Source: Candidatus Woesearchaeota archaeon
GTDB lineage: Archaea > Nanobdellota > Nanobdellia > Pacearchaeales > GW2011-AR1
NCBI GenBank assembly: GCA_964509925.1
Contig: CAZDZI010000004.1
Span: 1-33,827 of the forward strand
Direction: 5' to 3'
Length of the DNA stretch: 33,827 bases
The notes beneath the pieces are model-generated. The model did not search any database. It saw nothing but the letters and a program-made list of their open reading frames with translations, and was not told the DNA's origin. A program made the translations under genes and the position numbers. Positions 1 through 33,827 of this stretch are shown piece by piece. How positions within the stretch are numbered: the first letter of the stretch is position 1; each line of letters starts with the position of its first letter.

Positions 1-73
1 TAATTATCTGAAAAATCACTGGGTAGTTTTAGAACCCAACAATAATTAAAAACCTCTTGTTAATCTTTTTTAT

Positions 74-631
74 ATGTTAGATAAAGATATGATTATTTTA
101 GAGATTAAATCTGAATTAAAAGGAAAAGGGGATTTTGTTCAAATAGATAATCTTACTAAACTTCTTAAGGAAAAAATAAGGCCAGAAGTTAGAAAGTTTG
201 TTTATCAAAAACTTGGAGAGATTTATGAGGCTAAAGGAATGTATGTAGATGCTGCTAAAATGTGCCATAATGTGGCTATTGCTTGTATTGCTTTTTCTGA
301 GAAAAGAAATTATCACCTTAAAGAAGCTGAATTATATATTACAGCAGGAAAGTATAATGATGCAGATGAAGCCATGAAAAAAGCTATGAGAGAGGCTAAT
401 GCTCCTGAAAGGGCAGAGATTTTTGTGACAATTAAGGAATTTTATAAAAGACAAGCAGAGGAATTAGAACTTAAAAGAAGAAAGAATCAAGCAACTAAAA
501 TTTATGAAAAACTGTTGAGAATGGTTACTTCAAATGTAGAGAAAAAAGAAATTAAAATTAAATTATTAGAATTATATGATAATCTTGGTATGGTAAGGGA
601 ATATTTGGCTTTGAAGAAAGAGGCAGAATAG
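74..631 (+). CDS. hypothetical alpha-helical (possibly TPR-like) protein
   Basis: 185-aa ATG-initiated ORF with helix-rich, Lys/Glu/Ala-rich composition. I recognise no catalytic motif. The antisense ORF 116..316 is judged spurious. Confidence 0.5.
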   Translation: MLDKDMIILEIKSELKGKGDFVQIDNLTKLLKEKIRPEVRKFVYQKLGEIYEAKGMYVDAAKMCHNVAIACIAFSEKRNYHLKEAELYITAGKYNDADEAMKKAMREANAPERAEIFVTIKEFYKRQAEELELKRRKNQATKIYEKLLRMVTSNVEKKEIKIKLLELYDNLGMVREYLALKKEAE

Positions 632-804
632 TAAAGCTTATATACTAAAAGCTTCTTTTATAAAGTATTAGAAGATATCATTAGATTATTATATCACAAT
701 CACAAACAATTCACACTCATTGTGTTGAAATTATTAGGTAAGTGAACTAGTTGATAACTGGTTTAAAAGATATTTCTAAATTAATTAAATATGGAGAAAA
801 TAAA

Positions 805-1959
805 ATGGCAAAAATAAGCCCAGTATCTATAAAATACATGATACATGTGAGTTTTGTAGCTGAGGGTGCATTAGAAAAGCCAGATGTAATTGGAGCTGTA
901 TTTGGGCAAACAGAAGGTTTGCTTGGAGCAGATTTAGAAATGAGAGAACTTCAAAAAGAAGGAAAAATAGGGAGAATTGAAGTTGACTTAGAGAGAAAGG
1001 GAAAGCAAACTACTGGAATAATTAGTATTCCTACTGCTTTAGACCGATCTGAGACTACTCTTATTGCTGCTGCAGTAGAAACTATTGAAAGAATAGGTCC
1101 TAGTGATGCTCAAATAGAAGTTGAAAAGATTGAAGATGTAAGAGGAAGTAAAAGAGATTACATCTTAGAAAGAGCTAAAAAGCTTATGAAAGAAATCGAA
1201 GGAAGCTCAGATTCACGAGAGATTTCTAAGGAAATCAAAGAATCTGTAAGAATGGGAGATGTTGAGCTTTATGGGAAAGACAAATTACCTAGCGGAGATT
1301 TATCTGGCAAAGAAGTTGTTGTTGTTGAAGGGAGAGCAGATGTTCTTAATTTATTAAGACATGGTGTGAAAAATGTTATTGCAATGAATGGAACAAAATT
1401 ACCTGAAACAATAAAAGAACTAAGTAATGAAAAATCAATTATTTTGTTTGTTGATGGTGACAGAGGAGGAAAATTAATTATCCAAAATGTTACTGACAAT
1501 GCAAAAGTTGAAAGCATTGCTATTGCACCTGATGGAAAAGAAGTTGAAGAACTTGCAGGAAAAGAAGTACTTATAGCATTAAGAAAGAAAATTTCTGTTG
1601 ATGAATACTTTGGAAAATCTAGAAGAGCTCCGATTAGAAGAAGAGAAGAGGAGCCTCTAGAATCTGTAAAAGTTAATATTGGAGACTCAGAAAAAAAGAC
1701 ACTTACTGAACTTTCAGATAAAAACAAGGGAAGTGGAAAAGCAATTCTTTTAGATAGTTCTCTTAATGAACTGAAAAGTATTCCTGTAAAGACTCTTGGA
1801 GGAACATTAAGAAGAATGAGAAATAAACCTTCAATAATGATTTTTGATGGAACTGTAACCAGTTCTACAATTAGAGCTTCAGAAGACTCAGGTATGCAAG
1901 TTATTGTTGCAAAGAACTTTGCGACAACAGATACAAATATTCAATTATTAAGTTTATAA
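805..1959 (+). CDS. dnaG: archaeal DnaG-type primase (Toprim domain protein)
   Basis: From Met19 of the tracked ORF, MAKISPVSIKYMIHVSFVAEGALEKPDVIGAVFGQTEGLLG matches the conserved archaeal DnaG N-terminus. Toprim signatures VVVVEGRADVLNLLRHG and ILFVDGDRGG are present. The tracked ORF starts at TTG 751; ATG 805 is preferred because GGAG (793-796) lies 8 nt upstream. Confidence 0.85.
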   Translation: MAKISPVSIKYMIHVSFVAEGALEKPDVIGAVFGQTEGLLGADLEMRELQKEGKIGRIEVDLERKGKQTTGIISIPTALDRSETTLIAAAVETIERIGPSDAQIEVEKIEDVRGSKRDYILERAKKLMKEIEGSSDSREISKEIKESVRMGDVELYGKDKLPSGDLSGKEVVVVEGRADVLNLLRHGVKNVIAMNGTKLPETIKELSNEKSIILFVDGDRGGKLIIQNVTDNAKVESIAIAPDGKEVEELAGKEVLIALRKKISVDEYFGKSRRAPIRRREEEPLESVKVNIGDSEKKTLTELSDKNKGSGKAILLDSSLNELKSIPVKTLGGTLRRMRNKPSIMIFDGTVTSSTIRASEDSGMQVIVAKNFATTDTNIQLLSL

Positions 1960-1972
1960 TTTTTTAAACAAT

Positions 1973-1998
1973 GGCCTTAGGGCCTTTTTTTATTTTTT
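1973..1998 (+). terminator. GC hairpin (GGCC-TTAG-GGCC) followed by oligo-T tracts after dnaG
   Basis: The sequence reads ggccttagggcc, then ttttttt a tttttt, directly after the dnaG stop. Archaeal RNA polymerase terminates at oligo-T runs. Confidence 0.45.
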
Positions 1999-2025
1999 GA
2001 AAAGTTTTATATATATAATTCTATA

Positions 2026-2484
2026 ATGGAATTCATGGAAAAAGGGGATTGGATTGCAATTATGGCAATTGTATTGATTGTGGTAATAGGATTGGCTGTG
2101 TATTTTACATTCTTTTTTTCATATACTTGTGATGATTTATCATGTTATCAAGCACATCAAAAAGAGTGTGTTAAAACTAAATTTATAAATGACCAAGAAG
2201 AAATTACTTGGGGATATAAGATAAAGGGTATAGATGATAAAAGATGCGTTGTAAATGTAAATGCATTAAGTATTAAAGAAGGAGAAGCAAATAATCAAAA
2301 ACTTATTGGAAAAGAAATGGATTGTTATCTTCCACTAAATAGTGCTGTAGCTCCTGAATCAGATATTTCAAGGTGTCATGGTAGGTTAAAAGAAGAACTT
2401 CAAAATTCTATAATTCAAAAGCTTCATTCTTATATTCTAGAGAATGTTGGACAGATAAGTGAAGAGCTTGAGGAAATTATTTAA
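2026..2484 (+). CDS. membrane-anchored Cys-containing hypothetical protein
   Basis: One N-terminal TM helix (WIAIMAIVLIVVIGLAVYFTFFF) is followed by a Cys-containing soluble domain. A BRE/TATA-like aaagttttatatatat (2001-2016) sits so close that the mRNA may be leaderless, starting at Met4 (2035). Confidence 0.5.
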   Translation: MEFMEKGDWIAIMAIVLIVVIGLAVYFTFFFSYTCDDLSCYQAHQKECVKTKFINDQEEITWGYKIKGIDDKRCVVNVNALSIKEGEANNQKLIGKEMDCYLPLNSAVAPESDISRCHGRLKEELQNSIIQKLHSYILENVGQISEELEEII

Positions 2485-2622
2485 TTCTAAAAAAGAAAAT
2501 CCCGACTATAAAATAGTATTAAAAGGAAAAATAACTCCTTGTAACTAACACTTAGTGTAATTTTGAAGTTACTTAAAACTGTTGTCACCGTAAAGTTTAT
2601 AAAGAAAATAAGGCACGCTTTA

Positions 2623-2649
2623 TATACAGAAAAACAATTTTTCTGTATA
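2623..2649. promoter_or_regulatory. perfect 12-bp inverted repeat (TATACAGAAAAA-caa-TTTTTCTGTATA) upstream of the surface-protein gene
   Basis: Read directly from the sequence. It lies 28 nt upstream of ATG 2677 and about 20 nt downstream of the TATA-like aaagtttataaag (2592-2604), so it is at or near the predicted transcription start. Confidence 0.45.
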
Positions 2650-2676
2650 ATTAAAATGTATACAAAATACCATAAA

Positions 2677-3816
2677 ATGAACGCAAAGAAACTTATGGTT
2701 TCTTTTCTTGCAGTTGCTTTAGTATTAACTCTAGTAGCTACTGTAAGTGCCGCTACAGATATTGCTAATAACATAACTGTAAAGGTAAATGATGAAGATG
2801 CTGTTTACAATGATTTATCAGTTATTGCTGGTGAAACTGTAAATGTTAGAGTTGCTTTTAGTGCTCTATCTGATGCATCTGATGTGACTGTTAAAGCTGA
2901 AATTGAAGGTAATAAAGTTGATGTTAGTGAATTAACTGCTTCTTTCAATGTTGAAGAAGGAAGAAAATATGTTAAAACATTAAGTCTTGAAGTTCCTTAT
3001 GAACTTAAAGATGATCTTAGTGATGACATCTTACTTACTGTTACTGTTAAAGAAGACGGTAATTCTAAGACTGTAGTTGAATACGCTCTTAGAGTTCAAA
3101 GACCTTCATACAATGCAAATGTTATGTCAATTGTAACTCCAAATGCTGTTGAAGCTGGTGAAAATTTCCCAGTAGATATTGTATTAAAGAATGTTGGTTA
3201 CAATGACTTAGATGATTTGTATGTATCAGCTAAAATCACAGCTATTGATGGTGTTGAAAGAACTGTTTACTTCGGTGACCTAGTGGCTCTTGAAGATAAT
3301 TCTGAAAACGATGATGATTCAGAAACTACTACTGGTAGAATCTTCTTAGAAATGCCATTTAACGCAGAAGCAGGAATTTACGTACTTAAAGTTGAAGTTT
3401 TTAACGATGACTTTGAAGTAAGTAAAATGAAGCAAATTGTTGTGGAAAATGAATTCCCTAGTGAAGTAATGAAGGCAGGTAATGACTTGCTTATTGTTAA
3501 CCCAACTGAAAAGTTGAAAATTTACAAGGTTGTTTTCCCTAACACTGAAAGCTTTGTTACTGTCTCAGCAGGTTCAAGTAAAATAGTAGAAGTTACTCCA
3601 AACTCAGAAGAATACACAGTTAATGTGTTGACTATGAACGGAGAACTTGTTGACTCTTTCACATTTCAATCTGTTGAAGCAACATCAGTTACAAGTCCAA
3701 TTGTAGTATTAACTGTTATACTAGCAATAATCTTTTTAGTATTGTTAGTTGTGTTAATAGTATTGATTGGAAAGAAACCTGAAAAAGCTGAAGAATTCGG
3801 CGAAAGTTATTACTAA
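2677..3816 (+). CDS. cell-surface (S-layer-like) protein with signal peptide and C-terminal TM anchor
   Basis: Start moved to Met39 of the tracked ORF, giving MNAKKLMVSFLAVALVLTLVATVSA|ATD as a signal peptide. The body is Asp/Val/Thr-rich and beta-rich with two similar Ig/CARDB-like segments. The C-terminal TM is SPIVVLTVILAIIFLVLLVVLIVLIG, followed by a charged tail. Confidence 0.6.
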   Translation: MNAKKLMVSFLAVALVLTLVATVSAATDIANNITVKVNDEDAVYNDLSVIAGETVNVRVAFSALSDASDVTVKAEIEGNKVDVSELTASFNVEEGRKYVKTLSLEVPYELKDDLSDDILLTVTVKEDGNSKTVVEYALRVQRPSYNANVMSIVTPNAVEAGENFPVDIVLKNVGYNDLDDLYVSAKITAIDGVERTVYFGDLVALEDNSENDDDSETTTGRIFLEMPFNAEAGIYVLKVEVFNDDFEVSKMKQIVVENEFPSEVMKAGNDLLIVNPTEKLKIYKVVFPNTESFVTVSAGSSKIVEVTPNSEEYTVNVLTMNGELVDSFTFQSVEATSVTSPIVVLTVILAIIFLVLLVVLIVLIGKKPEKAEEFGESYY

Positions 3817-3915
3817 CTTTCCTTTATTTTTTTTATTTTTTTTATTTCCTTTCTCCCCTAAAATAGGGGATGGAAGATATTTTTTATCTTAGGCCAGAGG
3901 CCTAGGTGAAATACA

Positions 3916-4293
3916 ATGGCAGAACAAAAAACCATATTATATTTTGAAGATGATCCTGGAGTAATTATGATGGCAGAAGATATTCTTGGTGAAAAATTTC
4001 CAAATCATAAATTAATAATTGATAAAGGTAAGGGAAATGCTTCTGAATGTGCTGATAGAGTTTTAGAAGATATTGGAGGCATTGAAAAAATAACTATTGC
4101 TATTACTGATGGTAATTTATTAAATTGTTCTGGGTGGGAAGTTATAAAGGAATTAAGAGATAGAGGTTATAACGGAAACGCGGTTTATGCTGGATTTGCA
4201 GACTTGCCAAAAGAATTTGAAAACCTATATCAAAAAAGAGTTGATAAGTTTAGTTTAGGTTCTGAATTAAAGACATTAGAACTTAATAATTAA
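3916..4293 (+). CDS. stand-alone CheY-like receiver domain protein (putative)
   Basis: At 125 aa it has receiver-domain size. It begins KTILYFEDDPG (acidic pair), has IAITDGNL as a candidate phospho-acceptor Asp, then GWEVIKELR. AGGTGA lies 7 nt upstream of the ATG. No kinase gene is in the window. Confidence 0.5.
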   Translation: MAEQKTILYFEDDPGVIMMAEDILGEKFPNHKLIIDKGKGNASECADRVLEDIGGIEKITIAITDGNLLNCSGWEVIKELRDRGYNGNAVYAGFADLPKEFENLYQKRVDKFSLGSELKTLELNN

Positions 4294-7151
4294 ATCTTCA
4301 AACTAACAATTTTAGATACACCATCATGCATACTAATTCCATATAGATTAGTTGCATTAGTAATTATTTCATCATTATGTGTTATAACTATATATTGTCC
4401 TTTTTGCATGTATTTTGTTAATAAACTAGCTAAACGCTCTGAGTTTCTTTTATCTAATGCAGCATCTATTTCGTCTAAGATATAAAAGCAATAAGGATTT
4501 AATTCTTGTATTGCAAAGATTAATGAAAGAGCCACAAGTGTTTGTTCTCCTCCTGAAAGAGATGTAACATCAAAGTATTTCCCGTGTCCTGTTTTAACAA
4601 GTATATTTACTCCTCCATCAAAAGGGTCTTTTCTGTTTTCTAATTCTAATGTTACTTGCCCCTTAGTTGAAAGTTGAGAAAAATTCCTAGAGAAAATATC
4701 ATTTAATTGCTCTAGTGTTTTTAAGAAAGTCTTTTTCTTTTTAATATCAATTTCATGAATTATCTTAAATATTCCTTGTTTTTCTTCAGCTAATACTTCT
4801 ACCTTTTCTTTAACTGAATCATATTCTTTTTTAATTTCATCATATACATCTAAAGAACGAAGATTTACACTTCCAATCTTATTTAATATTTCTTGTATCT
4901 TGTTTAATTTATGTAAGAGGGTTTCTTTTGAAGCTTTGATTAATTGAATATCTTTAAACTCAAGCATTTCCATTTCTAAATTTTCTATTTCAGCCCCAAT
5001 TCTGGCTTTTTCAATTTTATAATTATTTGCATCTTGTTCTAAATTATATGTTAAATTTTGTTTTAAGGATAACTCAGAATCTCCTTGTCTTATTTTAACT
5101 TGTAAAGAGTCTCTTTCTGAAATAAGTTTTTTGAATTTCTTTGCAAGTTCTTCGTCTTGTTGTCTTTTTTTGTTTAATGACTCTTCTTTTTGATTAATTT
5201 GTTCTTTTACTCTTGCAATTTCTTCATTTAAGTCTTCTTCTTCTCTTAATACTTGTTTTAGTGCTATTTTTGAACGTTCAAATTCACGTTGCTTAAATGA
5301 AATTTCTGAATTAACATTTTCTTTTGTTCTTAAAGAAATCTCTTGGATTTCAACTCTTGCTGTTTCATATTTTTGCTCAATATTTGAATTCTCATCAAAA
5401 TTAGCTTCTAAATATTTTCTTCTTTTTTCTAAATCTGTTAATTCATTTTCAGTTTTTTGTATTTTTTCTCTTAATGCTTTAATCTGCTCTTTTTTGCTAT
5501 CTATATTTGATAATTTTATTAAATCTGACTCACGTTTTGAAAGTTGATTTGATATTGATTCTATGTCCTGTTTCAATACTTTTCTTTTTGATTTAATGTC
5601 ATTAAGTTTCTTAGAAGACTCTTCAATTTCTTTTTTTAATGAAATTATTTTTGGTAGAACTTCATCTTTAATTCCTTTAATATGTTCAAGAGTTATTTTA
5701 TTTTTACATAATGGACAAATATCCATTTTTGCTATATTTTCTACTATTTTATTTTGCTTTCCTATTTCATATTCATTTGTGTGGGCAACTTTTCCAAGTT
5801 CTTGTTCTGATTTTTCAAGATTAAATAGTAAATCTTTTTTACCTTGCAATTGAACTCTTAATTCTGAAATTTTATTTGAAGAAGTTTTTACATCAAATAA
5901 CTCTGAGCTTAAAGATTCAAGTTCTTTTAATATAAAATTTGATTCATTTTTAAATCCAGATAAAAGATTTTTTTTATCTTGTACTCTTTCTAATATAGAT
6001 TTAAGTTCTGACTTAATCATATAGAATTTTTTTCTTTGTTCTTCAAGCTTTTCAAGTTCTTTTTTCTTTGATTCAATATCTTTTAGTTTTTGGGTATTGC
6101 TTGGAGTAGATGATTTTTGGAGTTCTTTTAATTCTAACTCATTCTCTCTAATAGAATTTTTCAGTTCTTGTTTTTGATTTTCAATTTCAGATAGTTTTCT
6201 TTCAGAATTTTCTAATTTAACTGTTAATCCAGCAAGTTCTGCTCTTAAATTAGCTATTTCTTGATTTAATTTTTCTTGTTCAAATCCAGTAGATTTTTGT
6301 ATTGTTGAATTAATTGTATCTATTTTAAGTTCATAATCTCTTATTACTGTTTCAAGATTTGTAATAATCTTTTTTACTTTTATTATTTCATTACCTCTTT
6401 TTTCTATCTCAAAATCAATTCCCTTCATCTCCTTTTGTTTTTTAGATAAATCATAATAAATTGCACTTGCCTTAAACCTTTCAGCATCTTTTTGTAATTT
6501 TTTATATCTTAATGCTTGTTGCCTTTCCTTTTCAAGATTATTCAAATATGCTGTTCTTTCTCTTAATACTGCCATAACTTCTTTTAGTCTTTCTTCTGTC
6601 TTATCTAATTCTTTGAGAGATTTTTGTTTTCGTGATTCATAAATTGAAATTCCAGATACTTCTTCTATTACTTTTCTTCTTTCTTCATTATGCATTCTAG
6701 CAAAATTCTGTATTTCACCTTGTAAAATTATATTAAATCCATTTGGATCAATTCCTGCCTGAGCCAATAGAGATAATACTTCTTGTCTTGTTTTAGTTTC
6801 TTGATTTATTTTATAGATGCTTTGTCCGTTTCTTCTTACTATTCTTTTTATTGAAACTTCTTTTTTATCTATTGAAAAAGTATTATCTGAATTATCAAAA
6901 ACAATCTCTACCTTTGCTTCTTTTGCTGGACCTACTGCTTTTGTTCCTAAAAAGATAAGATTTCTTGCTTTTGCAGCCCTCATTGACTTTATTGATAATC
7001 TACCTAAAACAAAACATAAGGCATCTGAGATATTAGATTTTCCAGATCCATTTGGTCCTAATACACAATTTATTCCAGGTGTAAAAGGTAATTCTGTTTT
7101 TCTTACAAAACTCTTGAATCCTTGCATCACCAATTTTTTAATATAAGCCAT
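4290..7151 (-). CDS. smc: SMC-family ATPase with central CxxC (Rad50-type) zinc hook and no recognisable hinge domain
   Basis: Start set at Met12 (MAYIKKLVMQGFKSF, typical SMC N-terminus). SMC-type motifs are Walker A GPNGSGKSN, SMRAAKARNLIF, Q-loop region ILQGEIQNFARMHNEERRKVIEEVSGI, signature LSGGEQTLVALSLIFAIQ, Walker B FYILDEIDAALD and the C-terminal GISMHDGVSKIVSL. The central ~600 aa is uninterrupted coiled-coil-like sequence, with CPLC encoded at 5706-5717. Confidence 0.8.
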   Translation of the reverse strand: MAYIKKLVMQGFKSFVRKTELPFTPGINCVLGPNGSGKSNISDALCFVLGRLSIKSMRAAKARNLIFLGTKAVGPAKEAKVEIVFDNSDNTFSIDKKEVSIKRIVRRNGQSIYKINQETKTRQEVLSLLAQAGIDPNGFNIILQGEIQNFARMHNEERRKVIEEVSGISIYESRKQKSLKELDKTEERLKEVMAVLRERTAYLNNLEKERQQALRYKKLQKDAERFKASAIYYDLSKKQKEMKGIDFEIEKRGNEIIKVKKIITNLETVIRDYELKIDTINSTIQKSTGFEQEKLNQEIANLRAELAGLTVKLENSERKLSEIENQKQELKNSIRENELELKELQKSSTPSNTQKLKDIESKKKELEKLEEQRKKFYMIKSELKSILERVQDKKNLLSGFKNESNFILKELESLSSELFDVKTSSNKISELRVQLQGKKDLLFNLEKSEQELGKVAHTNEYEIGKQNKIVENIAKMDICPLCKNKITLEHIKGIKDEVLPKIISLKKEIEESSKKLNDIKSKRKVLKQDIESISNQLSKRESDLIKLSNIDSKKEQIKALREKIQKTENELTDLEKRRKYLEANFDENSNIEQKYETARVEIQEISLRTKENVNSEISFKQREFERSKIALKQVLREEEDLNEEIARVKEQINQKEESLNKKRQQDEELAKKFKKLISERDSLQVKIRQGDSELSLKQNLTYNLEQDANNYKIEKARIGAEIENLEMEMLEFKDIQLIKASKETLLHKLNKIQEILNKIGSVNLRSLDVYDEIKKEYDSVKEKVEVLAEEKQGIFKIIHEIDIKKKKTFLKTLEQLNDIFSRNFSQLSTKGQVTLELENRKDPFDGGVNILVKTGHGKYFDVTSLSGGEQTLVALSLIFAIQELNPYCFYILDEIDAALDKRNSERLASLLTKYMQKGQYIVITHNDEIITNATNLYGISMHDGVSKIVSLKI

Positions 7152-7160
7152 TTGTAAGAC

Positions 7161-7200
7161 ACCTAACGGTTTCTTCACACTCAACTTCCCTTAAGATAGC
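7161..7200. promoter_or_regulatory. repeated intergenic motif copy A1 (TTCACACTCAA followed by CCCTTAAGATAG)
   Basis: It matches 22451-22490 at 29 of 40 positions, including the blocks acactcaac and taagatag. It lies between the SMC-like start (7151) and the RNase HII stop. Confidence 0.4.
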
Positions 7201-7220
7201 TTCATGAGTGATTAGACACC

Positions 7221-7256
7221 TTTTCTTGACAGTCAACCTCCTTTAAAATTGCTATC
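7221..7256. promoter_or_regulatory. repeated intergenic motif copy A2 (perfect palindrome TTGAC-A-GTCAA followed by CCTCCTTTAAAATTG)
   Basis: cttgacagtcaacct differs at 1 of 15 positions from cttgacactcaacct at 22463-22477. TTGACAGTCAA (7226-7236) is an 11-bp palindrome. Confidence 0.4.
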
Positions 7257-7323
7257 AAGTCTTTATTCAACCCCCTATTATTTATCATAATTAAAAAGAG
7301 TTAAAATAGATTTTTAAACATTG

Positions 7324-7989
7324 TTAGAATAGCCTTCTCTGTCCTAAACTTGCAACTGCCCTTTTCCATGTAACCCAAGTTTTTCTAAAGATTCCTTTAT
7401 TTTCATGCTTTATTGCATTTTTTGCTAAGAACTTACAAGTTAAAGAATCTGAACAATAACCAGAACCAATTTCTTCTCCATATATTTCCTTAAGTTTATC
7501 CATTTCTTTTTCTCTTGTGCTTTTTGCTAAAATAGATGCAGCTGATACTGAAATATGATTTTGGTCTGCTTTGTGTTCACAGCTTATTTCTAAGTTTGAT
7601 AAATTATGTATTTTAGTTTTAAGATAATCTTGCCATTTTAAGATTCCAACAGAAGGGCAATCCACAACTACTTGTAATCTTTTATATCCCTTATTTATTT
7701 TATTGATTATCTTAGCTGTTTTTATTGCTTCTAATTTGTTTAAGTCAATTCCTTCTTTATTTTTACCATCAATCTCAATTGGCGGTGCTAAAACTATTTC
7801 AAAAGTTTCTGCCATTTCTCTGATTTTTTCTGCTAAGAATTCTCTTCTCTTTGGAGTAAGCTTTTTAGAATCAGTAACTCCAAGTTTTTCAAATTCTTTT
7901 TCTGTTTTCTCATCTATTAAACATCCTGCAAGAACCATTGGTCCAATTACTGGTCCACGCCCTGCATCGTCTATTCCTAATTTAAACAT
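7324..7989 (-). CDS. rnhB: ribonuclease HII
   Basis: The N-terminal MFKLGIDDAGRGPVIGPMVLAG is the RNase HII catalytic Asp motif. The length (221 aa) and DSKKLTPKRRE and ASILAK segments are also typical. Confidence 0.85.
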   Translation of the reverse strand: MFKLGIDDAGRGPVIGPMVLAGCLIDEKTEKEFEKLGVTDSKKLTPKRREFLAEKIREMAETFEIVLAPPIEIDGKNKEGIDLNKLEAIKTAKIINKINKGYKRLQVVVDCPSVGILKWQDYLKTKIHNLSNLEISCEHKADQNHISVSAASILAKSTREKEMDKLKEIYGEEIGSGYCSDSLTCKFLAKNAIKHENKGIFRKTWVTWKRAVASLGQRRLF

Positions 7990-8071
7990 CTAAGATGAAA
8001 AAAAGCTGGGTATTTAAAGATGCTTGTAGGAAAAATTGAAAATTATAGAATTAAATTTTTCATGTCAATTT

Positions 8072-8713
8072 CTAATTTAGATATGTAACAATAAATAAAT
8101 CTTCCTGAGACATATTTTCCCAAACATAAAGCCCAATCTCTCTTACATCATAAAAATAATTATTAGTTAGTCCGCCATTCTCTTCTAATGAATTAGCAAT
8201 ATAATCTTGTGTAATTTTAAGCATCTCTGGTTTTACTTCTAATCTTACTGATTTATCTTTATTGCTAAATGTTGCTGCAAGTTTATTTGAATCTTGAACA
8301 TTTGAAATAAGACCTCTTCCAAAAGTTGATCCAATTGCAACCATGATTCCGTCATTGAGACAGCTAATTGGGGGTTTTGTTCCAGCTTCACTTAATACAG
8401 AAATTCCATGATTTTCTCCATTAAGAAGATCTTTTGCATATAAAGCCATTTTTGCACCATAAATATTATTTGGACCCATATGCTGATGGAACTTATTTGT
8501 TAAAAGAATTGCTTCAAATTCCTCTGTATTATTACTGTAAATCCTTAAACATAAATCATAAATATCTTTTTCACTAATTTCATCACAAGAATCTAAATCA
8601 AAACCTGAACCATAAATTGTTTGTGTTCTTATTGAAGAATCTTGGTTATTATAGCCAATAACAATTAATACTAAAATTAATAATCCAATAGTAAAAAATA
8701 CTTTTTTATTCAT
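8072..8713 (-). CDS. secreted or membrane-anchored protein with possible FmdE-like domain
   Basis: An N-terminal hydrophobic anchor (FFTIGLLILVLIVIGY) is present. FHQHMGPNNIYGAKMALYAKDLL loosely resembles the FHGHxCPG...G core of the FmdE family. The assignment is weak. Confidence 0.35.
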   Translation of the reverse strand: MNKKVFFTIGLLILVLIVIGYNNQDSSIRTQTIYGSGFDLDSCDEISEKDIYDLCLRIYSNNTEEFEAILLTNKFHQHMGPNNIYGAKMALYAKDLLNGENHGISVLSEAGTKPPISCLNDGIMVAIGSTFGRGLISNVQDSNKLAATFSNKDKSVRLEVKPEMLKITQDYIANSLEENGGLTNNYFYDVREIGLYVWENMSQEDLFIVTYLN

Positions 8714-8829
8714 AGATTTAATAGGGGAAATTTTATATAAAAATCCTTCTAAAACTATTTTTGAATTACATGTAGAATATATCAGTAAAAATGTTGTGGA
8801 GTTGATTGTTTTATTAAAAAACCTATAGG

Positions 8830-8842
8830 AAAGTTTTATAAG
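8830..8842 (+). promoter_or_regulatory. BRE/TATA-like promoter of tRNA-Met
   Basis: aaagttttataag ends about 24 nt upstream of tRNA position 1 (8866). The same AAAG-N-TTWWAWA pattern precedes the other stable RNA genes. Confidence 0.5.
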
Positions 8843-8865
8843 TAATTTTACTTAGGTTTTATTAT

Positions 8866-8939
8866 AGCAGGGTAGAGTAGCGGTTATCTCGCCGGGCCCA
8901 TAACCCGGAGTTCGCGTGGTTCAAGTCCCGTCCCTGCTA
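8866..8939 (+). tRNA. tRNA-Met (anticodon CAU), initiator-like
   Basis: Hand-folded cloverleaf with acceptor AGCAGGG/CCCTGCT (A1:U72) and discriminator A. The anticodon stem CCGGG/CCCGG has three G:C pairs next to the loop CCCAUAA. The T-loop is UUCAAGU. The T-stem needs one bulged U. CCA is not encoded. Confidence 0.75.
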
Positions 8940-8954
8940 TTATTTTCTAAACAC

Positions 8955-8969
8955 AAAAACCTTAAAAGC
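8955..8969 (+). promoter_or_regulatory. BRE/TATA-like promoter of tRNA-Ser
   Basis: aaaaaccttaaaagc ends about 23 nt upstream of tRNA position 1 (8992). Confidence 0.45.
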
Positions 8970-8991
8970 TAAGAACATATCAGAATAATAT

Positions 8992-9072
8992 GCCTCAGTC
9001 GCATAACGGTATTGCACCGGTTTGCTAAATCGGGCCCTTCGGGGCGAGTAGGTTCGACTCCTGCCTGAGGCG
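8992..9072 (+). tRNA. tRNA-Ser (anticodon GCU), type II with long variable arm
   Basis: Hand-folded with acceptor GCCUCAG/CUGAGGC and discriminator G. The anticodon stem is CCGGU/AUCGG with loop UUGCUAA. The variable arm is GCCC-UUCG-GGGC and the T-arm is GUAGG-UUCGACU-CCUGC. Confidence 0.8.
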
Positions 9073-9196
9073 TATTGTCGTCGAACAAGTTCGATAACCC
9101 CAAGGGCCACAAGGACCTGCAAGCAGGCTCCTGCCTGAGGCGTTTGTTTCAACAAACAATGCTATCAAATCCACATAATGATTTGCTTGAGGCGTT
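9058..9196 (+). repeat. direct repeats of the tRNA-Ser 3' end (two perfect 16-mers plus one degenerate copy)
   Basis: ctcctgcctgaggcgt occurs at 9058-9073 (inside the tRNA) and again at 9128-9143. tgcttgaggcgtt at 9184-9196 matches 12 of 13 positions. The spacers carry short palindromes: tcgaacaagttcga, cctgcaagcagg and gtttgtttcaacaaac. Confidence 0.8.
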
Positions 9197-9200
9197 AAAT

Positions 9201-9992
9201 TCACTTAGAAATCTCACTTGTTTTCTTATATTGAATATACATTTTATCTAATAATTCAACTACTTTATCTCTTTCTTCTTTTTTTCCAAGTCCTTTCCAA
9301 TCTAAAACAGCAAAATCAACTTCTTCTTCTGTTCTGGTTATTGCTTGTTTTAACATTTCCTCTGTTAAAGGAAGGGAGTATTGGGGGATTACATGGGCTA
9401 TTGCAATGTTTGAATTCTGTTGTATTTTATTAAAACTAGGACAATAATGAGGTCCTCCGATTCCAATTGCAATTTCATTGTATGGGTTTTCTTTAAAATT
9501 TTCAACTGTTTCTACAATTGTCTTTGCCATAATAAAAGCAGCTCTTCTATCATTCCATTCTGTTTCAGTAGAACCTATTTCCACAAAAGCACATGGTTTG
9601 CTAATTAATGGGCCATGATGAGTGCATTCTAAAGTAATTTTATAATCCTTAAGCTCATATTTTTCAACATTTTCATGAAGTTTTTCAAAGAATTGTTTTT
9701 GAAATAATGCTGAGCCCTTACAAACTTCTCCTGGCTTTCCTCCAAGGTCAGCATCTTTCCAATTTCCAGGAGCATGAATAGAAAGTGTTTTTTCTTTACT
9801 TTTTGAAGAATGTTTTGATGCAAATATAATAAAATCATATTGATTTATTTTATCTAAATTAAGATTTTCCGTATAGATTCCAGATTCCTCAATTAAATGA
9901 AAATCAAAATTTCCATATTGACTAAGAGCAGTAGTCATATTTATTCCAGCCTTGTCTTTCTTTGATGCAATAACAAGATATCTTTTGTACAT
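9201..9992 (-). CDS. dtdA: D-aminoacyl-tRNA deacylase, archaeal DTD2 type
   Basis: IIFASKHSSKSKEKTLSIHAPGNW, LECTHHGP, FVEIGSTETEWND, IGIGGPHY and VLDWKG match the archaeal DTD2 (tRNA_deacylase) family. The start is set at Met20 (MYKRYLVIASKKDKAG). Confidence 0.85.
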   Translation of the reverse strand: MYKRYLVIASKKDKAGINMTTALSQYGNFDFHLIEESGIYTENLNLDKINQYDFIIFASKHSSKSKEKTLSIHAPGNWKDADLGGKPGEVCKGSALFQKQFFEKLHENVEKYELKDYKITLECTHHGPLISKPCAFVEIGSTETEWNDRRAAFIMAKTIVETVENFKENPYNEIAIGIGGPHYCPSFNKIQQNSNIAIAHVIPQYSLPLTEEMLKQAITRTEEEVDFAVLDWKGLGKKEERDKVVELLDKMYIQYKKTSEISK

Positions 9993-10082
9993 AATAAAAC
10001 TATAAAAAGCAGTATTCTTAAATACTATTATGGTAAAAAAATTAAACATAGATTATATTTGTCTTTCAAGGAAATCCAAATT

Positions 10083-10316
10083 ATGCAAGAAATACTGAAA
10101 ATTATTATAGGCATTGGGGTATTAGTGTTAGGTTTTCCTATTGGAAACTTTTTAGCTAAAATAACAAAGGATGAAAAAAAGCAAGGAAGATTTTGGTTTA
10201 GATTAATTTCAATAGTCTCATTAATAGGAGGATTTGCTGCTTTAATTCTTAGAAATGATATTTTATTATTTTCCTTCTTTTTTATTGCAATTGTGACTTC
10301 TAGAAACTTAAAATGA
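10083..10316 (+). CDS. small membrane protein (2-3 TM), hypothetical
   Basis: ATG at 10083 (the tracked ORF starts at TTG 10059). Hydrophobic segments are present. Its stop overlaps the next start (ATGA at 10313-10316). Confidence 0.45.
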   Translation: MQEILKIIIGIGVLVLGFPIGNFLAKITKDEKKQGRFWFRLISIVSLIGGFAALILRNDILLFSFFFIAIVTSRNLK

Positions 10317-10603
10317 TAAGAGAAAACCCTGAATATGTTGAAGAGGATATTTCTCCAGAAGATAAAAAATTTTATGTTCCTAGAGAAAAAAGAAAAAAGA
10401 AATATTCTGGAAGAAGAGCAATGGGCAGATTAATTGGAGATAGTCCAAGAGGAGTAAATACTAAAAAAAGATGGATTTTGGCTAGATTAGACGACCCTAT
10501 TGATTTAGTTAGAGAATTAAAAGGGTTAAGACTTTCAGAGATATATCGTGCTCTTGATGTAGGACAAAACTACCCAGAAGGACTAGAATTTTTCTATAGA
10601 TAA
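10313..10603 (+). CDS. hypothetical basic protein
   Basis: 96-aa ORF whose start overlaps the upstream gene's stop, suggesting translational coupling. It has a Lys/Arg-rich centre (REKRKKKYSGRRAMGR). I recognise no family. Confidence 0.45.
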   Translation: MIRENPEYVEEDISPEDKKFYVPREKRKKKYSGRRAMGRLIGDSPRGVNTKKRWILARLDDPIDLVRELKGLRLSEIYRALDVGQNYPEGLEFFYR

Positions 10604-10683
10604 CTTTATATATCAAAAATATTGTGAATTTTTATGAAAGACTATGTCGAAACCCTAATAAAGGTATGGGAGTATCATTAAAT

Positions 10684-11400
10684 ATGTTATATATAATAGG
10701 TTTAGGTTTGAATGTTGATGGAATATCAAAATATGGTTTAGAAATAGTTAAAAGATGTAAAAAGGTTTATCTGGAGGATTATACTATTGACCTTCCTTAT
10801 ACTATGGAAGAACTAGCACATATTATTGATAAAAAAATTCTTCCTGCAAATAGAGAACTAGTTGAAGGCTTATCAATAGTTGACGAAGCTACTAAAAAAG
10901 ATGTTGCGTTATTAGTTTATGGAAGTCCATTAACTGCCACAACTCATATTACTTTAATTCAAGAAGCTAAAAGATTAGGAATTAAATATAGGGTTCTTTA
11001 CAATGCTTCTGTTTTAGATGCTGTTGCTGAATCTGGCTTGCAATTATATAAATTTGGTAAGGTAGCTTCTATGCCTGCATGGAAACCCTCTTACACTCCA
11101 GATAGTTTTATGGACATTGTTAAAGAAAATATGTCAATTAAAGCTCATTCATTGATTCTTATTGATCCTGGATTAGATTTTCAAGACGCATTAGACCAAT
11201 TAGAAAAATCTGCTGAGAAACACAATATTAAATTAAAGAGTTTATTAGTTTGTCAAAGAGCTGGAGGAAAAAGAAGAAAATTCTTATATAGATTTATTGA
11301 AGAACTTAGAACCTTTGAAGGAGTTCAACATCCTTATTGTATAATTATTCCTAGTAAATTACACTTTGTAGAAAAGGAAGTATTAGAAGAATTTAGGTAA
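10684..11400 (+). CDS. dph5: diphthine synthase (Dph5/DphB)
   Basis: From Met21, MLYIIGLGL...YLEDYT...LLVYGSPLTATTH...LYKFGK...PYCIIIPSKLHFVE aligns with archaeal diphthine synthases (MxLYFIGLGL...). An alternative in-frame start exists at 10666. Confidence 0.85.
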   Translation: MLYIIGLGLNVDGISKYGLEIVKRCKKVYLEDYTIDLPYTMEELAHIIDKKILPANRELVEGLSIVDEATKKDVALLVYGSPLTATTHITLIQEAKRLGIKYRVLYNASVLDAVAESGLQLYKFGKVASMPAWKPSYTPDSFMDIVKENMSIKAHSLILIDPGLDFQDALDQLEKSAEKHNIKLKSLLVCQRAGGKRRKFLYRFIEELRTFEGVQHPYCIIIPSKLHFVEKEVLEEFR

Positions 11401-11594
11401 ACTTTAAAAATAAAAAAATCTTATATTAAATATGGCTGTAGATAATTTATTCATAGGGAAGGTTGTCTCAGCCAAAATAATCAATCCTATCATTTCTATT
11501 ATTATTAAATAAAGCAAGCTCTATTTGGGTTTGCAACATTAACTTATAGAGGGAAATAGGATAAACTTAAAAATAAGATTGCCTAAACAAAAAT

Positions 11595-14411
11595 ATGTAT
11601 GACTTTAAAAAAGTAGAAGAAGAATCAAGAAAGATTTGGAAGAAATATAAGAAAGAGATAGATAAGGCAATACATCTTGAAAAGGGAAAACCTTTATTTT
11701 CATTTTTGGAGGGACCTCCTACTGCTAATGCTCCACCTGGATTACATCATTTAGAAGCTAGAACATTCAAAGATATTATATGTAAATTCAAATATATGCA
11801 AGGTTTTACTGTTCCAAGAAAAGGTGGATGGGATTGCCATGGATTACCTGTAGAAGTTCAGATTGAAAAAAAGCTTGGATTAAAAGATAAAAAAGGTATA
11901 GTTGAACATGGTGTGGATAAATTTATTCATGAATGTAGGTGTAGTGTTTTCTCTAATATTAAAGACTGGAATAAATCAACTGAAGAATTAAATTATTGGG
12001 TTGACTTAAAAAAACCTTACATAACTTTAGAAAATGATTATGTTGAAAGTGTATGGTGGAGTCTTAGTGAACTATACAAGAAGAAAATGTTATATGAAGG
12101 ATATAAGGTCGTTCCTTTTTGTCCAAGATGTGGAACTCCGTTATCAAGTCATGAAGTTGCTCAAGGATATAAAGATGTTACAGAAGATTCTGTTTATGTT
12201 GCATTTAAACTTAAAGATAAGAAAGGGGAGTATGTTTTAGCTTGGACAACAACTCCTTGGACTCTTCCTGGAAATGTTGCTTTAGCTGTTGGAGATAAAA
12301 TAGATTATGTTCAAGTAGAACTTCCAGATGGAGATAAACTAATTATTGGAAAAGATAGGTTAAAGGTTCTTAGTGGAAAATATAAGATTGTTAAGAAACT
12401 AAAAGGAAAAGATTTAGTTGGTTTGAAATATGAACCCCTATATGATGTTAAAGAAACTCAAAATGAAAACTCTCATCAAATTATCTCTGCTGATTTTGTA
12501 ACAACAGAAGATGGTACTGGGATTGTCCATACTGCTGTTATGTATGGTGAAGAAGATTATAATGTTGGTATGAAAATTGGTTTACCAGCTGTGCACACTG
12601 TTGGACAAGATGGAAAATTCTTAGATATTGCTCCTGAATTTTTAAGAGGAAGGTTTGTTAAATCAGCTGAAAAAGATATTATTGCTGACTTAAAGAAAAG
12701 ACATTTATTAATTAAGACTGAAAAGACAACACACACATATCCTTTTTGCTGGAGATGTAATACTCCATTGCTATATTATGCTATTAATTCTTGGTTTATT
12801 GGAGTTAGTAAGCATAGAGATAAATTATTGAAATTAAATAAAGAAATAAATTGGATTCCTTCTCATATTAAAGATGGAAGATTTGGTAAATGGTTAGAAG
12901 GTGCAAAAGATTGGGCATTATCTAGATTTAAATTCTGGGGAACACCTCTTCCAATTTGGAAATGTTCTTGTGGAAAAGAAAAAGCAATTGGGAGTATTGA
13001 AGAGTTAAAGAAAGAAGCTTCTAAGATGCCTAAAGGTAAGATTGACTTACATAAACCATTTGTAGATAAAGTTAAACTAAAATGTTCTTGTGGAAAAGAC
13101 ATGGAGAGAGTTTCAGATGTTATTGATTGTTGGTATGATTCTGGAAGTGCACCATTTGCACAGTTTCATTATCCTTTTGAAAATAAAAAAGAGTTTGAAC
13201 AAAGATTCCCTTATGATTTTATTGCAGAAGGAGTAGATCAAACAAGAGGATGGTTCTATACATTACATGTTTTAGGAGCTTTGTTATTTGATAAACCAGC
13301 GTATAAGAATGTTATTTCTATGGGACATGTTGTAGATAATAAAGGAGAAAAGATGTCTAAAACTAAAGGAAATATAATTAAGCCAAGAGAAATCTTAGAC
13401 CAAGCAGGTGTAGATGCAGTAAGATTGCAATTCTGCACAGTAGATGTTGGAAATTCTAAAAGATTTTCATTTGATTTAATGAAAGAATTAGTTATTCCAT
13501 TCTTAACTGTATTATTTAATTCAAAAAAATATTATGAACAATTAGATAAAAAGAAAAACAAGCCAAAAGTTGAAGACAAATGGATTTTAAGTAAATTAAA
13601 TACTTTAATCCAGAATGTTACAAAAGATTTAGAAAATTACAACTTAGATGAGCCATTTCAAAAGATTGCTGATTTTGTAATTAAAGATTTCTCTAGAGGA
13701 TATATTAAAATGACAAGAGACAGAGATGATACTAAAGAAATTCTTGGAGAAGTTTTAGAAAAGGTTTCATTATTGCTTGCTCCGTTTGCTCCATATATCT
13801 CAGAACATGTTTATCAAATATTTTCAAAAGATTCTGTTCATTTAAGTTCATGGCCAAAAGAAAATAAGAAAAAAATTGATAATAATCTGGAAGTTAGATT
13901 TGAAAACAATCTTAAAATAATTGAAAGAGGATTGTTTGAAAGAGACAAAGCACAGATTGGATTAAAATGGCCATTAGCGAAAGTTATAATTTACATCAAA
14001 GGGAAAGAAAATTATTCTGAGTTTGAAGAGATAATTAAAACACAACTAAATGTAAAAGAAGTTGAATTTAAATCTCCTGCATCAAAAGATACAGAATTTG
14101 ATTTAGAGTTTGACACAAAAATGACTCCTGAGCTAGAGGCTGAGGGCTATGCAAGAAATATTATTAGAAGTGTTCAGGCATTTAGAAAAAAACTTGGATT
14201 AAAGCAAGGAGAAGAAGTTGAGACCATGCTAATTGTCGAAGAGAAACTTAAGGAAATGTTAGAGAAACATAAAAACACCGTCGCTGAAAAAACAAACTCA
14301 AAAAAATTAAATGTTGTCACTGAGAGCAAGGAAACATTTAAAAGTAAGACTGACTTTAAAATTAAAGAGATGGAAGGGGAGATTGCGATTATCCTTAAAA
14401 ATAATCACTGA
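11595..14411 (+). CDS. ileS: isoleucyl-tRNA synthetase
   Basis: Class I motifs are PPGLHHLEAR (HIGH-like), GWDCHGLPVE, the editing-domain TTTPWTLPGN, CWRCNTPLLYYAINSWF and KMSKTKGN (KMSKS). At 938 aa it is somewhat shorter than the archaeal IleRS lengths I recall. Confidence 0.85.
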   Translation: MYDFKKVEEESRKIWKKYKKEIDKAIHLEKGKPLFSFLEGPPTANAPPGLHHLEARTFKDIICKFKYMQGFTVPRKGGWDCHGLPVEVQIEKKLGLKDKKGIVEHGVDKFIHECRCSVFSNIKDWNKSTEELNYWVDLKKPYITLENDYVESVWWSLSELYKKKMLYEGYKVVPFCPRCGTPLSSHEVAQGYKDVTEDSVYVAFKLKDKKGEYVLAWTTTPWTLPGNVALAVGDKIDYVQVELPDGDKLIIGKDRLKVLSGKYKIVKKLKGKDLVGLKYEPLYDVKETQNENSHQIISADFVTTEDGTGIVHTAVMYGEEDYNVGMKIGLPAVHTVGQDGKFLDIAPEFLRGRFVKSAEKDIIADLKKRHLLIKTEKTTHTYPFCWRCNTPLLYYAINSWFIGVSKHRDKLLKLNKEINWIPSHIKDGRFGKWLEGAKDWALSRFKFWGTPLPIWKCSCGKEKAIGSIEELKKEASKMPKGKIDLHKPFVDKVKLKCSCGKDMERVSDVIDCWYDSGSAPFAQFHYPFENKKEFEQRFPYDFIAEGVDQTRGWFYTLHVLGALLFDKPAYKNVISMGHVVDNKGEKMSKTKGNIIKPREILDQAGVDAVRLQFCTVDVGNSKRFSFDLMKELVIPFLTVLFNSKKYYEQLDKKKNKPKVEDKWILSKLNTLIQNVTKDLENYNLDEPFQKIADFVIKDFSRGYIKMTRDRDDTKEILGEVLEKVSLLLAPFAPYISEHVYQIFSKDSVHLSSWPKENKKKIDNNLEVRFENNLKIIERGLFERDKAQIGLKWPLAKVIIYIKGKENYSEFEEIIKTQLNVKEVEFKSPASKDTEFDLEFDTKMTPELEAEGYARNIIRSVQAFRKKLGLKQGEEVETMLIVEEKLKEMLEKHKNTVAEKTNSKKLNVVTESKETFKSKTDFKIKEMEGEIAIILKNNH

Positions 14412-14479
14412 ACGGTAATCCTATCAGTTCACTCCTTTAATATAATAATCTTTAAAAAGAGAGGTTAACTAAAAATAAC

Positions 14480-15286
14480 ATGATAGTAAAAGAAGAATTT
14501 TTAAGTAGGTTAAGAAAAATTTTCGATTTAAACTTGTACGAGGTTAAAGTATGGACTGCACTTTTATCTCGAGGGACTTCTACTGCTGGAGAATTAAGTA
14601 ATATTTCTGATGTTCCTAGATCTAGAACATATGATATTCTTGAAAGTTTAGAGAAAAAAGGCTTTATTGTTATGAGATTAGGTAAGCCAATCAAATTTGT
14701 TGCTCTAAAACCAGAAGAAGTTGTTGAAAGAGTTAAGAAAAATTTATTAAAAAATGCTCAAGAAAAATCAAAGAGACTTGAAAAATTAAAAGGAGATGAA
14801 GTTCTCGGAGAACTTTCTACATTATTTACTCAAGGAATTAAGTTTGTTGAACCTGGTGATTTAAGTGGAAGCTTAAAGGGAAGGCAAAATTTATACAACC
14901 ATATAGATATGATGGTTAGAGATGCTGAGAAATCAATTACTATTATTACAACAGCTGAAGGGATGAATAGAAAACTTGAAGCATTACTTCCGAGTCTTGC
15001 TAAAGTTAAAAAAAGAGGGGTAGTGATTAGAATTGCTGCTCCAATTGATAAAAATAATCTTAAAATTGCAAAAGAGTTTAAGAAAGTTGCAGAAGTTAGA
15101 AACCTTCAAAAAATAAAAGCTAGATTTGTTATTATTGATGGAAAACAAATAATGTTTATGCTTTTAGATGATGAGAAATTCCATCCAAATTATGATTTAG
15201 GTGTTTGGATTAATACAGAATTTTTTGCTCAAGCTCTTGAACAATTATTTGAATTAGCTTGGAAAGAAATGAAAGCAGTAAAATAA
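14480..15286 (+). CDS. TrmB-family transcriptional regulator
   Basis: The N-terminal wHTH LNLYEVKVWTALLSRGTSTAGELSNISDVPRSRTYDILESLEKKGFI is characteristic of TrmB. A C-terminal TrmB_C-like domain gives a total length of 268 aa. Confidence 0.8.
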   Translation: MIVKEEFLSRLRKIFDLNLYEVKVWTALLSRGTSTAGELSNISDVPRSRTYDILESLEKKGFIVMRLGKPIKFVALKPEEVVERVKKNLLKNAQEKSKRLEKLKGDEVLGELSTLFTQGIKFVEPGDLSGSLKGRQNLYNHIDMMVRDAEKSITIITTAEGMNRKLEALLPSLAKVKKRGVVIRIAAPIDKNNLKIAKEFKKVAEVRNLQKIKARFVIIDGKQIMFMLLDDEKFHPNYDLGVWINTEFFAQALEQLFELAWKEMKAVK

Positions 15287-15287
15287 A

Positions 15288-15482
15288 ATGGTTAAGAAGA
15301 AGAAAGAACCTAATTATGCTTTTTGGTATATTTTATCTGTTGTTGTTGCATTAATTACTCATTATTTTCTATTATCCAAAACAGACTTACATCCAACTCT
15401 ACAAGTTTTTATTGCCTTTTTATTCTTTGCCGCGTTTATGGGCTTTAGCATATTATTATTGGAAAAAAGGGGGAATAAATAA
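15288..15482 (+). CDS. small membrane protein (2 TM), hypothetical
   Basis: 64-aa ORF starting 2 nt after the TrmB stop, with two hydrophobic helices. It shares a TAATG overlap with the next ORF. Confidence 0.4.
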   Translation: MVKKKKEPNYAFWYILSVVVALITHYFLLSKTDLHPTLQVFIAFLFFAAFMGFSILLLEKRGNK

Positions 15483-15688
15483 TGTTAAAGAAAACTGATA
15501 GATATATGAAGAAAATAAATAAATGGGATGTCTGGTTTATTAAAACTGGGAGTGCTGCATTTATTTTATTTTTAATTACTGCTTGTCCTGCTGCAATGGA
15601 ATTAGTGAGTAGAATTCATTGGGGATGGTTCTTAGCTGCTACAATTTTGTTGATGATAAGACCTTTTTCAAAATGGCTAAAAGCTTAA
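15482..15688 (+). CDS. small membrane protein (2 TM), hypothetical
   Basis: 68-aa ORF coupled to the upstream ORF, with two hydrophobic helices. Confidence 0.4.
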   Translation: MLKKTDRYMKKINKWDVWFIKTGSAAFILFLITACPAAMELVSRIHWGWFLAATILLMIRPFSKWLKA

Positions 15689-16515
15689 TTATAAACTTCT
15701 TTAATTTCTTTTAATGTTTTTGCTTTATAAATTTTAAGACGATTTTTTTTAGCTTGTTCTTTACCTTTTGTAAAGTTCATTGCTTGTAATTTTATTTGTC
15801 TAAAGTATAAAGTATACTTATTTAGTAACTTAAGGTAATCTTTGAAAGTTATATTTGATTTTTTCTTTGTTAATTTTGAAAAGATATTTGGATTTCCTAT
15901 TGCTTTTCTTCCAATCATTACAAAATCAAACTTCTTTAATAAAGAATTTGCATTTTTTTCATCAACATCTCCTGAATAGATTACTGGTAACTTAGTACTT
16001 TTTTTTAATTTCTCTGCAAATTTAATATCTGGAACTCCTGAATAACCTTGGGATTGTGTTCTTGGATGGATGGTTATTGCATCACAATATTTTTCTGCTA
16101 ATTTTAATATATCAAAAGCTATATCTGATTTTCTTATCTTGACTGTTACTGGTTTTTTAGTTGATTCTTTTATTGTCTTTAGAATCTTTTCTATTTTTGT
16201 TAAATCCTTAAGAAAACACCCAAAGCCATGTTTTCTTGCTGTTTTTGCTGGACAACCAAGATTAAAATCCCACAATGAAACTTTTTTATCATATTTTTTA
16301 ATAAAAGCTTTTATTCCTTTTTCACTAGTAGAGAATAATTGTAAAGCTGGTTTATCATCTAAATATAATTTTTGCTTTGATTGAGGGTGAATCATTGGAG
16401 AATAAGTTAATCCTGCCCCTGCCTTTTTACAGAGTAATCTAAAGACAATGTCATTTATCCCTTCCATAGGAGATAAGAAAAATCTATTTTTGAGTTTTAA
16501 ATTTTTAATTTTCAT
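15685..16515 (-). CDS. dus: tRNA-dihydrouridine synthase (Dus family)
   Basis: FFLSPMEGINDIVFRLLCKKAGAGLTYSPM, FNLGCPA (catalytic Cys region), ITIHPRT and VMIGR are Dus/TIM-barrel flavoenzyme signatures. Confidence 0.8.
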   Translation of the reverse strand: MKIKNLKLKNRFFLSPMEGINDIVFRLLCKKAGAGLTYSPMIHPQSKQKLYLDDKPALQLFSTSEKGIKAFIKKYDKKVSLWDFNLGCPAKTARKHGFGCFLKDLTKIEKILKTIKESTKKPVTVKIRKSDIAFDILKLAEKYCDAITIHPRTQSQGYSGVPDIKFAEKLKKSTKLPVIYSGDVDEKNANSLLKKFDFVMIGRKAIGNPNIFSKLTKKKSNITFKDYLKLLNKYTLYFRQIKLQAMNFTKGKEQAKKNRLKIYKAKTLKEIKEVYN

Positions 16516-16590
16516 TTTTTAGTGCTCTGCTCCACAAACAAAATAAAAAAAAGAAGTTTAAAAATATAAATAAAATAAAAAAATTAGGTT

Positions 16591-16827
16591 TTATTTGAAT
16601 TTATTGATTAATACAAAAATTGCTCCTAACAATGTTGTAAAAACAACAATCCAACCTGCTGTTTGAGTAACGCCTAACCCTGCTTGTGTTGCTCCTCCAA
16701 GCCATTCTGGAAGCATTAATACTTTTTCTGTTAAAGCAAATCCAACTGATAAAGATACTATAACTCCTGTAAGCCAAGCAACAAATGAAACAAACTTTCC
16801 TAGTGCGCCTTCTTTTTTCTTTGCCAT
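16591..16827 (-). CDS. small membrane protein, hypothetical
   Basis: 78 aa with two TM helices. A strong Shine-Dalgarno sequence (AAGGAGGAAAATAATG on the coding strand) precedes it. Confidence 0.5.
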   Translation of the reverse strand: MAKKKEGALGKFVSFVAWLTGVIVSLSVGFALTEKVLMLPEWLGGATQAGLGVTQTAGWIVVFTTLLGAIFVLINKFK

Positions 16828-16945
16828 TATTTTCCTCCTTTTTAGTAATTTAATCTACATTTATCAAATACAAATTGGATTTAAATAAGTTTGTGTTATT
16901 TTAATAAAATAAAAAAAAGAAGAATATTAAAAAATAAAATAAAAA

Positions 16946-17344
16946 TTATTTCTTCCTAGATTTTTTCTTCACTTTCTTTTTAACTTTTTTAGCTGTCTTA
17001 GCCTTAGCTTTTCCATTAGAAATTCCAGAAAGTGTTGCCTTAAATCCAATTGGAGCTTGCTTTCCAACTAAAACCTTAACATTATCTGCAAGTTTCTTAG
17101 TTTTTGCGATAGCCATCTTAATGTTTCCATCAAGTCTCTTAAGCTCTTTATTAGTTTTCTTTACTGAAGATGCTAATGCTTTTTCAGAAATTTTTCCAAA
17201 AAAGAATCTTTTTGATTCAGAAGCAAAGTCATCTAAAAGCCCTTGTTTTTCATTTTGACGAGCCCTAATTAATTCCCCTGTTGTAGTTAATCCTTTTTGC
17301 AATTTAGCAAAGAATTCTTCATTCATCTTTTTAGTTTGAACCAT
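16946..17344 (-). CDS. coiled-coil protein with Lys-rich C-terminal tail (possible nucleic-acid-binding protein)
   Basis: 132 aa ending KAKAKTAKKVKKKVKKKSRKK. A strong SD (GGAGGT) lies 8 nt upstream of the ATG. Confidence 0.5.
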   Translation of the reverse strand: MVQTKKMNEEFFAKLQKGLTTTGELIRARQNEKQGLLDDFASESKRFFFGKISEKALASSVKKTNKELKRLDGNIKMAIAKTKKLADNVKVLVGKQAPIGFKATLSGISNGKAKAKTAKKVKKKVKKKSRKK

Positions 17345-17402
17345 TTTTAAACCTCCTTTTATAATTCATTAAAATAAAATATTATATATAAATTTATGGT
17401 AA

Positions 17403-19094
17403 TTACATTTCGTTTATCATTTCTATTCCCAATAATGCCATTCCATTCTTTAATATCTGGCGAAATGACTCCACTAATGCTAGTCTAAAAGATTCATTTT
17501 CTGAATTAATCACCCAGTTATTCTCATAAAACTCATTAAATTTCTGGCAGATTGAATAACAATAATTAGCAATTACAGAAGGGGATAAATTATTATGTGC
17601 TTCGATTATAGTGTCTTGAAATAAAGATAATTTTTTTACTAATTCTAATTCTTGCTTGTTTAATTCTTTAATATTAAATTTAGTTTGATCTTTTGCTTTT
17701 TTAATAATTGAAGTTGCTCTTGCAAAGGTATATTGTATATATGGTCCAGTATTACCTTCAAAAGAAGTAAATTTCTTTAAGTCAAAAATCATATTATTTG
17801 ATTTATTATTTTTTAAATCTCCATAGAAAATTGCTCCAAGTGCAACTTTCTTTGCTCTTTTTTCTAATTCGGTTTTTGAAAGCTTAGGAAACCTTTTTTT
17901 GATTTCTTTTTTTGTTAAAGTGCTTGTTTTATCCAAGATATCTTGCATAAGAACTGTTTTACCTTTTCTTGTAGCAAACTTTTTCCCATCTTTATCTAAA
18001 TATAACCCATGAGCCACATGAAAACAATTACTTGCCCATTTATAACCCATTAATTCTAAAATCTTAAACAATTGTCTAAAATAAAATTTCTGTTCTTGAC
18101 CTACTTCATAAATCATTTTTTCAAATTTATATTTTTCAAATCTTTTTATTGCTGCAGCTAAATCTCTTGTTGCATAAAGAGTTGTCCCATCTGTTTTTTG
18201 AATTAAAACAACTCCTAATTTATATTCTTCTAAATCAACTATCCAAGCACCTTGGCTTTCCTTTAGAAGTTTCTTGTCTGTTAGTTCTTTTACTACTCTT
18301 TTTGTATGTTTTACTGATTCAGATTCTCCAGAAAAAACATCAAATTTGATTCCTAATGATTTGTAAGTTTTCTCAAATTCTTTAAGACTTAAATTTCTAA
18401 ATAATTTCCATAACATCAAAGACTTTCTATCTTTACTTTCTAATTTTTTAAAAGCTTCTCTTGAAGGTTCTTCATATTTTTTGTCTTTATTTACTTTAAC
18501 ATAAATCTTCATTAAATGGCTAATTGGATCTTTCATTAATTTATCCTCTTTGCCCCATTTTTCAAATCCAAAAATTAATTTTCCAAATTGTGTTCCCCAA
18601 TCTCCAAGATAATTTAATCTAATAGGCTTATATCCTAAAAACTCTGAAATATTTGCTAAAGAATTTCCAATAATTGTTGACCTTAAATGCCCAACTCCAA
18701 AAGGTTTTGCAATATTTGGAGAAGAATATTCAATAACTACTTTCTTTTTAGCTCCTACCTTGCTTCTTCCATATTTTTCTTTTTGAGTTATTGCTTCCCA
18801 TACAACTTTTCTAGCCATGTTTTTTCTATCTAAAAAGAAATTTACATATCCTCCTGCAGTTTGCACATCATCAAAATCTGTTTCAGAGATGTTTCCTATC
18901 TCTGTTCTTAATTTAATAGCAAGTTCATTTGGAAGCATTTTTGTTTTATCTCTTAAAAAAAATACTGGAAAAGAAAAATCTCCCATCTCCACAGAAGGAG
19001 GCATTTCTAATTTACTTTCAACATCTTCAAGCTTCATACTTACATTTAATTTTTTTAAGGCTTTTTGAAGAATCTGAGCCACCTGCTTTTTCAT
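17403..19094 (-). CDS. argS: arginyl-tRNA synthetase
   Basis: SSPNIAKPFGVGHLRSTIIGNSL is the HIGH-type region typical of ArgRS. The N-terminal Arg_tRNA_synt_N-like region, the C-terminal DALR-like anticodon-binding region and the 563-aa length also fit. Confidence 0.85.
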   Translation of the reverse strand: MKKQVAQILQKALKKLNVSMKLEDVESKLEMPPSVEMGDFSFPVFFLRDKTKMLPNELAIKLRTEIGNISETDFDDVQTAGGYVNFFLDRKNMARKVVWEAITQKEKYGRSKVGAKKKVVIEYSSPNIAKPFGVGHLRSTIIGNSLANISEFLGYKPIRLNYLGDWGTQFGKLIFGFEKWGKEDKLMKDPISHLMKIYVKVNKDKKYEEPSREAFKKLESKDRKSLMLWKLFRNLSLKEFEKTYKSLGIKFDVFSGESESVKHTKRVVKELTDKKLLKESQGAWIVDLEEYKLGVVLIQKTDGTTLYATRDLAAAIKRFEKYKFEKMIYEVGQEQKFYFRQLFKILELMGYKWASNCFHVAHGLYLDKDGKKFATRKGKTVLMQDILDKTSTLTKKEIKKRFPKLSKTELEKRAKKVALGAIFYGDLKNNKSNNMIFDLKKFTSFEGNTGPYIQYTFARATSIIKKAKDQTKFNIKELNKQELELVKKLSLFQDTIIEAHNNLSPSVIANYCYSICQKFNEFYENNWVINSENESFRLALVESFRQILKNGMALLGIEMINEM

Positions 19095-19139
19095 AAGATA
19101 TAAAAACTAACACACATTATAAATCTTACCAAATAGAAA

Positions 19140-20051
19140 ATGAAAAAATTTGATGTTATTATCATCGGAGCTGGACCTGCGGGATTAACTGCTGGTTTAT
19201 ATGCTGTAAGAAGTGGCCTTAAAACTGCCATAATTAGTAAAGACATCGGAGGAACTACAAATTCTATTCTTTTGCTAGAAAACTGGCCAGGGTTTAGTGG
19301 AAATGGAGGAGAACTTATGAAACAATTCTATGATCAATTAAAAGAATATGATATTGAATTTATTATGGGAGATGTAGAAGATGTTCAGAAAAAATCTGAA
19401 TTATTTTTAGTTAAAACAAAAAAAGAAGAAATTGAAGCAAAGGCTTTGATAATTACTACAGGAACTGAAAGGAAAAAGTTAAATGTTCCTGGAGAAAAAG
19501 AACTTACTGGAAAAGGGGTAAGTTATTGTGTTACATGTGATGCTTTTTTCTTTAAAGATAAAGTTGTAGGAGTTATTGGGGGAAGTGACTGTGCTGCTGT
19601 ATCTGCAATTGCATTAGCAGATTTAGCTAAAAAAGTCTATATTATTTATCGGGGAGAAAAATTAAGATGTGAAGATGTTAATTATGAAAGATTAAAAAAT
19701 AAAGAAAATGTAGAAATGATTTACAATGCTATTCCATTAAAAATAGTTGGAGAAGAAAAAGTTAGTGCATTGGAAATTCAAGAAAAAGGAGTAAATAAAA
19801 ACATTGAACTTGATGGGTTATTTATAGAAATTGGTTCTATTCCTTTAAACAAATTTTCAAAAGATTTAGGATTAGATTTAGATGAAAAAGGTTATATTGT
19901 TGTTAATGATAATATGAATACTTCTGTTGAAGGTGTTTTTGCTGCAGGAGATATAACAAACCAAAAACTAAAACAAGTTGTTGTTGCTTCTGGTCAAGGA
20001 AGTATTGCTGCTAAGTCTGCGTATGATTATTTGAAAAATAAAGATTTATAA
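19140..20051 (+). CDS. trxB: thioredoxin-reductase-like flavoprotein disulfide reductase
   Basis: FAD motif IIIGAGPAG, redox CxxC CVTCDAFFF, C-terminal FAAGD, and 303 aa. The second dinucleotide site reads GGSDCAA and YRGEKLR rather than GGGNSA and HRRxxxR. Confidence 0.75.
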   Translation: MKKFDVIIIGAGPAGLTAGLYAVRSGLKTAIISKDIGGTTNSILLLENWPGFSGNGGELMKQFYDQLKEYDIEFIMGDVEDVQKKSELFLVKTKKEEIEAKALIITTGTERKKLNVPGEKELTGKGVSYCVTCDAFFFKDKVVGVIGGSDCAAVSAIALADLAKKVYIIYRGEKLRCEDVNYERLKNKENVEMIYNAIPLKIVGEEKVSALEIQEKGVNKNIELDGLFIEIGSIPLNKFSKDLGLDLDEKGYIVVNDNMNTSVEGVFAAGDITNQKLKQVVVASGQGSIAAKSAYDYLKNKDL

Positions 20052-20073
20052 ATAAAGTTCCTCGGGTTTAATT

Positions 20074-20307
20074 ATGGTAAAGATAAAAGAAGAAAATCTT
20101 GAAAAAGCTTTTGAAAAAGAAGAGCAAAAAACACCTGCAATGTCTAAAGACATGGAGCTTGGGTTTCATCAAGGTGCTTTGAATACTTTGGTTAATGAAA
20201 GAAATGAGTTAATTAAGATTATTCAGAACATTGAAGCAGTTATGCAAGCACATATCAAAAGATTAGAAGAGCTTGGAGTAAAGATAAAAACAGGGAAAAA
20301 ACAATAA
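20074..20307 (+). CDS. small coiled-coil hypothetical protein
   Basis: 77-aa Glu/Lys-rich ORF. I recognise no family. Confidence 0.4.
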   Translation: MVKIKEENLEKAFEKEEQKTPAMSKDMELGFHQGALNTLVNERNELIKIIQNIEAVMQAHIKRLEELGVKIKTGKKQ

Positions 20308-20312
20308 ATTCT

Positions 20313-20328
20313 AAAGGTTTTTATATAG
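20313..20328 (+). promoter_or_regulatory. BRE/TATA-like promoter of tRNA-Leu
   Basis: aaaggtttttatatag ends about 21 nt upstream of tRNA position 1 (20349). Confidence 0.5.
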
Positions 20329-20348
20329 AAAATCTGTGTTATTTTTAA

Positions 20349-20432
20349 GCGAGGGTGCCGGAGTGGTCAAACGGGCAGCCCTTAAGAGGCTGTAGCTTAG
20401 TGCTTACGCAGGTTCAAATCCTGTCCCTCGCA
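20349..20432 (+). tRNA. tRNA-Leu (anticodon UAA), type II
   Basis: Hand-folded with acceptor GCGAGGG/CCCTCGC and discriminator A. The anticodon stem is CAGCC/GGCUG with loop CUUAAGA. It has a long variable arm and T-arm GCAGG-UUCAAAU-CCUGU. Confidence 0.8.
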
Positions 20433-20444
20433 TTCGTAAGAAAA

Positions 20445-21014
20445 ATGGTAAATAAAACAATAAAGAAAAAATTAAGTATAATAATTCTTTGTATGATTTT
20501 ATTAATTAATTTGAATCTTGGTCTAATGGGAGGATTTGTTGAAGTTCAACCCTCACTCGTTTCTCCAATAGATTTAGTTTCCTCTCCTATTGTGCCTTCT
20601 GACACTCCTAATGAAAAATTATGGAGTGATGAGGGAATTTGTAAGCACATGAAAGGCTGTTGGATGGGAAATGAATGTTATCCATTTGGATATATAAAAG
20701 ATGGCTCTTACTGCTATGATAAAGCAGAATATTATTATTCTGGGTTTTACACAATTAATTTTGTAAACCAATCTAATTCTAATGAAAGATGTGAATATGA
20801 TTTTCAATGTAAAAGTAATGGGTGTTTTAATGGGAAATGTATGAGTGGCCTAAACACATTCATTAAAGATATTATGTCAAGATTAACAATTCTTGAAAAT
20901 AAAAAAGATTATCAAATTCCAGAAGAAAAACAAATGAATAATTCTAATCAAAGTTTAAAAGGTCCTCAAAAAAGTAATGGAATAACAGGATTTTTTACAA
21001 GGCTATTCAATTAA
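20445..21014 (+). CDS. secreted Cys-rich hypothetical protein
   Basis: The tracked ORF (from 20355) runs through tRNA-Leu, so the start is moved to Met31 (MVNKTIKKKLSIIILCMILLINLNLG, signal/anchor). The body has many Cys (CKHMKGCWMGNECY, CEYDFQCKSNGCFNGKC). Confidence 0.55.
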   Translation: MVNKTIKKKLSIIILCMILLINLNLGLMGGFVEVQPSLVSPIDLVSSPIVPSDTPNEKLWSDEGICKHMKGCWMGNECYPFGYIKDGSYCYDKAEYYYSGFYTINFVNQSNSNERCEYDFQCKSNGCFNGKCMSGLNTFIKDIMSRLTILENKKDYQIPEEKQMNNSNQSLKGPQKSNGITGFFTRLFN

Positions 21015-21049
21015 AATTTGAGTATAGACAAAAAATAATCTTTAAAAAA

Positions 21050-21739
21050 ATGAAAAAGAAATATATTCTAATTTTGACATTTTTAATTTTACTACTTTTT
21101 ATTGTAAATTATAAATTTCTAGATAACCATATTACAAATTTTTTAATGACTAGGGATTCTGTAATTGTTGATCGAATTATTGATGGAGACACCATAGAAG
21201 CACATGGAGAATCAATACGACTTCTTGGGATAAACTCTCCTGAAAAAGGAGAAAAAGGCTATGATGAAGCAAAAGAGTTTCTTGAAGAAATGATTTTAGA
21301 AGAAAAAGTTTATTTAGAATATGGAAAAGAGAGAAAAGATAAATATGATAGAACTCTTGCATATGTTTTTCTTGGAGATTTAAATATAAATATTCAATCT
21401 GTATTAAAAGGATATTCAAATTATTATTTTCCTTCTGGTAAAGACAAGTATTATTTTGCATTCAAATCTGCTTGGGAAGAATGTATTAAGAATAATAAAA
21501 ACAGATGTGAAAAATCAGAAAATGTTTGTATTGATTGTGTGGATATAAATTATAATCAAGAAAAAGTTACCTTGATTAATTATTGTAGTTTTTCATGTGA
21601 TTTTAATGAATGGACCATTAGTGGAGAAGGAAGAAAAATTTTCAATATAAAAGAAAATATTAAAGTAGATGTTGGTGAGCAAGATACATTATTTTTAAGA
21701 GATAAAGAAGATAAATTAATCTTATGGCGAAGTTATTAA
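21050..21739 (+). CDS. membrane-anchored staphylococcal-nuclease (SNase/thermonuclease) homologue with C-terminal lamin-tail-like domain
   Basis: It has an N-terminal TM (YILILTFLILLLFIV). The SNase core is RIIDGDTIEAHGESIRLLGINSPE...YDRTLAYVF. The C-terminal segment VTLINY...FNEWTISGEGRKIFNI...DTLFLRDKEDKLILW resembles an LTD. Confidence 0.7.
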   Translation: MKKKYILILTFLILLLFIVNYKFLDNHITNFLMTRDSVIVDRIIDGDTIEAHGESIRLLGINSPEKGEKGYDEAKEFLEEMILEEKVYLEYGKERKDKYDRTLAYVFLGDLNINIQSVLKGYSNYYFPSGKDKYYFAFKSAWEECIKNNKNRCEKSENVCIDCVDINYNQEKVTLINYCSFSCDFNEWTISGEGRKIFNIKENIKVDVGEQDTLFLRDKEDKLILWRSY

Positions 21740-21780
21740 ATCACAATAATTTTTATAAACAAATAAGCCATTAAACCCTT

Positions 21781-22146
21781 ATGGTAAAAAGAGCTATTTT
21801 TTTAGCAATATTTCTTATTTTAATGATTAATTTTGTAAGTTCAGGAAATGTTCATTTAATTAGCCCGCTTGGAGGAGATAATTCTCTTCAATTAAATCAA
21901 TTCTGTGATGTTGATTGGAGATGCACTAATTGGGGAGAATGCATTGGGGGAGAAAAAACAAGGGTTTGCTATGATGATAATAATTGTCGATTCAAATATA
22001 ATGTTCCTGTAACAAAAATAAAATGTAAAGCAGATGTTAATGTAGGGTATGTTTCAAATTTAAATACTCAATTAATTTTCTTTGGATTTTTTACAGGTAT
22101 TTTACTACTAATTTTGCTTATAATTCTAGTTGGATTACGACGATAG
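21781..22146 (+). CDS. small surface protein with Trp/Cys-rich module and C-terminal TM anchor
   Basis: It has a signal peptide (AIFLAIFLILMINFVSS), the module CDVDWRCTNWGECIGGEKTRVCYDDNNC, and a C-terminal TM (LIFFGFFTGILLLILLIILVGL). Confidence 0.55.
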   Translation: MVKRAIFLAIFLILMINFVSSGNVHLISPLGGDNSLQLNQFCDVDWRCTNWGECIGGEKTRVCYDDNNCRFKYNVPVTKIKCKADVNVGYVSNLNTQLIFFGFFTGILLLILLIILVGLRR

Positions 22147-22161
22147 GAAAGCTTAAATATT
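22147..22161 (+). promoter_or_regulatory. BRE/TATA-like promoter of SRP RNA
   Basis: gaaagcttaaatatt ends about 20-24 nt upstream of the predicted RNA 5' end. Confidence 0.45.
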
Positions 22162-22180
22162 CTTGATATACCCTAATTTA

Positions 22181-22437
22181 GTAGACTAGGTCAGCGGGTT
22201 AGCCCTCCGCTATTTGCAAGTGGGCTTTAGGCAGACTACGAGTGGGGCGTGATGAGCGTGTTAGGGAGTCTTTGTTCCTACATTGACGCTTTGTCCGTTT
22301 TGACTTTGTAGGTGCGAATTGGGTCAGGCCTTGATCGGAGCAGCCCTAACCATTTATTAAAGTGCTTAGCGGGTCGCAGAGCCGAGGAAGAATAAAGGTA
22401 GCTTTCTAAAATGTTTTGAGCTAACCACTTGGTCTAC
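22181..22437 (+). ncRNA. signal recognition particle RNA (7S/SRP RNA)
   Basis: This is a GC-rich island in an AT-rich, ORF-free gap. GGUCAGGCCUUGAUCGGAGCAGCC aligns position for position with the conserved helix-8 SRP54-binding motif GGUCAGGUCCGGAAGGAAGCAGCC. The 5' end GUAGAC...GGUUAGC pairs with the 3' end GCUAACC...GUCUAC. A TATA-like box lies upstream. The exact ends are approximate. Confidence 0.7.
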
Positions 22438-22445
22438 ACTGTGAG

Positions 22446-22463
22446 GAAAACCTAGGTTTTCCT
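22446..22463. terminator. perfect 18-bp palindrome GGAAAACCTAGGTTTTCC just after SRP RNA (hairpin/terminator or protein-binding site)
   Basis: Read directly: ggaaaacct followed by aggttttcc, its exact reverse complement. It starts 9 nt after the SRP RNA 3' pairing segment. Confidence 0.4.
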
Positions 22464-22490
22464 TGACACTCAACCTTTCCTAAGATAGTC
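22451..22490. promoter_or_regulatory. repeated intergenic motif copy B (TTGACACTCAA followed by CCTTTCCTAAGATAG) upstream of the pilus operon
   Basis: It matches 7161-7200 at 29 of 40 positions and 7225-7239 at 14 of 15. It lies about 50 nt upstream of the first pilin ATG (22541). Confidence 0.4.
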
Positions 22491-22540
22491 AACCTTCTTT
22501 TATTAGATAACTTAATAAATTAGTTTTTATTCTTTTAATT

Positions 22541-23068
22541 ATGAATAAAAGAGGTCAGTTTTATCTTGCAGCTGCAATTGTGATTGTTGTAGTAATTATT
22601 GGTTTTGCTGCAATTCAAAATTATACTAAAAAACAAAGTTCTAGCCAATTATATGATGTTAAAGATGAACTTGGCATTGAAGGAGGAAAAGTATTAGATT
22701 ATGGAACATATAATTTAGATAGTGAAGAAGATAAAGAACAATTACTAATAGATTTCACAAGTAATTATAGTGAATATGCAGGAGAAGAGAGAAACCTTTA
22801 CTTTGTGTTTGGGAATTCTGAAAAAATTTATGTAATAAAATATGAAGAAATTGCTAGTGGAAGCATTTCTATAAATATTGGGGGCATAACATCTGGATTA
22901 GAAACTTATACTAGTGGAGGAGAAATAGAATCTTATGTTCCTGAAGGAAATGAAGTTATAATTACAATTGACGGGCTTGATTATGAGTTTGAATTAAAAA
23001 GAGGGGAGAACTTTTATTTTATAATTTCTCAAGATATTGAAGGAGAGCAACATGTGGTTATTTCATAA
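22541..23068 (+). CDS. prepilin-like protein (class III signal peptide)
   Basis: The N-terminus MNKRG|QFYLAAAIVIVVVIIGFAAI has a short basic leader ending in Gly, then a hydrophobic helix. It is the first gene of the filament locus. Confidence 0.65.
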   Translation: MNKRGQFYLAAAIVIVVVIIGFAAIQNYTKKQSSSQLYDVKDELGIEGGKVLDYGTYNLDSEEDKEQLLIDFTSNYSEYAGEERNLYFVFGNSEKIYVIKYEEIASGSISINIGGITSGLETYTSGGEIESYVPEGNEVIITIDGLDYEFELKRGENFYFIISQDIEGEQHVVIS

Positions 23069-23567
23069 AAAAGGTGTAAGCATAATGATTGGTTATGTAT
23101 TATTAATTACATTTGCAATAATAATTGGAGGAGTAGTATATACTTGGATGAGTTCTTATGTTCCTACTGAAACTATTGAATGCCCAGATGGTGTTTCTAT
23201 TTTTATTAAAGATGTTGAATGTTCTATTGTTGAAGGAGAGTATCAATTAGCATTAAATATTACAAATAATGGAAGATTTGCTATTGATGGTTATTATCTT
23301 AAAATTTCTAATAATCCTGATATTCCCATTGGCACTATTCCTGTTACAGAAATTATTTCAGGTGGACAATCAGCTCAAGGAGGAATTATTCTTTTTCCTG
23401 GAACAAATTTAGAGCCAGGAAAAAATTCTCTAGGAAATATTTTTAAATTAAGTGAAAAAGCATATATGGTAGAAATTACTCCAATTAGATATAATATTAT
23501 TGATAATAAAAATAGGTTATCTATTTGTGGTAGTGCTAAGGCTAGTGAAAAAATAAGCTGTGAGTAA
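23052..23567 (+). CDS. archaeal pilin-like protein (DUF361/FlaG-FlaF-type N-terminus)
   Basis: Start at ATG 23052, with GGAG 6-8 nt upstream. The N-terminus is MWLFHKKG|VSIMIGYVLLITFAIIIGG, and the beta-rich body includes ITNNGRFAIDGYYLKI. It overlaps the upstream gene by 17 nt. Confidence 0.65.
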   Translation: MWLFHKKGVSIMIGYVLLITFAIIIGGVVYTWMSSYVPTETIECPDGVSIFIKDVECSIVEGEYQLALNITNNGRFAIDGYYLKISNNPDIPIGTIPVTEIISGGQSAQGGIILFPGTNLEPGKNSLGNIFKLSEKAYMVEITPIRYNIIDNKNRLSICGSAKASEKISCE

Positions 23568-23601
23568 TTAAATTTAAATAGTAAGATTAATTTAGGATAG
23601 A

Positions 23602-24063
23602 ATGAAAAAGAAAGGAGTGTCGCCAGTTATTGCTACAGTATTATTAATTGGTATGGTTATTGTTCTAGGACTTATAATATTTTTATGGATGAGGGCTTTA
23701 GCTCAAGAAACAATTACAAAATTTGAAGGAGAAAATATTGAACTTGCTTGTGATAAAGTTCAGTTTGAAGTAAGTAAAGTTGGTAGTCAAATAACAATTC
23801 TTAATTCTGGAAATACTCCTATTTATGATTTTAATATTAAACTCTCTAGCCTAGGAGCTTTTGAAACTAAAAAAGCAAGAGATTTATTTTATAGCTGGCC
23901 AAAATATGGATTAAATCCTGTAGGTGTGTTTTCTGAAGATTCAAGTGAACTAGAAAGTGCTAGTGAGATAATTATTACTCCAATTTTGCTAGGAGTATCT
24001 GAGACTGGAAGTCAAAAGACATTTATTTGCAATGAAAAAAGACATGGACAAGAAGTTTTCTAA
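23602..24063 (+). CDS. archaeal pilin-like protein (canonical KGVSPVIATVLLI N-terminus)
   Basis: MKKKG|VSPVIATVLLIGMVIVLGLIIF is the classic archaeal type IV pilin N-terminal domain. Confidence 0.75.
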   Translation: MKKKGVSPVIATVLLIGMVIVLGLIIFLWMRALAQETITKFEGENIELACDKVQFEVSKVGSQITILNSGNTPIYDFNIKLSSLGAFETKKARDLFYSWPKYGLNPVGVFSEDSSELESASEIIITPILLGVSETGSQKTFICNEKRHGQEVF

Positions 24064-24064
24064 A

Positions 24065-24565
24065 ATGAATAAAAAAGGTATTTCAGGTGTTGTTGCAACA
24101 GTTATTATGATTGCATTAGTTCTTGCTGCAGTTGCAATTGTTTGGGGGGTTGTTACTAATCTAATTGAAGATCAGTTAGAAGAATCTGAAAATTGTTTTA
24201 ATATCTTTGATAAAATTTCATTAAATTCAGCCTATACTTGCTATAATACTTCTAATAATAAACTTCTTTTTTCAGTAAGTGTTGGCGATATTAAAGTAAA
24301 TAAAATTCTTGTTTCTATTTCTGGACAAGGAACAACTAAAAGTTATACTCTTGCAAGTGAAGAGCAAACAATTACTGGGTTAACTATGTATCCTGGAGGA
24401 GAAAGCGAAATTATTATGCCTGAACAAAATGCTGGATTAACATATATTTCAAGTGAATTTCCATCAACGCCAGATTCAATAAGAATATCTCCTATTATTG
24501 GGGAGACTCAATGTGGAGTTACAGATTCTATTTCTCATATTGAGAGCTGTGCACTACTAGCATAA
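24065..24565 (+). CDS. archaeal pilin-like protein
   Basis: Start moved to Met12 of the tracked ORF (ATG 24065, directly after the upstream stop). The N-terminus is MNKKG|ISGVVATVIMIALVLAAVAIV. Confidence 0.7.
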   Translation: MNKKGISGVVATVIMIALVLAAVAIVWGVVTNLIEDQLEESENCFNIFDKISLNSAYTCYNTSNNKLLFSVSVGDIKVNKILVSISGQGTTKSYTLASEEQTITGLTMYPGGESEIIMPEQNAGLTYISSEFPSTPDSIRISPIIGETQCGVTDSISHIESCALLA

Positions 24566-24654
24566 TCCTAAAGAATCAACAAAGTCATTTGATTAGAGAA
24601 AGTAAATATTATAAAGCAATTTCTACTAAAGATAATATAAAAAGAGAGATACAG

Positions 24655-25179
24655 ATGAATAATAAAGCTCAAATCTGGATTGAAACAGTGATATATACAT
24701 TAATTGCATTTGTTTTAATAGCGGCTGTGTTAGCATTTGTAAAACCAAAAATTGATGAGCTTCAAGACAAAGCAATAATTGAACAATCAATTAGTATGCT
24801 AAAAGATGTAGACTCCACTGTTAGAGATGTTGTTCAAGGAGGAAGTGGAAATAAAAGAAAATTAGAGATTGGGATAAACAAAGGAAATTTTCAAATTGAT
24901 GGGGAAAGTAATTTATTATTATTTGAAATTGAAAGTAATTTTATCTATAGTGAAATTGGAAAAGAGATTTATGATGGAAATATCATTATTAAAACAAAAG
25001 AATTAGGGGATAAAGGGATTGTTACATTAAAAAGAGTTTACGAGGATTATAATATTACATTTAATAATAAGGAGGCTATAAAAACAATTGGCAAGGCTGC
25101 AACATCATATAATTTATTTGTATCAAATAAAGGAAGAAATGAAAATGATACTTGGCAAGTAGATTTTGAATTAAATTAA
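24655..25179 (+). CDS. prepilin-like protein with Glu at +5
   Basis: Start moved to ATG 24655 (the tracked ORF begins at TTG 24589). The N-terminus is MNNKA|QIWIETVIYTLIAFVLIAAVLAF. Confidence 0.6.
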   Translation: MNNKAQIWIETVIYTLIAFVLIAAVLAFVKPKIDELQDKAIIEQSISMLKDVDSTVRDVVQGGSGNKRKLEIGINKGNFQIDGESNLLLFEIESNFIYSEIGKEIYDGNIIIKTKELGDKGIVTLKRVYEDYNITFNNKEAIKTIGKAATSYNLFVSNKGRNENDTWQVDFELN

Positions 25180-25180
25180 A

Positions 25181-26737
25181 ATGATAAAGGAAAACACAGA
25201 CATAAGTAAGTTTCCAAAAGTAGAGATTAATTTTAATCCAAAGATTCCTTTATTAAAAAAAATTGCAGATAAATCTCATGTAAATGTTAGATATGGTTTA
25301 ATTTCCCCATTTGCTTATGCACATATTCATTGGGATGAAAAAAGATTTGAATTAGTTTATGATATTGAAGAACCAATTTTAAATAATCAAGAAATACAAT
25401 ATAAAAATGACCTTATCTCTGCTATGAAAGAAATAATTAATTTTGAAAAAGTAGTAGAAAAGAAAAAAGAATCTTTATTAGAATATCTAGACAAAATGTT
25501 TAGGGTTTTAGCTGTTGAATTAGGAATGACTATGAACTATGAAAGTTATAAGAAGATTTTTTATTACATTGTAAGAGATTTTATGGGATTTAATGAGATT
25601 GAACCTTTACTAAGAGATTATTTTGTAGAAGATATTGAATGCAATGGTGTTGGCTCTCCTGTTTATCTTGTTCATAGAATTTATAGGAATTTGAGAACAA
25701 ATCTTACATATAAAAGTATGGATAAAGTAGAGGGTTTTGTTGAAAAACTTGCTCAAAGAAGTGGAAAATATATTTCATATTCTAATCCTATTTTAGATGC
25801 AAGTCTTCCCGATGGTAGCAGAGTTAATGCAACTTATACTAAAGACATTACTAGTAAAGGTCCTACATTTACTATTAGAAAATTCACAAAAACTCCTTGG
25901 ACTCCCCCTCAATTATTAGCATTTAGAACTCTTAGTCCTGAGATGCTTTCTTACTTATGGCTTTTAACTCAATATGGTTCAAATATTCTTATTGCAGGAG
26001 GAACAGCTTCTGGAAAAACTACTTTATTAAATGCCATGGCTTTTTTTATCCCTCCAGAAAAAAGAGTTGTTAGTATTGAAGATACAAAAGAATTAAATCT
26101 TCCAAGAGAAAACTGGCTTCCCAGTGTTGTTAGAACAGCCACAGGAGTTGGAGGGGCTGGAGAAATAGACTTATTTACCTTGCTTAGAGCTTCATTTAGA
26201 CAAAATCCAGATTATGTAATCGTTGGTGAAGTTAGAGGTAAAGAAGCATATGTATTGTTTCAAGGAATGGCTTCAGGACATTCCTCAATTGGAACTATTC
26301 ACGCAGATTCTGTTGACACTGTAATAAAAAGACTAGAAAGTCCTCCAATAAGTTTATCTCCTACTTTAGTTAATTTGCTTGATTGTGTATGTATTATGAG
26401 TCATGCAAGTGTACAAGGGATAGAAACAAGAAAATTAAGAGAAATGGTAGAAGTGTTAGATGTAGATAACGCAGGAGTTGCTTTGACAAATAAACCATTT
26501 ATCTGGAATGCTCAAGAAGATAATTTTTATTATAAAGAAGGTAATAAGATGTTTGAAAAAATTGCAATAAGAAATGGCTTGAAAATGGAAGATTTAGAAA
26601 GAGAATTTAAAAGAAGATCTGAATTATTAAGAAAAATGCATAAACAAAAAATATTCAAATTCAAGCAAGTTCAGGATTTAATTAATGAATACTATAAGAA
26701 ACCTCAAGAGGTTTTGAAAAGATTTGGTATTAGGTGA
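25181..26737 (+). CDS. type IV filament assembly ATPase (FlaI/PilB/TadA, GspE superfamily)
   Basis: Motifs are Walker A GGTASGKTT, SIEDTKEL, Walker B/Asp box PDYVIVGEVRGKEA, His box GHSSIGTIHA and the N-terminal ECNGVGSPVYLVH segment. It is 518 aa long. Confidence 0.85.
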   Translation: MIKENTDISKFPKVEINFNPKIPLLKKIADKSHVNVRYGLISPFAYAHIHWDEKRFELVYDIEEPILNNQEIQYKNDLISAMKEIINFEKVVEKKKESLLEYLDKMFRVLAVELGMTMNYESYKKIFYYIVRDFMGFNEIEPLLRDYFVEDIECNGVGSPVYLVHRIYRNLRTNLTYKSMDKVEGFVEKLAQRSGKYISYSNPILDASLPDGSRVNATYTKDITSKGPTFTIRKFTKTPWTPPQLLAFRTLSPEMLSYLWLLTQYGSNILIAGGTASGKTTLLNAMAFFIPPEKRVVSIEDTKELNLPRENWLPSVVRTATGVGGAGEIDLFTLLRASFRQNPDYVIVGEVRGKEAYVLFQGMASGHSSIGTIHADSVDTVIKRLESPPISLSPTLVNLLDCVCIMSHASVQGIETRKLREMVEVLDVDNAGVALTNKPFIWNAQEDNFYYKEGNKMFEKIAIRNGLKMEDLEREFKRRSELLRKMHKQKIFKFKQVQDLINEYYKKPQEVLKRFGIR

Positions 26738-26785
26738 TTAAATAGAATTAATCTCTTTTCCTTTAAAGAACCTTATTTAAAATTA

Positions 26786-28150
26786 TTAAAGTGTTATTCT
26801 TAACAACATAATAACTCCAATTAATATAATCAAGATTGAACTAATTAGTTTAAGAATATTATATCCTTTAAATTCTTCAGGAATGAAATTAAATGCTTTT
26901 TTGAAATGTAGGAATAGGAAAGATATTGCTAGGATTGTTGAAATTAAACCTAAAGAAAAGAAAAGCAATGAAAATAATGCTTGATAATACAAGTTCAATG
27001 AAATTAATATTGAAAATAAAAGCCAAGCAGTTGGGCATGGTGCAAGTCCAGCTAATATTCCTATTGAAAAAAGATTTTTCTTCTCTGATTTATGATGATG
27101 TGAAGGGTCATGTTCGTGATTATGCATGTGATCATTCTCGTAAGTATGTAAGTGAGTATGTTCATGAGGATGTTTGTGGGGATGTTCATGACTATGTCCG
27201 TGATGGTGATGTGTATGAGCCTTATTTTTACTAATGTTTTTTAAGAAGAAATTTATACCAAACATAATTATTAAAAGTGCAGCAAAAATTGTTATATAGT
27301 TCATATATTCATTTTTTAAGCTTAGCGGCAAAAATAAAAAAACAAAACTCAACAATAACACATCTAAAACATGGGTTGTTGCAGTTGTTAAAGAAAGAAT
27401 TAAAATATCTTTATTAGAAACTTTTTTCCCAATAATATACGAAACAATTAAAGATTTTCCATGACCTGGAGAAAAACTATGTAATACTCCTAAAAAAAAG
27501 GAAAAAATAAGAAATAAGAAAAAGTACTCTTTCTTTTTTGAAAGTTCAATAACCTTATTAAAAATATTGGAATTCTCTTGTATTTTAGTTTCATTTAATT
27601 CTTCTTGGAGATTGATACTATCAAAGTTTATTTTGCCTGGATTAATGCCACAAATTTTAGAATAATTATACTCAATCTCAGGTAGAGTCATGTCTGTATA
27701 AATAACTTTCACTGAATTTGTACAATTTACTACATAATATTGTTCAAAATAATATCCTGTCTTTTCGTAAAATAAATTATTTTTTAAATTTAAAGAATTA
27801 ATATTTGAAAAACATTCATAAGTAACATTATATCTTTCAACAGAACTAGATAAATCAAAGAATTTTGAGAAGGATGATTCTACTAGAGAACATTCTTTTC
27901 CATCTTGAATTATGGTTAAGTTTTTGTTAAAGTTTTGAATAGAATAATTAAAATAATCAAAACCACTGCATTGATAATCATTACAAAACATAGGTACAAC
28001 TATCTCCAAATTTAAGGTATTATTTTCTGTTTCAATAAAGATATTTGAATAAGGAACTGAATGTGCTTGAGAAACCGGGATTATTAGTAAAAAAAGGAAA
28101 AATAATAAGATTAAACTTATCCCGAATCTTTTATTGGTTTGGATTATCAT
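26786..28150 (-). CDS. RcnA/NicO-family nickel/cobalt transporter with N-terminal extracellular domain and His-rich loop
   Basis: NicO signatures HSFSPGHGKS and GLAPCPTAW are present. The cytoplasmic-loop stretch HTHHHHGHSHEHPHKHPHEHTHLHTYENDHMHNHEHDPSHHH (27092-27217) has 21 His in 42 residues. An N-terminal signal peptide is followed by a ~180-aa Cys- and NxS/T-rich domain. Confidence 0.7.
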   Translation of the reverse strand: MIIQTNKRFGISLILLFFLFLLIIPVSQAHSVPYSNIFIETENNTLNLEIVVPMFCNDYQCSGFDYFNYSIQNFNKNLTIIQDGKECSLVESSFSKFFDLSSSVERYNVTYECFSNINSLNLKNNLFYEKTGYYFEQYYVVNCTNSVKVIYTDMTLPEIEYNYSKICGINPGKINFDSINLQEELNETKIQENSNIFNKVIELSKKKEYFFLFLIFSFFLGVLHSFSPGHGKSLIVSYIIGKKVSNKDILILSLTTATTHVLDVLLLSFVFLFLPLSLKNEYMNYITIFAALLIIMFGINFFLKNISKNKAHTHHHHGHSHEHPHKHPHEHTHLHTYENDHMHNHEHDPSHHHKSEKKNLFSIGILAGLAPCPTAWLLFSILISLNLYYQALFSLLFFSLGLISTILAISFLFLHFKKAFNFIPEEFKGYNILKLISSILIILIGVIMLLRITL

Positions 28151-28310
28151 TATAAAAAATAAAAATCATAGTGATTTATAAAGATTCTTTTTTAAGGGGG
28201 CTTTTTCATACCCCTCAAGGGCACAAGTAAAAAATTCTTTAGAGTATAACTAGAAAGAATTTTATTCGATAAACACAATCTTTAATAATATATTTTTCTT
28301 CAGTCTTTTA

Positions 28311-28475
28311 ATGAAAAAAGAGGATATATCTTTTCTTATGCAATTAGTGGAATCTTTAGAAGATTCTGAAAAAAAATTAGAAGAAATTTACAAAAAACAA
28401 GATGTGAATGAATTCAATAAAATAAAAAAGTTTATGTTAGAAATGCAATCACAAATCTCAGGATTATTAAAATGA
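28311..28475 (+). CDS. small coiled-coil ORF (54 aa) translationally coupled to the platform gene
   Basis: It is below the ORF-track cutoff. Hand translation gives MKKEDISFLMQLVESLEDSEKKLEEIYKKQDVNEFNKIKKFMLEMQSQISGLLK. Its TGA overlaps the downstream ATG (ATGA at 28472-28475). Confidence 0.45.
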   Translation: MKKEDISFLMQLVESLEDSEKKLEEIYKKQDVNEFNKIKKFMLEMQSQISGLLK

Positions 28476-29824
28476 TTATAAAAACTTCAATAATGGATTT
28501 AAAAGAAAAGATTTTTAGAGAAGCTAAAACTGCTAAAGAAATTAATTCTTTGTATAATGGGTTTGAAAGTAGTAAAGACCCTTCAGAAAAGGAAATGATT
28601 GATTCTCAGATTAAATCATTAACTATTGCTCTTAAAAAGAATAACGAGGATTTAAAGACAACACTTCAATCATTACATCTTACAAAAAAATTATCTGAAA
28701 TTACAAATATGCCAAAACCTCAAAGAAATATTCCCTCACTTCCTGCAACATTAAAACCCCTTGAACATAGCATTACAAAGCCTTCTCTTAAAATAGCTCA
28801 ACCTATTCCAAAGACTATGGTTAAAAAAACAGAATTTAAATTAACTGATTTAGAAAAAGAAACTTTAAAGAGACTAAGAAAAAAAGAAAAGAAAGTTGAA
28901 ATTAAAAAAGAAAGAAAACCAAGTCTTTATGTTAGAACATCTAATAAATTCTTTTCAAAAATTTCAGGTAAATTATTAGACAAAGGATATTTTAGAACTA
29001 TGAAAAGAAATTTGATTAAATCAAATATGCCTTACTTATCAAAGAGCTATGTTTCAATGATGTTTTTTTCATTAATTATATCTTTTTTTGTTGCTTGTGT
29101 AATTGTAGGAGTTTTATTATTTGTTAATGTGGGGGTTTCATTTCCTTTTATTAGTCTTGTAACAAGAGGTTTTGCAACAAGGCTTTTAGCACTTTCATGG
29201 TTATTGCCAGTTATTCCTCTGGGAACATTCTTAATTATGTATGTTTATCCTGCATTAGAGAAAAAATCTATTGAAGCTAAGATAAATCAAGAACTGCCTT
29301 TTGCAACAATACATATGGCAGCTATTTCAGAATCCTCTATAGAACCAAGCAATATATTTAAAATAATTGTTTCAACAAAAGAATATCCTACTCTTCAAAA
29401 AGAATTTATTAAATTACTTAATGAAATAAATGTTTTTGGATATGATTTAGTTACTGCTCTAAGAAATCTTGCATTTAATAGTCCAAGTAAGAAACTTACA
29501 GAATTATTTGATGGGTTAGCTACAACAATAACTACTGGAGGAGATTTATCTGACTTTTTTGGTAAAAGAGCTCAAACACTATTATTTGATTATAGATTAG
29601 AAAGAGAAAAACAAACAAAATCAGCTGAAACATTTATGGATATTTATATTAGTGTTGTTATTGCAGCTCCAATGATATTAATGTTATTATTAATTATGAT
29701 GAGAATTAGTGGATTAGGTATTTCATTAAGTGCAATAATGATTTCAGTTGTTATGTCTTTAGGTGTAGCAATAATAAATGTCGCGTTTTTAACATTTTTA
29801 CAATTAAAACAACAAAATCAATAA
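28472..29824 (+). CDS. type IV filament platform protein 1 (T2SSF domain; FlaJ/TadB/EpdJ-like) with long N-terminal extension
   Basis: The T2SSF-like segment is ELPFATIHMAAISESSIEPSNIF...GYDLVTALRNLA...LFDGLATTITTGGDLSDFF, flanked by TM helices. The first ~190 aa are a charged soluble extension. Confidence 0.75.
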   Translation: MIIKTSIMDLKEKIFREAKTAKEINSLYNGFESSKDPSEKEMIDSQIKSLTIALKKNNEDLKTTLQSLHLTKKLSEITNMPKPQRNIPSLPATLKPLEHSITKPSLKIAQPIPKTMVKKTEFKLTDLEKETLKRLRKKEKKVEIKKERKPSLYVRTSNKFFSKISGKLLDKGYFRTMKRNLIKSNMPYLSKSYVSMMFFSLIISFFVACVIVGVLLFVNVGVSFPFISLVTRGFATRLLALSWLLPVIPLGTFLIMYVYPALEKKSIEAKINQELPFATIHMAAISESSIEPSNIFKIIVSTKEYPTLQKEFIKLLNEINVFGYDLVTALRNLAFNSPSKKLTELFDGLATTITTGGDLSDFFGKRAQTLLFDYRLEREKQTKSAETFMDIYISVVIAAPMILMLLLIMMRISGLGISLSAIMISVVMSLGVAIINVAFLTFLQLKQQNQ

Positions 29825-29825
29825 A

Positions 29826-30659
29826 ATGGCAATAAAAGGTTTTCACTTTGTTGGAATTTTTTTAGGGTTAGTTGTAACAGGATTATCTTTTTTATTTTAT
29901 GGTGAAGCAATATTTTTCTTTTTAATTGGAATAGGAATTTTAATTGCTGCTTCTCCAATGGTTATAGGAGTTATTAAAAATACTACTGTTGCAAATGAAA
30001 AAGAAGAAATGTTTTTAGAGTTTGCAAGAAATCTTGTTGAAAGTGTTAATACTGGAGCTCCAATAAGTAAGAGTATTTTAAATGTTAAAGAAAGGCCTTA
30101 TGGAGTTTTAGGACCTCATGTAAAAAAACTTGCTAATCAAATACAATTAGGGATTCCATTAAACAAAGCACTTACAACTTTTTCAAAAGATGTTAATAAT
30201 AAAACAATTTCAAGAGCATTGACTTTAATTGGTCAGGCAGAGAGAGCAGGAGGAGATATTGGGGTTATTCTTGAATCAGTTGCTGAAGCAGTTAGTATGT
30301 CAGAAAAATTAAAGAAAGAAAGAAAAGCTGCTATTTCCACATTAGTTGTTCAGGGATATATTATCTTTGTTGTATTTATTATTATTGTTTTAGTTATGCA
30401 ATTTAGAATTCTTCCAATGATTTCAGGTATTGCAGATGTTGGAGGAGCAATAGGGCTTGGTGAAGGTGGACAGACAATAGATCAATCAGAAATATCAAAT
30501 GCATTCTTATATTTACTTTTGATTCAAGGACTTTTTAGTGGATTAACTATTGGTAAGCTTTCAGAGAATAATGTAAAAGCAGGGATTAAACACTCTTTTA
30601 CTCTAATGTTCTTATCATTTATAATTTCAGCAGGAGCAAATCTTTTATTTGGAGCTTAA
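29826..30659 (+). CDS. type IV filament platform protein 2 (T2SSF domain; FlaJ/TadC/EpdK-like)
   Basis: The T2SSF-like segment is FLEFARNLVESVNTGAPISKSI...LGIPLNKALTTF...LIGQAERAGGDIGVILESVA, flanked by TM helices. It starts 2 nt after the upstream stop. Confidence 0.75.
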   Translation: MAIKGFHFVGIFLGLVVTGLSFLFYGEAIFFFLIGIGILIAASPMVIGVIKNTTVANEKEEMFLEFARNLVESVNTGAPISKSILNVKERPYGVLGPHVKKLANQIQLGIPLNKALTTFSKDVNNKTISRALTLIGQAERAGGDIGVILESVAEAVSMSEKLKKERKAAISTLVVQGYIIFVVFIIIVLVMQFRILPMISGIADVGGAIGLGEGGQTIDQSEISNAFLYLLLIQGLFSGLTIGKLSENNVKAGIKHSFTLMFLSFIISAGANLLFGA

Positions 30660-30660
30660 A

Positions 30661-31362
30661 ATGAATCGTAAAGCATCACATGTGGGAGTAGTTTTATCTT
30701 TTGTTATATTTATAACATTTATTATTTTTTTATATTCTATAACTGAACCAGCTACAACTGTTGATAGAGGCAAGGAAGATTTATTAGAATATCTTAAAAC
30801 AGAATTAATTAGAGATTTTAGTGCAGATATGACAACTGAAACAATTTTGATAAAAGACTCTGTTGTTTCTGACTGTGTTCGTATTGATACTGAAGATGGG
30901 GATTTAACTACCATAGCTAAAGATGAAGAAACAGGGAACATCCTAGAGTCGTATTTTGATGGAAATAAAGTAGAAATAAAAAGAAATAGTGCTACTAATT
31001 TAAAAGTATATTATTCTGAAGAATTTCCAGAAATATATTCTAGCTTAGGTTGTACTGACTTAAATGAAGAGGATTATGAATTTGGGTTAGTAAGAACAAT
31101 GGAAGAGATATTTGAAAGTAGAATATTAAACTTTTCAAATTTTATTAATAACTCTCAAGGCTATGATTCAATAAAAGAGGAATATAATATTCCTCCTGGA
31201 AGTGAATTTGGTTTTGCTTTTGAAGATGGAAATAGAAATGTTCTTGTTGAAACACAAGATAAAGATGTCTCAACAGATATTTATGTTAATGAAGTAACAA
31301 TCCAGTATATTGATAACGAAGCTAATATAAAGCCAGGGTTCATTAGGATAAAAGTATGGTGA
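30661..31362 (+). CDS. prepilin-like protein
   Basis: Start moved to ATG 30661, just after the upstream stop. The N-terminus is MNRKA|SHVGVVLSFVIFITFIIFLY, followed by an acidic globular domain. Confidence 0.55.
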   Translation: MNRKASHVGVVLSFVIFITFIIFLYSITEPATTVDRGKEDLLEYLKTELIRDFSADMTTETILIKDSVVSDCVRIDTEDGDLTTIAKDEETGNILESYFDGNKVEIKRNSATNLKVYYSEEFPEIYSSLGCTDLNEEDYEFGLVRTMEEIFESRILNFSNFINNSQGYDSIKEEYNIPPGSEFGFAFEDGNRNVLVETQDKDVSTDIYVNEVTIQYIDNEANIKPGFIRIKVW

Positions 31363-31390
31363 ATAAAGAGCACTAGTAGCTGATTAAAAA

Positions 31391-31810
31391 ATGATAATGC
31401 ATAATAAAAGAGGATGGATAAAAATTATAGAAGCGTTTATTGCAATATTATTAGTAGCAGGAGTTTTATTATTTGTTATAAATAAAGGGTATGTTGGAAA
31501 GAGAGATATTTCTGGTAGAGTTTATGAAGCTCAGGTTGCAATATTAAGAGAAATTGAATTAGAAGAGGGTCTAAGAACCCAGATTCTTAATGCTAATCTA
31601 GGAGGAGTTGTACCTCAAGCAGTTTTAGATAAAATTGAACAAAGAAAACCAGATTATTTGACTTGTGATGGAAAAATTTGTGGATTAGATGCTATTTGTG
31701 AATTAGATTCTTATATTGAAAAAGATATTTATGCTCAATCAGTTGCAATTGTTGCTGATAAAGATAATTTTGAACCAAGGCAATTAAAATTATTTTGTTG
31801 GACTGACTAA
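31391..31810 (+). CDS. prepilin-like protein
   Basis: The N-terminus is MIMHNKRG|WIKIIEAFIAILLVAGVLLFVI. The C-terminal domain has four Cys. An alternative start exists at 31397. Confidence 0.6.
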   Translation: MIMHNKRGWIKIIEAFIAILLVAGVLLFVINKGYVGKRDISGRVYEAQVAILREIELEEGLRTQILNANLGGVVPQAVLDKIEQRKPDYLTCDGKICGLDAICELDSYIEKDIYAQSVAIVADKDNFEPRQLKLFCWTD

Positions 31811-31847
31811 TTTCTAGAAAAAAATAGAATTTATTTTATAAATTAAA

Positions 31848-32348
31848 TTACCATCCATACTCATTTGCTGAACATAAATTATTATAACCTTTTACATTAA
31901 TTCCATCGCTTGCTGCAGTTGCAATAGATTTGCATATTTCACTTCCCTCAATATATTCCAATGTTGTACTTGTTCCATTTTCCCAACCAGAACTTTTTCC
32001 ATTACAATCCCCATCACGTCCTCCCTCTGTCCAAGCCCTTGTTTGAACCTGACCATTAACATATCTTGCTTGAGCATATACTTCTACAAGACTAGTATAT
32101 GGATAACGGCTAGAAGGATACTCACAATTTGCAATTGGAGTATAAAAAGAAACAGAACCTAATCCTTCAAAAGAAATTTCCCCTAAATTAATATTATCAA
32201 TTTTATCATTCCAATTTATCTCTCCAACAGAATGCCCAACAACACTTGGACTTGAAGTTCCATAAGCATAAACTAATCCTCCAGCTAAAAGAAACATAAT
32301 TCCTAGAATCATTAAAACTCCTCTTTTTTCTATTGATATTGTCACCAT
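31848..32348 (-). CDS. prepilin-like or secreted Cys-containing protein
   Basis: The N-terminus is MVTISIEKRG|VLMILGIMFLLAGGLVYA, followed by a Gly/Ser/Tyr/Trp-rich domain with Cys. It is convergent with the end of the filament locus. Confidence 0.5.
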   Translation of the reverse strand: MVTISIEKRGVLMILGIMFLLAGGLVYAYGTSSPSVVGHSVGEINWNDKIDNINLGEISFEGLGSVSFYTPIANCEYPSSRYPYTSLVEVYAQARYVNGQVQTRAWTEGGRDGDCNGKSSGWENGTSTTLEYIEGSEICKSIATAASDGINVKGYNNLCSANEYGW

Positions 32349-32396
32349 TTTAATTATAATGGAAAGTAACTTAAATACTTTTCTGCTAAAAAGAAA

Positions 32397-32801
32397 ATGA
32401 GATTTAAATATTTAGAACATACTGCAGATATTAAATTCCAAGCATTTGGCGATTCAATTGAAGAAGCTTTTAAAAATTCTGCACTTGCTATGACAAATTC
32501 TATGTTTGATGGCAAAGTTAAAAAGAGAATAACAAAAAAAATAAAAGTTCAGGGAAAAGATAATGAAAGATTATTATATGAATTCTTAGAGGAGTTATTA
32601 TTTTTATTAGATTCTGAAGACTTTATTTTATCTGAAGTAAAAAAGATTAAAATTAATAAAAATAAATTAGAAGCTGAACTTATTGGAGATACTGCTTCAA
32701 ATTATGATTTTGGTATTGTTGTCAAAGCAATAACATACAATGAGATGTTTGTAAAAAATGAAAAAAAGAAATGGATTACTCAAGTAGTTATAGATGTATA
32801 A
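32397..32801 (+). CDS. archease (RtcB activator)
   Basis: MRFKYLEHTADIKFQAFGDSIEEAF and KAITYNEM match the archease family. It is 134 aa long. Confidence 0.85.
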   Translation: MRFKYLEHTADIKFQAFGDSIEEAFKNSALAMTNSMFDGKVKKRITKKIKVQGKDNERLLYEFLEELLFLLDSEDFILSEVKKIKINKNKLEAELIGDTASNYDFGIVVKAITYNEMFVKNEKKKWITQVVIDV

Positions 32802-32821
32802 AGGGAACCAAGGTTCACCCT
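32802..32821 (+). terminator. imperfect hairpin after archease (GGGAACC-aa-GGTTC(A)CCC)
   Basis: Read directly after the stop codon. The stem has one bulged A and no long T-tract follows, so support is weak. Confidence 0.3.
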
Positions 32822-32872
32822 TCATGAATATAGAATAATTATCTTTTTAAATTTAATAATTCTTAATTTTTT

Positions 32873-33460
32873 ATGGTTAGTAGACAATCTAAGAAGCAAA
32901 TGCAAGAATTCTTAGTGGAAGCATTAAGAGATGGGGGGTATAATGCAGAACCCAAATCAAGGGAAGTTGTAAGTGGAATTACTACTAATTTAATTGCTGT
33001 TGAAAATGGAGGTGTTGTTTTAATTGATAAATATTATCCTGGAAAAAGTATGAATAATTTATATGATATTTTTAAAAGGGAAAATATTGCATATGTTTTT
33101 TTAAAAGATGGCGAAACTTTTTTTAAAAATGCCTGGGAGAAAAATTTCTTTAAAAAAAGTCAAAGATTGAGTCTTAAACATTATGATAAGGATGATTTAC
33201 ATAAAATGATTCTTTTTAGGCCAGAAGAAAAATTGATTAGAAACTCTCGGGAGCAAGTTCAATATTATCAGCCAGCTTCTTCAAGATTGCAAGAAGGATT
33301 AAGAACTTTTCAGTTTAAGAATGTTAGATTAGATTATAGCCATATTTCTTCTAATGAAAGGTTTAAACCAGATAATAAAAACTCAGAAAAATTATTTATT
33401 TGGACAAATGAAGAATTTAGTAATGGAAATTTATGTCTAGATAAGGGTTATCTTGAATAA
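32873..33460 (+). CDS. hypothetical protein (possible degenerate Hjc/PD-(D/E)xK-like N-terminal region)
   Basis: 195-aa ORF between archease and rtcB. QEFLVEALRDGGYNAE...TTNLIAVENGGVVLIDKYY loosely parallels the Hjc pattern E..L...L...GF...D[IL][IV]A..NG...[LI]IEVK, but the catalytic Asp and the E-x-K spacing are not conserved. Confidence 0.45.
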   Translation: MVSRQSKKQMQEFLVEALRDGGYNAEPKSREVVSGITTNLIAVENGGVVLIDKYYPGKSMNNLYDIFKRENIAYVFLKDGETFFKNAWEKNFFKKSQRLSLKHYDKDDLHKMILFRPEEKLIRNSREQVQYYQPASSRLQEGLRTFQFKNVRLDYSHISSNERFKPDNKNSEKLFIWTNEEFSNGNLCLDKGYLE

Positions 33461-33490
33461 GTTTATTAAACCTTAAACCTATTTTTTTAG

Positions 33491-33827
33491 ATGGTAGAGT
33501 TAAAAAAAGTTTCAGAGAATATATATGAACTTCCTAAAACAGGAAAAATGAATGTTCCTGTAGAGATTTATGCCTCTGAAAAATTAATTCAAGGAATATC
33601 ACAAGATGAAACTTTAAAACAAGCTAAAAATATAGCTTTGCTTTCAGGGGTATATAAAAAAATTGTGTTATGCGCAGACAGCCACATGGGCTACGGCATG
33701 CCAATTGGTGGTGTTGCTGCTTTTAATTTAAAAAAAGCTGTTGTTGCTCCTGGAATGGTTGGTTTTGACATAAATTGTGGTGTTAGAGTTTTAGCAACCA
33801 ATATTACTAAAGAAGAATTTATGAAAA
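33491..33827 (+). CDS. rtcB: RNA-splicing ligase RtcB (5' partial, runs off the window)
   Basis: MVELKKVSENIYELPKTGKMNVPVEIYAS...ADSHMGYGMPIGGVAAF...PGMVGFDINCGVR matches the RtcB N-terminal metal-binding motifs. No stop codon occurs before the window end. Confidence 0.85.
   Translation, partial: MVELKKVSENIYELPKTGKMNVPVEIYASEKLIQGISQDETLKQAKNIALLSGVYKKIVLCADSHMGYGMPIGGVAAFNLKKAVVAPGMVGFDINCGVRVLATNITKEEFMK

Follow-up and report, generated by a model that had tools for sequence, protein, structure and literature searches.

The part played by the SMC hinge has long been debated, and it has been regarded as a passive dimeriser, as a DNA-binding site or as a DNA entry gate. The strongest evidence that the hinge fold itself is irrelevant comes from an artificial Bacillus subtilis Smc with a Pyrococcus Rad50 hook. 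In this engineered chimera, Smc(Zh), the P. furiosus Rad50 zinc hook allowed normal growth and near-normal arm association, and function depended on arm length (Buermann et al. 2017, PMC5344682). Hook/hinge interchange experiments have also been reported by Tatebe et al. (2020, PMC6969161). The ASRPs (coalescin ClsN and Sph1/2; NF045487) and arcadin-4 are SMC-superfamily ATPases with a zinc hook (PMC9389158), and an SMC of marine Actinobacteria has been described that is without a hinge and explicitly without CxxC (Sussfeld et al. 2025, PMC12153180). In the literature that we searched, there was no prior description of a natural hook-bearing SMC; most subscription journals were outside the scope of this search, so that an earlier description cannot be excluded.

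SMC-type heads and canonical arms without a hinge

The window, that is, the whole 33.8-kb stretch of DNA analyzed here, contains a complete coding sequence for a hook-type SMC of 953 aa at 4290..7151 of the minus strand (ATG at 7149-7151, stop at 4290-4292), and the ORF list shows a continuous reading frame across it. The ORF could alternatively be read from a TTG, extending over 4290..7184 rather than over 4290..7151 from Met12. Since all of the 103 aligned homologues start at the equivalent of Met12, with MxYIKKL, the 953-aa reading is correct.

The N-terminal half of the SMC ABC-ATPase head (residues 1-167; 6651..7151, minus strand) was assigned from its 49-50% identity to Pyrococcus Smc head structures and from invariant columns. 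It contains the Walker A motif GPNGSGKS (nt 7035-7058, minus strand; GPNGSGKSN corresponds to residues 32-40), the invariant R58 in SMRAAK and the Q-loop ILQGEI, and both SMRAAKARNLIF and the string beginning ILQGEIQNF are present in the translation. The C-terminal half (residues 828-953; 4293..4670, minus strand), assigned from alignment to the Pyrococcus Smc C-head and from invariant columns, contains the signature motif LSGGEQ (nt 4542-4559, minus strand; LSGGEQTLVALSLIFAIQ, from residue 865), the Walker B/D-loop FYILDEID (nt 4464-4487, minus strand; FYILDEIDAALD, from residue 889), the H-loop residue H925 and the string GISMHDGVSKIVSL. Walker A, Q-loop, signature, Walker B, D-loop and H-loop are all invariant across the family in the 103-homologue alignment.

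Pfam SMC_N spans residues 3-946 (2.2e-54), and a phmmer search of the PDB returned Pyrococcus Smc 5xei at 1.6e-104, the head halves being 49-50% identical, whereas Rad50 heads reached only 5e-15. The best NCBIfam score was 524.7 bits for TIGR02169; this match is below the equivalog cutoff of 729.4 bits and consists of two stretches flanking the missing hinge. The Rad50 models scored about 104 bits, aligned end to end (cutoffs 700-1087), the ASRP model (NF045487) scored 113.5 bits (cutoff 300) and aligned to the N-terminal head only, and arcadin-4 scored 47 bits (cutoff 860). A Foldseek search with the full-length model ranked condensin Smc4, Smc5/6 and P. yayanosii Smc at the top and Rad50 at position 13. 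The ATPase heads are thus SMC-type.

The hinge is absent from this protein. Pfam gave no match to SMC_hinge (PF06470) in the 953-aa protein even at E<=10, and a local HMM built from Pfam-verified hinges detected hinges in 100 relatives, whereas all 35 hook-type representatives were negative. Hinge boundaries drawn by BLASTP were unusable, the alignments running through the coiled coils, and the local HMM and MAFFT alignments were used instead. In the MAFFT alignment, residues 471-494 occupy the hinge position, with arms colinear with those of hinge-type SMCs, and about 24 residues stand in place of the hinge, which spans about 150-160 residues in the nearest hinge-bearing relatives. In the AlphaFold2 model, helices run up to residue 475 and resume from 488, and there is nothing globular between them, only a 12-residue tip.

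Full-length antiparallel arms of about 310 residues, of canonical and locked length, are nevertheless retained, their helices being model predictions. The N-terminal strand comprises residues 168-475 (5727..6650, minus strand; predicted helices 168-344, 356-416 and 425-475) and the C-terminal strand residues 488-827 (4671..5690, minus strand; predicted helices 488-587, 591-605, 615-730, 742-759 and 765-827), and arm pLDDT in the full-length AlphaFold2 model is mostly 80-92. Among 139 family members, 95 have a spacing of 446 aa between Walker A and the first cysteine, and 119 have 386 aa between this cysteine and LSGGE. An arm-length proxy gave 412-431 for hook types (416 for the window protein) and 400-451 for hinge types. 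Each strand has a predicted discontinuity, one at residues 345-355 (6087..6119, minus strand; non-helical, pLDDT <50), within which P350 is at least 90% conserved, and the other at residues 606-614 (5310..5336, minus strand; non-helical, low pLDDT), within a locally conserved block (residues 601-625, mean entropy 0.69). In the model these two breaks lie opposite each other and pair, and they might represent an elbow- or joint-like interruption.

The apex motif and its relation to Rad50 hooks

The zinc-hook tip comprises residues 476-487, MDICPLCKNKIT (5691..5726, minus strand), with Cys-Pro-Leu-Cys at nt 5706-5717. C479, P480, C482, T487 and H490 are invariant in sets of 116 and 103 sequences; T487 lies inside the tip and H490 just past it, in the first turn of the next helix. 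CPxC is invariant in 154/154 hook-type sequences examined and in a diverse 50-sequence set, and the apex core follows the pattern C-P-x-C-x3-[IL]-T-x-E-H.

The central segment of the window protein scored 10.9-16.2 bits against Pfam Rad50_zn_hook, below the cutoff of 24.3, so that the hook is significant at the level of the family and not for this single sequence. A profile made from the central segments of 50 family members was searched against 177,635 PDB sequences, a set that includes thousands of coiled coils. Four of the top five matches were Rad50 hooks, the best being the P. furiosus Rad50 zinc hook 1L8D (3.3e-7), and 6ZFF (3e-6) and human 5GOX (0.002) were also recovered. Pfam Rad50_zn_hook (PF04423) matched 40/50 segments (best 1.3e-7), and two full-length family members exceed Pfam's own cutoff for this model. 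Archaeal Rad50 NCBIfam models matched 43/50 segments at the model centre (best 2e-11), the ASRP and arcadin-4 models gave weaker matches (35/50 and 26/50), and the SMC NCBIfam models matched none of the 50. AlphaFold2 folded the hook fragment as a 12-residue tip between two helices (pLDDT 91.9). Foldseek placed 1L8D at ranks 1 and 2 for this fragment, but the E value (0.022) was not significant and generic helical hairpins scored similarly. The hook is thus statistically Rad50-like at the family level, while its binding of zinc is inferred from homology.

An earlier note, made from the sequence alone, had described this gene as a chimera of SMC heads and a zinc hook, and this reading is supported, none of the checks it had named as possible refutations having gone against it. 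Its claim that the heads are SMC rather than Rad50 held in the PDB, NCBIfam and head-tree analyses, and its claim of no globular hinge held with Pfam, the local hinge HMM and AlphaFold2. Every motif string it quoted was found in the translation, and its placement of CPLC at residues 479-482, nt 5706-5717, was right. The Pyrococcus Rad50 hook string that it gave, AKGKCPVCGRELTDEH, is correct in the 1L8D alignment, and the resemblance it saw to that hook has statistical support at the family level.

Family, locus and partner searches

The architecture is common to more than 150 independent sequences and is present in no fewer than 80 GTDB species (Pacearchaeota/"Woesearchaeota"/Nanoarchaeota MAGs). 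The 120 close homologues and 34 more distant cluster representatives, collected from NCBI, JGI, ENA and Logan assemblies and including many independent assemblies, all have CPxC at the midpoint and the same length. In a search of 1.84 billion cluster representatives the protein came out as the nearest relative of canonical DPANN SMCs. In a head-domain tree the hook types group together as a single clade, with 91.5% bootstrap, inside the hinge-bearing DPANN SMCs; this was a neighbour-joining tree over 357 columns, with a simple distance rather than maximum likelihood, and sequences longer than 1300 aa were left out of the bootstrap. In the first tree P0124, a homologue with an intein, was placed outside the hook clade, since the intein is part of its N-terminal 175 residues.

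Apex types within this one group of organisms include a hinge, half a hinge, a hook and nothing, with discrete arm-length classes. Hookless derivatives of about 800 aa (P0140, P0143, P0144 and P0146) lie inside the hook clade.

An RNase HII gene (7324..7989, minus strand; PF01351, 4.8e-46) is directly upstream of smc on the same strand. Its family is present at 64/81 hook-SMC loci, and RNase HII is also upstream of smc at a hinge-type Woesearchaeota locus (L082). We regard RNase HII as a conserved syntenic neighbour and not as a functional partner. The synteny shared with the hinge-type locus nevertheless indicates that the hook-type gene is the orthologous chromosomal SMC, and supports what the earlier note had called the apparent chromosomal SMC, although a second SMC elsewhere in the genome is not excluded. 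The other neighbours are housekeeping genes (DnaG-like Toprim, EF-1alpha and D-Tyr-tRNA deacylase) and do not form a defence island. One hook-SMC locus was seen per genome in 80 species genomes. An apparent pair of paralogues in one MAG (L032/L033) was rejected as bin redundancy, the two being 99.9% identical.

Partner genes were not located. ScpA, ScpB, Mre11 and Rad50 are not encoded in the 33.8-kb window (Pfam on 30 ORFs and further searches), so that the earlier claim of no adjacent ScpA/ScpB or Mre11 held across its whole length. The flanks from 80 genomes, 1.1 Mb in all, yielded no kleisin, and neither did the conserved neighbours, for which 1,161 ORFs from 81 loci were clustered and 20 neighbour families annotated. 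For ScpA, neither a regex (an archaeal motif) nor a bacterial ScpA HMM run on all six-frame ORFs gave a match, and no scpA is adjacent to the hinge-type Woesearchaeota smc either. These kleisin negatives cover the window and flanks only and do not show absence from the genomes. No Mre11/metallophosphatase was found in the window or among the conserved neighbours of 80 loci.

Interpretation and relation to known systems

We consider it likely that a DPANN archaeon of the Pacearchaeota type has this protein as its orthologous chromosomal SMC, in which the hinge has been replaced by a Rad50-type zinc hook of about 24 residues, while the heads and arms have been retained. By homology, Cys479 and Cys482 from each of two protomers would form one tetrahedral Zn2+ site at the arm tips, although we have no dimer model or metal site, and this bridge would make the homodimer constitutive, with which two invariant cysteines per chain are consistent. 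The intact heads would engage in an ATP-dependent manner, presumably bridged by a kleisin that is encoded elsewhere and has not been located, and their engagement would, as in Smc-ScpA(B), entrap DNA or drive loop extrusion. The hook would serve dimerisation only and the arms would transmit the mechanics. Most likely it arose once, in the ancestor of the clade, through recombination with a hook-bearing gene, for which rad50 is the best match, but with a motif of about 12 residues in compositionally biased coiled coil this origin cannot be separated from convergence.

Convergence, the deletion of the hinge followed by the emergence of a CxxC metal-bridging tip without any contribution from rad50 or another hook gene, is a possibility, though a less likely one, and it differs from our preferred explanation in history alone, the architecture and mechanism being the same. 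In its favour, the shared core is short, the flanks are Lys/Glu/Leu-rich coiled coil in which profile scores become inflated, the structural match to 1L8D is not significant, and ASRP/ClsN and arcadin-4 have hooks too, which shows that the solution recurs. Against it, the profile singles out Rad50 hooks as four of the top five matches among 177,635 PDB sequences, positions beyond the cysteines (Pro, Thr, Glu and His) are conserved with identical spacing, and for 43/50 segments the alignment falls on the very centre of archaeal Rad50 models. A divergent Rad50/SbcC repair ATPase misread as an SMC would explain the zinc hook, the lack of a hinge, the Rad50-like length (953 vs about 880 aa), the end-to-end alignment of Rad50 NCBIfam models at 104 bits and the best fit of the hook segment to Rad50 models. 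This alternative is very improbable and effectively refuted, since the heads fit SMC far better (1.6e-104 vs 5e-15 in the PDB; 524.7 vs 104 bits, with Rad50 cutoffs of 700-1087), the head tree nests the protein in hinge-bearing SMCs (91.5%), Mre11 is neither in the window nor conserved near 80 loci, and the locus is syntenic with a hinge-type smc.

It is also conceivable, but unlikely, that the protein is an accessory SMC-like paralogue for defence or repair (cf. ASRP/ClsN, Wadjet JetC and Lamassu LmuB) beside a canonical Smc-ScpA. No kleisin gene is linked, a second SMC could still lie elsewhere in the genome, and a main condensin role would be unusual for hook-bearing SMC-like proteins. However, the neighbourhood is of the housekeeping type rather than a defence island, the RNase HII-smc arrangement is common to a hinge-type Woesearchaeota smc that likewise lacks an adjacent scpA, the protein is the nearest relative of canonical DPANN SMCs among 1.84 billion cluster representatives, the ASRP score (113.5) is well short of its cutoff (300), and each of 80 species genomes has a single locus, the sole apparent duplicate being bin redundancy. 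That the hinge was lost artefactually, through assembly or a frameshift, is suggested only by the unusual length and is all but ruled out; this check, which the earlier note had proposed, was run and refuted the artefact, given a continuous frame, more than 150 sequences from independent assemblies with the same length and invariant midpoint motif, and 80 GTDB species genomes.

Replacement of the hinge in an orthologous chromosomal SMC, which remains our preferred reading, would be a clear example of a domain swapped between the SMC superfamily's two oldest branches, with recombination and convergence unresolved. The occurrence in nature of such a family, fixed in its clade and keeping both intact ATPase motifs and locked arm lengths, is independent evidence from evolution that the hinge fold is irrelevant, and hook-type SMCs offer material ready for use in biochemistry and in single-molecule loop-extrusion assays. 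Their annotation is inconsistent (hypothetical protein, AAA family ATPase or SMC family protein) and they fall below curated SMC cutoffs; genome surveys could therefore wrongly score SMC as absent in these archaea. A bolder reading, which we could as readily doubt as accept, is that in a species-rich Pacearchaeota-type DPANN lineage the only chromosomal SMC is hingeless, its hinge having been replaced once by a Rad50-derived hook, and that several sub-lineages later lost the hook and about 75 residues per arm. If this were true, nature would already have run the Smc(Zh) and mini-Smc experiments, and the hinge, together with the DNA-binding and gate roles proposed for it, would be dispensable for SMC function in vivo, with selection preserving arm length.

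Compared with known systems, the window protein resembles the Smc of Smc-ScpAB (TIGR02169, SMC_N + SMC_hinge) in head sequence, ATPase motifs, canonical arms of about 310 residues, housekeeping context and RNase HII synteny, but it lacks the defining hinge, having about 24 residues with CPxC instead, scores below the TIGR02169 cutoff and has no located kleisin. With Rad50/SbcC (PF04423; 1L8D, 6ZFF, 5GOX) it shares the CPxC apex motif at an antiparallel coiled-coil tip, whereas its heads are not those of Rad50, no Mre11 is a neighbour and its arms align with SMC arms. The ASRPs are of about 590 aa and have divergent heads, in contrast to a protein of 953 aa that groups with true SMCs. The marine Actinobacteria SMC likewise has SMC-type heads and arms and no hinge, but it is bacterial and without CxxC, and P0140, P0143, P0144 and P0146 are closer to it than the window protein is. 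Like Smc(Zh), the window protein has the heads and arms of an Smc and, where the hinge would be, a Rad50 zinc hook, and the natural family is also fixed in arm length; unlike that man-made chimera, the archaeal protein is natural and fixed across its clade.

Heads, arms and apex of the hook-type SMC

The gene of the hook-type SMC occupies 4290..7151 on the minus strand, 2,862 nt from Met12. An upstream TTG at 7184 would give 11 extra residues; since 103 aligned homologues start at the equivalent of Met12 (MxYIKKL...), its length is 953 aa. The earlier note had proposed SMC heads joined by a Rad50-type CxxC zinc hook. Every motif string that it quoted was found in the translation, and its placement of CPLC at residues 479-482 (nt 5706-5717), the exact midpoint of the protein, also held.

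The heads are those of an SMC and not of Rad50. Pfam SMC_N covers residues 3-946 (2.2e-54), and the NCBIfam models TIGR02169 (archaeal-type SMC) and TIGR02168 scored 524.7 and 512.8 bits, both as two separate stretches; Rad50 models reached at best about 104 bits against cutoffs of 700-1087, and the model for ASRP/ClsN (archaea-specific SMC-related proteins, including coalescin) 113.5 bits against a cutoff of 300. The top PDB matches were Pyrococcus Smc heads (5xei, 1.6e-104), with each head half about 50% identical; bacterial Smc and eukaryotic Smc2/3/1/4 came next, and Rad50 heads appeared only at ~5e-15. Walker A, the R58 arginine, the Q-loop, the signature LSGGEQ, the Walker B/D-loop and the H-loop (H925) are invariant across the family, which suggests that the ATPase is functional.

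No PF06470 hinge was reported even at E<=10, either in the full protein or in residues 400-560. A local hinge HMM, built from six Pfam-verified hinges and run on 151 cluster representatives, detected a hinge in 100 of them and in no hook-type protein (0 of 35); no protein in this set carried both hinge and hook. The full-length AlphaFold2 model (103-sequence alignment; mean pLDDT 75.4, arms mostly 80-92) predicted N-side helices at 168-344, 356-416 and 425-475, a non-helical tip of 12 residues (476-487) and C-side helices at 488-587, 591-605, 615-730, 742-759 and 765-827, with no globular domain at the apex. The arm breaks at residues 345-355 and 606-614 lie opposite one another in the predicted antiparallel arm, and the isolated fragment 421-540 was modelled as two long helices with the same 12-residue tip (pLDDT 91.9).

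At the midpoint, CP[LIV]C was present in all 120 close homologues, and CPxC in each of the 34 hook-type cluster representatives that are more distant, at identities down to ~38%. Residues C479, P480, C482, T487 and H490 are invariant, K483, I486 and I494 are >=97% conserved, and the neighbouring arm is variable. When an apex profile of 50 diverse 94-residue segments was compared with 177,635 distinct PDB sequences, the P. furiosus Rad50 zinc hook ranked first (1L8D, E 3.3e-7), the rod form of that hook second (6ZFF, E 3e-6), the human RAD50 hook third (5GOX, E 0.002) and full-length human RAD50 fifth (9Q9H, E 0.011). Pfam Rad50_zn_hook was matched by 40 of the 50 single segments at E<=0.01 (best 1.3e-7), and two full-length family members, at 24.8 and 26.6, passed its gathering score of 24.3. 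The apex of the window protein itself reached 10.9-16.2 bits, which is sub-threshold alone; the assignment of a Rad50-type hook is shown at the level of the family and does not rest on this copy by itself. Archaeal Rad50 models in NCBIfam matched 43 of the segments at the centre of the model (~394-483 of ~875; best E 2e-11), with weaker matches to ASRP (35/50, best 3.5e-6) and arcadin-4 (26/50) and none of the 50 to an NCBIfam SMC model. Foldseek with the fragment model placed 1L8D chains at ranks 1 and 2, 5GOX at rank 4 and the C. thermophilum hook 7ZQY at rank 13. The E-values were 0.02-0.15 and generic hairpins reach similar scores, so that the predicted structure agrees with a Rad50 hook without being decisive.

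Extent of the family and origin of the hook

When 1.84 billion cluster representatives (50% identity) were searched exhaustively, relatives of ~946-1023 aa matched in one end-to-end stretch, at identities down to ~38%, and all had the hook; the next-lower relatives, of 1050-1200 aa, matched in two stretches at 31-39% identity, and all had a hinge. Proteins 57-79% identical to the query are encoded in 80 GTDB species-representative genomes (124 relatives detected), with labels that are almost always Pacearchaeota, Woesearchaeota or Nanoarchaeota. The family has no Pfam or NCBIfam model of its own, and its source annotations vary between "hypothetical protein", "AAA family ATPase" and "SMC family protein". 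One hook-SMC contig (L056, DATKUW010000087.1) belongs to a 'Bacillota bacterium' MAG and is probably mis-binned, since its GC content is 31% and its gene set is archaeal. An apparent duplicate, L032/L033 (CAZOAN01), was rejected as bin redundancy: the same 9-kb region occurs twice in one MAG, 99.9% identical. Five hook-type SMCs of 1476-1485 aa (P0016, P0020, P0108, P0124 and P0129) contain an intein of ~525 residues with Hint and LAGLIDADG homing endonuclease domains (precomputed Pfam); homology to the query restarts at about residue 37-38, and the intein therefore lies inside the Walker A P-loop.

A neighbour-joining tree built from 357 columns of the joined head halves of 110-117 taxa, with P. 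yayanosii Smc as the root, placed all hook types in a single clade nested within hinge-bearing SMCs; the clade uniting them with four short hookless proteins had 91.5% bootstrap support. Where members are named, they are Woesearchaeota in the nearest hinge-type clusters and Pacearchaeota in the hook-type and short hookless clusters. The gene immediately upstream of smc encodes RNase HII in the window, in 64 of 81 hook loci and in one hinge-type Woesearchaeota locus. MAFFT alignment with the nearest hinge-type proteins showed that residues 471-494 (ENIAKMDICPLCKNKITLEHIKGI) replace two inserted blocks, each ~75-82 residues long, which constitute the hinge, with the arms colinear to either side. 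Because the arm-length proxy of the hook types (412-431, mode 416) falls within the range of canonical relatives (400-451), it is likely that only the hinge was swapped, once, at the native locus.

The short hookless proteins, P0140 (804 aa), P0143 (801 aa), P0144 (779 aa) and P0146 (781 aa), have heads 43-46% identical to that of the window protein and neither hinge nor CxxC. Relative to the hook type they lack ~150 central residues, namely the hook and ~75 residues per arm. The head tree places them within the hook clade, hook types alone being monophyletic in 0/200 bootstraps, which suggests secondary loss of the hook; their mode of dimerisation is unknown.

Gene context and alternative explanations

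The window has a GC content of ~29%. Apart from the SMC gene it carries archaeal housekeeping genes, namely DnaG-like Toprim, RNase HII, D-aminoacyl-tRNA deacylase, class I tRNA synthetases, TrmB, Dus, a thioredoxin-reductase-like gene, an SNase and a type IV pilus cluster, together with three plus-strand tRNAs: Met-CAT (8865-8940), Ser-GCT (8991-9073) and Leu-TAA (20349-20432). Two mechanical predictions that overlap tRNA genes, the ORF 8940-9155(-) and the first ~25 codons of 20355-21014(+), are spurious. None of the window genes encodes ScpA, ScpB, Mre11 or Rad50. The type IV pilus/archaellum-like cluster (~22500-31400, plus strand) includes a PilB/T2SSE ATPase (25181-26737, +), two T2SSF membrane proteins (28472-30659, +) and several small ORFs that resemble pilins (Pilin_N 5.9e-4). 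A 125-aa ORF at 3916-4293 (+), convergent with the SMC gene and overlapping its stop codon by 4 nt, had no Pfam match at E<=0.001. The gene at 2563-3816 (+) encodes a protein of 417 aa that begins with a signal/TM-like segment, contains repeated Ig-like segments and ends in a TM helix; faint FixG_C similarity was seen in a homologue and its role is unknown. This family adjoins the hook-SMC gene on the opposite strand in 52 of 81 loci, which probably reflects plain synteny rather than a functional link.

That the protein is simply a Rad50 is all but excluded, the heads being SMC heads, and an assembly artefact is equally hard to sustain for an architecture that recurs in every close homologue. 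An accessory paralogue beside a canonical SMC in the same genome cannot be excluded, but is unlikely: the RNase HII-smc synteny, the housekeeping gene context and the single locus per genome all speak against it. As to the source of the hook, recombination with rad50 is probably to be preferred to convergent evolution without a rad50 contribution; the question remains unsettled, and bears on the history of the protein and not on its mechanism.

Proposed mechanism and comparison with known systems

The hook-type SMC thus has SMC heads whose ATPase motifs are intact, antiparallel arms of full length and a Rad50-like CPxC tip, conserved across the clade. How it would work is inferred. Four cysteines from two protomers would hold one Zn2+, as in Rad50, an inference from homology, and by analogy this sharing may produce a constitutive dimer with arms probably juxtaposed as in Smc(Zh), the B. 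subtilis Smc chimera with a P. furiosus Rad50 hook. ATP would then engage the heads, a kleisin encoded elsewhere would close the ring, and the complex may organise the chromosome like Smc-ScpA(B). Neither the window nor 20 annotated neighbour families contained a kleisin, and a bacterial ScpA profile detected none in 1.1 Mb of flanks, a search that was not genome-wide. The one hinge-type Woesearchaeota smc locus likewise has no adjacent scpA, and the missing linkage is therefore uninformative.

The distance from Walker A to the first cysteine is 446 residues in 95 of 139 hook-type proteins, and that from this cysteine to LSGGE is 386 in 119 of 139, remaining 385-387 at only 43-49% identity. 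These fixed lengths agree with the periodic dependence of Smc function on arm length (Buermann et al. 2017, PMC5344682); in that study Smc(Zh) supported normal growth and showed the same length dependence as hinge-bearing Smc. Hinge-type DPANN SMCs in the representative set fall into discrete arm-proxy classes (~255-272, ~328-338 and 400-451), resembling the multimodal distribution reported there. Close relatives with short arms (~255-272, ~328-338) and a hinge, most without an organism label, include P0201, P0212, P0219, P0232, P0239, P0241, P0248 and P0250 (799-852 aa) and P0154, P0157 and P0229 (943-963 aa); P0216 (968 aa) keeps only around half of the hinge, scoring 29 bits over profile positions 2-63 of 116.

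We found no description of a natural zinc-hook SMC in the literature searched, but most subscription journals were outside its scope and an earlier mention is possible. Yoshinaga and Inagaki (PMC8665677), in their broad SMC survey, count DPANN as one of the "canonical aSMC" lineages and do not mention hooks. Engineered hook/hinge swaps have already been published (PMC5344682, PMC6969161), and ASRP/ClsN carry a zinc hook (PMC9389158). A hinge-less bacterial SMC clade has also been described (PMC12153180), but it explicitly lacks the CxxC that is present in the natural hook-type SMC. The hook-type SMC is not categorically new and is of real interest for the SMC field.

Follow-up and report, generated by a model that had tools for sequence, protein, structure and literature searches.

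The archaeal type IV filament machinery that appears nearest to the locus described here is the euryarchaeal clade 2 pilus, System 2, exemplified by the ATPase GspE of A. fulgidus (AfGspE; AF0659, PDB 2OAP) and by PilB3-PilC3 of Haloferax volcanii with its PilA adhesion pilins. System 2 has a single platform gene by definition (Sivabalasarma & Albers 2026 preprint), and H. volcanii PilB3C3 has no pilins in cis. Many clade 2 loci carry two tadC-like genes, and Nanoarchaeota own clade 2 ATPases (Makarova 2016); DPANN subsystem 4A has two platform genes too (Sivabalasarma & Albers 2026 preprint). In the archaellum, seven components including ArlF/G/H and ArlCDE/X are present in all archaellated archaea (Makarova 2016). 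DPANN genomes have been described as having 'type IV pili (FlaIJK) but not archaellum' (PMC8561730), 'flaB'-annotated genes are in the top ten expressed in Woesearchaeota MAGs, where flaK was detected as well (PMC11606122), and micrographs cited in PMC9938205 show pili that join DPANN/CPR cells to hosts.

Here we describe a locus at positions 22541-31810 of the window, the whole 33,827-nucleotide stretch of DNA that was analysed. It encodes one PilB/FlaI-family ATPase, two T2SSF-domain proteins and seven proteins, P1-P7, with class III-type N-termini. We consider it likely that these genes specify an archaeal type IV pilus, a type IV filament system that does not serve motility. The locus is a lineage-specific variant of a known machine, the archaeal type IV pilus.

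Gene content and conservation

The order P1-P5, ATPase, F1, F2, P6, P7 (Table 1) is kept in 41 related DPANN loci, all of them archaeal, across which identity to the ATPase of the window ranges from 41% to 86%. P1-P7 constitute orthologous families, each present in 25-43 of the 50 loci fetched, and the motor evolves more slowly than any of the pilins. The single FlaI/PilB-class ATPase and the two T2SSF genes named in a preliminary description of this DNA are borne out by their profile scores.

Table 1. Features of the putative pilus locus and its neighbours (a slash marks the cleavage-type site)
Feature	Position	Strand	Evidence or remark
SRP (7S) RNA gene	22179..22439	+	Rfam Archaea_SRP 75 bits, E=5.8e-17
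P1, orphan-family pilin-like	22541..23068	+	N-terminus MNKRG/QFYLAAAIV, Gln at +1
P2, archaeal-type pilin, P3 paralog	23052..23567	+	N-terminus KKG/VSIMIGYVLL
P3, canonical archaeal type IV pilin	23602..24063	+	N-terminus KKKG/VSPVIATVLLI
P4, archaeal-type pilin, distant P2/P3 paralog	24065..24565	+	N-terminus NKKG/ISGVVATVIMIAL
P5, orphan-family pilin-like	24655..25179	+	N-terminus NNKA/QIWIETVIYTLIAF, Gln +1, Glu +5
Assembly ATPase, PilB/FlaI/GspE family	25181..26737	+	T2SSE 107.6 bits, PilB3_C 27.6 bits
NicO-family metal transporter with His-rich loop	26786..28150	-	Pfam NicO 50.8 bits
sX, conserved 54-aa helical cytoplasmic protein	28311..28475	+	
F1, platform N-terminal half, one T2SSF domain	28472..29824	+	T2SSF 52.2 bits
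F2, platform C-terminal half, one T2SSF domain	29826..30659	+	T2SSF 57.6 bits
P6, orphan-family pilin-like, largest of the set	30661..31362	+	N-terminus NRKA/SHVGVVLSFVIF
P7, orphan-family pilin-like	31391..31810	+	N-terminus HNKRG/WIKIIEAFIAILLV, Glu at +6
P8, lineage-specific secreted or anchored protein	31848..32348	-	Rejected as a pilin and excluded from the system

Two neighbours of these genes had been overlooked. The "gap" upstream of P1 is occupied by an SRP RNA gene, whose match spans the full model (1-317) at a score under the gathering score of 96.5. The gene lies on the same strand in 20 of ~22 testable loci, mostly 16-480 nt upstream of P1; its place ahead of the operon is conserved, and it is no component of the pilus. 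The second neighbour, the NicO gene, is an unrelated insertion on the opposite strand, and it breaks the operon into two transcription units in the window genome only. Apart from one (L001), whose sequence is identical to that of the window, related loci have no NicO at this position, where other insertions are found. Upstream, the window and seven related loci also carry an SNase nuclease gene (44.9 bits) with a hydrophobic N-terminus, the product of which would be secreted.

The motor

By match score, the assembly ATPase appears closest to the AfGspE/PilB3 type (Makarova clade 2, arCOG01817). In a PDB search AfGspE scored 360.6 bits, with residues 32-512 of the query aligned near end to end, ahead of FlaI (286) and CpaF (167), and the best NCBIfam model, the FlaI equivalog, gave 377 bits, under its cut-off of 550. 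The ATPase has in common with AfGspE, FlaI and CpaF a Walker A motif (GGTASGKTT) and the flanking stretches VVSIEDT, IVGEVRG and GH...T.HA, which together we take to be its catalytic boxes.

The platform is divided between F1 and F2, which align to positions 19-242 (89.5 bits, cut-off 550) and 279-546, respectively, of the 555-position ArlJ model. In most of 39 loci, one Aenigmatarchaeota locus included, the two are distinct genes with 0-2 nt between them. F1 begins with a presumably cytoplasmic extension of ~200 aa in which TM segments are lacking (the first lies at residue 189). The small protein sX, also passed over previously, gave no consistent family match in our searches. Its stop codon overlaps the F1 start codon, and in most of the 39 loci F1 is immediately preceded by an ORF like it in size and pattern, the two often overlapping by 4 nt; sX is translationally coupled to F1.

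The pilin-like proteins

Class III-type N-termini were defined as K/R then G/A within residues 1-15, followed by ~20 hydrophobic residues. This rule recovers all eight ORFs that the preliminary description had listed as class III, each at the coordinates given there, an enrichment over chance, given that shuffled windows yield 0.06 hits. Outside the locus it also picks up two weaker candidates, and within the platform genes two artefacts of internal starts. Seven of the eight are retained as pilins and one, P8, is dropped. P8 is not conserved and lies on the opposite strand; its only two homologs are weak (32.5 and 29.7 bits), have V or N at -1 in place of G/A, and share with it a TM segment and, further downstream, the motif 'VYAYG.S.P..GHS.GEI'. 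A profile search gave P8 no family; most likely it is a signal or anchor protein of an ordinary kind, outside the system.

Among orthologs of P1-P7 the cleavage-type motif is position-specific, with K/R at -2 in ~90-100% and G/A at -1. The seven proteins fall into five globular families, P2, P3 and P4 being paralogs and P1, P5, P6 and P7 each unique, and their N-termini form at least five classes where two had been proposed. P2-P4 are paralogs and canonical archaeal pilins: TIGR02537 (cut-off 20) matches P3 at 36.2 bits and P4 at 29.8 bits, Pilin_N matches P4 at 21.3 bits and P2 below threshold at 15.6 bits, and P2 also matches the UpsA model (E=5.8e-7). The KG/VSPVIA type of N-terminus, previously called DUF361-like, is of the Pilin_N/TIGR02537 kind, with no hit to PF04021. 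The globular domains of P2 and P3 align with an hhalign probability of 93%, and P4 aligns at 34% to P2 and 18% to P3. Present in 40 loci, triplicated in Woesearchaeota-like loci and among the slowest-evolving pilins of the locus, P3 would be the best candidate for the major subunit.

P1, P5, P6 and P7 are four orphan families of pilin-like proteins, for which Pfam, NCBIfam and further profile and PDB searches returned no pilin family. These four of the seven pilin assignments rest on the N-terminal motif, genomic context and two predicted folds. P1, whose globular part shows no relationship to the other pilin-like families of the locus and matches no Pfam, NCBIfam or PDB family, has orthologs in 25 loci, with Q at +1 in 22/22 and K/R at -2 in 20/22. 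P5, which stops 1 nt ahead of the ATPase start, belongs to a family of ~1009 clusters at 50% identity. An alignment of 57 sequences shows no variation at Q6, W8 or E10, and the Glu at +5 that had been pointed out before recurs in 34 of 41 locus orthologs; the invariance of Gln+1 and Glu+5 is one within closer Pacearchaeota-type relatives. In P6 (31 loci) His +2 and Gly +4 are invariant across 79 sequences, and in P7 (30 loci), to which profile and PDB searches assigned no family, all 27 orthologs have Glu at +6 and 22 of the 27 have Trp at +1. P5 and P6 are confidently predicted to fold as pilin "lollipops": the AF2 models (pLDDT 90.7 and 90.3) place a helix at 3-61 before a beta domain in P5 and a helix at 5-53 before beta domains in P6. 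Compared with the PDB, these models gave no fold match for P5 at E<0.001, and P6 had neither a fold nor a sequence match. The earlier view that the globular domains fit no known family was borne out by profile, PDB sequence and fold searches.

Discussion

In its motor and its P2-P4 pilins the locus appears nearest to System 2. AfGspE is the best match of its ATPase among solved ATPases; as in System 2, the ATPase carries a PilB3_C domain and its gene stands ahead of the platform gene(s); and the N-termini of P2-P4 are of the archaeal pilin type described by Pilin_N/TIGR02537. The locus differs in that its pilins are all in cis, in a fixed order and on both sides of the motor genes, and P1, P5, P6, P7 and sX have no detectable counterpart.

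The filament could instead be a short pseudopilus or a 'functionalised' type IV filament for the uptake or surface display of DNA, nutrients or enzymes, likened to a competence pilus, T2SS or bindosome and not to a long adhesive pilus, a reading that we regard as rather unlikely. T2SS, Com and T4aP systems have a major pilin and four minor pilins, and the paralog group with four single-copy pilins resembles such sets. By analogy, the locus may recall the bacterial arrangement (GspH-K; FimU/PilVWX; ComGD-GG) of an abundant pilin and four low-copy pilins beside the motor, as may the acidic residue at +5 (P5) or +6 (P7) and the alpha-1 helix of ~56 residues in P5; however, there is no significant sequence or fold similarity, and the cleavage-type sites are archaeal (-2 K/R, -1 G/A). 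P5 orthologs do match ComGE, GspG and ComGD, but weakly and individually non-significantly (best E ~1e-3 against ~19,000 models). The fusion of a P5-like pilin to an esterase in one related locus (L017) and the upstream SNase gene also speak for this reading, although not every locus shows the SNase linkage, which may be no more than synteny. Functionalisation of TFF machineries with binding proteins that bear class III signals has been proposed (2026 preprint). The window contains neither a ComEC/ComEA-like channel nor a substrate-binding protein or a secretin analogue. Short and long filaments look alike in sequence, and a short pseudopilus serving uptake or secretion would resemble an adhesive pilus at that level.

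The preliminary description had called the locus Epd/Tad-like. A pilus of the Epd type (clade 1 of Makarova, 'System 1'), to which the bacterial Tad pilus is sister, is in our judgment improbable. Two adjacent platform genes with one T2SSF domain each are the trait that unites Epd of Methanococcus maripaludis with Tad (T4cP) in Denise 2019, and the 2026 preprint of Sivabalasarma & Albers counts DPANN among System 1 lineages. Several pilin-like proteins per locus are a further likeness, and Gln at +1 in P1 and P5 and Glu at +5 in P5 resemble EppA substrates. Of the motor layout, however, only the split platform is shared, and it is not diagnostic, occurring also in clade 2 and DPANN 4A loci. 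The ATPase is far nearer AfGspE (361 bits) and FlaI than CpaF, its gene precedes the platform genes where the Epd/Tad order is platform-platform-ATPase-second ATPase, and the window has no TadZ/FlaH-like ATPase. The pilin-like proteins all have globular domains and are at least 139 aa long, none resembling the ~70-aa Flp/EpdE; five of the seven lack Gln at +1, none hits DUF361/PF04021, and the locus has no EppA in cis.

A reduced or divergent archaellum, that is, a motility organelle, is very improbable: the motor genes are homologous, the automatic JGI annotation labels many homologs 'flagellar protein FlaI', the best NCBIfam models are the FlaI equivalog (ATPase) and ArlJ (F1/F2), and P3 and P4 match the N-terminal domain common to archaellin and pilin, but ATPase and F1 fall under the equivalog cut-offs, the ATPase is nearer AfGspE than FlaI, the platform is split, no pilin-like protein hits an archaellin family, and the stator (ArlF/G), ArlH, ArlCDE and ArlX are missing from the window and from the +/-10 kb flanks in relatives. 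This agrees with the earlier conclusion that the locus is not an archaellum and with profile searches that found no FlaH/KaiC, FlaC/D/E, FlaX or archaellin in the window; archaellin and KaiC-like genes are likewise absent from the +/-10 kb flanks in relatives.

As had been remarked, the window has no prepilin peptidase, its only polytopic membrane proteins being NicO, F1 and F2. None was found within +/-10 kb in related archaeal loci, where the only GxGD protease is a presenilin-type SPP, so pilin processing remains a prediction. For an archaeal type IV pilus, we envision from the established type IV filament mechanism that prepilins P1-P7 would insert into the membrane and be cut after the conserved G/A by an A24 prepilin peptidase encoded elsewhere. 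The hexameric ATPase would dock on an F1-F2 heterodimer, perhaps via sX and the F1 N-terminal extension, and would drive pilins from the membrane into a helical filament bonded by their N-terminal helices. One or more of P2-P4, most likely P3, could form the shaft, and P1, P5, P6 and P7 could be single-copy minor pilins with a part in priming assembly or in a complex at the tip or base.

Such a filament would attach cells to host cells or surfaces, and some relatives may use it to display enzymes or adhesin domains: their locus pilin-like genes are fused to a BD-FAE esterase (177.6 bits), LVIVD repeats or DUF4215 Cys-rich repeats. The faster evolution of the pilins relative to the motor also speaks for a surface or adhesive role. 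Host or surface contact would be the likely use of the pilus; such a role, or the central one in host attachment or uptake that had been suggested earlier, is consistent with the clade-wide conservation of the locus and with these adhesin and enzyme fusions. Among DPANN archaea of the Pacearchaeota/Woesearchaeota type, the predicted pilus locus is a core feature that has been conserved.

Results

The window is a whole MAG contig; it has a G+C content of ~29% and carries archaeal housekeeping genes, among them those for a Toprim/DnaG-type primase, SMC, RNase HII, a DtdA-type deacylase, a diphthine-synthase-like methylase, TrmB, Dus and archease. A search with the secretion ATPase gene of its pilus locus found over 7,900 homologs at E<=1e-20. 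Identity is 68-100% for the top 120 of these, and those among them that have a name are labelled Pacearchaeota, Nanoarchaeota or Woesearchaeota. The related loci that we compared were obtained by exact-protein look-ups (6) and by a scan of GTDB species genomes (43, 41 of them archaeal). The order P1-P2-P3-P4-P5-ATPase-F1-F2-P6-P7, where P1 to P7 are pilin-like proteins and F1 and F2 the two platform proteins, is repeated in Pacearchaeota, Woesearchaeota and Nanoarchaeota MAGs with ATPases 52-86% identical to that of the window, and archease is often the next gene. Three P3-like genes replace P2-P4 in Woesearchaeota-like loci. Aenigmatarchaeota loci have the ATPase and the split platform in common with the window, and no pilin families were detected on these contigs, which have little or no flanking sequence.

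Insertions into the locus occur at two or three fixed points. The window has a transporter gene at one such place, encoding a protein whose long loop is rich in His and whose N-terminal domain looks extracellular; at comparable points relatives carry a KTI12-like kinase, a RibD_C protein or a glycosyltransferase. With the small ORF sX counted as the eleventh, the part list comprises 11 conserved genes and includes four unnamed pilin families.

Features of the pilus locus and its surroundings. N-termini of P1 to P7 are family patterns; residue numbers follow the predicted cleavage site.
Feature	Coordinates	Strand	Description
ORF outside the locus	2035-2484	+	class III-like N-terminus MEKG|DWIAIMAIVLIVVIGLAVYF; no Pfam family
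tRNA-Leu gene	20349-20432
ORF, listed as 219 aa	20355-21014	+
SNase-family nuclease gene	21050-21739	+	hydrophobic N-terminus
Weaker class III candidate	21781-22146		looks Sec-type
SRP (7S) RNA gene	22179-22439	+	archaeal, full-length
Pilus locus, P1 to P7	22541-31810	+
P1			K[KR]G|QFYL; Gln +1 in 22/22
P2			KKG|VSIMIGYVLL
P3			K[KR]G|[VIL]SPVIATVLLI
P4			KK[GA]|[ILV]SGVVATVIMIAL
P5			K[KR]G|Q[VI]W[VI]ETVIYTLIAF; Gln +1 in 38/41, Glu +5 in 34/41
ATPase	25181-26737	+	PilB/FlaI/GspE family
NicO-family nickel/cobalt transporter	26786-28150	-	between ATPase and platform genes, this genome only
sX	28311-28475	+	54-aa helical ORF, stop overlapping F1 start codon
F1	28472-29824	+	platform, T2SSF
F2	29826-30659	+	platform, T2SSF
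P6			K[KR]G|SHVG..LSFVIF; His +2 and Gly +4 invariant in 79 sequences
P7			N[KR]G|W[IL][KR]I[IV]EAF; Glu +6 in 27/27
P8	31848-32348	-	rejected as pilin
Archease	32397-32801	+	134.3 bits

The preliminary description listed eight ORFs with prepilin-type N-termini, and all eight are present where it placed them. A class III rule (K or R followed by G or A within the first 15 residues, then ~20 hydrophobic residues) picks up every one of them, against 0.06 matches in shuffled windows; it also yields two weaker candidates elsewhere in the window (2035-2484 and 21781-22146), and its two further matches, in F1 and F2, are artefacts of internal starts. The eighth ORF, P8, is nonetheless rejected as a pilin for want of conservation and of the G or A at -1 in its homologs: it lies on the opposite strand and has only two weak homologs, with V or N where G/A is expected. 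P8 and these relatives (L009 8113-8667 and L031 10132-11274) form a small family of secreted or anchored proteins. In common they have an 'INIS.K' n-region, a TM segment and the motif 'VYAYG.S.P..GHS.GEI.W', whereas their C-terminal parts vary and are Cys-rich or Gly-rich.

The N-termini of P1-P7 are family-specific and each is strongly conserved. By sequence criteria (a short basic n-region, G or A at -1 and a hydrophobic helix of ~20 aa) these proteins have the predicted class III signal peptides of TFF superfamily pilins. P3 (36.2 bits) and P4 (29.8 bits) match the archaellin/pilin N-terminal domain TIGR02537 of NCBIfam above its cut-off of 20, and P2-P4 have sub-threshold matches to Pilin_N and UpsA. 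DUF361 is defined by a QxSxE motif. The term 'DUF361-like', previously applied to the KG|VSPVIA N-terminus, has to be dropped, as this motif is of the Pilin_N/TIGR02537 type and has no PF04021 match. Profile-profile comparison of the globular parts alone identifies P2 and P3 as paralogs (93% probability), with P4 farther away, and finds those of P1, P5, P6 and P7 unrelated to P2-P4 and to one another. The Glu at +5 of P5, to which attention had been drawn earlier, is widely kept among orthologs and, like Gln +1, invariant in a 57-sequence alignment. A conserved Glu at +5 or +6 in the bacterial style thus marks two of the orphan pilins, P5 and P7; the more distant orthologs of P6 also have Glu at +5.

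Profile, family and fold searches bear out the view that the globular domains of the pilins cannot be assigned to any family. The sequence profiles of P1, P5, P6 and P7 found nothing significant among solved structures, the best match being a marginal one of P5 to an archaeal flagellin N-terminus (E=0.044). In NCBIfam/Pfam scans of individual members, P5 orthologs gave weak matches to ComGE, GspG, ComGD and UpsA and P7 orthologs gave none, leaving both P5 and P7 with no consistent family; the P5 family comprises ~1,000 clusters at 50% identity. AlphaFold2 models built with family alignments predict the classic pilin lollipop shape for P5 (pLDDT 90.7; helix 3-61, then a ten-strand beta domain) and for P6 (pLDDT 90.3; helix 5-53, then beta domains and two short helices), and Foldseek found no PDB fold match below E=0.07 for either model. 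Neither evolutionary rate nor sequon counts singled out a major pilin, and the pilins evolve faster than the motor. Several relatives carry pilins with additional C-terminal parts: a P5-like pilin fused to a BD-FAE esterase (L017 3338-5236; 177.6 bits), a P4-like pilin with LVIVD repeats (L010 7545-8621) and a P2 with a DUF4215 Cys-rich repeat (L004 6578-7735). A 596-aa 'P7' in L019 is an artefact in which masked Ns join P7 to RtcB.

The motor is as it was first described, with one secretion ATPase (T2SSE, 107.6 bits in Pfam) and two T2SSF genes (F1 52.2 bits, F2 57.6 bits). The ATPase is of the PilB/GspE/FlaI (VirB11-like) family of secretion ATPases that serve TFF superfamily systems; it has the Walker A stretch GGTASGKTT and flanking stretches common to A. 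fulgidus GspE (AfGspE), FlaI and CpaF, which we take to be catalytic boxes. F1 and F2 are polytopic and each has a T2SSF domain, as platform proteins of the superfamily do; they align with positions 19-242 and 279-546, respectively, of the 555-position ArlJ model (NCBIfam) and, judged from these alignments, are two halves of one platform protein. F1 carries an extra N-terminal region of ~200 aa that has no TM segments and is therefore presumably cytoplasmic.

The best PDB sequence match of the ATPase is AfGspE (2OAP; 360.6 bits over query 32-512). Its scores are 361 bits against AfGspE, 286 against FlaI and 167 against CpaF, with 146.5 bits for the TadA model and 199.5 bits for the BasE model, the sole clade 4 reference compared. 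The likeness to AfGspE is full-length and extends to the C-terminal domain, as expected of clade 2, and the ATPase has a PilB3_C domain (27.6 bits; cut-off 27). AfGspE belongs to clade 2/arCOG01817 in Fig. S4 of Makarova 2016, and clade 2 ATPases are found in Nanoarchaeota (Makarova 2016). These best-hit scores against the available references, taken in place of a tree, support a clade 2 affinity of the ATPase. P2-P4 match the generic archaeal pilin N-terminus only; the pilin families associated with clade 2 are PilA (arCOG02416) and arCOG02911. Inteins lie within the orthologous ATPase gene of some relatives (L039 2969-5977, L046 835-3942 and L043 2827-5979). Those of L039 and L046 share the SIED|T site, run from Ser1 to HN|T and are ~480 aa long; that of L043 follows GPTF (Cys1) and has the Pfam domains Intein_splicing and LAGLIDADG_3.

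The findings do not support an archaellum, in agreement with the preliminary description: ArlH/KaiC, ArlF/G, ArlCDE/X and the archaellin domain are all absent from the window, and all archaellated archaea carry the seven archaellum components concerned (Makarova 2016). No ArlH/KaiC-like domain was found in any window ORF or in the flanks of L002, L004 and L006, no window ORF matched a Pfam or NCBIfam family for ArlF, ArlG, ArlCDE or ArlX, and the P6 model had no ArlF/G-like PDB match. The pilins matched no archaellin family and shared with archaellins just the N-terminal domain TIGR02537, and the annotated +/-10 kb flanks of relatives held no archaellum components. The ATPase scores 377 bits against the FlaI/ArlI equivalog NF058587, versus a cut-off of 550. 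A 'FlaI/flagellar' label for the locus is misleading and is corrected here.

A second proposal, that the filament is Epd/Tad-like, agrees with the locus in the split platform only, and as a label it is misleading. The Epd-like/Tad clade is characterized by a fissioned platform, short pilins, a TadZ/FlaH-like protein and the gene order platform-platform-ATPase-second ATPase (Denise 2019, PMC6668835). As in these systems, the platform is encoded by a pair of neighbouring genes, each with a single T2SSF domain, a trait not exclusive to them. However, its order is ATPase-sX-F1-F2, a second, TadZ/FlaH-like ATPase is absent from the window, and the locus has no ~70-aa major pilin that lacks a globular domain, all seven pilin-like proteins being 139-233 aa long, although one might be encoded elsewhere in the genome. 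The CpaF and TadA scores of the ATPase, as proxies for the EpdL/TadA(CpaF) clade, are low beside that of AfGspE and speak against membership of that clade. The Epd-like/Tad clade has an EppA-type 9-TM peptidase with substrates that carry Gln at +1; here Gln +1 occurs in P1 and P5 only, and no peptidase is encoded in cis. The split platform is not diagnostic, because many loci of clade 2 contain a pair of tadC-like genes (Makarova 2016) and DPANN subsystem 4A, like System 1, has two platform genes (Sivabalasarma & Albers 2026 preprint).

Two small elements belong to the conserved arrangement. The ~400-nt 'gap' upstream of P1 holds an SRP RNA gene of ~49% GC in a 29% GC genome. It scores 75 bits in Rfam (E=5.8e-17), below the gathering score of 96.5, and is therefore missed by standard annotation; it was absent from our Rfam scan at the gathering threshold and recovered with an E-value threshold. 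In 20 of ~22 testable related loci P1 is directly preceded by an SRP RNA gene of the same orientation, mostly 16-480 nt away, and the linkage is kept even where genes farther upstream differ. It could reflect shared or read-through transcription, or simple synteny. The second element, sX, has counterparts alike in size, position and sequence pattern that precede F1 in most of 39 loci. Family scans of its orthologs and a profile search against PDB sequences gave no family match; an assignment to DUF7438 was rejected, the match being confined to one member.

Archease is present in 13 of the loci, and in many of these it is the gene immediately downstream of P7; RtcB, its known partner, is nearby in several relatives. 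As listed, the 219-aa ORF starts within the tRNA-Leu gene; its real start must lie farther downstream, probably at the Met of MVNKTIKKK..., and its product looks from the sequence like a Cys-rich secreted protein of no family. In the Pacearchaeota contig L006, a pair of neighbouring ORFs (3760-5894, minus strand) that encode bacterial sigma-70 region 2/3 domains (PF04542, PF04539) immediately precedes the SRP RNA gene and the pilus operon; the pair could stem from horizontal transfer, a mobile element or misassembly.

No prepilin peptidase is encoded in the window, as had been noted before: its sole polytopic proteins are NicO, F1 and F2. Nor is an A24-family peptidase (PibD/FlaK/EppA) found within +/-10 kb in related archaeal loci, where the single GxGD candidate proved to be a presenilin-type SPP. 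The peptidase would have to be encoded elsewhere, which is common. flaK has been reported in Woesearchaeota MAGs (PMC11606122) and 'FlaIJK' sets in DPANN (PMC8561730).

Discussion

How the parts would work together can be envisioned from the established model of type IV filaments. Prepilins would insert into the membrane, an A24 peptidase would cleave them after the conserved G/A, and an ATPase hexamer would act on the F1-F2 heterodimer so that pilins leave the membrane and join a filament in which their N-terminal helices pack together. The shaft would consist of P3, or of the P2-P4 group, because these are the canonical pilins and the family that has expanded, and because genes annotated as 'flaB' rank within the top 10 by expression in Woesearchaeota (PMC11606122). 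P1, P5, P6 and P7 would be minor pilins. By analogy with bacterial systems, a role in priming would fit both the acidic residue conserved in P5 and P7 and the gap of 1 nt that separates P5 from the ATPase gene.

A surface role in contact or scavenging fits the rates at which the pilins evolve, the pilin fusions of relatives and published micrographs, cited in PMC9938205, in which pili link ultra-small cells to hosts. The locus could instead encode a short pseudopilus for uptake or display. In favour of this, a gene for an SNase-family nuclease precedes the operon both in the window and in 7 related loci (L002, L004, L006, L012, L021 and L040 among them); its hydrophobic N-terminus suggests that the product is probably secreted or anchored. 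This linkage may be plain synteny or a hint of DNA scavenging, and we regard a pseudopilus as unlikely.

We put forward, tentatively and with more doubt than conviction, that the locus represents a distinct, DPANN-specific TFF subtype that serves as main host-contact organelle and modular scaffold. The subtype would combine a clade 2-like ATPase with a platform that split in ancient times, and would also have the small, coupled cytoplasmic protein sX, minor pilins of four orphan families and a near-fixed linkage to the SRP RNA gene, and P1, P5, P6 and P7 would form a priming or tip complex. Type IV pili in DPANN genomes are already known, and the locus overturns nothing. The diversity of archaeal TFF has been catalogued twice, in 2016 (Makarova) and in 2026 (Sivabalasarma & Albers); we found no published description of the fixed 11-gene architecture, the four orphan pilin families, sX or the SRP RNA linkage.

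The operon takes up ~7.8 kb of a genome that is probably <1 Mb and, with ATPases 52-86% identical across Pacearchaeota/Woesearchaeota-type MAGs, is among the most conserved non-housekeeping modules around its ATPase. Its conservation and its share of the genome therefore make it a prime candidate for a contact organelle. Pacearchaeota and Woesearchaeota are abundant, uncultured, ultra-small archaea that are thought to live attached to other cells. If the subtype that we propose is real, this filament would be their main host-contact organelle and a modular scaffold that lineages equip with enzymes and adhesins, as in the esterase, LVIVD and Cys-rich fusions.
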